Shown: piece after piece, positions 1 through 64,000 of the stretch | Layout of the letters: each line of letters begins with the position of its first letter | How positions within the stretch are numbered: the first letter of the stretch is position 1 | Origin: Chiloscyllium plagiosum | Taxonomy: Eukaryota | Reading direction: 5' to 3' | DNA length: 64,000 nt | NCBI RefSeq assembly: GCF_004010195.1 | Contig: NC_057759.1 | Location: 4,928,657 to 4,992,656, forward strand | The notes under the pieces: generated by a model | Seen by the model: the letters and a program-made list of their open reading frames with translations, nothing else | What the model was told of the DNA's origin: nothing | Databases searched by the model: none | Program-made: the position numbers and the translations under genes

Positions 1-44
1 GAGGCTGGATAAGCTCAGATGTTTTCTTTGGAGCAGAGGAACCT

Positions 45-325
45 TACTTCGGGCCAATACGTCCACACTGACCCTGTGAAGAGTAACCCACCTAGACACC
101 TATTACTCGACATTTACTCCAGACTAATGCGCTTAACCTACACATCCCTTAACACCATGGGCAAATTAGCATGGCCAATTCACTTAACCAGCACATCTTT
201 GGATTGTGGGAGGAAACCGTGGCACCCTCGCAGTACTGGGAGAATGTGCAAACTCCAATCAGACAATCACCCGGGTCCCTGGCACTTTGTGGCAGGAGTG
301 ATTACTACTGAGTGACCGTGCCACC
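45..325 (-). mobile_element. Degraded HE1-type SINE
   Basis: V-domain ggcaaattagcatggccaattcac...gaatgtgcaaactcc. Confidence 0.8.
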
Positions 326-1028
326 TGATAAAGAAGGGTAAGATTATAAAGCATACGTAGAGGGGGCAGAGGAAGCAGCTGTACCCTGTAGTTAAAAGGC
401 TCAATAACACGAGGGTGCATCATGCTAAAGTGAAAGGCAGGAGGTTTGGAGGGTGAGTTGAAGATTGCTTGACGCAGCTGGTGTGAACGGCCCAGCTTCG
501 ACAGCCCTTTGTGGTAATGAATTCCGTAGATTCACTGTGTACAGCGAGAATAAATTCCTCCTCATCTTTGTCTTTAATGGGCGACTCCCTCAATTTATGA
601 TGCTGCCCCTCTAGTCCCAGACTCTCCCAGACAAGGGGAAGTAACCTCTCTCTGCATCTCCCCTGTTAGGACCCCCTGAGAATTTTCAATAAGGTCGCCT
701 CTCATTTTTCTAAACTCTCATGAGTACAGACCTAACTTACTCAACCTCTCCTCATGCGAAATTGCCAACTCCTAGTTCAGATTCCTCACCTGACCTAAGT
801 GACTCATGTTGAAAGATGCATATTTGGCTGAAAGTGGTCTGAAAGATCAGGAACACCAAATCAATGCACACTCCACTTCCATGTCGAGTTTTCTAGGTAA
901 ATCATAGTCAAACTTGATTACAAAGCAATGTGATAGACCCTTAGCTGTCTTCTGGGACGGGCAATAAATACTAGCCTAGCCAGTGATGCCATCATCCTGT
1001 GAAGGAATGATGAAAAAAAACCACTTAC

Positions 1029-1274
1029 GAATAATGACAGTTACAGCAGGTGCTCTCATGAACCAAGGATAATGTCTTTTGCAGGAATAAGATCCACCAG
1101 TTTTACTGTTCACGAGTATTTCATAAATATTGGTCTGTGTCTTCTTGAATTGCGCTTCATTTTTGTACCAATAAAAAGTTCCTGCTTTATCTTTCCCACA
1201 TTCCAATTTTAAATTCTCTCCTTCTTTTACAAAACCACTTGTGGGGTATACGTGAAGCATAGGCTTTACAAAAG
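1029..1274 (-). CDS. Ig-like (C2-type) domain exon of FcR/FCRL-like receptor gene A; the gene continues beyond the left edge of the window
   Basis: On the minus strand: acceptor ctctctttctttAG, donor GTAAGT, 246 nt, phase 1-1, open. Translation (A)FVKPMLHVYPTSGFVKEGENLKLECGKDKAGTFYWYKNE...GGSYSCKRHYPWFMRAPAVTVII has the C, W and YxC Ig motifs with 38 residues between the two Cys. Confidence 0.9.
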
Positions 1275-1365
1275 CTAAAGAAAGAGAGAGAAAAGCAGGA
1301 AGGTTGAGAATCCAATCATTGCATTTATTGATCTCTCACCGCAGTAAACGCGGTGAAGTCTTGTT

Positions 1366-1719
1366 TTAGATTAGATTAGATTACTTACAGTGTGGAAACA
1401 GGCCCTTCGGCCTAACAAGTCCATACCGACCCACTGAAGCGCAACCCACCCAGACCCATTCCCCTGCATTTACCCCTTCACCTAACACTACGGGCAATTT
1501 AGCATGGCCAATTCAACTAACCTGCACATTGTTTTTTGGACCGTGGAAGGAAACCGGAGCACACGGTGGAAACCCACGCAGACATGCGGAGAATGTGCAA
1601 ACTCCACACAGTCAGTCGCCTGAGGCGGAAATTGAACCCAGGTCTCTGGCGCTGTGAGGCAGCAGTGCTAACCACTGTGCCACCGTGCCGCCCAAACCAT
1701 TGTGCCACCGTGCCGCCCA
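1366..1719 (-). mobile_element. HE1-type SINE with a duplicated 5' head
   Basis: Reverse complement of 18616-18928; extra gggcggcacggtggcaca at ~1701-1718. Confidence 0.9.
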
Positions 1720-2639
1720 CGGTGTTTCTGTGATGCCAACTATTTATCTTGCTATGTTTCACTTTCAAAGGACCATTCACTGACAGGCATCAGTAAATCT
1801 AATGTTCAGAAGAGTTAAGTGGACGGATTAACATAATGGAATCGAAGAATGCCTACAGGATAGAAACAGGCCATTTGGCACAACGAGTCCACATCAGGTT
1901 CTGAAGAGTATCCCACCCAGGCCCATTCATCTACCCTGTTACTCTAGAATATGCCAGCTCCACACACAGTCGCCTAACGCTGGAATCGAACGCAAATCCC
2001 TGGAGCTGCTGGAATCGAATGCGAATCCCTGGAGCTGTGAGGCAGCAGCCTAACCAGTGAGCCACCATGCTACCCCTTTATGTTTAGCCTTAATAGATGC
2101 AGGTTGATTACAATGTGAACACCTCTCAGCAATGCCAACACTTCAATCAAATCTCAACTCAACCTGCGAACATCAAAGAAGAAAACTCCCAATGATATTT
2201 TTTCTGTGTTTGGCAGCAGACCTCCCCCAACCATGGCAAAATGTTCCTCAATTTGCCAGGCAATGGTTATCTTCTCTTAGAGACAAACTAATTCTTGCCC
2301 TTTGACATTTAATAATGTTCCCATCACTGAAACCCCGCCATGTCAACATCCTGGTTATTCGTATGGACTATAAATTCAAGGGGACTTGCCATGTGGTTGC
2401 AAGAGCAGGGATGAGAATCCTGCAGAAAGTAACTCAACCCCTGATTCCCCACAAAGCCTGATCACCATGGAAAAGGCACAACTGAGGAGCGTGCTGGAGT
2501 ACTCTGCAGTTGCCAATAGATACAGATCCATCAATACTTGAGAAGCTCCATGCAATCTAGGGGCAAAGCAGCCCCTACTTGTTTGGCACACGTCCAAATA
2601 TCCACTCCCTCTATCACTGATGCTCAGTATACAATCATA

Positions 2640-3850
2640 CAGAATGGAAACAGATCCTTTTTTCCAAAATGCCCATGACATGCATAACCTCAAACTAACC
2701 TAGTAACTCCTACCTGCTCCTGACCCGTATCCCTCGAAACATTTCCTATTCACATATCCATCCAAATGTCTTTTAAAAATAATTGTACCCGCAACTACCA
2801 CTTCCTCAGGAAGATCTTTCCACACTCGAAGAATTCTCAGTGTAAAGCAATTGCCTCTTACTCACTTTTTAAATCTCTCTCCTGAACAATGCGGCCCCAA
2901 GTCTTTATTTGTGATCTCCATCTGGCATTTTCATTCCATTGACCCACCTGAACAAGATGCCTTTTGTAATCTTTTGAAACCTTCTTCACTGTCTTCTATG
3001 CCAACGATTAGCGTTATCCAAAAACATAATAACCATTTCTTCTGTATTCTCAACCAAATCATTTATATAAATGATAAACAAGAGGACCCAGCAGTATTTG
3101 CTGTGGAACACCACTGGTGACAGGCCTTCAGTCTGAAAAACAAATGTCTACCATGATACTCTGATCGCTGCCATAAAGCTGATTCTGCATCTAATTGGAA
3201 AGCTCACGCTGAATCCCATGTGATCTAACTTTATTAAGTAGTCTATCATGACGAAACTTGTCAAAGGCATTACTGAAATCCAAGAAAACAACGTCTCCTG
3301 CAATGACATCATCAACCTTTTTGATACCTTCCTCAAAAAAACTCAATCTCGATTGTGGCGACTTTTCTCAAACAAAAACCATACTGAGTACCTCTAATCA
3401 TTTTTCCTCTCTCTCTAAATGATCACAAATTATATATTTTATAATCATCTCCAACATCTTACCCACAACCGAAGTCAGACTCAGAAGTCTATAGATCCTG
3501 GGTTCTTCTTGCAAACTTTCTAAAATAAACGTATAACCTTCGCCACATTCCATTCATCAGGCACCTGACCCATCGTTAGGCTAATATTTCTGGGAGAGGT
3601 CTCGTAATTATCTTCCTTACTTCCCACAATATTCATTCAATCAAGTTCGGGAGATTTTTCCAGCTTTATATTCTCTAAGACTTCCCGAACTTCCTTTTCT
3701 GTGATGTGAACTGTTTTTGAATCATCAGTGTATTTCTCTGCATTCTTTAGATTTTAATTAATTCTCCACAGCAAAACCGACTCAAAATATTCACTCGGCA
3801 TTTCTCCCATCTCCTGGTGATCAACACAAAGACAAACTCCTTTGTGTTTA
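2640..3850 (-). mobile_element. CR1-clade LINE fragments
   Basis: Reverse-complement similarity to the RT region and tail of 29404-32710. Confidence 0.7.
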
Positions 3851-5603
3851 CGAGTAGCAGCAGTATTTGCAATCTATAACAAGCAATGCAGAAATTCATC
3901 ATAGATCCTCAAACACCACCTCCCAAACTCATGAGCATTTCCATTTAGTCGGACAAGGGCAGCAGGTACACGGAATGACCACCCCTTACATGTTCCCTTC
4001 CGAGCCATTCACCATCCCAACTTGGAATGATTTGGCTGTTTCGTAAGTGCCACTGTGTCAAAATCCGGGAACTCACCACAACCCCCCCCCCCCCACCACA
4101 CACCAAAACTAAGGTCATTTTATGTCTACCTGCAGCACAGACACTGCAGTGTTTCAAGAAGGCTGCTCACTACCACCTTCTCAAGGTGACAACAAGGGTC
4201 AGAGAGAATAAATTCTGGACTTTTTCAGAGATGCCTATTCTCAAGAATCAATTGAATGTTAAACGTCATTTACCTGCCCACTCTAGTCTATCCAAATTCC
4301 CCTCTCATCCTCCTTCTCTCTCCTTCTTGTCTGCTGTATTCCTAAGTGTGCTGCTCTCTTATTATGGAAATTCAGCCTAGAACTGAAGTTAATGCCCATT
4401 AACATTTATTATAACTGATATAGCTTGTTCTGATCTGTGCAAGTTTCCATTTAATGCCCAATGGAATGTCAAAAAACGAGGCAGTAACGGCCATTTTCCA
4501 CATTGTTGTTCTCAAGTATATTGCAGCAATGCCCACTGCCATTGTCTGTCAGGGCCATCACCTTGATTGTTGCTTGTGAATCTGTAATGTGGCACTTAAC
4601 CTTTAACTTTCCAAATTTTTGAAAATGAATTCTGTGTATCAATTCCATTAAAACCTTCATTTATTGTCTGATCAGTGTTATCTGTCAGTTCATCTATCAT
4701 TGACCCTGCCTTCATACTCACATTTAATGCCATACAGATACAAGTAGGCCATTCTGTCCGTCAACCCTGCTCCATCATCCAGTTAGATTCTGGCTGATCT
4801 AACATTCCTCACATCCACATTCCTGCCCCTTCCCTAGATTCCCTGAATGATCAAGGATCTATCTGTCTCAGCCTTCAACATACAGAAGGACTCTACCCCC
4901 ACCACCTTCCCCACCCCTCCCCTCACGGCTCTCTGTGACAAGGAGTTCCAAGACTCACAACCGTCTAAGAGCAGAAATTCCTCCCCCATTCAGTCTTCAA
5001 CAAGTTCCCTTTTATTCTGAGACTGCCCTCCAGTCCGACACTCTCCTATGAGGGGAAACATCATCTCAGTATTAACACTGCTAATACAGTAGAGCTGTTC
5101 AGCTTTGCACACAGGACAATCCCTCTATAACAGAGATCATCACAGTGAAATTTATCTGAACTGCCTCCAATGAATGTTCTCGTTCCCCAAAGAAAGGAAG
5201 CAAATCTGTCGCAGTGCTCCAGATGTGATTTCCCCAGCAACATTTACAGTTGCAGTAAGATTTCCCTATTCTTATACTCCAACCTATTGAAATAAGAATC
5301 TGCATTCCCTCTCCCTATCTGATTAAACTGTGCGTGAGCTTTCTGTGTTTCAAGCATACGTTCCAACAAAAACATCCCCTCCACACCAAATCCCTTTTCT
5401 GTTGCAGCTCTCTGCATTTTATCTCCATTTAATTAATACACTGATCTTCTGTTCCCCTTTCCAAAATGATCACAAGTCCGGACTAGAAAGACTGGGATAC
5501 AATCCCATTTGTTGCATGCTTGGGAAAGATCGCTGAAAAGCTATGCACAGCACGACTTCAGGTTTCCAATCGATTAATGAAGGAATTTGCAGTTTATTCC
5601 TAC

Positions 5604-5633
5604 CTAGGGTGCTCCCACGGAAAATAAGATTCC
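5604..5633 (-). CDS. 30-nt leader mini-exon (S2) of gene A
   Basis: ccccttctgttttccAG|GG AAT CTT ATT TTC CGT GGG AGC ACC CTA G|GTAGGA; phase 1-1; joins in frame to give MSQMSVLLILWNLIFRGSTLA-FVKP. Confidence 0.8.
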   Translation of the reverse strand, partial: GILFSVGAP

Positions 5634-7094
5634 CTGGAAAACAGAAGGGGATTGAAACACAAACGTCATTATTTCTGTCAGTGTCCTGGAAACGATAAAG
5701 CAAACATAATGTCAAAGCAATATACGTAGAAAAGCAGCAGAGAAACATCACATGTCTTTTCTATAACTCAATGGGAACAGTTAACTGTTCAGTTCCATTG
5801 AAATGGAGGCAGAAATGTGAATTTATATGAATTGCAAAATGACTCCATTGGTTTTTCATACTGGTCTCATAATAGCAGCAAACTTTGCTTTATACCATTC
5901 CGTCCTTTATTTGTCCTCTCATTTTTCCTCCTGTTTTCTCTCTGCTCAGTTTCCCATTTCATTCTTCTTAAACTAGTAAAGGACCCCATAATTTTAGGTT
6001 TTAAAAAATAAATTATGTTTGGGAAGATGATTGAAAAAAAAATCTATTTCAGATGATTTTGCGTTTCTTGCCTTGGAGAGATTCTGAGAAACCTACAAAA
6101 GTCAGCCAGGACCTATCAATGATCTCCACACTGAGGTTTCTAGCTCAGAAACAAGAGGCGGCAGCGACAACAGGGCTGTTCTCGGTGCATCTCTAAATAA
6201 TTTTGAGATACTTCCACAAATTCAGTTGTGTTTAAACTAATTTCATAAGAGATGTACGACCATCTTTTATCCAGGTTCAGAACTAGAGAGGTCTACAGCA
6301 CAGGAAATTAACTTTCTGCCCAATGACTCTGTGCCGTTAAAAAAAGAAAATCACCTGAGTATTCTCTAATCCCATTTTTCCAGTATTTGTCACGTAGTCT
6401 TGGCATCCTTGTCTTTGTCTGAGACCACATCTGCATTTCCTGCTCCTTACCTTCAGTCTGTGCACCCCGTCCGACTTACCGCCATTATTGATCCCACCAT
6501 CAAGGGGGAAATGATTTTTCCAGTCTACCCTCTCTATCCGCCTCATAATTTTATATATCTCAATCATGTCCCCCCCCCCGCCACTTTTCAAACTCCTCTG
6601 CACTCAGAAAAACAATCTCTCTCCATCTCTGAAACTCTTCAGCTCTGAAGGCTAAATCTCTTATTATTGATGAATAGTAATGGCATTTCCATTCACTACT
6701 CAGTGAGATATCTCGACCCTACATTGTGGCAGATTGTCCTTCCCTTTGCGGAATTCTGAAATTCTCCTGATATTTTTTGACCAATGTGCACACGTGTGTG
6801 TAACTTGCATTCTTTTCAAAGAAGACCGAATAGTTTTACACAAAGGAACTGACATGCTCATTCTTTTCTCTCTACCTCTCTCTGCCGAGAAATGCTATCA
6901 TCTAAGCACCTAATTCCTTTCATTCCTGATTTCCGCCAAGCTTGGTTGATATGTTGGCCACAATGATCAATTTCGGCTTTCCGGGAACAGAAATGGAAGT
7001 GTGTGGTTATCTGCTGCAGAATGTAACCTCGCGTGACGGGGGAACAGAGCAAGTTTTTTTTTCGGAACAAGGTTCCTCTTTAACACACACTTAC

Positions 7095-7125
7095 AGAGGA
7101 TCAGAAGCACAGACATCTGCGACAT
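7095..7125 (-). CDS. First coding segment (S1, signal peptide) of gene A, within exon 7095-7212
   Basis: ATG TCG CAG ATG TCT GTG CTT CTG ATC CTC T|GTAAGT (31 nt, phase 1). Exon acceptor cttctcttacAG at 7213-7214. An in-frame TGA upstream supports this ATG as the start. Confidence 0.8.
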
Positions 7126-8045
7126 TTCCGATGCGGTTTTGTAGCACAGCAATTTCCAATTCAATGTGACCTGGTGCCTGCTACATCAATGCCTTCCCTC
7201 TGTCACATTTACCTGTAAGAGAAGACGCTAAATTCAGAAACAGCAAAAGGAAGCTGTTCGCTCCATACTGTGCTCGCATTTCCACTTAATTAGTTCCTTT
7301 CACAGGAACAGCAATAGACCAATCAGCCTCCCGAGCCTGTTTTGCCATTCAATGGTTGATCTGTTGCCTAGCTCTATATAACTGCCTTTGACTCCTACCT
7401 CCTTAATATCGTTGCTAAACAAACATTGATCCATCTCGGATTGAAAACTAACAACTGATACAGTAACCACTGCCGTTTGTGGAAGAGAGTTCCAAATCGC
7501 TCCCTCCCTTTGTGAACATTTGTTCTGAACATTTATCCTCCATGGTCCTGTCCTAAGTCTCAAACGATGCCCTCCCCATTTTTCCCAAACAGTGGAAATA
7601 ATTTCTCCTTATCCATCCTACCTTTGCCTGTCAAAACGTTCGATCAGTTCACCCCTTAACCGTCTAAATTCTGGAAAAAAGCAGGTCTTATTTGTGTGAT
7701 CACTCCTCAGAATTTAGTCCAGGTCGCCTTCTTGCCAACCTACGTTGTACTCTGTCCTTCCTAGCACTGAGTTTGAGACAGCACTGCTCCCATTAGAACA
7801 GAAAAATAAGTTGTTTTGGAGAAACTCAGCTGGTCTGACCGCATGTGTGCAGAGATAGAGAGAGAAAAAAACAGAGTTAATGTTGCAGGTTATAAACACA
7901 GAAAGTAATGGAGAAACTCAGCAGGTCCGACAGCATCTGTGTAGACTAAGAACAGGGATGGGCTAAACGCAGGCAAATGAACATAGTTCAGTTTGGGACA
8001 CCTGGTTGGGATGGATTAGCTGGGGTGAAGGACCTGTTTCCTTAC

Positions 8046-8128
8046 CTGGGTCACTGGCGATTTCGTAGCAGGTTGAGGCACAACACTAAGGGATCCTGAG
8101 CCCGTTACTTTGCGCAGAGTCTTTGCTG
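8046..8128 (-). other. Candidate non-coding 5' UTR exon of gene A
   Basis: Strong donor CAG|GTAAGG at 8046/8045. Pyrimidine tract tttctctctgctcctgtAAGCAG gives tandem acceptors (exon start 8128 or 8125). No ATG inside. Confidence 0.4.
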
Positions 8129-8719
8129 CTTACAGGAGCAGAGAGAAACCGCAGCCATCCATCATCTGACAACCATCTCCGAGACACAGAGAGAGAGAAA
8201 GAGAAAGAGAGAGAGAGAGAGAGAAGAGCCTTTCCCCGATTCATAGTTCTGATAAGCACCCCCATCCTCACTCAACGAGAGAACCCCACATCAAACCTGC
8301 AAGGCCTGTGGAATAAGTTTTATCAGAGTATAACAGCCAGCACCAGAGCTGAATGCACGACTGCAGCTATCATGACGATGATATATTGTCACGGCTCTTT
8401 GTGCCATTAAACCAGTAACATCTGTGACTATAACATAAATCACTGGGGAAAGTGAAAGCAAAGAAAGTCCTGCCGCCCACCAAGACACGGCGACTCTCCA
8501 TTGCCCACCTTGAACCGATCCATTTTATATTTCTATTCCCCTTTCCCCTTGTCCTGTGCACCGGCAGTCACTTTTTCCATTCACCCCTCCTCTCGCGAGA
8601 GTATCACAAACACCAATTTTCCGAACACTCTCACTTCTGTAGAAGGGCTGAAATGTTAACTCTGTTTCTGTCTGAGTTGCTTCAGCACTTTCAGTGATTA
8701 TAACAAGTAGCATTGAACA

Positions 8720-10500
8720 TAGAACTGTGCAACACAGAAACAGAGCCTGCTGTCCCAATGTTAACACAACACCAAATGAAACTGATCCTTCTGCTTGCTC
8801 TTGATCCATTCCACTCCATTCCTTGAATTCTAAAATGTTTGCCTAAAATTCACTTAAATGTCCTTATTGTGCCAGCCTAAACCATCACCCCTGGCAGTGC
8901 GTTCCAGACTTCTATCATTCTCTGTGTAAAAACAACTTGCCCCTCATATCTCCTTTGAAATGTGTCCCTCTCACCTTAAATGTATGCCCCATAGTATCAG
9001 AAATTTTAACTCTGGGAGCAAGATTCCAAATGTCAACCCTATCTATGCAAAGGATAATCTTACCGACTTTTATCAGGTTTCCTGTCAGCCTCTGCCGCTC
9101 AAGAGAAAACAATCCAAGCTTTTCTAGTCTCTCATTATAGTTCATTCCCTCAAATCGAGGCAACATCGTGGTAATCCTCTTCTGTATCCTTCCAAATCTT
9201 TCACATCCTTCCTGTAACGAGACAAACAGAAATGGAAACTATAATCCAACTACCATCATATGAAGGTACAATATTGCACCTTAAATCTTGTACTCAATTC
9301 CCTATTCAATTAAGGCTATACGACTTCTTTACCATCCTATCTACGTGCATGGCTACTTTCAGTGAGCTATATACTTGAACCGCATGATCCTCTGTACATC
9401 AGTGCTAAATGGTTAATTGGATAATCTTCCTTAAAAATTGATCTCGCAAAGTGTAGCATCTTACATTTGCATGAATGACACTTTATGTCTCTGCCAATAT
9501 CTGCAATTGTACTGGATCCCGCTGTACCCTATGACTGCTTTCTACACTGTCCATAAGCCCACCAATCTTTGTACAATTTGCAAACTTACTAACCCACTAA
9601 TCTACACTTTGATATAAGTCATTTATGTAATCACAAACAGCAGAGATCCCAATACAGATCCCTGTGGAACACCACTAGTCAAGGAGCTAGAGCCTGAAAA
9701 TGACCCTTCCACCATTACCCTCTGTCTTCTTTGGGTAAGCCAATTCTGAATCCATGCATCCAAGTGACTGTGGACCCAGTGCATCGTAATCTTCTGGATG
9801 ACCCAGCCAAGGGGGGGGGGGGGGGAGGGGGCGGGGGGGGGGGGGCATTGTCGAAGGTTTTACTAAGACCTATGTAAATAACACCCACAGCTCTACCCTC
9901 ATCAATCGCCATCTCCTTGTCAAATTCAATCAGATTTTGCTGCCCTGCAAAAAGCCGTACTGAGTGTCCCTGGTTAGGCCATGCTTTTCCAAATGTGCAC
10001 AAATCCTATCCCTAGGAATTCTCTCCAATAGTTTCCCAACCACAGATGTGATAGTCACTAGTCTGTGGTTTGCCACATTATCGCTATTTTCCTTCTTGAA
10101 CAAAGGAACAGTATTAGCTACTTGTTAGTTCGTTGGACCTCTCCATTGGCTAGCGAGGATACAAAGGTCTTAGGCAAGGCCGCATAAAATTTCCTCTCTT
10201 GCCTCTCTCAATAAACTGGCGGACCCCATAGGGCCTTGGAGTAGATAGATACCATAGGGCCCTGAGACATATACATTTTAACGTTCTTCAAGATTCCCAA
10301 CACCAATTCTTTCTTGATCTCAACTTGCTGTAGCGTATTAGTATGCTCCACTCAAATCTCACTTTCTCTTTCATCTTCTTTTCCTAGGTGAATATCAATG
10401 CTCTTTTAGGATCATACCCACACATGCTGCCTCCAAACACAAGTTCCCTCCTTTTTTCTTGACTGGTTCTACCTTCTCCCTCGTTATCGTCTGCTTACAC
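8720..10500 (-). mobile_element. Old CR1-clade LINE fragment
   Basis: Minus-strand translations LEKLGLFSLERQRL and DEGRAVGVIYIGLSKTFD; CR1-type tail. Confidence 0.8.
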
Positions 10501-11957
10501 TGAGACCTATTGAGTTTCAACATCACTTTCTATGTTTATGATCTGTAACATTAACTCTGTTTTTTCTCTCTCTCTCTCACTTACTTCTGTTTCTGTGAAT
10601 TCTATTGCGAATGCTCACAGTCACGATTCAGAAAATAACATTGTGACTTCACAATTTGCATGTAACAATTTTTGGACACAGAGTCTAGAAGTATTGATCT
10701 GATATTTCCAACTGTACGCTGTGCCACTGATGCATCTGGTTTTATTTTACCACACGGACTATTTTAAAATATAATCGGTCAGACAATCATTGCTGACACG
10801 GGATCTGGAATTTGATTATCTGTATTGCAGTATTCATTAACGAATAAACTATGGAGGATGCTGGAAATCTGAAACAAAAAGTGTTGGAACAACTCAGCAT
10901 GTCTGGTTGCATCCGTGGAGAGAGAGAAGAGGAGAGTTAATGTTACAGGTTATAAACACAGAAAGGGCTAGAGAAACTCAAAGGTTTGGCAGCATTTGTG
11001 AATAGACGCAGTACAGAGCTAACATGACTGATTGTAGATGCGGGAAATACCGTAAAACCTCAACAGCTCTGTCTGCATGGGTAATGCGACAGAACAGAGT
11101 TAAACTTACTGGTTATAAACACAGATATCGCAGCTGTTGAGTGTGACTCACCTTCTACATCCATTAGAAGGATCGTGAAGAGTTCTGTATAGTACTGCAG
11201 ATGTGGAAACACCAATCCCCTGGGTAACTGAAGCATACCCTCCCACCTCTCACATTCAATTCCCGTCACAATGAACCATAACATGCTACAAGCTTTCCTG
11301 ATTGCTTGCTGTAGCTTCACACGAACCTTCCATCCTTCCAGAACCAACTGCTTGGAATATGCTAATTTCCCGACTGGCAGTCTCTCATATAGTTAAGTGC
11401 ATTGTTGTTTGATATTGAAAGAGGAAAAGGAACTACAGTGACAGAGTGTACAGCTGTGTCGCTGTTTTGTTGCTGTTTCCACTCAATGTTCCAGTCAGTA
11501 CCCTCTCTCTGGGGGCCACTGAAAACAGCACGAGTGCTGGAACCATTTTGAGCAGAGGCCGCTGTGGGGCAAGCAGCTTGCTTTCTGTAAATGTCATGTC
11601 CAGTGTAAGTCAGAAAATGAGAGGAGGATGGACAAAGTTAAATTTTGTGTCTGAACGAAAGAATGAGCAGACTGATGGCTACTCGTACAGGATACATAAC
11701 AGACTGGAGGCCTCTCTGCTTCTCACATCTGGTGTATGAGTTGAAGGCAAAGGAAGAACTCATGTCTGTTGCAGTTCCTTGTTCAGTAGATTCGGTTGAA
11801 AGGCCCTCAATGGATATTGGCAAATAAGTGAAACAACATTAACAACACCTCCTCTGAGAATACAAAGGGAGCTTATTATTTCAATGGAGGGAAAATTCAG
11901 AGTAATTTAATGCAGAGGGACTTGGGTTTCCTTGTGAATGAATCTCAGAAAGATAGT

Positions 11958-14160
11958 GAAATAACTCCGCGAGGTTGCTATCCCATCATCAAGTCACCTT
12001 TCAGTTACATATGCATAGTACATCACACTGACCAATCTGGCTCAGCGCCCACTCCTACAGTGAAAAGAACCCCTGCCACCCCTGTCTATATTTGTCAGTC
12101 AGGGTTCCCTGATCATGCCAGGTTAAAAGTACCAATCAGGGAACTTACATTCTATGAGGTTCACTTAGCAGACCTAATTTAAAACACTAGATCCCACCTT
12201 CCCTCAGTCCTGGTACATAGACCTGAACCTTTTGCTATGGTAACCCCTGGGGCGTTTTAGAACCAGGTCCTGTCCCTCCTCCTCTGCCTTGGATATCGGA
12301 CATAGCCAGTCCCTTGCACTTGGAGTGTCTCGGAAGGAATTCATCCTCTTCCTCTGGCAGTAGCGGCGTTGAGACTGTGATACGACAGTGTCCATCTCAT
12401 CCTGAGAGGTTTATTCGACACTAGGCAGAGGGGGAGAACCCATTAGTTCTGACAGCCTTGCTGGATGGTCTGAGGCGATGGGGTATGTTTTGCTCCTGCC
12501 CCAGTTGTGAGGTTGCTGCTTACATGTGGTCCATGGGCTCGGCTCGTTCTGAACTGCATCTTCTACCCAACTGGACGGACTTCGCGTCAACCATGCCTCA
12601 CACCCACGTAGAGCCATTCCCATGGTTTTGACAGCAAGCTTCTTCCCTAAAGTAAACTGTGTCTCTCACTTAGAAACGTCTTGGACCCAGCACTGGGTGT
12701 TTTTGATGCCGTTTAGCTCTGTCCCTCAGGTCTGGGAGGAATCAGGTTTAACTTGGGGTGGAGAGTTCTCATCATTAGCAACTTTGCATTAGATATGTCC
12801 CTGTAGCTGTGTGAGGAGTGCTGTGGAAGAATTACTCAATGTTCTATTTAAAAATTACCGGGAGACACAGAAAATCCTTCACGAAATTAAACTTCAATCT
12901 TGAAAAATCAAGGCTGTGGCAGTCTGAATGATGTCTTCCCTGACTGTCCAGAATGCCTTTGTTCTTCTCCAGTTTATACAATTTATTGGTCCCGTACTTA
13001 CTAGATAACATTAGCATAACTAAACTTACTGGCTTGCTTCGTCTTTATAAACTAATCATCGTCTACCATACTGGTTCCCTCCATCACGCTTTACCTCTCA
13101 CTTTACAACACCATCACTTTCAGCATTATCTCAGCTCCCAGTGATTTAACAAACCAATCACAATGCACTGCCATTATCCGGTACTGGAACACTGTAATTT
13201 GATCACGAGCATACATTACAACGCTAAATTAACTACATTACTGCCATAATAACTTCCATAGGAGTCATACTATAAACGAACAGGAAGCAGGACAGATTGG
13301 TATCTAGTGAAGCTGTAAGCTGCTTCTTTACGGAGAAAGTGAGGACTTCAGATGCAGGAGACCAGAGTTAAAAATGTGGCATGCCTAACAATATATAGTC
13401 AATGTGTGGTGCTGGAAAAAAACACAGCAGGTCAGGTAGCATTGGTGGAGCAGAGGAATCGACGTTTTGGGCATTCATCATGAAGGGTGTATGCCTGAAA
13501 CATCAACTCTCCTGCTGTACTTTTCCAGCACCACACATTGACTATATTTTGTTAAGCATGCTGCCAGACCACTGGACGATGGATAATATAGAGCTATCCT
13601 TACATACCAAATGCCTTTCGCCTTTAGGAAATTGTCGTGATTGGACAAAGGACCAGGTGGATCTCATTGAGTCTAAAATCCCTGATCTGGGCCGTTTACT
13701 TTGCCCAAGCAGAGAGCTGTGGCTGACGGATAAAAACAGTAGTCTCAGATGATACCCCAGAAAACAGTCTTATATAATGATACAAACGCCTGTGGACAGT
13801 CATTTCAGCATACTTCTGGGAAATCGTATCCAATTACAATTGCAGACATGCATGGCTCATGTCCAGCTTCGTGAAGAACAGCGCCCCGCCAGATTTGCAT
13901 ATTTGCCCTTTATTTGAGGGTAGTCGTCCATCGACGAAAAGCAGTTGGTTATTTGAAAATCCCACAAAGGCAAAGCAAACTATTATGCTTCATAATTGGC
14001 ACGACCAGTGCTGCCCATTCCGCAAACTGGGCAGGTTTGATGACTCCTTCACTTTCCAGCCTCCTGATATCTGCCTCTGCATTTGCACATGAGACTAATG
14101 GCTCTAGACGTGCCTCGCAGAATTTAAAAAATCCTTCTTGGCGTCTTTGATTCACTGCAC
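11958..14160 (-). mobile_element. Gypsy/Ty3 LTR retrotransposon remnant (3' LTR ~11958-12190, PPT, degraded pol)
   Basis: Minus translation FKFCEARLEP...IRRLESEGVIKPAQFAEWAALVVPIMK...CLCGIFK matches the Gypsy RT N-terminus. A purine tract gagggaaggtggga abuts the LTR. Confidence 0.75.
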
Positions 14161-16184
14161 CAGGGAGCAGGGTTTGTTTCCATCCTCAGACAACAGTCTG
14201 TGTGAAGTTTGCATTTTCACCCGATGGCTTCATGGGTTCCCTCCCGCTGCTCCGATTTCCTCCCACAGTCCAAGGATGTGCAGGTTAGTTTGAATAGCCA
14301 AACTAAATTGCCGTGGGATTAACCCTGGGAAATGCAGGGTTACAGCATGGGTAGGATACTCTCTGGAAGGTTGAAGTAGACTTGATGGGCCAAATGGCTT
14401 TTTTCATACAGTAGGGATTCTATTCTATGAGTTTACTGAAAAACGTGTCAATATTTAATTAGGACTTTACTCAGTCAGCTATTTTCCAATCGGAAAATTC
14501 TGAGCCAATCAAGTTGAATCTTTCTCAAACAATTTCACCATCAAGCTTGGGCCCGAGCAATTTAGTTCAATCAGCGGTAACTGAGTCAGCTGCTTTTTCA
14601 TAAGATACCAGAATCGAAGTTGTACCCTTAGTCAGTAAGGGTTAAAATCAATTTAACTGTTCCAAAGCAGCTGCAGGTGGATTTGCTCAGGTGTGCACTC
14701 TACGAGTTCTCTTATGCAATTCAGGCCGACTGGGCATCATGTGCTTTCTGTTGTCCACATACCAACAGAAACTATAATCACCTGCTATCTTGCATGAGTA
14801 CAATTTTTAAACATGAGCCATCTCTTATCCACCATCGACTACTTTAGCATGGCTCCACATTTCATCTTTGCCAATTCATGCCTCTTACATCATACGTCCC
14901 TTTATTTAGTTCCAGGATCCCAGCTTCCAGTTTAACTACTTGGCTCGTCATCTTCATGAAGAATGCTAACAAGTTACTCTTCCTCAGAGGACCTTTACAT
15001 AACAATCCTGTTAAGGTATCATTTCTCATTGCAAAGCATCCCATTGTCCAGTTGGGTCTTCAACGTTTAAAAACCATCTCTCCCTTACTTTCTTTCTTTC
15101 GCTCTCTATCTGTCTCTCTTTCACACACACTTCAAGATAATGGCTCACCATCACTTTCTCAAGGGCAACCAGGAACAGGCAATAAATAGTGGCCAGCCAG
15201 TGACACCCACATCCCTCAAATTGCTTTTAAAAATATACAAACACATACTCATGGAAATACTCGACCATTTTATTTTGTCAAATATCTATGTCAATTAAAG
15301 ACACCCAAGATTAGAGTTGCATCGTAATTGCAAGAGTCTTTGATGCCTTGCCGCATGCCTGATTAGGCTTGTAGGAAGGCTAATGGAATGTTCACCGCTA
15401 TTACAAGACAATTTGAGCACAGGATCAGCGAAGTCTTGTTCAAACACACCGGACTTGGTTAGGCTGTACCTGCAGGTCTATGTGCAGTTTGGCTCTCCTT
15501 ATCTCAGGAAAGATGCTAATTCCATGACGAGAGAGAGCCATGAAGATTCACCAGACCTGTCCCTGGGATGGGGCAATATCCAATGAAGAGACAGTGGGCA
15601 AATTGGGCCTGCATTTTCGAGGGATTGGAAGGATGAGTGACGATATAATTGAAAATACATGAACAATTTTTAAAGAGACATGTTACTTATAAGTTGAATA
15701 TTTGCTGTTTGGGCGAGTCTAGAACCAGGCAGGATTTTAAAGTAAGTGGGATTTCGGATCAAGATGGGGTTTGGTTTTCCTTTGTTTTGCGCGTTAGATT
15801 GCAATCCTTTCGAATTCTGTTCCTGCAGGAGGCTAGGGTCACTCCATCACTGAGTATGGTTAAGATCGTGGCTTGTAGATTTATGAATACGAATCGTTAA
15901 CTAGGTTATGGGGATAGAGTGTGTAAAATATATTGTAGAACTCAATCAGCCATCGTCGTCTTCAATGAGATGGCAGGTTCAATGGGCTGAGTGGCTCACA
16001 CCTGTTCTTATGTTCCTCTGTTGGCGAAGCAGTGCTTCTTGTTTCTTTTCTCTCAAAAATATACTCAAGTACTTTCCTTCCTGAACAATGAAACACTCCT
16101 CTGAAATGCACAACTTATAGACTTGTCGGCTCAAATACTTTTTTCTCTGAAGTGATGCAGTGGCCATAAAAATAAAATCATAGC

Positions 16185-16770
16185 ATCATAGAGGCGTACA
16201 ACATGGCCACAGACCCTTCGGTCGAATGTGTACATGCTCAACAGATATCCTAAATCAATCACGTCCTATTTGCCAGCGGTTAGCCCATATTCCTCTAACC
16301 CTTCCTATTCACATACCCATCCAGATGCCTTTGAAATGTTTCAATTTTACCAGCCTCCATCACTTTCTCTGGTATCGCATTCCATATACACACCAACATT
16401 TATGTGAAAAAGTTGCCTGTTAGGTCTCTTTTAAATGCTTCTCCTTTCATCCTAAACCTATGCCTTCTAATTCTGGACCATCTCCCTCACCTCCTTCCCC
16501 ATCTCTCTCTCACCACCGCCACTCCAGGGAAAAGATTTTTGTTTATTTACCATGTCCATGCCGCTGATAATCTTCTAGCCTCCATAAGGTCACCCCTCAG
16601 CCACTGACGTTTCAGGGAAAACAACCCCAGCCTACTCTGCCTTTCCCTATAGTTCAAACTCTCCAATACTAGTAACATCCTTGTAAATCTTTTCGGAACT
16701 CTTTCAAGTTTCAGAACATCTTTCCTGTAGGAGGGAGATCATAATTGCATGCAACATTCCGAAAGTGTGA
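16185..16770 (-). mobile_element. CR1/HER1 LINE 3' fragment
   Basis: Reverse complement of the 32150-32700 region. Confidence 0.8.
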
Positions 16771-17007
16771 AGTTCGACCCCAGCTGTCCTTTGTCACAGG
16801 GATGGATTGAAGATTATCAATCATTGAATCATGTCTCATCAAAGCAAACATTTCCAGTAAATAAATCTGACAAATCGTGTTTCTGTAAATGGCAGCTTTA
16901 CCACATTTTAATTTAACTCTTGGCATGGAAAAGCAACATTATCAACTTTGTTTATTTTGTGTACATTACAAGTAAGGTGAAATCTAACTGTACAAATGAT
17001 GCATGTG

Positions 17008-17112
<105 letters not shown>

Positions 17113-17744
17113 CAGACATGATATTTGTTGGTTAAATTTCTAACATAATTTTTCACAATAGACTACAGTTCAATCAAAATGCCACCATTTCATTCACAGT
17201 GTAACTCCTGAGCTCTGGTTTAATATGCATGACTTCCTTTTTTACCTCCATTTACCTACCCATTTTTGAAAGAAAAATCAATTAAGTGAAAGGATTTGTT
17301 GTCGAATTTCATGCTGAGGATGCAATTATCCCCAGAGATGTTTAAAAGTTAGAAACGGGTTTAAAACGCAAATGTTAAATCTTAACACTTGCGGGAAAAT
17401 AATTCACTAATTAGACAACAACTGAATTGAAATGACGATCAAGTAATGCATTAAAATCCTACTGCATCTGACAATTCTTCCAACTAAATTTGTGTCAGAA
17501 CTCAGACACATATAAATTACTTTCCGAGTGACTTACACCGCTGTTTTAATGGAAGGCGAAATCAAGCTAATATTTGCATATAAGACCTCGTGTCAAGAAC
17601 GGAAGGGTGTGAATTCTTCTCAGAAAAGAAACATCCTGAAGTGAGCAGCCTCTCTGAGTTTCTCTCTTCCCACACACGCGCGTGCACGACGCTAACTAAC
17701 TCTGTAAGAATGTTTACGCTACTTCCTTTTTGCACCATCTTTTA

Positions 17745-18380
17745 GTAGCCACTGGAGTGGTTTTTTTTCCAAGATGTGTCAAAGTGGTGTTGTAATTGCA
17801 ATAAAGTTAGGACTGAAAACATGCACTGAAACAAAACTGTATTGCAGTTTCAGATGAGTGGAAATCAGTGTTTCTTGGAATATCATCTCACTCAGCAGTG
17901 TGCAATAGACAGAACTGTGCCTGGAAACTTTTCTTTATAAAATAAAAGTGGAGGATATCGTACAGCATTGGTTATACGTTATCCCTGACAGAGGGAACAT
18001 CTCAACATTTATGGAATATCCACGATTATTTGATGGTCTTGTTGCAATTGTCTCTTTCCTTCAGCTGAGAGAAGAAAAAAAGATTAAAATCCATCAGCAC
18101 AAGTTCCAGTGTTTACGCTCATGTGTGTTGCTGAGAAATAAAGAAGTTAGTTTTGTCTGACAGTGAGAATCAGCAGACACACACACACACATCAGCAATG
18201 CATACTGTCATAGCCCCTAGTGTTCACAACACGGAATCGCAGATTGTAGCAGTGCTATCGTATCATGCAGCAGTGAAAGATTCTTTTACGGCCAACAACA
18301 GTCAAAGAGGGAGTGATTCCATCAATCCCCCACCTTGGATTATGGTTCACTTCTTTCCTCTTTTGAATTTATCTACATCC
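17745..18380 (-). repeat. Inverted paralogous block, partner of 38921-39610
   Basis: Shared reverse-complement anchors: aatcactccctctttgactg, tgctgcatgata, cactgtcagacaaa, tatttctcagc, aaaagtttcca, ttgcacactgc, gagtgagatg. Confidence 0.85.
18009..18064 (-). CDS. Putative terminal coding exon of an unidentified gene (copy 1): xEGKRQLQQDHQIIVDIP*
   Basis: Strong acceptor tttttttcttctctcAG; paralogous to 39287-39342 with mostly third-position differences and the same stop position. Confidence 0.5.
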
Positions 18381-18615
18381 TGTTGCCCATTCATTAAATA
18401 ATCTATGTCCAATATCGGCTAGCAGATGGCATTAGGTTCTGGAAGTGATTGAGGCGGAGGATATGTACAGGGAAGAACAGGGAAATGGGGTTAGAGTGGG
18501 TGGACATTTTGATTGGCATGGACAGGTTTGCGCTGAATGGTCTGTCTCTGTGCTGTAGGATTTTATGACCTAAACGATCTTTCCATGTGAAGCAGCATTT
18601 CAACTGTACCTTTGT

Positions 18616-18928
18616 GGGCGGCACGGTGGCACAGTGGTTAGCACTGCTGCCTCGCAGCGCCAGAGACCCGGGTTCAATTCCCGACTCAGGCGACTGACTG
18701 TGTGGAGTTTGCACGTTCTCCCCGTGTCTGCGTGGGTTTCCTCCGGGGGCTCCGGTTTCCTCCCACAGTCCAAAGATGTGCAAGTCAGGTGAATTGGCCA
18801 TGCTAAATTGCCCGTAGTGTTAGGTAAAGGGGTAATTGTAGGGGTATGGGTGGGTTACGCTTCGGCGGGTCGGTGTGGACTTGTTGGGCCGAAGGGCCTG
18901 TTTCCACACTGTAAGTAATCTAATCTAA
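18616..18928 (+). mobile_element. Full-length HE1-type tRNA-derived V-SINE
   Basis: Head gggcggcacggtggcacagtggttagcactgctgcctc with A/B boxes (ggttcaattcc), V-domain, and a HER1-like tail ending taatctaatctaa. Confidence 0.95.
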
Positions 18929-19509
18929 ACTCCAATTTTATGCATTGAATTCAGCCCACCCAATGTGGCAAAGTCTAGATTGGCGAAACCAAACAGAGAC
19001 ATGGTGGCCACTATACGGAATATCTCTGGCGTGTGCACAAGCAGGACCCCAATCTTTCTGCAGCCAGTCATTTTCACACGGCATCCTTTTCTCATGCCCA
19101 TGTGTCTGTCCTCAGCATGATGCATTGTCCAGTAAATCACAGTGTAAACTGAAGGAACAACATTTCATCTTAAGACTAGGCACTTTGCAGCCGTTTGGAC
19201 TTAATATTGATCTCAACACCTTCAAATTGTGAACCCATTCCTTCCCTTTCTTTTAGATTGTTATATTATGTTATCGTGTCCACTCCCCCCCCACCCCCCC
19301 AACACACACACCTCCACAACAACCCCCGCCCATTCCAGTGGGGACTGTCTATCCTTTCAAGTCTGGCAGGAGTGTTATGAACCAGATTGGACTCGCTCAA
19401 AACATTTCAAAAACCAGCCCAGACCCTAACTTTGCTAATTGCTTTAAGCAGGTGTATTGTGGATATTCCAGGAGTGATTCTTCTGATCAAAGCACTTAGT
19501 TTTAAACTT

Positions 19510-21942
19510 AGTTCTAAATTGGAGAAAGGACAAGTTTGACCATATTAGGCAAGAACTTTCAAAAGATGATTGGGGGAAAATGTTTGCAAGTAAAGGGACG
19601 GCTGGAAAATGGGAAGCCTTCAGAAATGAGTTAACCAGAATCCAGAGAAAGTATGTTCCTGTTAGGGTGAAATGAAAGGCTGGTATATATAGGGAGTGCT
19701 GGATGACTAAAGAAATTGAGGATTTGGTTAAGAAAAAGAAGGAAGCATATGTCAGGTGTAGACAGGATAGATTGATTGAATCCTTAGAAGTGTATAAAGA
19801 CAGTAGGAGTATATTTAAGAGGGAAATCAGGAGGGCAAAAGCATTGGCAAATGGAATTAAGGCGAATCCAAAGTGTTTTTACAAATACATTAAGGACAAA
19901 ATGGTAACTAAGGAGAGAATAGGGCCTCTCAAAGATCAGCAAGGCAGCCTTTGTGTGAAACCACAGAAAATGGTGTAGATACTAAGCGAGTATTTTGCAT
20001 CAGTATTTACTGTGGAAAAAGACATGGAAGATGTAGAATGTAGGCAAATAGATGGTGACATCTTGAAAATATCCATATTACAGCGGAGGAAATGCTGGAT
20101 ATCTTGAAGCGGGTAAAGGTTGATAAATCCTCAGGACCTGATCAGGCGGACCTTAGTACTCTGTGGGAAGCTAGGGAAGTGATTGCTGGGCCGCTTTCTG
20201 AGATATTTACTATCAAAAGGCACAGGTGAGGTGCTGGAAGACTGGAGGTTGGCTAACATGGTGCCTCTGCTTAAGTAGGGAGCTATAGACCAGTAAGTCT
20301 GACATCGGTGGTGGGCAAATTGTTGGAGGGAATCCTGAGGGACAGGATGTACATGTATTTGGAGAGGAAAGGACTGAATACGGAAAGTAAATATGGTTTG
20401 TGCGTGGGAAACCATGTCTCAGAATCTTGATTGAGTTTTTTGAAGAAGTAACAAAGCGGATTGATGAGGGCAGAGCGGTAAATGTGATCTATGTGAACTT
20501 ACGTAAGGCGTTCAACAAGGTTCCCCATGGGAGACTGGAGAGCAAGGTTAGATCTCACGGAATAAATGGAGAACTAACCATTTAGATACAGATCTGGCTC
20601 AAAGGTAGTAGACAGAGGATGGTGGTGGAAGTTTGTTTTTCAGACTGGAGGCCTGTCACCAGTGAAATGCCACAAGGATCAATGCTGGGTCCACTACTTT
20701 TTGTCATTTGCATAAATGATTTGGATATCAGCAGAAGAGGTATAGTTAGTAGGTTTGCAGATAACACCAAAATTGGAGGTGTAGTGGACAGCGAAGAAGG
20801 GTTCCTCAGATTGCAACAGGATCTTGATCTGGTGGGCCACGGTCTGAGAAGTGGCAAGTGGAGTTTATAAATGCGAGGTACTGCATTTGGGGAAAGCAAA
20901 TCTTAGTAGGACTATTCACTTAATGGTAAGGTCTTAGGGAGTGTTGCTGAACAAAGAGACCTTGGGGTGCAGGTTCATAGCTCCTTGAAAGTGGACTCGC
21001 ATCTAGATAGAACAGTGAAGAAGGCATTTAGTATGCTTTCCTTTAGGATTAGATTGCTTACAGTGTGAAAACAGGTCCTTCGGCCCAACAAGTCCACACC
21101 GACCCACCGAAGCGCAACCCACCCATACATTTACCCACTCACCTAACACTACGGGCTACTTAACATAGCCACTTCACCTGACCTGCACATCTTTGGACTG
21201 TGGGAGGAAACCGGAACTCACGGAGGAAACCCACGCAGACACAGGTAGAATGTGCAAGCTCCACACAGTCTGTTACCAGAGGCGGGAATTGAGCCCAGGT
21301 CTTTGGCGCTGTGAGGCAGCAGTGCTAACCACTGTGCGACCTTGAATATGGAGTACAGGAGTTGGGAGGTCATGTTGTGGCTGTGCAGGACATTGGTTAG
21401 ACCACTGTTGGGATATTGCGTGCAATTATGGTCTCCTTCCTATCGGAAAGATGTTGTGAAACTTGAAATGACTCAGAAAAGATTTACAAGGATTGGAGGA
21501 TTTTAGCTATAGGGAGAGTTTGAACAGGCTGGGGCTGTTTTCCCTGGAGCGTCGAGGCTGAGGTGTAACCTTACAGAGGTATACAAAATTATGAGGGGCA
21601 TGGATAGGATAAATAGACAAAGTCTTTTCCCTGGGGTGGGGGAGTCCAGAACTAGAGGGCATAGGTTTAGGGTGATGGGGAAAGATATAAAAGAATCTGA
21701 TGGGGCAACTTTTTCACGAAATGCGTGGTACGTGTATGGAATGAGCTGCCAGAAGAAGTAGTGGAAGCTGGTACAATTGCAACATTTAAAAGGCATTTTG
21801 GATAGTTATATGAATAGGAAGTGTTTGGAGGGATATGGGCATGGTGCTGTCAGGTGGGACTAAATTTGGTTGGGATATCTGGTCAGGATGGACGGCTTGG
21901 ACGGAATAGTCTATTTGGTGCTGTACATCTCTATGACTCTAT
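19510..21942 (+). mobile_element. 5'-truncated HER1/CR1 LINE, interrupted by an HE1 SINE
   Basis: Highly similar to 30527-32710; RT motifs PQGSMLGPLLF and RFADN. Confidence 0.9.
21047..21340 (-). mobile_element. HE1-type SINE nested in a LINE
   Basis: Reverse complement of the HE1 sequence interrupting the LINE RT C-terminal region. Confidence 0.9.
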
Positions 21943-22879
21943 AAAACAGACTTCATTTACAAGATTATCAACTGAAACACAAGATTGTCCTAACTTAATG
22001 TTGCTGTTGCAAATTATTGTAACACTTTCCATAAAGATGCTTTGGCACAAAGGGTAAACTTAAACACAGGAGAGATGTCAGAGATTGGGAGAATCAGCAT
22101 GGACCTGCTTCCTCTGGTCCAGCAACTTTAGAATGGCTGTTTGCTAAAACTAAACCAAACCAGGCGAAACAGATCTTGGAGAACTGGCTACTCCACTTTC
22201 ATTGAACCAGTGACTTTTTAAAAATATTTTAGAACATGAAAGCCTTTTGTCTGAGGCAGTATCTGATAGCTGTATTCAAATTGGCCCTAAAACCCTTAAA
22301 ACCTAGACTTTTTTGAATCGCTACTTTTGCGATCTCTTTGAAAAATTGCAGGACAGCATCGTTACATGAGACATATCATTCCTGAGGAAGAGCTTATGCT
22401 CGAAACATTGACTGTCCTGCACCTTGGATGTCCAGCACCACACTTTTTTGACATACTATTATTCAGCCATTCTCACATTCCTTAATTCTCACACATCACT
22501 TAATATGAACTATCAACATCTTTTCTCCACTAACACTCTATGCCCAGTACCGCCACAGCCTCCTTTCCAAATACACGCACAAACACATACACAGCCACAA
22601 ACGTTCACACACAATCAATCACTCTGAAGTAGCCAGCACGAGGCCGTACCCCAAGTGGAAGAGAGGGATTTTAAAAGTTCTTTGAGAGCTGTGGAATGGT
22701 GAGTATGATATTTTTATTCTTTATGTCTATCTCCCTTGATCTGGATTTGCTTCTTTCTGTATATCCCTGTCCCTATCTCCAATTATCTGTCTTTCTCTCT
22801 GCTTCTCATCCCATTTGCGTCTCAGGCAGCCAGACTGATGGATTGATTATAGTTTCAAAATTTGAAAAAGAAACAAAGA

Positions 22880-23645
22880 TGCCTCGTAATCAGAAACAAA
22901 ATCCACGATTGCTGCAGAAACTCAGCAGGTCAGTCTACACCTTTGGAGAGAAAGCTGACTTAACGTTTGGGTCCAGTGACACTTCTTCTGACCATGGTAT
23001 GTGGGGACTGGAATAAGGACACAGGGAGAAGGTACTCAGGAGGTAACATGTTTGAACTTGATATTGAGTCCGGACAGCTGCATGGTCTCCAAACAGGAAG
23101 TGAGGTGCTGTTCTTTTACTTTGTGCTGTTCTTCCAGCTATTCTGATCTTCCAGCATGTACTGAGGTTCGCCGGAACACTGCAGCAAGACACTGAGATGG
23201 AATTGTTGTCCGTGTTAGAACACTTAGGTACTGAAATGGCAGGCAACTGGAAGCCTGGTCGTTTTTGCCGACAGAATGTATGTGTTAGTCCAATGTCCTT
23301 ACCTCAACCTCTCACTTCAAACCTTGTCATCACATGGGCTGCTAAGACACGACCCATTGTCAGCCACTGACAGTGCCCATGAGCAGCCATTCATTCTCCC
23401 AGGGGCTGACCTTCACTCACTCCTTTGTATGCCCAAGCATTTTTCTCTCTTTCTGGGCCCCCACTCCACCTATGATTCACTCCTTTCCCATTTACCCATC
23501 ACCCCCACCCAATACTTTTTGCGGCATATGTACCAGACATTTTCCTCAATACCATCACTTCTGACAAAGGGTCTCTGGACCAGAAACGATAACTTTGATT
23601 TCTCTCCACAGATGCTGCCTAACATGTTGAATTTTCCCAGTCATT
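22880..23645. mobile_element. Penelope-like fragments with terminal repeats in inverted orientation
   Basis: Terminal-repeat motifs at both ends in opposite orientation; endonuclease-end remnants inside. Confidence 0.6.
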
Positions 23646-24871
23646 TGTAACTATATTTTAAAAATTGATTTTCGTTTCAATCATTCATGGGATTTGGGCA
23701 TCTCCAGCTCGGCCAGGCAGGTTTTACTGACCATTATAAATTACCTGGAGGGGAGTTAAGCGTCATCCATATTGCTGTGAGTCTGGAGTCACATGTAGGC
23801 CACACCAGGTAAGAATGGCAGATTTCCTTCCCTGAAGGACATGAGTGAACCAGATAGGATTTTCGTACAATGATCGTCATTAAATTCTGAATTCCAGGTT
23901 TTACTTTAATTTAAGTTAAATCCTGCTGTCTGCCATGGTAGGATTTGATCTCAGATCATTATTTGCGTTCTAGATTAAATGCCAAGTGATAATGCTACTG
24001 GGACGTCGCCTCTCCTGCGAATATGTTAGGAGTCAATATTCAACTATGGCTGCCCATCAGGCATTCTCAAAGATTTAAGAATTTCACACAATACTCTAGT
24101 CATCAAAACATTCACTCGACTTCCTGAAAAAAGATCCTGAGAACCACAGGAAAGTAATTAAGTGATCATGAAGGAGATGACAAGGAAGAAACAGAATCCA
24201 ACAGGGGAAATGTGGCGCTGGGTTAATCTGTCCATCCAAACATTCTGTGATCTATCATGGTTTCAGTCACCAATCAGCGGAACTATGGCCCTTCGACCGG
24301 ACTTCTTATCGAGAAGTGACGGTCAGACTCAGAAATAAAACTTCACCTTTTTTTTGTGATTGCACTGAGCGTTTATGTTAAGTGTATTGAATATGATTGT
24401 AACCATTTATCGATGCAATGGTATAGAGTTAACGTTGCTGGGCTGGAACACCCAGGTTAATGGTCTGAGGCTGTGAATTGAAACCTCATTGTGGTAGATG
24501 GTAAAATTTGAACTCAGGGGCAAATCTGGAGTTACAAATCACTCAACAACCAGGTTATAGTCCAACAGATTTATTTGGAAGCACTAGCTTTAGAAGAACT
24601 GCTGCTTCGACAGGTGGTTGTGGAGTGAAAGATCGTAAGACACCGAATTTGTAGCAAATGTTTACAGTTTGTTGTAACTGAAATTATACATTGAAAAAGA
24701 CCTGGATTGTTTGTTAAGTCTCTCATCTTTCAGAATGACCATGTTGGTTTGAGTTCTTGTATATGTAAATCAGTGAACTTTTTTAAAGTTGCATTCTGAA
24801 GTGAACTTTAACAATAGGTGCCATGTCGGACCAGATAATGCATTGAAGGTACGAGGTGTCCTTCAATGATT

Positions 24872-24902
24872 CCTGAAGAAGGGCTCATGCCTGAAACGTC
24901 GA
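24872..24902 (+). ncRNA. Minimal hammerhead-ribozyme-like motif in a Penelope terminal repeat
   Basis: CTGAAGA-A-GGGC-TCAT-GCCT-GAAA-CGTC: CUGANGA box, stem II, GAAA box, palindromic ACGT and a GUC site. Confidence 0.55.
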
Positions 24903-26554
24903 TTCTCCTGCTCCTTGGATGCTGCCTGACCTGCTGCGCTTTTCCAGCAACACATTTTCAGCTCAGATTCCTCTGTGCCAAAGCACTCTGAACATTCTTA
25001 CCGTTGAGAGAATGTCGTCTTTTTAATCTTCCATCCTCATACTTACCCACATCAAACTGTCAAATAGTGACCCATTCACCATTCGCATCCTTCCTCAACT
25101 TAATTAAAATTGTACACCACAACAGCCATGTATGGCTGGTCACGTTCAGGTTCCAATTAAAGGTATCCCCCTACTTTGGATAATGGAATAATCAGCACTA
25201 GTAATACTCAGGGAATATCAAGGGTAAATGGTTAGATTGCCAAATATCAGACATAGTCTTTTTTTAAAATCCCTTAAGTAAATAATAGATCTCATGGATG
25301 CTGATGTAAAACTGCTTAGTTTGCATTACTTGTCCTCAAATTCCTGATGTGGATGGCTCCAGTTGTGAATTGCATTTGACCAGGCTGCTATCTTTAGTAA
25401 ACGCCTCAATTCCTGCTTTACTGCTGGCTGTACATTTACCCATTCACTAGGAGGTATATTCTCTGTTTCTACGGGGATAACACTTGAGAACGGAAGTGAG
25501 GAGGAACATCGTCAGCCTGAGCGAGGGGTGGGGGGGGGGGGGGGGGGTGAATCTGGGGAACTCATTGCTGCAGAGAGTTATGGAGACCAAGTCAGTGAGT
25601 GTATTTAAGACAGAAATAAAGAAATTTTCGATTGATCTGGGGATTAAGATTTATAAGGAATTGGCAGGAGAAAGGTTTCTCAAACCCAATCAGCTAGGAT
25701 TGAATGGCAGAGCAGAATCGATTATCTAAAAGGATTAATTCTACAACTATATCTAATGGACGGTCATTCTTATGGAAATTCATGTGACTCCTTCCCCAAA
25801 ATAACCAGCTCTACACTGGATTTGCTTATTTTCTGCTCATTTATTTGACTTTCATTTCAAGCCAATCCCTGTTCTATGATATAGTCACGGGACATTCTCT
25901 CGAGTGTGAACAGTTAAATGTATACAGGAACCTGGGCTCCATTCAGAAGATACTTTCACAATGTTAGCAGGATGCCCATAAGCTTACACTTCCCCATGCA
26001 TTCCATATGTATTATGGCAATTAATTGTTCTTTTGTTAACTTCCTGCAGGGGAACGCAAGGATCTAACAAAACGTACTGTTCACGTCTCCACAAAAGGAG
26101 TATAATGATCGAAGTGGGAATCAGTTCAATTGAAGTTTCTAATGTGTCTCCAGAAGATGGTTTACAGCGTGTGCTTTCTGGTAGTTGTTCCACACCAGTG
26201 CCATCTTTCATGCTGCTCCTTCCCTCTCTCTCATACACATTCAGGAAACTGCGAAGCTTCTCATCCAATGGTGAGAGAGGGCCTTCAGTCCATTGAATTT
26301 GTACTGCCAAGTACCGTTATAAATACAGCAGTACAACTTCACAGTCCATTGACTCGGATTATTAATGTCCTTCAGGGGAAGGATTTAATCTAGAGCACCC
26401 TAGCTGTGACTCCAAACTCAAACATTGCACGTTCATCCTAACTAGCCCTCTGGGCAATTTAGAATGGGCAAATTTGCAAGGAACATCAATCCATAAATAA
26501 TATTAGTTTTTATTTACATCAGGTAATTAGACAGGTTTAGCTAAGAATTACAAA

Positions 26555-27880
26555 AGAGAAAGTGGGGACGGCAGATTCTCGAAGTCAAAATCGAAAACAG
26601 TCGCACTTGTAAAACAGAGCAGGTCAGGCAGAATCCGAGGAGCAGGAGAATCGATTTTTCCAGCATAAGCCCTTCATCAAGGATGTGTTTGGGGGGAGGG
26701 GAAGAAGGGTGTTGAAAGACAAATAGTGGGATGGGAGTGGCGATAGTAGTTAGGTAGCTGGGAAGGTGATAGGAGGTGCAGGTGGAGGGCATGATGGTGA
26801 TAGGTTGTAAGGGAGGGTGGAGTATATAGGTGGTAAGGAAGAAAGATGGACGGGTAAGACAGTTTAAGACGTCGATGCCAAGTTGGATTGTTGGATCTGT
26901 GATAAGATGGGGAACATTAGGAAACTAGTGAATTAAATGTTGAGCCCCAATGATCGTCGGGTCCCAAAGCGGAAGATGAGGCGTTCTACCACCAGTCATC
27001 GTGTGGCTTGGATTTGGCGGTACAGGAGGCCAAGGATTTGCATGTCCTTGGTAGAGTGGGAGGAGGAGCTGGAGCAATCAGCCAGAGGTCGGTGGGGTTG
27101 TTTGGTGCGTGCTTCCCAGAGGTGTTCTGTAAAACTTCAAGCGACTTGAGGAGACCACATCGAGAACACCAGAGTAGATGAGGTGTGTGGAGCTCCAGGA
27201 AAGTATCTGCTGGATGTGGAAGGATCGTTTGGGGCGTAGGATGAAGGTGAGGGGGGAGTGCAGGCACAAGTTTTACAACTCTTGTGTTGATAAAGGAACT
27301 TGCCAGGTGGAAAGGTTGGGTTGATGAGGCGTGTAGACCTATCAAAGGAGTCATGGGGGGAATGGTCTCTTCGGATCCCAGGTAGGTGTGGGGAGTGAAT
27401 TCTATCTCTGGTAGTGGAGTCTGATTGTAAGTGGCAGAAATTGCGCTGTTACTAGGCCTTAATGGTGTGGAAGGTGAGGACAAGAAGATCTATCCTTGTT
27501 GTGGTTGGCGGGCAAATGTTCAAGGACTGAGGTGCGGGAAGGGGAGGAGATGCGCTGGAGGGCAATGTTGACCACATGGGGGTAATTGTGGTCCTTGACA
27601 TCGGAGGCTATCTGGGATGCCCTGAGGTGGAATTGATTCTCCTTGGAGCAGATAAGGTAGAGGTGGAGGAATTGGGATTAAGGGATACTGTTTTTACAGT
27701 GGGGTGTGTGGGAGGAGGTGTAGTCTCGGTAGCTGTGTGAGTCGGTGGGATTGAAGTCGATGTTTATTTTGAGTTGCTTGATGGACATGGAGACGGAGAG
27801 GTTTAGGCAGGGGAGGGAGGTGTCTGAGATAGTCCAGGTGAACTTGAGGTCAGGGAGGAGTGTGTTTGCGAAGCTGAAGA
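26555..27880 (-). mobile_element. Penelope-like element, degenerate RT C-terminus and GIY-YIG endonuclease region with terminal repeat
   Basis: Minus translations LKFTWTISDTSLPCLNLSVS...PTDSHSYRDYTSSHTPHCKNSIP and CSRCGLL; terminal repeat with tgatgaagggcttatgc motif. Confidence 0.8.
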
Positions 27881-29403
27881 GCCCTACACCTGCTCCTATG
27901 TCACTGTATCTGTGTTTCCTCAGATACAGTGACAAATGAAGAACTCTTGGCATAGCATTGTAGCAGAAACACTACCAGGCAGATCTACAGCAACTCCTCA
28001 ATAAGAGTGTGATTTAATGTGCTCTAAGCATGCTGTAATAGACAATTCAGCAGTAACATGTCCAGGTGCCAGTGAGAAGTATTTCTCTTTCTTCACTCAC
28101 GGGCAAAAGGCACTTTTCACTGCGTTTAACCTTTGCTCTGAAAAATGTCTGTGTTTTTCTTTCCTAACATGAGCGTGCTCTTGCGAAGGAGGCACGTGGA
28201 CACTGGGAGCTAACTTGTGGTTGAAGTGGATGAACCACGACGGAAATAGATGGAAATAGGGTTACAACAGTCACACGGAAACAGATGGGATTGGTTTTGG
28301 TGGACGTACATCCCTCCGCAGATTCCTGAGTCACAGAGCCAGAGAGCATGGAAACAGACCCTTCAGTCCAACTCATCCATGCTGGCCTGGTTTCCCCAAC
28401 TGAACTAACCCGTCTCCCATTAACTGTGAGAGTCCTGCTTTGGTTCATTTAACCAAAATGCAACACCTCACATTTATGTGATTTGAAATTCCATCTGCAA
28501 TTCCTCGGATGGTTGGCTTATTTTGTCGCAGTCTTCACTGTCCACCACGTTTCGAGTTACCTTGCAAGCTTCTTCAGCCAACGAGGATTAAAGCTTCCTT
28601 CTCAGCCAAATCCATGTTTGCTTTTGGTAGTTAGATGAGCTGAAACCACACGCACAGCGAAAATATACTGTAGTCAAGTAGTCAGGTTTCGTTTGACAGG
28701 GTTAATATTTATTTTTAGATCAATAAATGGTTTGTGTTATGTTTCGACCTGGAATCCAAAACCATGAAATACTTGAGGACAGTGTGTGTACCCATATGAT
28801 GGTTATGTTTCATTTCATGGATATTTCTGCTCTTTTTCTGTTGATGTTCTTTCGACAGAATGTACAGATCACCTCCTGCTATCCTGGCAACAGCTGCAAG
28901 GAGAGAAAAGAGCTGATGTTTCGAGTCTAACTGACCCTTTGTCAAAGATAAAAGAAGGGAGAAATGTGGAGGTATTTATACGAGGCTGAGGGAAGGTGAG
29001 TCATGGCTCCAGAAGCAAAGGTAGCAATAAAGAGGTGCACAGAGAGATTATAGGAAGATTAGGAACTGTGAATGACCAAGGCTGAAGCCAGTGCTATGTG
29101 ACAAAATATGTGAGGGATGGAGGGGATGGGTGAAGCAGAGGCAAAATGGAAAACAAGTGAATCAACATTGAATTCAACAACTTCAGATCATTATCATCTC
29201 GACCCCTCTGTTTTCATTCTGCTCCGTAATTTTATTTCATTTATTTTATTTATCATTTTAAAATATTTTTTTCACTGTTCTGTACCTTTTATTTCTTGAT
29301 TGTCTCTCTTTGTCTCGCTCCCCTCTCTCTCATCACCTTTTTCCTCTCTTCTTCCCCCTTTGCTATCCTTCTCCCCTGTTTTCCATTTTGCCTCTGCTTC
29401 ATC

Positions 29404-32400
29404 CATGTGGGAGTGGGGCCAGCAAGAGGTGATTGCCACACATTGGAACCAATGATATCGGAAGGAAAATGTTGAGATTCTGAAGGGAGATTACAGAGTG
29501 TTAGGCACAGATTTTAAAAGGAGGTTCTCAAGGAGAGTAATATCTAATGACGGCAGGAATTAGGAGGATAGAGCAGATGAATGCATGGTTGAGGAGCTGG
29601 CATATGGATCATTGGAATCTTTTTTGGGGGTAGAAGTGACCTGTACAATAAGGACGGATTGCACCTAAATTGGAAGGGGACTAATATACTGGAAGAGAAA
29701 TTTGCTAGAACTGCTCGGGACGATTTAAACTAATAAGGTGGTAGGGGAAGCCTCACTGTGAGGAAAGAGATCAAATCTGAGACTGGTACAGTTGAGAACA
29801 GAAGCGAGTCAAATAGTCAGGGCAAGCAGGGACAAGGTAGGACTAGTAACTTAAACTGCATTTATTTCAATGCAAGGGGCCAAACAGGGAAGGCAGATGA
29901 ACTCAGGGCACAGTTAGGAACATGGGACTGTGATATCATAGCAATTACAGAAACATGGTTCAGGGATGGGCAGGGCTGGCAGCTTAATGTTCCAGGATAT
30001 AACTGTTACAGGAAGGATAGAAAGGGAGGCAAGAGAGGAGGGGGAGTGACATTTTTGATAAGAGATACCATTACAGCTGTGCCAAGGGAGGACATTCCCG
30101 GAAATACATCCAGTGAAGTTATTTGGGTGGAACTAAGCAATAAGAAAGGGATGATCACCTTATTGGTATTGTATTATAGGTCCCCTAATAGCCAGAGGGA
30201 AATTGAGAAACAAACTTGTAAGGAGATCTCAGCGAACTGTCAGAATAATAGAGGGGGTATGGTAGGGGATTTTAACTTTCCAAACATAGACTGCCATAGT
30301 GTTACGGGTTTAGATGGAGAGGAATTTTTTAAATGCATACAAGACAATTTTCTGATTCAGTATGTAGATGTACATACGAGAGAAGGTGCAAAACTTGACC
30401 TACTCTTGGGAAATAAGGTAGGGCAGGTGACTAAGATGTCAGTGAGGGAACACTTTGGCGCCAGCGACCATAATTCTATTAGTTTTAATATAGTGATGGA
30501 AAAGGATAGACCAGATCTAAAAGCTAAAGTTCTAAATTGGAGAAAGGTCAATTTTGACGGTATTACACAAGAAATTTCGAAAGCTGATTGGAGGCAGATG
30601 TTTGCAGGTAAAGGGACGGCTGGAAAACGGGAAGCCGTCAGAAATGAGATAACGAGAATCCAGAAAAAGTTTTTTCCTGTCAGGGCGAAAGAAAAGGCTG
30701 GTAGGTATAGGGAATGCTGTTTGACTAAAGAAATTGAGGGTTTGGTTAAGAAAAAGAAGGAAGCATATGTAAGGTATGGACCGGATAGATCGAGTGGATC
30801 CTTAGAAGAGTATAAGGGAAGTAGGAGTATACTTAAGAGGGAAATCAGGAAGACAAAAAGCGGACATGAGATAGCTTTGCAAATATAATTAAGGAGACTC
30901 CAAGGAGTTTTTACAAATACATTAAGGACAAAATGGTAACTAGGGAGATCAGCAAGGCGGACTTTGTGTGGAGCCACAGAAAATGGGGGAGATACTAAAT
31001 GAGTATTTTGTATCAGTATTTACTGTGGAAATGGATATGGAAGATATAGACTGTAGGGAAATAGATGGTGACACCTTGCAAAATGACCATATTACAGAGG
31101 AGGAAGTACTGGATATCTTGAAATGTGTAAAGGTGGATAAATCACAGAAACTGATCAGGTGTGCCTGAGAACTCCGTGGGAAGCTAGAGAAGTGATTGCT
31201 GGGCCTCTTACTGAGATATTTGTATCATCGATAGTCACAGGTGAGGTGCCGGAAGACCGGAGGTTGGCAAACGTATGCCACTGTTTGAAAAGGGCGTTAA
31301 AGCCAAGCCGGGGAATTATAGACCAGTGGGCCTGACCTCGGTGGTGGGCAAGTTGTTGGAGGGAATCCTGAGGGACAGGATGTACATGTATTTGGAAAGG
31401 CAAAGACAGAATACGGATAGTCAACATAGCTTTTTGCGTGGGAAATCATGTCTCAGAAGCTTGATTGAGTTTTTTGAAGAGTTAACAAAAAGGATTGATG
31501 ATGGCAGAACAGTAGATGCGATCTATATGGACTTTAGTAAGGCGTTCAATAAAGTTCCCATGGGAGACTGATTAGCAAGGTTAAATCTCATGGATACAGG
31601 GAGAACTAGCCATTTGGATAGAGAACTGGCTCAAAGGTAGAAGGCAGAGAGTGGTGGTGGAGGGTTGTTTTTCAGACTGGAGGCCTGTGACCAGTGGAGT
31701 GCCACAAGGATCGATGCTGGGTCATTTACTTTTTGTCATTTACCTAAATGATTTGGATGCGAGCATAAGAGGTACAGTTAGTAAGTTTGCAGATGACCCC
31801 AAAATTGGAGAAGTAGTGGACAGCGAAGAGAGTTACCTCATATTACAACAGGATCTTGACCAGATGGGCCAATGGGCTGAAAAGTGGCAGATGGAGTTTA
31901 ATTCAGATAAATGCGAGGTGCTGCATTTTGGGAAAGCAAATCTTAGTTGGACTTATACACTTAATTGTATGGTCCTAGTGAGTGTTGTGGAACAAAGAGA
32001 CCTTGGAGTGCAGGTTCGTAGCTCCTTGAAAGTGGAGTCGCAGGTAGATAGGGATAGTGAAGAAGGCATTTGGTATGCTTTCCTTTATTGATCAGAGCAT
32101 TGAGTACAGGAGTTGGGAGGTCATGTTGCGGCTATACAGGACATTGGACAGGCCACTGTTGAAATATTGCATGCAGTTCTGGTCTCCTTCCTATTGGAAA
32201 GATGTTGTGAAACTTGCAAGGGTTAAGAAAAGATTTACAAGGATGTCGCCAGGCTTGGAGGATTTGAGCTATAGGGAGAGACCTAACAGACTGGGGTTGT
32301 TTTCCCTGAAGCATCGGAGGCTGAGGGGTGACCTTATAGAGGTTTATAAAATCATGAGGCGCATGAATAGGATAAATAGACAAAGTCAGTTCCCTGGGGT

Positions 32401-32710
32401 GGGAGAGTCCAGATCGAGAGGGCATAGGTTTAGTGTGAGAGGAGAAAGATATAAAAGAGACCTAAGGGGCAACGTTTTCACTTAGAGGATGGTACGTGTA
32501 TGGAATGAGCTGCCAGCTGTGGTGGAAGCTCGTACAATTGCAACATTTAAAAGGCATTTGGATGGGTACATGAATAGGAAGGGTTTGGAGGGATGTGGGC
32601 AGGGTGCTGGCAGGTGCGACTAGATTGGGTTGGGATATCTGGTCGGCATGGACGGGTTGGACCGAAGGGTCTGTTTCCATGCTGTACATCTCTATAGCTC
32701 TATGACTCTA
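29404..32710 (+). mobile_element. Near full-length HER1/CR1-clade LINE, degenerate
   Basis: ORF1 esterase-like remnants (HIGTNDI, DGLHLNWKGT). ORF2 APE endonuclease (CIYFNARG, IAITETW, GDFNFP, SDHN) and RT (YMDFSKAFNKVP, GVPQGS, KFADD), broken by frameshifts. The 3' tail resembles the HE1 tail. Confidence 0.95.
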
Positions 32711-33464
32711 ACTGAGTGGAGAGAGGCGTCAAATAGTTTCGGTTGTAAATGGAAGCTGTGAGTATGGATTAGGTAATTGGAATAGACCTAATGTTATATT
32801 TAATTGCATGGAATGTTGACAGGAGAATGTATTTTATTTGTGCAAGGTATTGAAGGGTGCGAGAAATGAGGAAGATATTAAGCGGTGGTAGGGGTGGAAT
32901 TACATGTTTGAAAATTAAAGTTTACAGGGACTGAGAGGGAGATTGGGATTAGACTGCTTGGGATTGCATATGATCTGGAGATTGTGACGGCAAAGTGGGA
33001 TTAGGGTTGTCTATTGGATTTACCTATTCCCTTTTCCCCTCTCATAAACAGCCACATTCACTGATGTTCCCGACCTCTAACCTGAAGAGAGGTATTTGTT
33101 CTGAGAGGACTCTGGCTCTCATATTGACGAGAGGTGACATAGAGGCGGAATAATCCGAATTCATAAGGGTCCTCACCATCCATGGATCCAGACAAACCTT
33201 CCAGGTGCAGCAGTGATCTACCTGCACTTCGCTTATACTGTTATTTGCTGCTCACATTCAAGTTTTCTCCACTCTGGGGAAACGAAACACAGATTGGTCG
33301 ACTGTTTTGTGGAACACATACATTCTGTCCATAAAATTCATCTCAAGCTTCCAGTAGCGTTTTCCATCAAAACCCCACCATGTTCCATCCCGACGTACAT
33401 CTGAGTGGATTGCTGCAGTGCTACAGAGAAGCCCAAAGCAAGCTGGAAAAACAGCAGCTCACGG

Positions 33465-34330
33465 AGTCATACAGACAGACAACATGGAAACAGACTCTAT
33501 GGCCCTACCAGTCTATGCTGATTATAATCCCAATATAAACTTGTCGTAGCTGCCTGCTCCTGGCTCATAACCCTCCAAACCTGTTTTAGTCATGTATCCG
33601 TTGATACGTCTTCCAAACATTGTAACTGTATCCGCATCCAGCACTTTCTCAGGAAGTTCACTTCACATGTGAACCATTCTTTGTGTAAAGACGTGCTCCT
33701 CATTTTTTTTTATAAATCTCTCACGTCTCACCTTAAAAATGTGCTCCTTCGTCTTGAAATCCCCAATTCTAGGGACAAGACGCTGACCATTAACCCTATC
33801 AGTACCTGTCATGATTTTATAAATTTCTGTAAGGTCACCTCTCAACTTCCTATGTTCCAGTGAAAAACAATCACTGGACAAGCTTTCCATTCCTGGCAGC
33901 ATCCTTGCATAACTCTTCGGACCCCTCTTCAGCAAGTAATAAACTCCCTGTAACTTGGAATCCAGAACGGACACACTACCGTGGAAGAGGTCTCACCAAT
34001 GTTCTGTACAGCCTCAACACGTAGTGAGAAGTGATGTATGGAGTAAGAGGAGATAGGAGAAGAGCTAAATGAATATTTTTCGTCATATTCTCACTAAAAG
34101 AATAAAATGCTGTTGAGGAGAATACTGATATAAAAGCTACTAAACTCAAAGAGGTGAGAAATGATGGCAAGCGTGCTAAGGCCTTTTAAACCAGCATATG
34201 TATATGTGACACCAGCTTCGAAGAATTATGTACCTGTACTCCTAGGTCCCTCTGATCTTCAAAGCAACGGAAGGAACTACCATTAATTGTGTGAGTTCCA
34301 CACTTGTTTGCCATACCAAAACGTAATGCT
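33465..34330 (-). mobile_element. CR1 LINE 3' fragments
   Basis: Translations FSLEHRKLRGDLTEIYKIM and EDQRDLGVQVH. Confidence 0.75.
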
Positions 34331-34759
34331 TTTCTTGGAGATCCTGAACTTAATATCAAGTTTAATAATTTCCGATACATTTCCTTCCATGTCATTTACC
34401 CAGCCCCCACACGCCAGGACGGTCACGACATCAGATGCCTTCAGCACAGCCGACCCATTTTCAGTCACTGATTGCCCACACTATCAGCTTTTACTCTTCC
34501 AAAGGCTGACTATTTATTATGCCTTTGTCCTTTAGAAATATGCTCGCTGTTTCGGTTTTGTCACTGAGTTACTTGTCAGCCTTTCTCCCCTCCCCCTCCC
34601 ACTAGCAAACCAGACTTGCTGAGTACCTCCAGTTGGTGTTGCTCTTGTTTCAGAACTTAAAAATCTCCAGTTAGCAGTAGGATATTATTGGATTGTCTAT
34701 TCTGGAAAGATTAGTGTTGGAAGATCAATTCTCAAGGTTATATATCAGTGCATTGATAA

Positions 34760-35550
34760 AGTCTTTCTACGGGTATATCAGAAATAAAAGAATGACAAGA
34801 ATCAGATTAGCACCAATCAAGGATCGTAGTGAGAAGTGATGTATGGAGTAAGAGGAGATAGGAGAAGTGCTAAATGAATATTTTTTGTCATATTCTCACT
34901 AAAAAAATAAAATGCTCTTGAGGAGAATACTAATATAAAAGCTACTAAACTAGATGGGATCGAGGTTCACAAGGATGAGGTGTTAGCAATTCTGGAAAGT
35001 GTGAAAATAGAGAAATCCCTTGGGTCGGATAGGATTTGTCCTCGGATTCTCTGAGAAGCCAGGGAGGAGATTGACGAGCCTTTGGCTTAGATCTTTGTGT
35101 CGGCATTGTCTACAGGAATAGTGCCAGAAGACTGGAGCGTAGCAAATGTTATTTCCTTGTTAAAGAAGGGTAGTAGAGATAACCTCGGTAATTATAGACT
35201 AGTGAGCCTCACGTTGGTTGTAGGTAAAGTGTTGGAAGCGTTATAAGATGTAGGATTTATTATCATATAGTCAGGAATAAGTTAATTAGGGATAGTCAAC
35301 AAGGCTTTCTGAAGGGTAGGTCGTATCGCACAAACTTTATTGAGTTCTTTGAGAAGGTGACCAAAGAGTTGTGGTTGATGTGGTGGATATGGACTTCAGT
35401 AAGGCGTTTCATAAGGTTCTGCACGGTAGTCTATTGCACAAAGTACGGAGCCAGGGGATTGAAGGTGATTTAGTGGTTTGGATCAGAAATTGGCTTGCAG
35501 AAACAAGACTGAGGGTGTTTGTTGATGGCAAATGTTAATCTTAAGTTCCG
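34760..35550 (+). mobile_element. CR1 LINE RT fragment
   Basis: Translations PEDWSVANVISLLKKG, NYRLVSLT and DMDFSKAFHKV. Confidence 0.8.
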
Positions 35551-37146
35551 TTACTATCACCAGGAGAAAGTGAGGACTGCAGATGCTGGAGATCAGAGCT
35601 GAAAATGTGTTGCTGGAAAAGCGCAGCAGGTCAGGCAACATCCAAGGAGCAGGAGAATCGACGTTTCGGGCATGAGCCTGAAAGAAGGGCTCATGCCCGA
35701 AACGTCGATCTCCTATCACCAGGGACACAGCTTGAGGGGTTATAGATATATGACAGATGTCAGAGGTACTTTCTTTACTCAGAGAGTAGTGGGAACGCAG
35801 AATGCACTGCCTGCAGCAGTAGAAGACTCACCAACTTTAAGGACATTTACGTGGTCATTGGATAACACGTGGGTAAAAACAATGACTGCAGATGCTGGAA
35901 ACCAGATTCTGGATTAGTGGTGCTGGAGAGCACAACTGTTCAGGCAGCATCCAAGGAGCAGTAAAATCGACGTTTTGGGCAAAAGCCCTTCATCGAGAAT
36001 AGAATAGTGTAGGTTAGATGGACTTCAGATTGGTTTCACAGGTCGGCACAACATCAAGGTCTGAAGGGCCTCTACTGCTCTGTAGTGATCTATGTTCTAT
36101 GTTGTATACAGGTATTTATGGTCTCATGCGATGATTGCTTTCCTCTGTTTATTGGGGAGGGAGATAATCAAATCATCTGGTTCAGTTTCATCCTTTCAGT
36201 AAGGAAATCTGCTCTCCATACCTTGTATAATCTATCTATCCCTGAGGATTTGAAATTCTTATGAATTTCCTACTTTGCTCAGAGATTGCACACATCTGGA
36301 GCAAGTGGGGCTTGAACACACGCCTTCTGGATTATAGGTACGCATGCTACAATTGTGTCATTAGAGCGTGTCTTTAAATTTCATGCTCAACTACACATTT
36401 AGGGGTTGGATGGAAAGTATGGCTTAGCCAGTGACACACATACAACCCATGAGCGTATTTAATATATATGTATATATATATGTATATAATATATATATAT
36501 TAAAGGTTCATATGTGGTGCATAAACTAAATAGCATCGTTTTAAAATGGCTGCTGGAAATTAATTTCAAATAAATTTCCATCTACTCAAACACCAGCAAG
36601 TATCTGAATACTATTATCCCATTTTTTAATTCATAACTTCAGACACAGCTTGTCACAATATAGCATTCGTTGGTGAACTTACCATAAACTGGTTCATTTC
36701 AGAGAAAAAGGTTACTTTGGTCACGCAATGTGTCAACTGAACAAAATGACTAGAACTAGTTCTGGTAGTTAGAAGCGCTTAGGACATCAGAACAGTCTCA
36801 AGACTGCATGAGGAGTATCTTTGAGGGTGAGCGGAATTTCTTTGAAACACTTTGAAATATTTTCGCAAAAGGAAATTGGAGGGGCTAATTTCTGGATTAT
36901 TTCCAGAGAAAAATTACAGAAACTTAGAAAGTAAGAGCTGGAGGAGGCAACATGTCCCCTTAAGCCTGATCCACCATTCAGCAAGATCAAGGCTGATCAT
37001 TGACTTCAACACACTGCCGTCAATTCCCCTTCCCCTCTCAAACCCATCAGCGATATACCATGGTACCTTTAGACACAACAGTTACATTCATATCCTTCTT
37101 CAAAACACACAATGCTTTCCCCCCAGCTACTTTCTGAATTTTTTTT

Positions 37147-37430
37147 TAGATTACTGACAGTGTGGAAACAGGCCCTTCGGCCCAACAAGTCCGACCCGCC
37201 GAAGCGCAACCCACCCATTCCCCTACATTTACCCCTTTTACCTTACACTACGGGCAATTTTGCATGGCCAATTAACCTGACCTGCACATCTTTGGACTGT
37301 GGGAGGAAACCGGAGCAGACACAGAGAGAACGTGCAAACTCCACACAGTCAGTCGCCTGAGTCGGGAATTGAACCTGGGTCTCTGGCGCTGTGAAGCAGC
37401 AGTGCTAACCATTGTGCCACCGTGCCACCA
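37147..37430 (-). mobile_element. HE1-type SINE
   Basis: Reverse complement of 18616-18928. Confidence 0.9.
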
Positions 37431-38009
37431 ATGAAGTAGTGAATGCGACAAGGTCAACACTCTCTGTGCGAAGACATTTCTCCTCCTCTAAATTCTAAAA
37501 GTATAATCACTCCCTCGGTCATCGAGAATGTCTTTCCTGCATCCAACCTATTGCCCCTCTTAGAATTTTAAAATTTCTATGAGAAGCCGCCCTCTCCCTC
37601 GTTCTTCTTTGCTCCCGTGAATATAACCCATACTGGCTCAATCTTTCCTCATCTGTAAGTCCAAGCACTCCAGGAATTAGTATGGGAACCTTTTACTGCA
37701 CTCTCTTTGTCGTAACAACACCCTTATTTAGATGGATGTCAAAGCTATACATAATATTCATGGGTGACCAATGAAGCAAGACATGCTTGCTATGAAGGCA
37801 AGGATACAGTTTGCTTTCTTTCTTATCTGTTGCACCTGCAATGCATACTTTCAGTAACTTATATACAAGCCTGTTTTAACATTCCACTCTCTGCTCACAG
37901 CCAATCAGATAACAATCTGTTTTCCTATTTTTGCAGCCAGATTGCGCACCTGCTTTTGCTGTCAAATATATCCAGAATTTAAATACGATCTGTCAGCACG
38001 TACTTGACA

Positions 38010-38920
38010 CAAATTGTAGGAGGCGTAGATGGTAAGTTTGCAGATGACACCAAAAGTGAAGGTGTAATGGAAAACGAAGAAGATTACCTCAGAGTACAAT
38101 TAAATCTTGATCAGATGGGCCAATGGGCTAAGGAGTGGCAGATGGAGATTAATTTAGGTAAATGTGAAATGCTGCATTTTGGAAAGGCAAATCAGAGCAG
38201 GACTCATGCACTTATTGGTAAGTTCCTAGGGCGTGCTGCTGAACAAAGAGACATTGGTTCAGCGATCCTTGAATGTGGAGTCACAGATAGAATAGTGAAT
38301 AAGGGATTTGGTGTGCTTTCCTTTAGTGGTGGAGCATTGAGTATAGGAGTTCGAAGACCATGTTGCGGCTGTACAGGATATTAATTAGGCCACTTTTGGA
38401 ATATTGCGTGCGATTCCTGTCTCCCTCCTATCAGAAGGATTTTGTGAAACTTGTAAAGGTTCAGAAAAGATTTAAAAGCATGTTGCCAGAATTGAAGGAT
38501 ATAAGCAATAGTGAGAGCTTGGTTAGGCTGGGATTGTTTTCCCTAGAGCATTGGAGGCTGAGGGGTGACCTTATGGAGATTAGTAAAACCATGAGGGGCA
38601 TGGATAGAATAAATAAATAAGGTCTTTTCCCAGGCGTGGGGAGTCCAGACTAGAGGGCATAGATTTAGGTTGGGAGAGGAAAGATTTAAAAGGGATCTAA
38701 GGGATAGCATTTTCATAAAGTGGGTGATGCATTTATGGAATGATCTGCCAGAGCAAGTGGTGGAGGCTGGTACAATTACAGCATTTAAAAGGCATATGGA
38801 TGGGTGTATGAATAGGGAGGGTTTAGAGGGATATGGGCCAAGTGATGGCAAAGGGACTAGATTAGGTTAGGATATATGGTTGTCATGGGCGAGTTGGACT
38901 ACATGGTCTGTTTACATGCT
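38010..38920 (+). mobile_element. CR1/HER1 LINE 3' fragment
   Basis: KFADDTK and LEYCVRFLSP; HER1-type tail. Confidence 0.85.
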
Positions 38921-39610
38921 GGATGTGAATAATTTCAAGAAAGAAAAGAAAATCAAGCATGATGCTCGGTGCAGAATTGAGGAAATCACTCCCTCTTTGA
39001 CTGTATTGATTTAAACAAAACTGTCTTAGGCTCCAAATAACTCTTCCGTGCTGCATGATACTGCAGTGACGTTACAATCTATAATTCCACACTCGCTACA
39101 CTGGAAGTGGTGAGGTTGGGGAGGATGACAGTAACCATTGCCACTGTGTGTTTGTTTGTGTGTGTGTGTGTGCGTGTGTGTGTGGACTAATTTCCACTGT
39201 CAGACAAAGCTAATTTGTGTATTTCTCAGCGCTAAATGCCACCTCAAAGTTTGGAACTTGTGCCAGGGCATTTTTCTCCCTCTCAGCTGTAGGCAACAGG
39301 CAATGGCAACAGGATCATCACTTAATTGTGGGTATCCCATAGGTGTTGAGATGTTGCCACCAATGAGACATTCCTTCTGTCGAGAGTGACAAGTGTTGAA
39401 TGTTGCACAGTGTCCTCACACTTCTTAAAAAAAAGTTTCCATACACAGCTTTGCCTCTTGCACACTGCGGAGTGAGATGCAAGTCCAAGAAGCACTGATA
39501 TGTACCCATCTGTAAACAAATACGGTTTTAATTCTTTGTACATTTTCTTTTAATTTGTTGCAACTGCAACAGTGCTTTGATGCATCTTGTGAGAAAAAAA
39601 CTCTACTGTG
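38921..39610 (+). repeat. Inverted paralogous block, partner of 17745-18380
   Basis: Same anchors in collinear order, including a TG/CA microsatellite at the equivalent position. Confidence 0.85.
39287..39342 (+). CDS. Putative terminal coding exon of an unidentified gene (copy 2): xVGNRQWQQDHHLIVGIP*
   Basis: Acceptor tttttctccctctcAG; aligns without gaps to 18064-18009 (minus); ATTAAA at ~39621 downstream. Confidence 0.5.
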
Positions 39611-40151
39611 TTGGTGTGAGATTAAAACTGTAAAGAGAAGACAATGTCCAAACAAAGAAATTGTGTTCAAAGTTTGTCATATGATTTACACACTCTGTAT
39701 AGGAGAGGCGATTGGAGAAGCTGCGAGCTGCAAGACTGTTTCTTTCCTGGGAAGCATCCACACCTATTTGTCTTCTTGACAAGGGGTGTTAAGTGAAAAC
39801 TTATCTGGATTCTTCCATTCCACCAAAACAGCGTTGCAAACAACTCAGAAATTGATTTATCATGTATTTCAATTCTTACACAAATTCGATAGGAAGCAGT
39901 GTCAGATGGCATAGCCTTCAGTATATTGGTCGATTGGTATTTCAACAGTGTTGCTGTACTGAATTCATGGTTATCGAATTAATGCATTCTTTTACTTTTG
40001 TGGTTTGAACTTGCTTTTACGTCAATCTCACTGGCGGTATCTCCATTCTTGGCATTATATTCGGCAACATAATCCGTGCAATTAATAATTGAACTTTTAT
40101 TCTCCAATGGGTAGATATATGAAGATAAGGAAGCAGGTCATGCACATTAAA

Positions 40152-40304
40152 TTAGGGCTCAGGAATTAGTGCAATTTTGACAGATGTGCATTCCCTTGTG
40201 AAAAATGACGTGAGACATTTTAAGCAGCAAATGTCATATTTCACAAGGGAATGCACATCTGTCAAAATTGCACTATTTCATTAACACTAATTCCTGAGCC
40301 CTAA
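40152..40304. repeat. Long fold-back inverted repeat
   Basis: 43-bp stem with one mismatch (40167-40209/40233-40275), 23-nt loop, 14-nt bulge, and a further 15-bp perfect stem. Confidence 0.95.
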
Positions 40305-41505
40305 ACTCTGTTTAACCATCTATCCATTTTCAGAGGCGTTATTTCTCCAACTGAATTCCAACTTACTTGGAGTTTGCAAGTAATAAAATAAAAGTTGTCA
40401 TGCTACTTTTCCAGGCCAGAGTTAAATAAAAATACATTGAAGCTGTCAGTTATAGAAACGTTAACATGTCTGATATCTTCATTGGACATATTTGCTTCTA
40501 TGAGACTTCGCAAAATCAAGTCAAAGAGTTATCGAATCATGCAGTATGGAATCAGACCCTTTTATAGACTTAGAATCCTACAGCATGGAGACAGGCTCTT
40601 TCGTCCAAACTGGTCCATGCCAATCAAAATGTCATTCCATGCTCACCCTATTTCCCTGCACTTGACCCATATTCTTCTAATCTTTCCTCTTCACGTATTT
40701 GGCCAAATGCTTCTTTACATATTAATAATGTAACCACCTCAAACACTTCCACTGGTAGTTTAAGGCTCGAGGGGAACGAATGAAAAGAGACTGAGGGCAA
40801 CTTTTTTTTATTTTAGACAGAGGGTTACTAAACTAGAAAGAGTGCGCAAGAAGTTTACAAGGATATTGCCTGGACTCAATGGTCTGAGTTATAGCGAGAA
40901 GTTGGACAAGCTAGATATTTTTTTTTCTCTCAAGCTTAGAAGACTGAGGGGGGAATCTTCTCGGAGTGCATAAGATCATGAAAGGCATGGATAGGGTGAA
41001 TATACTCAGTGTTGCCCCCAGGGTTGGGGGATCGAGGACGAGAGGCCATCAGTTTATGGTTAGAGAGAAAGAGTAAAAAGGGAATCTTAGGGGGCAAGTA
41101 TTTTTATGCAGAAGCTAGTACGTGGTATGCATATGGAAGTTATTGAGGCAGGTCCACTAACAAGATTTAAAAGGCAAATGGATAAATACTCGGATAGGAA
41201 AAGGTTCGAAGAATATGAGCCAAGAGTAGGGAAAAGAGGTTTGCTTGGACAGGCATTTTGGTCGGCATGGACCAGTTTGTTCCAAAGGGCCTGCCTCAGT
41301 GCGGTAGATCTATTGATGATAAGAAAGGATGTCATGCACATTAAAGCCAGGCTCAGGAATTAGTGTTAATGAAATAGTGCAATTTTGACGGCTGTACACT
41401 CTCTTGTGAAAAATGACGTGAAACATTTTAAGCTGCAAATGTCATATCGATCTCTCTGTTGAAGGAATATGACACTTTTATCTTTGTCTAGTTTCTTTGC
41501 CCCGT

Positions 41506-42428
41506 CTTATGGTGATTGGAACAATGTCAGGAGGTGAATCGCATAGAATATAAGTTCTCCGATCGGGCCTTTTGCTGGTGCTCTCAGTGTCACCTGGCTG
41601 ACAGATATAAGCAGGAATGTCAGGGGCTTTGTTCTCTCTTGCAGCTGGCTAAGTGCTAGCTGGGTCAGTGACATGTACAATGCATGTGTAACTAAAAGGG
41701 AACTTGCCAATGTGATACCGGCCTTTGTGGAGGTATTTCGTGGGTATAACAGAAAAAAGACATGCCACTTAAGCGATTCAATCATAACAGTCGTCTTTGA
41801 ATTGGGGTAAACATTTCTGGTATCATTTGAGAAGCTTGACTCCCTCCATCCTACTGAGGACGTATGTGGAAAGAATCCATTATGTTTATCTGGGCAAATG
41901 ACATTGGGGCAGACAAAAGCAAAAAATAATTCTCCTGACAGTATGTGGACCCTCCCACTCCATCACGTATTGAAGATGCTTTCGAATAGAAGATACACAT
42001 AGCAGATATCACTGCCTCGAAAATCTTTCTGCCTGAAGTGGAGAATGAATTTCTTCGAACATCCTTCGGGCACAAGATGTAAGGTACTGTGCATTACTCA
42101 GCAAACCATATCAAACACAAAGTTGAAGGAACTTGACCGGCTGTTGAAACGCCCCAAGAGGAGCTACAGGGGAAAAGAAAAAGCCAGTCTATGTCCTCGG
42201 ACGCAGGCGGAGATTAGCTAGGTGAACTTCACAGAATAAGAGTTCCCTGATTGGGGCTGTTCACTTGGTCCAACAGGAAGCCTTGGCTGATAGATACAAA
42301 CATGAGTGGCAGGGTTTTTGCTCGATCTGAGAGCTGACTCCGAGGGACCTAAAACAGAGTCAAGGATTTTTCAGGAATAAACAAAGGGTGAAATTGGTGG
42401 AGGGATACCGGCCTTTGTGGAATTATTT
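41506..42428 (+). mobile_element. Internally deleted Gypsy-type element with two LTRs
   Basis: Both LTR ends share gataccggcctttgtgga..tattt (41725-41738 and 42405-42428). Gag-like start (FEKLDS...YVERI...ANDIGADK). The 3' internal part resembles 12200-12280 (minus). Confidence 0.65.
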
Positions 42429-43996
42429 GTCCCTTGTTTTTAACTCTTCGGCGAAGGGGGACAGCTGCTTCCTATTACCCGATCCATGTCCCTCATACTC
42501 TTATACAAATGTATCAGGTTCCCCATAACCTTCGCAGCTCGAAAGAAAACAAGCCAAACTTGTCCAGCCTCTTAACACTACTGAAATGCTCCATCTCAGG
42601 CAACATAATGGGGAATCTCCTCTGCACCCCCTCCAGTGCATTCACTTTCATCCTATAGTATGGAAACTGGCACTGCACACAGTCCTCCAGCTGTGGCCTC
42701 CTCAAAGTTCTGTCCAGCTCCAACATCACCTCACTACTCTTATAATCTGTGTCTTAAATGATATAGGAAATTGTCCCTTCTGCTTTCTTAAGGCCCTATG
42801 AACCAGTCCTGCCACCTTCAGGGCTCTATGGGCCATCATGCCAAGAACCCTTCGTTCCTCTGAGCTTCCGAGTGTCAGGCCATTAAATTCACTGATCTCT
42901 GAATCTGGGATTGCCAATGTTGTAAAACAGCATTTTATTCGCTCATGCATACACCTTCATAATCTGAATGAATGGACTGGGAGGTTTCTAACACCTTGAT
43001 TGTGGAGAGATGGAGAAGTATTGGAGGCAGTTCAGAGAGGTTCGCTAGATTGCTTCCAGAGGTGAAGGTTTTATCTTTGGAAGAGAGATCGAGCATTTTA
43101 GGCCAGTATTTTCTGAAGTTACGAGAACGGCAGGAGATCTAACAGTAGGATTTAACATGATAAAGAAGGGTTGACAAAGGAAACAGAGAAATGATGTTTC
43201 CTCATGTGAGCCAATCTAGAATAAAAGTGTCATTTTTTCATAAGAAGGGGGTTTGACAAATTTGCAAATTGAGATGAGAAGGAACGATCCCCTTTCACAC
43301 TAAGAGATGGACGCAGTGGGGTGGGGAAATCAGAGGAATGCATTTAAGGTGAGGTGAAAGCGGAAGAATGTACGGTGGATGGGGAAATGAAGAAGAAATG
43401 TATCCACTGAACAAGGGATTTGGGTCTGGAGTGCACACCTTTGGAAATGTGTGGCAGAGGCCTGCGCAATTTGAGAATACAAGACAGACTGGGTGTCGAA
43501 TAGAAGTGGGCGGTGCAGGGACCAAGCAGTTGTGGGGGAGAATGGGTGGTCGATAATTGAGCCCTTTGGGCTAATACAGGTGCGACGAGCTGAACGACCT
43601 TCTGCTGTCCCGACACGTCTGGGCCTCCGTCATTCGGCCTCCTGGGGCCTGTTCTCCGAACAGGATGCTCTGGTATCAGACATCCCACGGTCGAATCCTC
43701 GGGGGTAAGGGTTTGGAGCACTTTCCACCTCCTATTGACATTTGTCAGATTTTAATATTGGCATCTTCCCATCTCAAAAGAGGGGAGAGAGATATAAACG
43801 GGCGATATGGACACTCCGATGGAACAATTCTGTGATCTTTCCATTTCCACTAGGCCTTTACTACTCTTTACATCATAACAAACATGCTGATTAGGGAAGG
43901 GAAATTCTAGCATTCTTATCTTTCAAGACTTCTGGTAAAACGTACTCACCACTTCCCCATTCTGTTTAACAATTCATAAATGTCTGAGCAAACTTC

Positions 43997-45293
43997 TGTT
44001 ATGGATCAGACAACATCCCCAATATATTATGTACATAGCCCAGGCCCTAACTCTTTTTTGTAAGTATTTTTAGAAAATCAAGTGTAAGGAGTTCTGTTCC
44101 AGATACGCTTGACTTCATCAATCTTAGCATTGAGAGCAGAGTTCCGACGTCATGTTACTGTTGTACAAGACATTGGTGAGGCACTATTTGTGGAGTACTG
44201 TATACAGTTGTAGTTGTCCTGCTATAGGAAAGATGTTATTAAACTGAAAGGGTGCAGAAAGGATTTACAAGGATGATACTGGGATTGGAAGGTTTAAGTG
44301 ATAAGGAGAAGTTCGAAATGCTGTTTTTTTTTCCCCTGGAGCGTTGGCGACTTTAAAATGATTTATAAGATAATGAGGGTCATTGATAAAATGAATACCC
44401 AAGGACTTTTTTTTTTACCCAAGGTAGGGGAGTCCAACACTAGAAGGCGTAGGTTTAAGTTGAGAGGGGAAAGATTTAGAAGGCAACTGAGGGACAATTT
44501 TTCAAGCAGAGGGTTGTAACAGGCTGCCAGAGGAAGTAGTAAAGGTGGTTATCACTGCTACACTTAAAAGAAATTCGGGCAGGTACATGAGTAAGAACGG
44601 TTGAGAGGAATGTGAACTAAATGCAAGTAAATGGAACTAGTTTAGGTTGGGGAACCTGGCCAGCATGGACGAATTGGGCCAAAGGATCTGTTTCTGTGCT
44701 GTTTGATTCTTTGATTTGATGCGCTGGTAAGCTTCAACCAAAGCACACTTTATTCTGACAGCACTGTTAAAATATAACAGAAAGAAGAATTGGTATAAAT
44801 TTACTCTTTCAAAATGCTGAACATGATGAAGTATTATTTAAGAACTAGTCATCAAATTTTGCAAAGTACGCATCATTGCATAAACACACGATTGGGCAAA
44901 AAATACAATTCAACAACACAGCGATGCTTCTCACAAACTGCCTCTCTCTAGTCCAGGAGAAAGCAAAAATCATCCTGTTTTGATTTTCAAGAGGGACCCT
45001 CGCTGCCTAACACTTCATTCTAACAGCAGACAGCTCAAGCTTTTATCTCAGCAGCCAGCCAGTAGAAATCTTCAACTAACTGAAAACAAAACTAAAAACT
45101 TTCCTGGATCTGTGTGAGCCTGATTCTGCCCGGTCATATTGCTTTTTTGTCTAACGTTTAAACAAAACACTCAGAGCGAACTCGAAAGCCGTTTTCCAAC
45201 TGTCTGTTTGCTGGAGACATTTTGTCACCACTGCAACAATGCCTCTCTGCAAGAAAAACAACATACCTCTCTTAAAGCCACAGTACTGTCGCA
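43997..45293. mobile_element. Probable solo LTR of a related family, split by a CR1 3' fragment (~44125-44715)
   Basis: Starts tgttatgg...agcccaggccctaact like 19374; CR1 tail inside. Confidence 0.45.
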
Positions 45294-45998
45294 CTATTGA
45301 CTTGTAAATATCCCTTTCTGTGATTTCAGACATGCGAGAGAGGATTTGTTGACTGAGACTGAGAGAGAAAGAGTGATGGGCAATGTCTGGATTGGTTTCA
45401 GAGGGACTGCTCAGTCTGAGGGATTTGAGAGCAATTGGAGATGTAGCCGTTGCTTTGGAAGGCAGGTCCAGAGAAGGTTCACTCGGCTGATCCCAGGTAC
45501 GGACGGACTACCTGATGAGGGAGAGTTTTAGTAGGTTGGACTGTCCTCATGGAATTTATAAGAATGAGAGGTGACATTATTGAACGTTCTTAGAGGGACC
45601 TAATAAAAGAGATGGGAAGTGAGATTATTTCTGTGTTTGAGAGTTTAGGAGCAAAGGGGCATCATCTCAGAATAATGTGGGATGCACACATTGAAGGCAG
45701 AGATGAGCCGGTATTCCTTCTGTCGGAGGGTAGCAAATCTCTGGAATTCTTTACTGCAGAGGGCTGTTGAGGCTGCGTTGTTGAATATATTGAAGACTGA
45801 GATTTTGAACTAGGAAGGGGAATGGAAGATGATGGTGGGGAGAAAGGTACTGGTGACTGAGCCCCACCCGATCTCTCACAGACTCTTTGGCCAAGTCTAC
45901 TACACCCCCGCTCCCCTGCCACCAGCGGAAACATACTATTAGGAAACAGCAGACTGCGTCACTGACTGAATACAGCCCCGTTCGGACAGGGCACTGCG

Positions 45999-46029
45999 AT
46001 GGAGATCTTTTCTGCTCTCCTACTGTTCG
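45999..46029 (+). pseudogene. S1 signal-peptide segment of gene B with inactivated donor
   Basis: ATG GAG ATC TTT TCT GCT CTC CTA CTG TTC G (31 nt, MEIFSALLLF) followed by TTAAGT instead of GTAAGT. Confidence 0.65.
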
Positions 46030-46106
46030 TTAAGTACCATCGGCTTTTTCCTCTCCCTCTCTTTCCTCTCTCTCAGTCTCTCTCTCTCTACCTCTCTCCC
46101 CCTCTC

Positions 46107-46138
<32 letters not shown>

Positions 46139-47859
46139 GACCTCACACATAGAGAAACAAACACAAACACTCAGACGCAAACACACAAACTCTCACCCTC
46201 TCTCACATCTCTCTCACACACTGTCTCATACACACTCCCATAGTTTCTCTCTCACACTCTCAAACACTGTCTCTCCCTCTCACGCTCGCACACTCTCTCG
46301 CACACACAGATACACTCTGGCTTATGCCAGAGAGAGAAGGTGCAAGAAAAAGAACATGTGTGAGAGAATAATTCTGTGGAAAGCCCCTCTGCTTTTCTTT
46401 GCCAGGTTCTTCCGACAGTGAGAGTGAATGGGATAAAGAGATGCTGGGCAATCTTGCAGGGGCCATTCACTACTTTCTGTTAAGTTACTTGAATTTTGTC
46501 GAACACGACTATATTCACTGACCTTTGCAAATATGTTGCGCGTGACAGAACTTGACATGCAAATCTAGACACAAGTGATTTGTATTTTTAGTGCACAAGT
46601 TTAGAAATGTTCCTTTGTGTGACAGTGAGAGGAGGAGAAATAATCAAACGAGAGAGTGTGGGGAAAAGATTCGTGGGTGGGAGAGAGTGAGGCAGTGAGT
46701 CTAAGAGAGAATGTTTGGCGGAGAATGTTCCTAAGAGAGAGCATATGAGTGTGAAAGGGCGATTATCGCTATGTGAGAGAGTTTCTGAGACAGACTGTGT
46801 GAGATGAGAAAATGATATGTTTGTTTTTGTGTTTTTCAGAATGTAAGTCAATCACTCAGTCAGATAGTGAGTCAGTTATTCCCACTGACCTATCACAACT
46901 ATCACACACCCGCATCCACCTATCGCCTTGCCAGCTACCTTCCCCCCAGCTCCTCCACCACCCCTTTATTTATCTCTCGATCTCCTTCCCCTTCCACATT
47001 TCTGATGAAGGAATTATGCCTGAAATTTCGACTCTTCTGCTCCTGGAATGCTGCCTGAACTGCTGTGCTTTTCCAGCACCACACTTTTCGACTCTGATCT
47101 CCTGAATCTGTAGTCCTCTCTTTCTCCCAGTCAGCAGCCAGGAAGTCACTTAGGCAGTCAGACAGTCACTCAATTACGTCTTCATTCAGTCACTCAGTCA
47201 TTAAGTCAGTGAATCACTGCTTCAGTCAGTCAATCATTCAGACGGTTTGCTCAGTCATTCGACGATGGACACAGAACTCCAGTCTGCAATTCGAAACTCA
47301 CCATGGCAGTGATTAAAATTTGAATTCATTTAAAAATAAAACTGTATTCCAAAAAAAACCTGACCTAATAGAAATCAATGTCAAATGTCTGGAAAACCCA
47401 AACTGGTTCATAAAACGTCTTTCACGGAAAGAATCTGCCATCTTTATCTGGTCTGGTCTTCATGTGACTCCAGATCACCAGAAATGTGGTTGACTCTTAA
47501 CCATTCTCTGGGCAATTATCGCGGGGAAATATATGCTCGTGCAACGGACAATGCCCATGTCCTGTGAATGCATAAGAAGAGAGTACGTGTTTGTGAGTGT
47601 GCATTTGTTGGTGTGCGTCCGTGAATGCATTTGTGTGATGGAATTTTAGAATTCAGTAAACAACGATAAAAAATTATGATCAAGACTGTGAAAACAGGGA
47701 ATGAGCTTCAAATTGCAGGGAACATTAAAAAAAACTGGCTGCACACGTTTCTGGAAGCACATGATGACAATCCGGAAGATATTATAATGGCAGAAGATTT
47801 GATTACATAATTTGATTATGTCTTTTCAAAAGAGAGAAAATTATCTTCCTAGAAAATGT

Positions 47860-49960
47860 TACTGAACCAAAGTCTATTAAGAGGGCGGAGATGAAGGAAA
47901 TCAGTAATAGTATGGAAATGCTGTTGACGAAATTGATTGGATTGAAGGCTGTTAAATCAACAGTGACTGATGATTGACATTTCCACGTCCTTAAGGATGT
48001 ACACCTTAGATAAAATAAAGGCATTGTTGGTTATGTTCTAAGATTCTATAGACTCTGGACCAGTTCCCCCATATTGAAGGGGAGCTAATGCAATGTCTTT
48101 GTTAAAAAAGGAAGCAGAAAGACAAAAACAGAGTATTACAGAAAAGATACCTGGACATCAGTTAGTTGGAGAAGTGCTGGAATCAATTACAACAGAACGC
48201 TTAGAATTGGACAAAGCCAGAATGGGTTTATGGAAGACAAATTGCTTGTTAATAAATTGACTGGCATTTTCTAAGCGTTGGTGGATAGATGAGGGAGAAC
48301 CACTAGATGTTGGATAATTAGTTTTTCATAAGACATTTGACAGGAGGTCCGTGTGCAAAGTGAAATCACAGGAGTGTGAGGGTAGTATATTGATGTGAAT
48401 TGAGAATTGACAGACAGGAAACTTTGGGAATAAATGGGTAATTTACCCAACAGGTACACAGTGACTAGTGGGATACAATAGGAATCAGCACTTGGACCCC
48501 AGTCACTCCTAATACATATTAACGACCTGGATGAGAGAGCGAAATGCAACAGTTCCATGTTTGGTTATAACACAAAACTTGGCAGGATTGTGAGGAGGGT
48601 GCAAAGGAGGAGATTTGGGCAAACTGAGTGAGTCCAATGTACCAAATAACCCCACTACCCTGTGGCCAACCACTTCAACTCTCCCTCACACTCCCACAAG
48701 GACATGCGAATCTTGGGCCTCCTTCACAACCAAAGTTAATCCACTCGCCAGCTGGAGGAGCTACACCTTATCTTCCACCTCAGGATCCTCCAACCACCCG
48801 GCATCTACGTTAACTTCACCATTTTCCAAATCTCCCCACCACCCACCTCATCCTACATCCAAACTTCTAACTTAGCACTGTCCTCTTGACCTGGCCTACC
48901 TGCCCATCTTGCTTTCCACCTATCCGCTCCACCCACCCCACCATCTTATCACAATCACCTCCAACTTGTATCCAGTATCGCTTTCCCAGCTAGCTTCCCC
49001 CAGCCCCACTCCTAACACCTACTTATCTCTCAGCGCCTTTTCCAATTCCAAATTCCTGATGAAGGGCTTATTTCCGAAATTATGACTCTCCTGTTCCTCA
49101 GATGCTGCCTGACCTGTTGTGCCTTTTCCAACGCCACCCGTTTCAACTCTGACTCTCCAAAAACTGCAGTCCTCGCTTACTCAAAATTGAGTTAGTAAGT
49201 GAAACAAACACATGGTAGATGCAGCACAACGTGGCTAAATGTGGAGATATACACTTCAGATGTGAAAAAACAGACACCATTTATGATTGAAATAACATAC
49301 TGGGCACTGCGGTTGTACAAAGAATGTCGACTAAAGTAGATATGCAGGTGCAGCAAGTAACCAGGAAGGCATATGGGACGCTAGCCTTCATTGCAAGATG
49401 ATTGGAGTTCAGAAGTTGGGATGCATTACTGCAGTTATATAGGGTGTGGTGAGACCATATTCTGGAGTATTGCGTGCAGTTTTGGTCTCCCTACTTCAGA
49501 AAAGATAATCTTTCCAGAGGGAGAGTACATTAGAAGTTCACTAGGCTGATACCAGGAAGGCAGGACTGCCTATAAGGAGAGATTGGTTCGACTGGGACAT
49601 ACATTCACGAGAGTTTAGAAGGGGAACTGGGGATCAGATTGAAAATTTGACGAAGACTTGACAGATTAGATGTGCAGAGCATGGTTATAGGGAGTCTGGA
49701 TCCAGGGAGGAGCAGTTTAGTGATGATGGGGTCGGGCAGAAATGATAAGTAACTTCGCCCATAGGGGAGTTAGCCTGTGGAACTGTTTACTATGGAAGGA
49801 TGCGTAGTGTGAATCACAAATAAATATGGGGGGGAGAAATAATTGTCTAGATTTGAAAGGAACCAAGTGGAGTGAAAACAAAACGGGCAATACAGCTTTG
49901 AGATACAGGATCAGCCATGATTTTATTGAATAGTACAGCAGGCTTGAGCAGCCGAATGGA
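47860..49960 (+). mobile_element. Old CR1-clade LINE with a nested Penelope-like insertion (~48630-49180)
   Basis: Degenerate RT motifs on both sides of a GIY-YIG-end/terminal-repeat segment. Confidence 0.7.
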
Positions 49961-50279
49961 CGCTTAGAACTCAATCTCATTAGTACTTGACGGGGCTTTT
50001 TAAAACATTAATTCACAGAATGCGGGCATTGCTGGCTTTGCCCAGCATTAATTGTCCTCCTTTTTATTTCATATTTTTATAGAATTCAATATTCGTTCTC
50101 CGCCCACAGTGTTAAATCAATCCATACCCCTGGAACATTTTTCTCCTCTCTCTTTCTCTTTTTTCTGTACCATTTCCCTTTCCCATATCTCTCATTTTCC
50201 GCCTTTCTCATTCTGTTTCACCACTCGATCTCCGCTCTCTTTATCTTGCTCTGACTCTCACTCTCTTTATCCAACCTGA

Positions 50280-51520
50280 CTTTTGTTTTTGCTTTCTTCT
50301 ATCTGTCTCTACCTTACACTCACACACTTTATCACTCTCTCTCTCTCACTCTCTAATCACGCTTCCACTGTCTCTGTCTCTGTCTAAACACCCTATCGCT
50401 GTCACTTTCTGTCATCTTTTGCTTTCTGTCCCTGCTTCTTTTTTCCTCCACACTGTCACTCTTTGTAATGCATCTCTCTCTCTCATACACAAACAGACCC
50501 TTGCTGTTTCATATGCACACACCCTCTCATTCACACAACACCTCTCTTAAACACACAGACTTCTCCCTCACTCATACAAATCTCTCTCACACGCACCCAC
50601 GCAATCTACTTTCTCTCACACACGGACACAGACTCTCTCTCTCTCTCTCTCTCTCTGACTCACATCCACCCACACCAACTTCTCTCTTGTACATGCACAA
50701 ACTCTTGTTTCTCACACACAAAGACTTCTCTGTCTCTCATGCACACGGACACAAACGACGCTCTCACACACAGGCACAGACCTCTTTCTCACAAACATAT
50801 ACAGGTTACTGTCTCCCACACAGACTCCTCTCTCTTTCACAAGTGGAAAAATACACGCATAAGTGCAGAGCCATGCTCTTTTGCGTACACAGACTCTCAC
50901 AAATACAGAGACACCTCCCTGTTTCATACACACAGACACCTTTCTTAGACAGAGATACTTCCCTGACTCACTCACAAACACATGTATCCATGTATGCTCA
51001 TGCTCTTTCACATACACACCCCTCTCTTTGGGGCGGTACAGTGGTTAGCACTGCAACATCAAATGCCAGAGACTCGGATTCGATTTCAGTGTGGATATTG
51101 TACATGAACTTCGTGTATGCATAGATTTCCTCCAGGTGCTTCGGTTTCCTCACGCAGTCCAAAGATGTGCAGGTTAGATGAATTGGCCTTACTAAATTGT
51201 TGATAGTGTTCAGAGATATGTAGGTTGGTGCAATAGTCAGGGAGAAATGTAGGGGACTGGGTCTGAGTGGATAACTTTTCGGAGGGCCAGTGTGAACCTT
51301 TTAGGCCAATGGGCCTGTTACTACACTATAGGTAGTCAATGATTCTTACTCACGCAGACACCTCTCTCTCGCATACACACAGATACCTCTCTCACACACA
51401 TAGTTCTTTCTCTGTCTCACTCTCTCACGCATGCACACATGCACTATCTCTCACAGACAGTCTCATTAACTTTCTTACTCTCATGCACACACACTTTTTC
51501 TCATACATGCACACACATGA
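50280..51520. repeat. CT/CA-rich low-complexity region (similar tract at ~46045-46320)
   Basis: Mosaic of (CT)n and (CA)n; accounts for the His/Ser/Thr/Leu-rich spurious ORFs. Confidence 0.85.
51030..51340 (+). mobile_element. Older HE1-like SINE
   Basis: gggcggtacagtggttagcactgc head plus V-domain. Confidence 0.75.
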
Positions 51521-51934
51521 CGTTATTGTGCATCACCACTGAACAACTGAAACCCTGGCAAATCATGCTAAGGTGTCGAATCAGCAGTACGGCATTCAAC
51601 CCATCGAGTCTACGCTGCCATCTGAAGAGATTCTGGCTATTCTAATCATCTTCAACTCCACTTTACCCTGTTACCCTCGTTCTCCTTTCTGATTAAAAAC
51701 CTTTACATCTCAATCCTGAATCTAGTTCCCATTCCTGTTTCTTTTGTCTGATGGGAAAGACACCTTCTGACTTTGTATTTAACATTTCAGGACGCAGGAC
51801 ACATCACTTGGATATATTTTAAGGCATGACTTCTATATGGAACAATTTTCAAGGATAGAACTACTGAATTGTTTTATCTTTGTTGACGTAAGACCCATGA
51901 AACTTATCGATTGTGTCTAATTGTATAATTTCAG

Positions 51935-51964
51935 GGCAAGTAATGATGCTACAAATACGAGAAG
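51935..51964 (+). pseudogene. 30-nt leader mini-exon (S2) of gene B
   Basis: ttgtataatttcAG|GG CAA GTA ATG ATG CTA CAA ATA CGA GAA G|GTATGT; same length and phase as the gene A S2. Confidence 0.7.
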
Positions 51965-52179
51965 GTATGTTGAGACTCTCTGCCTTCCTTTTATGATTTC
52001 TTGACGAACTCCACAGTGTCAGTGTTTAACTATTGGAAAACAAAGTGTTGTGGATGCAAGAGATCTGAAACTAACACAAAATGCTGGATTAACTCAACAA
52101 ATATGGCAGCATCTGTAGAGTGAGAGGGATAGAGAAAATCAGATTTAACATTTTGAGTCCACTACACTCCTGATTTAGA

Positions 52180-53400
52180 TTCATTAAGATGCAAAACACA
52201 GAAGCACACCCTTCAGGCCAACTCATCCATGCTGACCAGATATCCGAAATTAATCTAGTCCCATTTTGCAGCATTTGGCCCATATTCAAAATGCATAATT
52301 CAGGTGCCTTTTAAACTTTTTTTTAACCAGCCTCCATCACTTCTCTGAGTTCATTCCAAACCCGCACCACCCTGTGCATGAAAAAGAGTTGTGCCTTAGA
52401 TTCCTTTTAAGTAATCCCCCTCGCATTTTAATCCTATGCCCTTCCTAGATTTGGAGTCCCGTACCTTGGGGATAACACCTTAGCTATTCACTGTATCTTT
52501 GCCCCTAATAATTTTATAAACGTCTGTCGCATCACACTCAGTTTCCAACACTCCAGGGAAAATAGTCCCAACTTTTCCAATCTCTTGCAACAACTCACAT
52601 CCTTCAATGCTGACAACATCGTTGTTAATCTTTTTCTGAACCCTTGCTCGTTTCTCAACATCTTTCTGATAGCAGCATTCCAAAAGTGGGTGAACCAGTG
52701 TCCTGTATAGCACAGTGACCTACATGGCCTCCCAACTCCTATAGCCAATGCACTGACCATTAAGGCAAGCATGCCAATACCTTCTTAACCTCGTTCCTCA
52801 CCTGTGATGAACTGTGAACCTGCATGCCAAGGATTCTTTGCTTGTCAATACTCCCAGAATCCTACTATCAAGTGTATAAGTCCTGCCTTAATTTACTTTA
52901 CTAAAAAGCCACATATCTCCTTTATCTAAATTCAACTAAACCTGCCACTCATTGGCTCATCTGATCACAGACCCGTTGTACTGTGAGATAACTTTCTTCA
53001 CGTCCATTTCACTATCAGTTGTGGTGATGAGTGTACATATGCAAATCATGCCTCCTATATTCACATCCAAATCATTTATATATATATAATGAAAAGCAGT
53101 GAACTCAGCACGGATACTTGTAGCACACTGCGGATGACAAGCCATTCAGCTGAAAAGTAACTCTCCACCTTCTGTATCCTATCTTCAAGCTGATTCTGCC
53201 TCCAGTTGCTAACACTCTCTATATTCTATGTGATCTAACCTTGCTCAACAGTCTACCAAGCGGAATTTTGTCAAACACCTTGCTGAGGTCCATATAAACA
53301 ACATCCACCACTTTGCCTTTATCAATCATCTTTTCTCACTTCTTCAAAACTACAATCAGGTTAATGACATATGATTTTCATGCACAAAACCATGCTGCCT
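52180..53400 (-). mobile_element. CR1 LINE fragment
   Basis: Translations IYINDLD and LEKLGLFSLECWKL on the minus strand. Confidence 0.75.
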
Positions 53401-53499
53401 GTCACTTGTATCTTGCAAGGGGAGTCCAGTGATTAATTACTTGTTGCAGGATTCCCAGCCTCTGAGCTGCACTTGTAGCTGTTATATTTCCTTGGCAAG

Positions 53500-54260
53500 T
53501 CCAAAGCAGTTTCTTGACAATGGTCACTCCACGATCTTGATGGCAAGGATATTCATTGATAGTAATATCATTGAATGTCAAGGGCCGTTGTTTAGATTCT
53601 CTCTTGATGGTAGCCTCCAGGATGTTGATATTGGACGATTCAGTGATGTTAACACCATTGAGGGGACGAAGGTGCCATTCTGTTGAAATGTAAACCATCC
53701 AGAAGTTGTTAGTGCAGGTGGGTGTATGGTGGGTGGAGGGGGTGTGGTCTGTAATGGCAGCGCCACTGAATGTTAAGAGGGTGATGATTAGATTGTCTCT
53801 CAATGATAACCCCAGAATGTCGATAGTGGGGAACTTCAAGGGGATGATGGTTAAATTATCTCTCAATCGTAAACCCCAGCATGTTGGTAGTGGGGGATTC
53901 AACATAGTAACACCATTCAACACCAAGTGGCGATGGTTCGATTCTCTCAAAGGTAAGCACCCCCATTCCCCCGCCCCCGCCCCTCCCCACCAAATACTGA
54001 TAATGGGAGCTTTTCAGCGATGGTAATACCATTCAATGTCAAGGCACAATGGTTAGTTTCTCTCTCAATGGTAAAACTTCACATGTGGATAGTGCAGAGA
54101 TTCAATGACGGTATTATCACTGAAAGTGAAGAGGCAATGCTGAGATTCTATCCCAGTGGTAACCCCAGGATATTGATATTGAGGGGATTCAGAGATGGTA
54201 AGATCATTGAATGCCAAGAGATCGATGATTAGATTATTTCTTACTGGAGATGGTTATTGC
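53500..54260. repeat. Degenerate tandem array of a ~70-110 bp LINE-derived unit
   Basis: About 8 recurrences of cc(c)aggatgttgata..ggg..ttca..gatggtaa..ccattgaatgtcaaggg..ggttagattctctc. Confidence 0.75.
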
Positions 54261-54435
54261 CTAGCATCTTAATGGCATGAATATTACTTGCCACTGGTCA
54301 ACCCAAGTCTGAATATCGTGCAGGTCTTGGACATGGACTACTTGATTTGTAATAATGGCAAGCTAACCATCCTACTGCATCAACACTATTTCATTTCTTC
54401 TCCGTGTGCGTGCGCGTCTGTTTTCTATGCATTAG

Positions 54436-54710
54436 GTTCCTCAGTGGAGACTGGAACACCCTTGCTAACGATGGAGCCAATGTGGGAGAGATTCTTAACG
54501 GGAGACCAGATCACTCTTAGCTGCGATGCTGGTCGAAAGCTTCATTCAAAGGATATAACTGGATCGTAAACAACATTACCAAAGAGTTCAGAAGGAAGAC
54601 GTACAACATTGACGCTGCTGAAAAGGATCATGATGGGGACTACAGTTGTCAAACTTCCACATTGACACGCATGACGGCCTACAGTAACAATATTCTCGTG
54701 AGAGTATCCT
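54436..54710 (+). pseudogene. Ig domain 1 exon of gene B, frameshifted
   Basis: Acceptor ttttctatgcattAG, donor GTGAGT; 275 nt, not a multiple of 3. The first frame reads PLLTMEPMWERFLTGDQITLSCDAG. After a shift near 54535-54548 it reads GYNWIVNNITKEFRRKTYNIDAAEKDHDGDYSCQTSTLTRMTAYSNNILVRVS. Confidence 0.85.
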
Positions 54711-56419
54711 GTGAGTCACGTCCTTCTTAGAAAAATCAACGCCTTTCTCTCAAGTTGCATCCATACAGACATTTGAGGGGTTAAAAACAACTCCCAGGGA
54801 TAGACGGATGTGGGAAAAGTGAGAATATTGGCTTTCTCTTGGAATAGCACCAGCGCAGCTGTGATGCACAAATGTTCATTGCTCTTCACTGCTTCGATAG
54901 ATGATGCTCTCCACCCATCTTGTCTGCACTAAACCTCTTCAATCATTTCTTGGGCATCGTTGCCATGTTCGAAACCATGTGCCCTTCGGCTGAGCAGTTG
55001 GCCCACTCAAGAGTTGGTTTAAATGGGATCCAGAAGGGCTAAGACAGGCAGGAATCTGATGACGAGGGGAGCCGATAGATTTAATAGGTATCTCCGAGGT
55101 TCAACATCCAGATCTCATTCCGACTGGATCAGTTACTTAGCAGCTCCCATGGGGGGGCGGGGATTTGAATCCACCCTTGTGGACTATCCGCCTGGTCTGC
55201 TTGTTTGCTAGTCTATGACATAACCTGCACAGATGACCCTTCACTTGCTGGGTGGTATTTCATATATTTCTTCACATATAGGCGACTGAGATGGATGATG
55301 TCATTGAACGACAGAACAATCTCAAGCTTCCAAGTGGCCTGCTCCTGTTCCTTTTTTTCTATGATTCTATCCTCCTCAGCCAACACTTCAGCGTTCTACT
55401 TAACTGGCTCCTTCTTTCCATTTTTGTCTTTTCGATATTATGATTCGTTAACGAGTCTAATTTTGCAATTAAGTGGCCATGAATGCGTTTTGATAATTAG
55501 TTCACACCTGAAAGAATTTTAAGTTTCGAAATTAAACTGCCCTGGTTTGAAGGCTTCACAAATTAAATGAAACCAAAGGAAAACACTGTCAGTGCACTCA
55601 GGGTGAAAAATCTGAACTGAAACTATCTCTTGATAAGAAAAAAGAAGTTCCCGTTTTAAATCAAGCTCTTGGTTATTTCTGAACTTAAGGCAAAACAAAA
55701 CCTGTTGTTTAATATTTGTACAGTGCCTGGTTTGGACTGAAAAGTGTCATTCTCCATTGTAGCCCTAGTGCTGAAGGTTTTCATACCAGTATTCTTTCCT
55801 GTAAACTGCTCCTGAACTCCCCTTTCAATTCTTTTCCTAAAATGTGACGCCCACAACTGTACACAACTGAGCTCTAACAAGTAGGAGAAAGTGCGGATGG
55901 CCTTTTGACTGAAATGATGATTCTCCTGTCCTCAGATGCTACCTTTCCTGCTATGCTTTTCCATGACCACACTCTCGACTGATGTCTAACAAGTGTCTTG
56001 TACATGTTCAACATCGCCTTCCTCTTCTCAGACTCTACAACCCATTAAGAAAGCCAAATGCATCATGTGGTTAATTAACGTGCTCTCCCCCTGTCCTGTC
56101 ACCTTCACTGATCTGTGCACATATCCTCCAACTCCTTCTGCTCTGCACCCTTATGATAATGGTGTCTTTCAATATTCTTCCCACAAACGTGTGTTACCGC
56201 TTTGTAGTGAACTCCTCTGCCCACTCTACCAACTCATCAATGCCCTATCGGATTTCTGCACCATTCTCCTTATAATTCACAATGTTTGTCGGGGGAGGTT
56301 CTACCATTTGAAAACCTGGAAATAACCCCCCTGCATAGAAAGATCCAGATCATTTTTCATATCAAGAAAAGCAATGCGCTCAGTACCCCTACTACAAAAC
56401 TCCCTCTGGTCTTGAAAAG

Positions 56420-57195
56420 AGACTGGGTCGATGGGCTGAGGAGTGGCAGCTGGAGTTTAATTTGGACAAATGCGACGGATTGCATTTTGGTAAAACAGGC
56501 ATATACAATTTAAAAGGGCCTTGGATAGTGTAGTTGAACTGAGAGACCAATGGGTATAGGGGCATAATCCTTTGACATTTTCATCACAGGTATACAGAGT
56601 GGGTAAGAAAGCACTTATAATAATTGCATTCATTTCTTAGACCTTTGAGTATATGAGTTGGGAAGTCATGTTGAGATTGTACATGATGTTGTTGAGGCCT
56701 CTACTGGAGTTCTGTGACCAGTTCTGATTGTTCTAATATAGAAAATATATTATTCAGCTCCAGAGAGCTCAGAAAAGATTTACCAGGATGTTGCCAGGAA
56801 TGAAAGGTTTGAGTTATAAGGAGAGGTTGGATAGCCTGGAGTGTAGGACGTTCAGACCTTGAAGAGATTTGTAAAATCGTGACGTGTACAGATAAGGTGA
56901 ATGGCAGTTATCTTTTTCCCTTCGGTAGGGGATTTCAAGACGAGAAGACATATTTTTAAATGAGAGGAGAGAGAGATTTAAGAAAAATTAGGGGTAATTT
57001 CCATTTTACACAAAGTATAGTTCATGTATAGAAAGAAATTCCAGAGGATGTGGTAGATGTGGATACAATTACAATATTTAAAGGACATTTGAATAAGTAC
57101 TTGAATAAGAAAAATTTAAAGGGATATGACACAAGTGCAGGCAGGTGAGAAAAGTTCAGTTTGGGATTATTGTTGGCACGGACTGATTGGGCTGA
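56420..57195 (+). mobile_element. CR1 LINE 3' fragment
   Basis: Similar to 31870-32670. Confidence 0.75.
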
Positions 57196-58603
57196 AGGCG
57201 AAAATGAGGACTGCAGATGTGAAGATTAGAGTCAAGATTAGAGTGCTGCTGGAAATGCACAGCACTTCAGGCAGTATGCGAGGAGCAGGAAAATCAACTT
57301 TTCAGGCAGGACCCCTTCATCACGAAGGGTCTGAAGAGTGTTTCTGTGCTGTATGCTCAATGACTCTGTCACCACGAGTCTAATGCATACCATTACTCCT
57401 TTGGCAGTTGGAAGGTTAACTTCTATCGTGAATGGAGGCCGTTACGAAATGTTTCTTTCCAAACACTAACTAGGTGCAACAAAGAAAGAATAGCGGGCGT
57501 CAGCATAATCTAATCCCGTACATATCATGCGCTAGCCGGTATCGCGGCAAAGCAGTGACTAATAATTCTTACGTTCTCAGATTCTTGGCCCAATGAGAGA
57601 TGGGATCAGAAAGAGGCCATTCAGAGCGTCGCATCTGCTGTACCGTTCAATGAGATGCTGGCTGATCTGATCATCCACAACTCCACTTTCCCCCATAATC
57701 CTCGATTCTGGATTACTATTAAAATATCAGCCTCCAATACACAGAAAACTCCCGTTCTCCGTAATAAAGAATTCCACAGATTCGCTCCCCTTGTAGAGAA
57801 GAAATTCCTCTTCCTGCCTATCTTCAATGGACGATCCTCCTTATTCTGAGTTGTTGCCCCTCTGGTCCCAGATACTCTCGCACAAGAGAAAATAACCTCT
57901 CTTCCCATTTTCCCACTAAGATTCTCTAAGAATCTTCAATAAGCTTACCTCTGCTTCTTCTCATGTTCTAAGAGGAAAGACCTAATTTACTGAACCTTTC
58001 CCGCATCAGATATTCCCTCCATACCTCGGATCAGCCGACTGAACCTTATCTGGATCGCTTCCAATGCTAGTCTGTCCTTCCTTAGATGTGGACCCCAAAC
58101 CGTTCACTGCATCCTTGCTGTAGCCTTGTATAGTTATAGCAAAATCTCCCGACTTTTATACTCCATTCCATTTGAAACAAAGACCATTTTTTTCCTCTAT
58201 GATCCACTATTCTAGCTTTTTTTGATTCACGGATGAGGAATCCCCAAATTCTCTGTCCCGTATCTTTCAGCTGCTTTCTGCATTTAAATAATATTCAGCT
58301 CCTCTATGCTTCCTGTCATCAGGATACACTACTCCTCACAATTACAGAAGATTAATTTATTTCTCCTATATTTCAAATCGTGGGCTGAAGTAGGGAAAGA
58401 ACTTAGTTTTAAAACATAGTTTTCTAAACATCATTGCAAGCCTTGGTTACATAGCTGCTTGCTGAAGCAGGAGAGACATTTGCATTGGTCGATGAGGTGA
58501 AGTCAGCGAGTATGCATGAGTGGCGATTTGGCCTGCAGCAATTAGCTGATTGGTCTAGAAAGTGCTTACGTGCTGTTACTAAATTGAGTCTTTTTTTTGT
58601 CAG

Positions 58604-58891
58604 CTCCTGATTCGACCATGGGTATTGAGTCTGAGGCAGAACCTCTGTGGTATGGACAGACGCTGAGGTTGTGTTGTCACTGCAAATACCTCACAAAGCA
58701 CGAGTTCATTTACACATTTTGTCAAGAAGGCTGTCTTGAAACTGAGATCCGGACAAGAAATAAATGTGTTACTTTTGTGAAGGAATGGGTTACGTTTGAG
58801 GATAGTGAATGATATCGATGCCAAATGCAGTTTGTTAATTATCCCAATGGTCTCATATACACAGCTGCATACAAAGTTGTGGATGTGCAAG
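58604..58891 (+). pseudogene. Ig domain 2 exon of gene B with premature stop
   Basis: Acceptor ttttttttgtcAG, donor G|GTATGT; 288 nt, phase 1-1. Reads EAEPLWYGQTLRLCCHCKYLTKHEFIYTF...VTFEDSE*YRCQMQF...YKVVDVQ, with TGA at 58810-58812 inside the D-S-x-x-Y-x-C motif. Confidence 0.85.
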
Positions 58892-60569
58892 GTATGTGCC
58901 ACTTTAGAACATAACAGCTAGTAGCAGAAGGAGGCCATTCGTTCCCTCAAGAGCCTGCTCAGCCATTTCATACGACTGTGTTTGATCACATCTCAGACTC
59001 AATTCAACTTTCCTGCCCCATTTCTCTTTAATCCGTCAATGAATAAAATCTATCCGTCTCCTCTTTAAATTGATTCAGTGTCCTGGAGTCCCCACACACT
59101 CTGAGGAGAATAGCGTGAATTCACACAACGCCCACCCACCCCTTAGAGATAAACCATTCCTCTTCATCTGTGTTTTCACTCTGCCCCACACCCTATCCTG
59201 AAACGATAATCTCACATTCTAGATTTCCCCACACGAGGAAACGTCCATCAGGTCACCCAGTCAACCTTCTCTGCCCCAAATCCGAGCTTTTCGAGCCTCC
59301 CTTCATTGTTGCAATGACTCCCATCCTGGGAATCTCGTCTGCACTTTCTCCAGTGTAATCACAAATTTCCTATAGTGCTGCATCTGTGGCACAATCAAAG
59401 TGCCGTTCATCTCTGACATCACTTCCCATTCTTATAACCTATACCTCGACTGATGAAGGCAAGTGTCCTGAATACCTTTAACTGTTAACCTGTTCTGCCA
59501 TCATCAGGGATCTGTGGATGAGCATCCTGAGTTTCTCAGTACTTATAAGGTTCTACGACTTATTGTATTTATATTTGACGTGTTAACCCTCCCCAACTGC
59601 ACTAAAGGTGTCAGACGGAGGAGCAGCAGCAGGTCATTCAGTCCTTCATGTCTGATTTGTTGTTCAATGAGATTACAGCTGATCTGATAATCCACAACGC
59701 CACTTTTCCAAAATAATCCTCGATTTCCCTCCCTAATTAAAAATCTCAGCCCTGAAAATACTTCAAAACCCAGTCACGAAGGCTCTCTATATTAGAGAAT
59801 TCCACAGACTCACTTGCCTCAGAAGAAGAAATTTCTCCTCATCTCCATCTTTAATGACATCCTCGTATTTTGAAACAACGACTGTGATGCAGGTTTGCTC
59901 GCTGAGCTGGGAGGTTCATTTCCAGACGCTTTGTCACCCTCAGTGGGCCTTCAGGCAAACCACTGTTGAAGATTCCTGCTTTCTATTTATACGTTTGGGT
60001 TTCAAATGTCACGATGACAACTATCTGGTACAGAATTTTCCACACAAGGGAAACAACCTTAATCCATATCTCTACTCAAGTCAAGTCCGTCTAAGAATCT
60101 TCAATAAGGTCTCCTCTCATTCTTCTAAACTCCAATGAGGACAGACTCGACCGACTCAACCTCCTCCTCATCCTTTATACCTAGGATCAGCTGTCTGAAC
60201 ATTCTCTGCACTGCCTCCAATTCCCAGTTTATTTCTTCTCAGATACGGAGCCCCAGAACTGTTCACTGCATCCCAGCTGTGATCTGCCTAGTGCATTTTA
60301 CAAATTTAACAAAATCTGCCAATTCTTATATTTCATTCTCTTTGAAATGAAAGGCATTTTGAGCCGCTGAACTTGGAAGCTAGTTTTTTTGTGTGTGTGA
60401 TTCACGGTAACTTTCAGCAGTCTTTCTTCATTTAAGTAATTAGTATTGACGGCAATTTAATTGATGTGGTTATGTGTCATGCATTCGTTAATCACTAAAA
60501 GTAATTCTGATCAAATGAACCATATTGTAAAAACACAACAATCTCTCTGATCTTTGGGGTGGAGGTCAT

Positions 60570-60895
60570 GGCTGAATGGTGTTAATGCTAGACCATTAAA
60601 TTGGAGACCCAGGTGACCCAAGTTCAAATCCTGCCATGGCAAATCGTGGAATTTGAATTCAATAACTATCTCGGATTGAAAGTCTATTGATGATCATTGC
60701 CATGACAGAAAACTTAATCTGGTCACTAATGCCCTTTTGGGAAGAAAATCTGTCGTCTTTACCCAGTATTCCCTATATGTGACTCTGGAACCCACAGCAA
60801 GTGGGTTCCAGCAATTGATTCTTAATTGGCCTGTGGGTAGTTAGTGATAGGCAATAAATTTTGGTCTGGCCAGTGACACCCGCATCCTACAAATG
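60570..60895 (+). mobile_element. Second SINE family (related copies ~23690-24010 minus, ~47290-47570 plus)
   Basis: B-box-like gttcaaatcc, shared core gtgactccaga.ccac and tail ggcaataaat...gccagtgac.cc.catcc. Family name not assigned. Confidence 0.6.
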
Positions 60896-62049
60896 GATAG
60901 TTTAAAAAAGAGTTAATGTCTTCGACAGAAGGAAATTTGTACCCATTCTTTCTTTCCATGTGATTCCTGGCCCATCGTGTGGTGGTTGGTTCTCAAAGTC
61001 GTAATGTAACCTTTGGGCTGAATGGTTAATTATTGCTCCATGTTTTTTTAACTTAATGGCTGCCTTCTCCACTTTGCCAGACTGATACCTGAGTTGGCCG
61101 GACTGACGAATGAGGAGAGGTGGAATCAGTTAGGATATTATTCATTGGAATTCAGAAGAATCAGGGTGGGGATGTCTCATAAAAACCTGTATAGTTATAA
61201 TAGGGAACAAGCAAGAAGGATGTTCCTGAGTTGGAGGTGGTGGACAGGATGGGGGGATCCCAGAACAAAGGGGTTAAGGTCTAAAGGAGACAGTAGAGCT
61301 GAGATGGAGAGACATGCCTTCACCCAGAGAGTGGGGAGCATGTGGAATTCTCGAATACAGAAAGCAGTCACGGCCAGAACACTGAATGTTTTTCAAGAAG
61401 GAGTTGTATAGAGTTATTAGGGGCTAAAGGAAATGAATGGGGAATTGGTGACTGAGTTTGACACTTCCACTTAATGGATGAAGCAGGCTGGAAGGAACAA
61501 GTGGCCTACTGCTGCTTCTAATTGCTCTACCTTTCACCCCCTTTGTTCAAGGGTAATTAGGGAAATGATCAGAAAATGTAATGATCCTTTAATTAAGACA
61601 CTGTATGTTCCCTTGCATCAGGAGTCTAACAGTCATGTGACTTATGCATTGTTAATGCACCTTGAAAGGATGAGAGACCAAGATGTGTTTTTTGGAGGGG
61701 AGGAAGACAATGGCTCTTCCATCTATCAGGACCTTCGGAGAAACTGATCACAGAGTCCCGCAGACCCTATTGACGAAGAATGAAAGTTCCCTCTGCTATC
61801 ACGCTGGGCTTTTCTTTATTTGTCATCTTCAATTAAAGAAAAGAACGGACCAAATCAATGTGTGAACGCCACATCAAAGAAATCTCACTTGTTTTTCCCT
61901 CACTCTAGAACACGATTGCATGTATCTCTAGCCCTTGGTAGCTATAGGTGATGGAAAATTTTTAGTCTGAAGCTATGATTTAACATCTTCACCTGACTCT
62001 AAGTCCTCAATTCTGGGACCCACGAAGCAACGGACTGCTGTCTAGTATA

Positions 62050-62785
62050 GAGTCATGCAGCACAGAAACAAACTCTTCTGACCAACCTTTCCATGCTAAC
62101 CAAGTTTTCCAATCTGAACTAGACCCACTGCCCTGTGCTTGGCCCAAGTCCATCCAAACATTTCTTATTCATCAACTTATCCAAATATCTTTTAAACATT
62201 GTAACTGGACCACATTCAAAACTTCCTCTGGACGTTCATTCCACACAAGAAATGCTTTGTGTAAAGAAAACGTTGCCCTCATTTGTTTATTAGAATCATT
62301 TTAGACCCACCTTTAACGTATGCCCCTAGTCTTGAAATCCCCCAGCCTAGGAAAAATCTGCATGCGTTATGATTTTATAAATCTTGATAGGGTCACCTCT
62401 CAATCTTTCACAGTCCAATGCAACTCGTCCCAGTCTGTATTTATAACTCGAAACCTCTACTCCCAGTAACACTCCTGGAAATAGTTTTTGCATCTTTTCC
62501 AATTTAATGATATCCTTCCTATAACATGGAGACCAGAACTACACATAATAATCCAGAAAGGGATCTCATCTCGTAGTGGAGCCACTATTTAAGAAGAGTA
62601 ATAACGAAAAGGCAGAGAAATATAGACTCGTGAGCCTGACATCAGTGGTAGGCAATTTGTTGGAGCGAATCCTAAGAGGTAGGATTTATATATATTTGGT
62701 CAGACGAGGACCGATTAGATATAGTCAATATGGCTTTGTGAGTGGGAAATCGTGTCTCACAAACTTAATTGTTTGTTTTGTCACG
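62050..62785. mobile_element. CR1 LINE fragments in opposite orientations (minus ~62050-62570, plus ~62575-62785)
   Basis: Minus-strand tail, then plus-strand PLFKK...YRLVSLTSVVG...GFVSGKSCLTNL. Confidence 0.75.
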
Positions 62786-63664
62786 TGATCTGCCCTAGCC
62801 TCTGTGCGTCGGGGGGGTTTCAGTATCAGAGAATCTTTTAAGCTACTGTGAGGCCATTGTTGAACATTTTCAAACTGTATTGTTGTCGCTACTCTGTCCT
62901 GGTTTGCCCTATTTATACACTCAATACTCAATCGGTGCTGTCATCAGATAACTGCAGTGAACAAACCGAAAATGTCTGAATGGCTCATTTGGTTCTGAGA
63001 GTCTATGAGGATGGGACAGGGCAAATAAAGCAAAAGCTGGTTTCATTCATGTATTGCTGACTTGGAAAAATGCGAATTTTTGTTGCAGAGGTAGGAAATG
63101 GAAGGTGATTAAATGCAAATTCCATAATCTGCCTAAAGAAAATGCCTGAGACTTCGGAAGATTTCAGAATATCTGTTTTCGCTAGGTTTGCCCCAAGATC
63201 AAGTGTTAATGCAATACCAGCCTGACCTGCTGTGATTACAAATTGTGTGTTGACTACAAATAAAAGCAAACATGATCTGGGAGGATTCTTTGGAGCCTTC
63301 ATTGGAGAGGAAGATTCCTGCCAGATGTGTAGTATCCATTAGGGCCTTGGATAGAGCCACGTAAGGGGTCATACCAGTTTTGGAATTGTTTACTGCAAAA
63401 CAAATTTTACCTTGGTCAATTTTAGTTTTCTCAGTGCACACTTACATAAATCTGATGTCTTAACCTCACTACACTATGCGTCCATCCCTGGTAAGGTTTG
63501 GAACACATCATATGTCCTTGTAACTGTTTGGCTGAACATGTAGGTTCATCATATGATGTCTCATTAAAATACTTTCTAATCTATCTCTACTGAGCCAATA
63601 TTTAAAACAGAGGTATTGATCTGACGTTATTTGGAAATCCAAATATTCTTCTGTCTCTACAGGT

Positions 63665-64000
63665 CAATAGGGTCTGCAGATGCTAGAAGACAGCGTCAAA
63701 AATGTGAAGGTGGAAAAGCACAACAGGTCAGAGAACATCCGAGGAGCAAGAAGGGCAACTTTTTCGACTAAAATACTTTGTCGGGACTGAAAAGAGGGAG
63801 GAAAAACAGAAGTAGATAGATGGAAAGGGGTTGGGGTTGAGGGAAGGGTAGGTGGGATGGTGGTAGGTGGATGCACGTGGGGAGCTATTGTGATTGGTCA
63901 GTAGGAAGATGGACAGGTTAGGACAAGTCAGGGAGGCGTTGGAGGAGTGGCGATAGGGCTACACATGGAATAAAGCTGGAGAGGAGGCATTTTGAAGCTG
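63665..64000 (-). mobile_element. Penelope-like terminal repeat, runs off the window
   Basis: Similar to 26555-26900. Confidence 0.65.

Follow-up and report, generated by a model that had tools for sequence, protein, structure and literature searches.

According to a 2014 survey (PMC4016189), cartilaginous fish lack Fc receptor-like genes; a 2026 review (PMC13337447) says the same and raises the question of how sharks cope without Fc receptors. By contrast, fcrl3, fcrl5 and fcgr1a-like genes are listed for bamboo shark B cells in a 2024 paper (PMC11372145). The main text of the bamboo shark genome paper (PMC7677710) contains none of the terms 'FCRL', 'Fc receptor' and 'chromosome 50'. RefSeq holds elasmobranch models named 'Fc receptor-like protein 1/2/3/5' or 'PECAM-like', from Scyliorhinus, Heptranchias, Heterodontus, Carcharodon, Cetorhinus, Mustelus, Hemitrygon and Narcine among others; these names are automatic, and no family analysis was found in the literature searched. 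Two fcrl genes in elephant shark were reportedly described in a 2021 Immunogenetics paper. The original prediction held the family to be poorly documented in this lineage; our surprise is limited, given the 2024 paper and the models that already bear these names in RefSeq for many sharks and rays.

Here we describe a gene of the bamboo shark Chiloscyllium plagiosum whose 5' part lies in a window of 64,000 nucleotides (NC_057759.1, positions 4,928,657 to 4,992,656). Like the elasmobranch RefSeq models, it has an uncharged membrane helix, an ITIM-bearing tail, a leader of ~20 residues and an N-terminal domain, D0, present in several species; it differs from them in its eight domains and in the duplication of two exons, one for D3 and one of 60 nt for an ITIM. 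Its ortholog in Chiloscyllium punctatum, XP_072422996.1, is named 'Fc receptor-like protein 5'. We compared it with amphibian, turtle, coelacanth and paddlefish FCRLs (Xenopus XFL, PMC2413239; P0090, P0212, P0148 and P0214), with which it shares the domain order D2-D3-(D3)-D4/D5, a membrane-proximal extra domain (support 95/87), a two-exon leader, phase-1 exons and local expansion; unlike them, the shark gene has D0, and no activating NxxR partner occurs among the 18 members checked. Human FCRL5, FCRL3, FCRL4 and FcgRI share colinear D1-D2-D3 followed by D5-like domains, the ITIM tail and, judged from gene descriptions, the B-cell expression of cluster members. However, identity to mammalian FCRLs is ~27%, the second leader exon (S2) is 30 nt rather than 21 nt, and D0 and the D6-type domain are absent in mammals. 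The gene is not a one-to-one ortholog of these human receptors, and the IgG contact residues are mostly not kept. PECAM1 (CD31) is likewise built of several C2 domains, among them D3- and D5-like ones, and has ITIMs, but lacks the D2 and D6 types.

The flagged exons are the front end of a spliced gene

Three minus-strand exons in the window (7125-7095, 5633-5604 and 1274-1029) form the 5' part of a 17-exon, stop-free gene that extends 36 kb past the left end of the window.

7095..7125, minus strand: exon 1, coding part (S1); ATG at 7125, 31 coding nt of signal peptide, GT donor after 7095
5634..7094, minus strand: intron 1; 1461 nt, GT-AG, phase 1
5604..5633, minus strand: exon 2 (S2); mini-exon of 30 nt for the latter half of the signal peptide
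1275..5603, minus strand: intron 2; 4329 nt, GT-AG, phase 1
1029..1274, minus strand: exon 3; 246 nt, N-terminal short C2-type Ig domain (D0)
1..1028, minus strand: intron 3, part inside the window; 1253 nt in full, exits the window

The remaining 14 exons lie outside the window on the same contig (C50, whole-contig coordinates).

4928431-4928165, minus strand: D1-like exon
4917979-4917722, minus strand: D2 exon
4915000-4914719, minus strand: D3 exon
4907846-4907568, minus strand: D3 duplicate exon
4906789-4906517, minus strand: D3-type exon
4904006-4903722, minus strand: D4/D5-like exon
4902791-4902489, minus strand: D6-type exon
4901197-4901099, minus strand: membrane exon
4900105-4892347, minus strand: six tail exons

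Introns 1-3 are all GT-AG and in phase 1, every intron of the whole gene is GT-AG (16/16), and the spliced frame is identical to that of the 910-aa RefSeq model XP_043539691.1 (P0006), which RefSeq labels 'PECAM-like'. The predicted in-frame joining of three exons at canonical sites is thus borne out, as is an intact gene with a split leader, and the leftward extension proposed with it yielded the further Ig, membrane and tail exons. The predicted end at 7212 is not coding: coding starts at 7125, beyond which the 5' UTR continues. We judged the leader (31 + 30 nt) signal-like from hydropathy and small residues at -3/-1; 19 of 21 of its residues are identical in the sister-species ortholog model P0012, and paralogs P0017 and P0020 are laid out alike. 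RefSeq isoforms use two other first exons, both within intron 2 (coding 3553-3464 and 3062-2949), neither of which yields a convincing leader.

Spliced contigs agree with this structure. Runs X2 and X7 come from two studies, their tissue and kind unrecorded; in each, one contig spans exactly 1029-1277 with zero mismatched letters, and its loose end runs into exon 2 and then into three letters that fit the end of exon 1 and not the intron. Junction 5604^1274 is therefore seen in these contigs, and junction 7095^5633 rests on the three letters together with the RefSeq models. Spliced contigs were present in two of the three contig runs examined; in run X6, 963-1391 was covered unspliced, as expected of genomic DNA. 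These read-level data span window positions 900-1420. The flagged exons are confirmed as the front end of a spliced gene. A single-cell run, X8, of which about 2 in 100 reads were read, had no depth on exon 3 and gives no evidence either way.

A probable inhibitory receptor with eight Ig domains

The eight Ig exons each encode one C2-type domain and are all in phase 1/1 (8/8). Their order is D0, D1-like, D2, D3, D3, D3-type, D4/D5-like and D6-type, with Cys spacings of 39-50. The membrane helix is uncharged, and the tail carries four consensus ITIMs (LEYAVV, LVYSEV twice and ITYAKL), with a YxN tyrosine at its end. Of 18 elasmobranch members checked, none has a charged core residue or NxxR and 17 have an ITIM.

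Exon 3 is not a chance frame, because it matches Pfam Ig_3 (E 1.7e-5, below the Pfam cut-off), has eight DNA matches in the genome, seven of them on C50, and folds in a model as a short C2 domain (pLDDT 86.7; Cys spacing 39). In the tree D0 groups only with other elasmobranch domains, in a clade whose sister is not placed, and its profile scores for D1, D2 and LITR (29/27/29 bits) do not separate the types. Searched as a single exon against PDB it is uninformative, with phage Ig-like proteins and CEA leading and FceRI at E 0.3. In a further search D0 matched FCRL5 (2e-11) and CEA (1e-10) about equally well. Foldseek ranked CD22 first, and the ESM Atlas returned generic Ig clusters, in which fragments of FCRL2 (rank 3) and FCGR3 (rank 6) are a lead only. 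LILR, KIR, CHIR and OSCAR were absent from its best 60 matches. D0 is an extra, elasmobranch-specific N-terminal subtype ahead of the D1-like/D2/D3 series, untypable and the least diagnostic of the eight domains, in keeping with the earlier caution that a single domain cannot settle the family.

Domains beyond the window point to the FcR/FCRL family

The gene, intact and spliced, encodes a type I membrane receptor, probably of the FcR/FCRL family and probably an inhibitory B-cell co-receptor. The FCRL assignment is made because of exons beyond the window, not the flagged D0; the predicted shark relative of FcR/FCRL is thus supported by those domains and not by the flagged exon. The proposed domain phylogeny divided in the same way, D0 joining no family and the D2 and D6 domains joining bony-vertebrate FCRLs.

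Residues 112-370 match FcgRI D1-D3 as a single colinear stretch (E 6e-22), and the first seven of 18 rows of the PDB search were FCRL5, FcgRI and FCRL4; among these 18 rows, at 1e-12, there was no match to PECAM-1 and none to LILR, KIR, CHIR or OSCAR. As a control, a catfish PECAM-type protein matched PECAM-1 D1-D2 at 4e-16, with no FcgRI among seven rows at 1e-4. The top match to FCRL5 (E 2e-71) is not diagnostic, as the catfish protein and an exon from contig C24 also rank FCRL5 first; the PECAM-1 entries that these two matched comprise D1-D2 only.

In a tree of 78 of the 157 domain rows (95 columns, bootstrap unsettled, one mis-cut LITR row removed), domain 3 grouped with the D2 domains of paddlefish, LITR, caecilian, turtle and mammals (support 98/99). 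Domain 8 joined the domain nearest the membrane in FCRLs from paddlefish, coelacanth, caecilian, frog and turtle (95/87). No PECAM, CD22 or LRC-type row fell in either clade, in a tree built without mammalian LILR/KIR, CEACAM or PECAM1 rows and without bird LRC-type rows; an earlier tree of 153 rows was a quick search only. From its position, domain 8 may be the 'Xenopus-specific D6' of PMC2413239. Profiles from bony vertebrates typed domains 4-6 as D3 (58-68 bits, runner-up <=42) and domain 8 as D6 (69 bits, runner-up 42), while domain 7 tied between D4 and D5 at 46 bits; the PECAM profiles were built on only 1-2 sequences. Tree or profile assigns six of the eight domains to FCRL subtypes.

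Other results are less clear-cut. Domain 2 aligns to FcgRI D1, yet it lies outside bony D1 in trees, where it attracts shark LRC-type second domains on a long branch (92/99), and D3- and D5-type domains are not separated from PECAM1 domains. With the whole ectodomain, BLAST scored caecilian FCRL3 at 208 bits and, not far behind, a CD22-type repeat protein of fish at 187. The full-length fold model is of low confidence (pLDDT 58); with it, FcgRI gave a target TM-score of 0.67, the best among the rows listed, with non-FcR rows at <=0.31, and Foldseek placed PirB first by E-value.

The leader adds little to the placement. Its mini-exon has 30 nt against 21 nt in mammals, and we rejected a 21-nt rule as proof of membership. 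In LILR/KIR/FCAR and PECAM1 the leader is split too, a point for which literature searches gave no support, and a 21-nt mini-exon is not universal in Xenopus, so a split leader is not diagnostic of FcR/FCRL. In Xenopus only some genes retain the 21-nt form (PMC2413239). We also rejected a classical Fc receptor (FcgR, FceRI), because the gene has eight domains rather than two or three and lacks the (M/L)Fxx(D/N)TxL helix, and, given its 30-nt S2, assigned it to no particular mammalian FCRL1-6 or FCGR1 member.

Proposed function and ligand

Mammalian FCRL and FcgRIIB biology offers a model for the ITIM mechanism. By that analogy, clustering of the ectodomain with the antigen receptor would lead Src-family kinases to phosphorylate the ITIMs, and recruitment of SHP-1/SHP-2 or SHIP would damp signalling; the FcR-gamma adaptor would not be required. 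Two genes matching RefSeq names in the cluster, by description and not tied to this copy, are B-cell markers in shark single-cell data (43-48% vs 3-4% of cells; PMC11372145 supplement). The outer part of the ectodomain, D0 to D2, is the predicted ligand face, and its domains diverge fastest among paralogs: pooled dN/dS over 4-5 paralogs, from pairs that are not independent, was 0.80 for D0 and 0.87 for D2 vs 0.35-0.58 for the other domains, and never >1.

On balance we favor a variable non-Ig ligand, MHC-like or a microbial surface, over shark IgM, IgW or IgNAR. The best-surviving alternative differs from this explanation only by ligand. It makes the protein an inhibitory receptor for polymeric IgM, IgW or IgNAR that mediates B-cell feedback through D1-D3, as human FCRL5 and FcgRIIB do for IgG. 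The D1-D2-D3 module colinear with FcgRI, the FcgRI-like geometry of the low-confidence full model and the B-cell expression of cluster members would all fit, as would the binding of IgG by human FCRL5 through D1-D3 described in PMC12757038. However, the same paper reports IgG-Fc binding by only one of six human FCRLs, and neither IgG nor IgM binding by mouse FCRL5. When its alignment is read by eye, the sister-species ortholog keeps 3 of the 15 FCRL5 contact residues checked, and Xenopus XFLs also lack conserved Fc contact residues; in addition, sequence divergence is fast in the outer domains, and D1 sits beneath an extra domain. We consider an antibody receptor rather unlikely, and none of the present results speaks for Ig binding in particular.

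The genomic neighborhood and other placements

About 11 paralogous sites share contig C50 with LILR/CHIR-type exons, whose best matches were CHIR-AB1 (E 0.0018) and OSCAR and PirB (E 0.003-0.007, below titin). Six marker families (Vangl, ARHGEF RGS-like, nicastrin, COPA, ETS and PIGM) had no match on C50. Nicastrin was found on contig C88014, COPA on C84483, ARHGEF-type exons on C35, C92330 and C95628, and Vangl, in a strict search, on C12 only; PIGM on C29 is multi-exon and probably an uninformative marker. None of the 36 ETS matches fell on C50, and 19 of 37 linker-histone matches did. FCER1G was not located, the zeta/gamma-chain search returning one exon on C12 and one noise match. It is rather doubtful that the gene is the first cartilaginous-fish antibody receptor, a B-cell brake for polymeric IgM or IgNAR, on a contig that keeps an ancestral interleaved cluster of FcR-type and LILR/KIR-type genes later split across bony-vertebrate chromosomes.

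The shared contig, the pull of domain 2 toward LRC-type exons in the tree and the near-equal scores of D0 against CEA and FCRL5 could instead suggest a mosaic predating the FcR/LRC split, or a LITR-, CD22/Siglec- or CEACAM-type receptor that is not FCRL proper. Siglecs and CEACAMs require an N-terminal V-set domain, which the Cys spacings of 39-50 exclude here. LITRs lack D3-D5 (PMC2413239), whereas this gene has three D3-type domains, and the typing of six of eight domains as FCRL subtypes makes these origins improbable.

Least probable of all is a shark expansion from PECAM1, or an independent offshoot of a PECAM1/FCRL ancestor, yielding an ITIM-bearing adhesion receptor: the RefSeq name, the D3-like PECAM1 D1 and D5-like inner PECAM1 domains in trees, and the ITIMs and split leader that PECAM1 has speak for it, but PECAM rows are missing from the D2 and D6 clades, PECAM-1 gave no match at 1e-12, catfish PECAM-type D1 fits a six-Ig PECAM1 candidate on the separate contig C24 far better than C50 (1.8e-9 vs 1e-3), and the first exon of that C24 gene has PECAM-1 D1 as its best single-stretch match. 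A PECAM1 ortholog was rejected, the genome's best PECAM1 match being on C24 and the N-terminus of our gene lacking likeness to PECAM-1 D1-D2.

The FcR/FCRL placement, which we retain, bears on the age of the family: an ITIM-bearing member with D2 and D6-type domains common to bony vertebrates would date it to the jawed-vertebrate ancestor. That the gene lies amid LILR/CHIR-type genes is relevant to the proposal that FcR and LRC share an origin, and the gene provides a concrete ectodomain for testing against IgM, IgW, IgNAR and MHC.

Structure of the complete gene

The three exons originally predicted to encode a split leader and an Ig domain lie where they had been placed, on the minus strand at the left end of the window, and RefSeq model P0006 (XP_043539691.1, 910 aa, named 'PECAM-like') uses exactly these exons.

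Exons of the gene within the window
7125-7095, minus strand: coding part of exon 1, 31 coding nt from the ATG at 7125; GT-AG, phase-1 intron
5633-5604, minus strand: exon 2, the mini-exon, 30 nt; GT-AG, phase-1 intron
1274-1029, minus strand: exon 3, Ig domain, 246 nt; GT-AG, phase-1 intron

The resulting leader has 21 residues, with a hydrophobic core and small residues at -3 and -1. Contigs from two studies (sequencing runs X2 and X7) span 1029-1277 and then run into exon 2 and three letters that match the end of exon 1, not the intron, and thus demonstrate the second junction, between exons 2 and 3; the exon 1/exon 2 join rests on those three letters and the RefSeq models. Run X6 reads through the introns, unspliced. 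Among nine C. plagiosum RefSeq isoforms, P0011 lacks the mini-exon, P0007 lacks exon 3, and six begin at alternative exons within intron 2. The membrane exon is missing from one isoform, P0010. The alternative first exons (window 3553-3464 and 3062-2949, minus strand) encode no convincing signal peptide and sit within sequence that resembles a LINE remnant.

Extending the search 100 kb left of the window uncovered the further Ig, membrane and tail exons that the original prediction had proposed to look for. P0006 maps to 17 exons across 43 kb of contig C50 (NC_057759.1), on which the window occupies 4928657-4992656. Each of the 16 introns has GT-AG ends, and splicing reproduces the 910-aa protein including its stop. 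The eight Ig exons are each phase 1/1, the membrane helix is uncharged, and the tail carries, besides a terminal YxN tyrosine, four consensus ITIMs. Compared with the intact paralogs mapped on C50, the gene has a D3 exon and a 60-nt ITIM exon in duplicate.

A probable FCRL-type rather than PECAM-type receptor

We conclude that this is probably a real, intact and expressed FCRL-type inhibitory receptor. P0006 finds its best PDB matches in FCRL5 (E 2e-71), FcgRI (five entries) and FCRL4. By itself the FCRL5 match has no diagnostic value: FCRL5 also comes first for a catfish PECAM-type protein used as a control. However, the best FcgRI match (E 6e-22) aligns residues 112-370 with D1-D3 in a single stretch, and the control shows the reverse, matching PECAM-1 D1-D2 and no FcgRI. 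In the shark genome the catfish protein matches best on contig C24 (E 1.8e-9, versus 1e-3 on C50).

Profiles of bony-vertebrate domains assign domains 4-6 of P0006 to D3, domain 7 to D4/D5 and domain 8 to the membrane-proximal D6 type; they are ambiguous for domains 1-3, and the PECAM profiles are shallow. A careful domain tree was built on 95 columns from 78 of the 157 domain rows, and its bootstrap had not settled. It puts domain 3 inside the D2 clade with support of 98/99 and groups domain 8 with paddlefish, coelacanth, caecilian, frog and turtle domains (95/87). No PECAM, CD22 or LRC-type row lies inside either clade. The D3 and D5 types do not separate from PECAM1 domains in this tree, and domain 2 draws long-branched shark LRC-type domains (92/99). 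Given the reversed control, the PECAM1 candidate on C24 and the position of the PECAM rows, 'PECAM-like' is probably a misnomer. The predicted FcR/FCRL relationship is backed by the FcgRI D1-D3 match and the domain 3 and 8 clades, but the Ig domain on which it was based has no placed sister. PMC2413239 reports a D6 domain as Xenopus-specific; judging by position, the domain shared by the shark gene and bony vertebrates would be this D6.

The C24 candidate comprises six Ig exons (C24:47999645-48096400, L090-L100), and 60 kb upstream of it the first three recur in nearly identical form. Two PECAM-like ids with adjacent numbers appear in T/B cells and erythrocytes in single-cell tables.

An additional first domain

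Exon 3 encodes an additional domain, D0, upstream of the D1-like/D2/D3 series. In the 78-row tree D0 falls in one clade with domains from catshark, Heptranchias and Mustelus (100/99). A profile built from eight paralogous copies of the exon finds, among vertebrate proteins, FCRL5 (2e-11), CEA (1e-10) and many FcR D1/D2 domains. A fold model (pLDDT 86.7) matches CD22, FcgR, OSCAR and KIR domains with similar E-values, its lowest rmsd being to Fc receptors (1.8-2.5). The likeliest interpretation of D0 is a short D1/D2-type domain that branched off in elasmobranchs. The gene combines this shark-specific first domain with a 31/30-nt leader. In zebra shark model P0014 the D1-D2-D3 block of the ectodomain is repeated with D0 in between, which demonstrates that exon blocks have been duplicated in this family.

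Paralogs and genomic surroundings

A D3 search returned 22 matches, 20 of them on C50, at 11 sites from 1.0 to 7.1 Mb. The ten blocks mapped contain two subfamilies, with copies both intact and broken; the ten representatives looked up comprise nine shark or ray models carrying the name Fc receptor-like, plus a toad protein. Among 18 elasmobranch members examined, retrieved with a query that favoured inhibitory forms, the helix is uncharged without exception and an ITIM is present in 17. Individual copies and further Ig-type exons are as follows.

Other loci on C50
C50:4872600-4875700 (L014), minus strand: broken second-subfamily FCRL-type copy, 17 kb past the gene end
C50:2516400-2526100: open-looking member of the second FCRL-type subfamily
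C50:2898960-2899187 (L045): D6-type exon of a broken paralog, its front replaced by unrelated, retroelement-like sequence
Window 54436-54712, plus strand: degraded Ig-like exon carrying one frameshift and one stop, with a weak resemblance to tetrapod FCRL D1 (E 0.009); apart from the gene itself, no further Ig-like trace turned up in the window
C50:3720870-3725240 (L108, L109) and 872970-875950 (L113): exons encoding two-domain receptors of LRC type, among FCRL-type genes

The Ig exons at the last two places have CHIR-AB1, OSCAR and PirB as best receptor matches (E 0.002-0.007), weak evidence that nonetheless places LRC-type genes at 0.87 and 3.72 Mb amid FCRL-type genes. In the synteny check, nicastrin fell on contig C88014, COPA on C84483 and, in a strict search, Vangl on C12 only; a genome search gave no C50 match for ARHGEF-type, ETS or PIGM genes. 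The genome holds 37 linker-histone matches; 19 of them are on C50, at 0.1-6.7 Mb. Since human FCGR1A adjoins a histone cluster, these matches lend slight support to FcR-region synteny.

Signalling and ligand

The gene has the anatomy of a surface receptor, with ITIMs and splicing. On co-clustering the ITIMs would be phosphorylated, SHP/SHIP would then be recruited, and antigen-receptor signalling would be damped. In the part of the PMC11372145 supplement available, LOC122544513 ('PECAM-like isoform X5') and LOC122544517, whose description is that of paralog P0022, are listed as B-cell markers, ids not tied to the copy studied here.

Pooled over 4-5 paralogs, dN/dS is highest in D2 (0.87) and D0 (0.80); the D1-like domain reaches 0.58 and the inner domains 0.35-0.48. 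The Chiloscyllium punctatum ortholog (XP_072422996.1) differs most in D0 (69/81 identical), D2 (69/85) and the tail (101/125). These comparisons, which are no proof of positive selection, suggest a variable ligand. Read by eye, 3 of 15 FCRL5 IgG-contact residues checked are kept, and PMC12757038 has IgG-Fc bound by only one of six human FCRLs. That the receptor binds Ig seems doubtful.

FCRL genes in sharks

Two fcrl genes have reportedly been described in elephant shark, in a 2021 Immunogenetics paper. Our literature search, with most subscription papers outside its reach, found no family analysis of FCRL genes in sharks. In the portions available, PMC4016189 states that no FcRL or LRC homologs were found in shark genomes, PMC13337447 (2026) restates this absence, PMC6557307 and PMC7677710 hold nothing further on the question, and PMC11372145 names fcgr1a-like, fcrl3 and fcrl5 in C. 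plagiosum B cells, by annotation only. The gene described here, already annotated in RefSeq as a predicted model, provides a testable candidate receptor and contradicts the statement, still in reviews, that sharks lack FCRL genes.

Follow-up and report, generated by a model that had tools for sequence, protein, structure and literature searches.

Between two divergently transcribed Fc-receptor-like genes of Chiloscyllium plagiosum lies a pair of inverted, related blocks, each carrying a short reading frame behind a strong splice acceptor. The question raised by this locus is whether the frames are coding exons and, if so, to what gene they belonged. The window analysed here is a stretch of 64,000 nucleotides of contig NC_057759.1, within which all coordinates are given.

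Anatomy of the duplicated block

Self-comparison placed the inverted collinear paralogy at 16833-18380 on the minus strand (copy 1) and 38921-40506 on the plus strand (copy 2). The pair at 17745-18380 (minus) and 38921-39610 (plus), which the original prediction had described as collinear inverted paralogues, was thus reproduced by alignment, with a match that extends further in the 3′ direction than claimed. Within the block 992 of 1486 aligned bases are identical (66.8%), and whole-block divergence is approximately 0.44 substitutions per site. The homology ends at transposon insertions on either side, and only repeat-type matches occur in the unique flanks beyond. A third, partial copy of the UTR is located at 41303-41457 on the plus strand (79% identical to copy 2 and 73% to copy 1), so that the window contains two copies of the block and one fragment. 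The repeat at 11958-12436 and 41512-42428 was considered as part of the duplication and rejected; it reads as a retroelement end beside a reverse-transcriptase-like relic, a reading based on sequence motifs, Pfam giving no match. For 38858-39430, a 603-base contig agrees with 0 substitutions. A literature search found nothing describing this locus.

Copy 1 comprises an intron tail, a last coding exon and a UTR-like tail, and the same order is observed in copy 2. A strong acceptor followed by 56 gap-free nucleotides had been reported for both copies and was found again, with acceptors at 18064 (minus) and 39287 (plus). When scored with a weight matrix built from general splice-site frequencies, these acceptors ranked 7th (copy 1) and 59th (copy 2) among the 8779 AGs of the window, and the exon acceptor was the first of the 76 aligned AGs common to both copies. 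A second in-frame acceptor is located 6 nt downstream in each copy (18058 and 39293), and a weaker one, also in frame, lies 57-66 nt upstream (18130 and 39230). The intron tails, at 18065-18380 (minus) and 38921-39286 (plus), share a TG repeat, one TGCATG and a branch-point-like hexamer; this intron of approximately 300 nt per copy is 70% identical and includes a 21-nt invariant stretch. The coding parts that follow, 18009-18064 (minus) and 39287-39342 (plus), are both in phase 1 and consist of 17 codons plus a TAA stop in copy 1 and a TAG stop in copy 2. No donor with a score of 4 or more was found at corresponding positions of the two copies.

Downstream of the stop, a UTR-like stretch that is 65% identical leads to AATAAA after 1058 nt in copy 1 (16951-16956, minus) and 1050 nt in copy 2, where an overlapping AATAAA pair at 40382-40392 (plus) is aligned with the copy 1 signal. 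A second aligned hexamer is present approximately 40 nt past the first in both copies, as ATTAAA at 16912 (minus) and as a further AATAAA at 40425 (plus). Two insertions distinguish the tails, an (AGAT)27 microsatellite at 17009-17116 in the copy 1 UTR, which is absent from copy 2, and a foldback duplication with a near-perfect stem of approximately 60 bp at 40150-40304 (plus), which is restricted to the copy 2 UTR and has a folding energy of -96.5 kcal/mol (z -17). Both were gained after the duplication. No Rfam match was obtained in the window. As read from the sequence, an acceptor, a short frame, a stop, a UTR-like tail and AATAAA are together laid out like a last exon followed by its 3′ UTR. 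The proposal of a terminal exon under apparent purifying selection is supported, and the UTR-like tail of 1.05 kb, with its aligned poly(A) signals, strengthens it.

Codon changes, copy number and competing frames

The peptides previously given for the two frames, xEGKRQLQQDHQIIVDIP in copy 1 and xVGNRQWQQDHHLIVGIP in copy 2, were retranslated identically. The counts on which selection had been proposed were likewise reproduced, with 13 differences in 56 nt, nine of them at third codon positions (three at second and one at first), and seven synonymous changes, including the TAA/TAG exchange, against six non-synonymous ones. The binomial probability with p = 1/3, given earlier as approximately 0.009, was recomputed as 0.0088, and a permutation over all three position classes gave p = 0.0084. 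In a simulation of neutral change that used the transition bias of the block, seven or more synonymous changes arose with P = 0.0013, or P = 0.0009 when the frame was also required to be open. The Jukes-Cantor dN/dS is 0.21 (dN 0.17, dS 0.79), a value resting on 18 codons only, and a Fisher test of synonymous versus non-synonymous changes with rounded site counts gave p = 0.014. Among 626 gap-free combinations of 54-nt window and strand in the block, the exon window has the highest synonymous count; synonymous changes exceed non-synonymous ones in five of the 626, of which three overlap the exon and two lie at 17941-17942. With only 18 codons and a choice of 626 windows, correction leaves the codon signal by itself borderline. 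Its weight is increased by where it falls, namely behind the best shared acceptor and up to a shared stop, with aligned poly(A) hexamers downstream. Taken together, the pattern of substitutions supports past purifying selection on the exon between the copies.

An improbable alternative treats the block as a duplicate without coding function, or as an old mobile element of low copy number, in which the best window looks coding by chance. Exon identity, 43 of 56 (77%), is indeed only slightly above that of the intron (214 of 307) and the UTR (650 of 1006), and the number of windows examined and the partial third copy point in the same direction; against it stands the coincidence of the codon signal with the shared splice, stop and poly(A) signals. 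Copy number also bears on this alternative. In DNA run X1, copy 2 has depths of 29.1 and 8.8 at 95% likeness, comparable with the 15-28 of unique bins and unlike the repeat bins, where depth reaches up to 2 million. The DNA depth of copy 2 is single-copy-like, and a young transposon is therefore excluded. The original prediction that the block is not a transposable element thus stands for young families, old diverged low-copy families lying outside this depth test. The ends of the block have no terminal repeats in common, inverted or direct, and no long open frame of transposase or reverse-transcriptase type follows the acceptors. An invertible cassette of the RAG type was considered separately and rejected: only five near-matches to recombination signals (at most three mismatches) were obtained, none with a partner at copy 2, four of the five being in or beside SINE copies and one in the copy 1 UTR.

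Two other readings of the frame itself were weighed. It is very unlikely that the functional frame lies on the opposite strand, where a small ORF is common to both copies (49 and 46 codons), with ATG and stop aligned, a frame-keeping 9-nt indel, a Ser-Phe-Val end and a fair acceptor on the same strand. Codon changes in this ORF comprise seven synonymous and 21 non-synonymous ones, most of them at second positions, and neither peptide was found in the protein collection, for which reasons it was rejected. Even slighter is the chance that the exon ends a secreted prohormone, a suggestion raised by the Gly-Lys-Arg of copy 1 as an amidation and cleavage site. Copy 2 has GNR in its place, the site falls at the first codons of the exon, and use of the conserved in-frame acceptor at 18058 or 39293 would change those very residues; moreover, no signal-peptide exon is linked to either copy and no database match was obtained. 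The suggestion is unsupported.

Neighbouring receptors and the search for upstream exons

Both copies are flanked by receptor genes. Gene A, on the minus strand, starts at 7125 with a signal-peptide exon (7095-7125), followed by exon 2 at 5604-5633 and a first Ig exon at 1029-1274, which is 100% identical to C. plagiosum RefSeq proteins. It is annotated in RefSeq as 'PECAM-like' (XP_043539691.1), within a set of such C. plagiosum proteins at XP_043539685-96, while relatives in C. punctatum are named 'Fc receptor-like protein 5' (XP_072422996-98). Gene B, on the plus strand, has inferred leader exons at 45999-46029 and 51935-51964 and a frameshifted first Ig exon at 54436-54710. The order is A, copy 1, copy 2, B, with A and copy 1 pointing to the left and copy 2 and B to the right, such that each copy is situated upstream of a co-oriented receptor gene. 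As each last exon precedes the receptor gene, it cannot be the tail of that receptor. An identity as an Fc-receptor-like last exon was rejected in any case, since neither peptide contains tyrosine and the Ig exons lie downstream of the copies. Against 163 receptor-like proteins no match to the peptides was found, the best ungapped score being 33 at an internal position. Presumed resemblances to the last exons of SH2D1B, DAP10, lipocalin and ASC were considered and set aside.

The content of this cluster is still poorly described. A 2014 survey (PMC4016189) reported no Fc-receptor-like homologues in sharks. Bamboo-shark B cells are described as expressing fcrl3, fcrl5 and fcgr1a-like in a single-cell study (PMC11372145), in which, among the supplement rows listed, LOC122544513 'PECAM-like isoform X5' marks B cells. 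This locus may be gene A, an equation made by name, a name that a second LOC shares.

If the copies are ends of genes, the remaining exons should be sought upstream, in the interval between them. This interval spans 20.5 kb and is at least 42% repeat. Since an intron of approximately 300 nt still aligns between the copies, other exons of two whole genes should align too. At word size 6, no inverted non-repeat homology between the copies was found in the centre, where only repeat-type matches occurred. The Pfam cut-off was reached by none of 127 ORFs from the centre (four weak matches under it) and by none of 143 ORFs from the upstream strands of the arms (two weak matches under it); as a control, the Ig exon of gene A matches Ig_3 at E 1.7e-5, a match that likewise fails to reach it, and the set comprised ORFs with less than 30% repeat cover and a length from 42-45 aa upwards. 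A 21-nt 'mini-exon' at 28873-28893 was rejected, as it lies in SINE-like sequence with high repeat depth. An unpaired candidate exon is present at 26050-26270 (plus), which exits in phase 1 and has an open frame of 73 codons, an acceptor score of 11.7 and a donor score of 8.3; it has no Pfam or PDB support, and its best ESM Atlas score is 0.77, below the level of a lead. There are no recognisable upstream exons in the window, and exons below approximately 40 codons, or kept by one copy only, would escape these tests.

The gene could likewise not be named by protein search. With the frame of copy 2 as the query, 42 aa that begin with 24 intron-derived residues, 11 candidates were obtained and with the two-copy alignment 22, none of either at E ≤ 10; the proteins covered were of 75-2000 aa, none of which carries either peptide at that level, and a blank result here is weak evidence. 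In PDB there were no matches, in the ESM Atlas no usable match for the peptide, and in DNA pattern scans of metagenome contigs and viral contigs none.

It is nevertheless possible, with a probability we regard as clearly below even, that at least one of the copies still serves as the last exon of an unannotated gene, whose upstream exons are unrecognised because they are very short, diverged, located in the centre for one copy only (as at 26050-26270), or beyond the window. The signals, intact in both copies, the low dN/dS, the conserved intron motifs and the splice-site scores of the candidate exon would all be consistent with live genes. The centre, however, lacks a paralogous exon pair, the candidate exon lacks database support, and exons beyond the window would require last introns longer than 39 and 46 kb, inside which the Fc-receptor-like genes would lie in antisense orientation. 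RNA run X5 placed 2688 of 12,955,460 records on 21900-41500, of which 98% continue unlike the stretch; it has 0 reads on copy 2 (38904-40865) and no depth on 25824-26477, the region of the candidate exon. RNA run X6 has 0 of 8,328,510 records on 21900-41500, and in run X7 the first two bins of copy 2 have depths of 0.12 and 0. These values, obtained without a positive control, are no evidence of silence. A more specific form, in which the two exons terminate a live but unannotated gene pair peculiar to cartilaginous fish and absent from the searched protein collections, is considered unlikely; its front exons would be micro-exons or lie tens of kilobases away, in which case the genes would overlap and hold the B-cell Fc-receptor-like genes antisense in their last introns. 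Live copies would thus add unannotated genes to the shark set, next to receptors of the kind reported in bamboo-shark B cells (PMC11372145).

Possible orphaned gene ends and known counterparts

The reading to which we give about an even chance is that the copies are 3′ ends left orphaned when an old head-to-head pair of paralogues lost its shared middle. The parent gene would have been duplicated long ago, at the approximately 0.44 substitutions per non-coding site now separating the copies, and both copies were probably held under purifying selection for most of the time since. They would have come to lie head to head beside the two divergently transcribed receptor genes, each exon in life adding a 17-residue C-terminal tail to its protein. 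A single central loss, for example between LINE copies, may then have removed the promoters and upstream exons of both, and one such loss would account for the symmetry of the headless copies. For this, each of the two last introns must contain a breakpoint; neither a breakpoint nor a junction could be located in the window. A LINE copy with endonuclease and reverse-transcriptase domains is situated mid-interval at 29737-32703 (plus), 83% like 19510-21942, and is a candidate site of such a deletion or of an assembly collapse. A recent real deletion and an assembly collapse would look the same here. Neither copy has a damaged acceptor, frame, stop or poly(A) signal, so the loss was recent or there was none. 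Signs of decay or local rearrangement are observed nearby, namely the frameshifted gene B, the third UTR fragment and the foldback. If the orphaned-end reading is true, the copies mark the place of a gene pair that was lost or mis-assembled within a rapidly evolving cluster of shark immune receptors, which would be useful for curating the locus and would imply no new mechanism.

Among known systems, the shark Fc-receptor-like receptors adjoin the copies on the same strand as each of them and share the phase-1 exon boundary typical of Ig-domain genes; their C-termini, however, mostly end in a motif of the Tyr-x-Asn-x-Pro type, which both peptides lack. Pack-TIR-type transposons with a captured exon are alike in placing a stray exon at more than one site, but the copies differ from them in having no shared terminal inverted repeats, in their single-copy-like depth and in the selection on the exon between copies. 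The terminal exon and 3′ UTR of duplicated vertebrate genes show the same succession of elements, from the acceptor through a short frame and its stop to a long UTR with AATAAA; the duplicated last exon described here would operate like any other, its gene being missing or unannotated. In multigene clusters, truncated gene fragments are left behind by segmental duplication, deletion or inversion, and these resemble the copies in the co-duplication of an intron, in a repeat-rich immune-receptor cluster as the setting and in a frameshifted gene close by. The difference from known fragments is that here both copies are symmetrically without a visible front part, and the difference from recent human duplicons is that the duplication is old, at 67% identity. 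The copies are thus likely to represent not a novel type of element but gene ends left over from an old duplication of an ordinary sort.

Foldback and short frames within the paralogous copies

In the UTR-like tail of copy 2 of the inverted paralogous blocks, a near-perfect foldback of 60 bp is located at 40150-40304 (+), with a z of -17. Its right arm is 91% alike to the third fragment, a partial UTR copy, at 41350-41417, and about 14-16 nt common to this arm and the third fragment are absent from the left arm. The foldback is likely a template-switch duplication.

An antisense small ORF is common to both copies, at 18011-18160 (+) and 39200-39340 (-), with ATG and stop aligned and the end reading Ser-Phe-Val; non-synonymous changes predominate between the copies. 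Furthermore, a second short UTR stretch, 17941-17890 (-) and 39422-39473 (+), displays 5 synonymous and 4 non-synonymous changes with a common TGA. No usable acceptor was found for this stretch, and its pattern is probably due to chance.

Signals between the copies

The exon-like stretch at 26050-26270 (+) possesses both a good acceptor and a good donor. Three overlapping ORFs of at least 70 aa each occur here, and the ORF at 25984-26316 (-) overlaps the stretch; no homologue was found in Pfam, PDB or the ESM Atlas. In unique sequence at 22699-22826 (+), a strong donor is followed 127 nt on by a long pyrimidine tract and an acceptor, possibly representing a small intron of a transcript. At 33196-33677, a contig (depth 20) from X1, a DNA read run, differs from the window at 22 letters in 481, which suggests either that the locus has a second copy or that the contig comes from a diverged allele.

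Arms and Fc-receptor-like genes

Related retroelement-end-like sequences lie in both arms outside the copies, at 11958-14185 (-) and 41512-42428 (+), with matching orientations. The former includes a reverse-transcriptase-like relic at 13952-14185, for which a Pfam search gave no match.

Regarding the Fc-receptor-like gene B, the first Ig exon, 54436-54710 (+), is frameshifted, and in the presumed leader exon, 45999-46035 (+), no GT donor occurs where the phase would require one; the gene is either a pseudogene or affected by an assembly error. For gene A ('PECAM-like' in RefSeq), the N-termini of several RefSeq isoforms map to LINE-like sequence at 2949-3062 and 3464-3553 (-), and a signal peptide is present only in isoforms starting at 7125.
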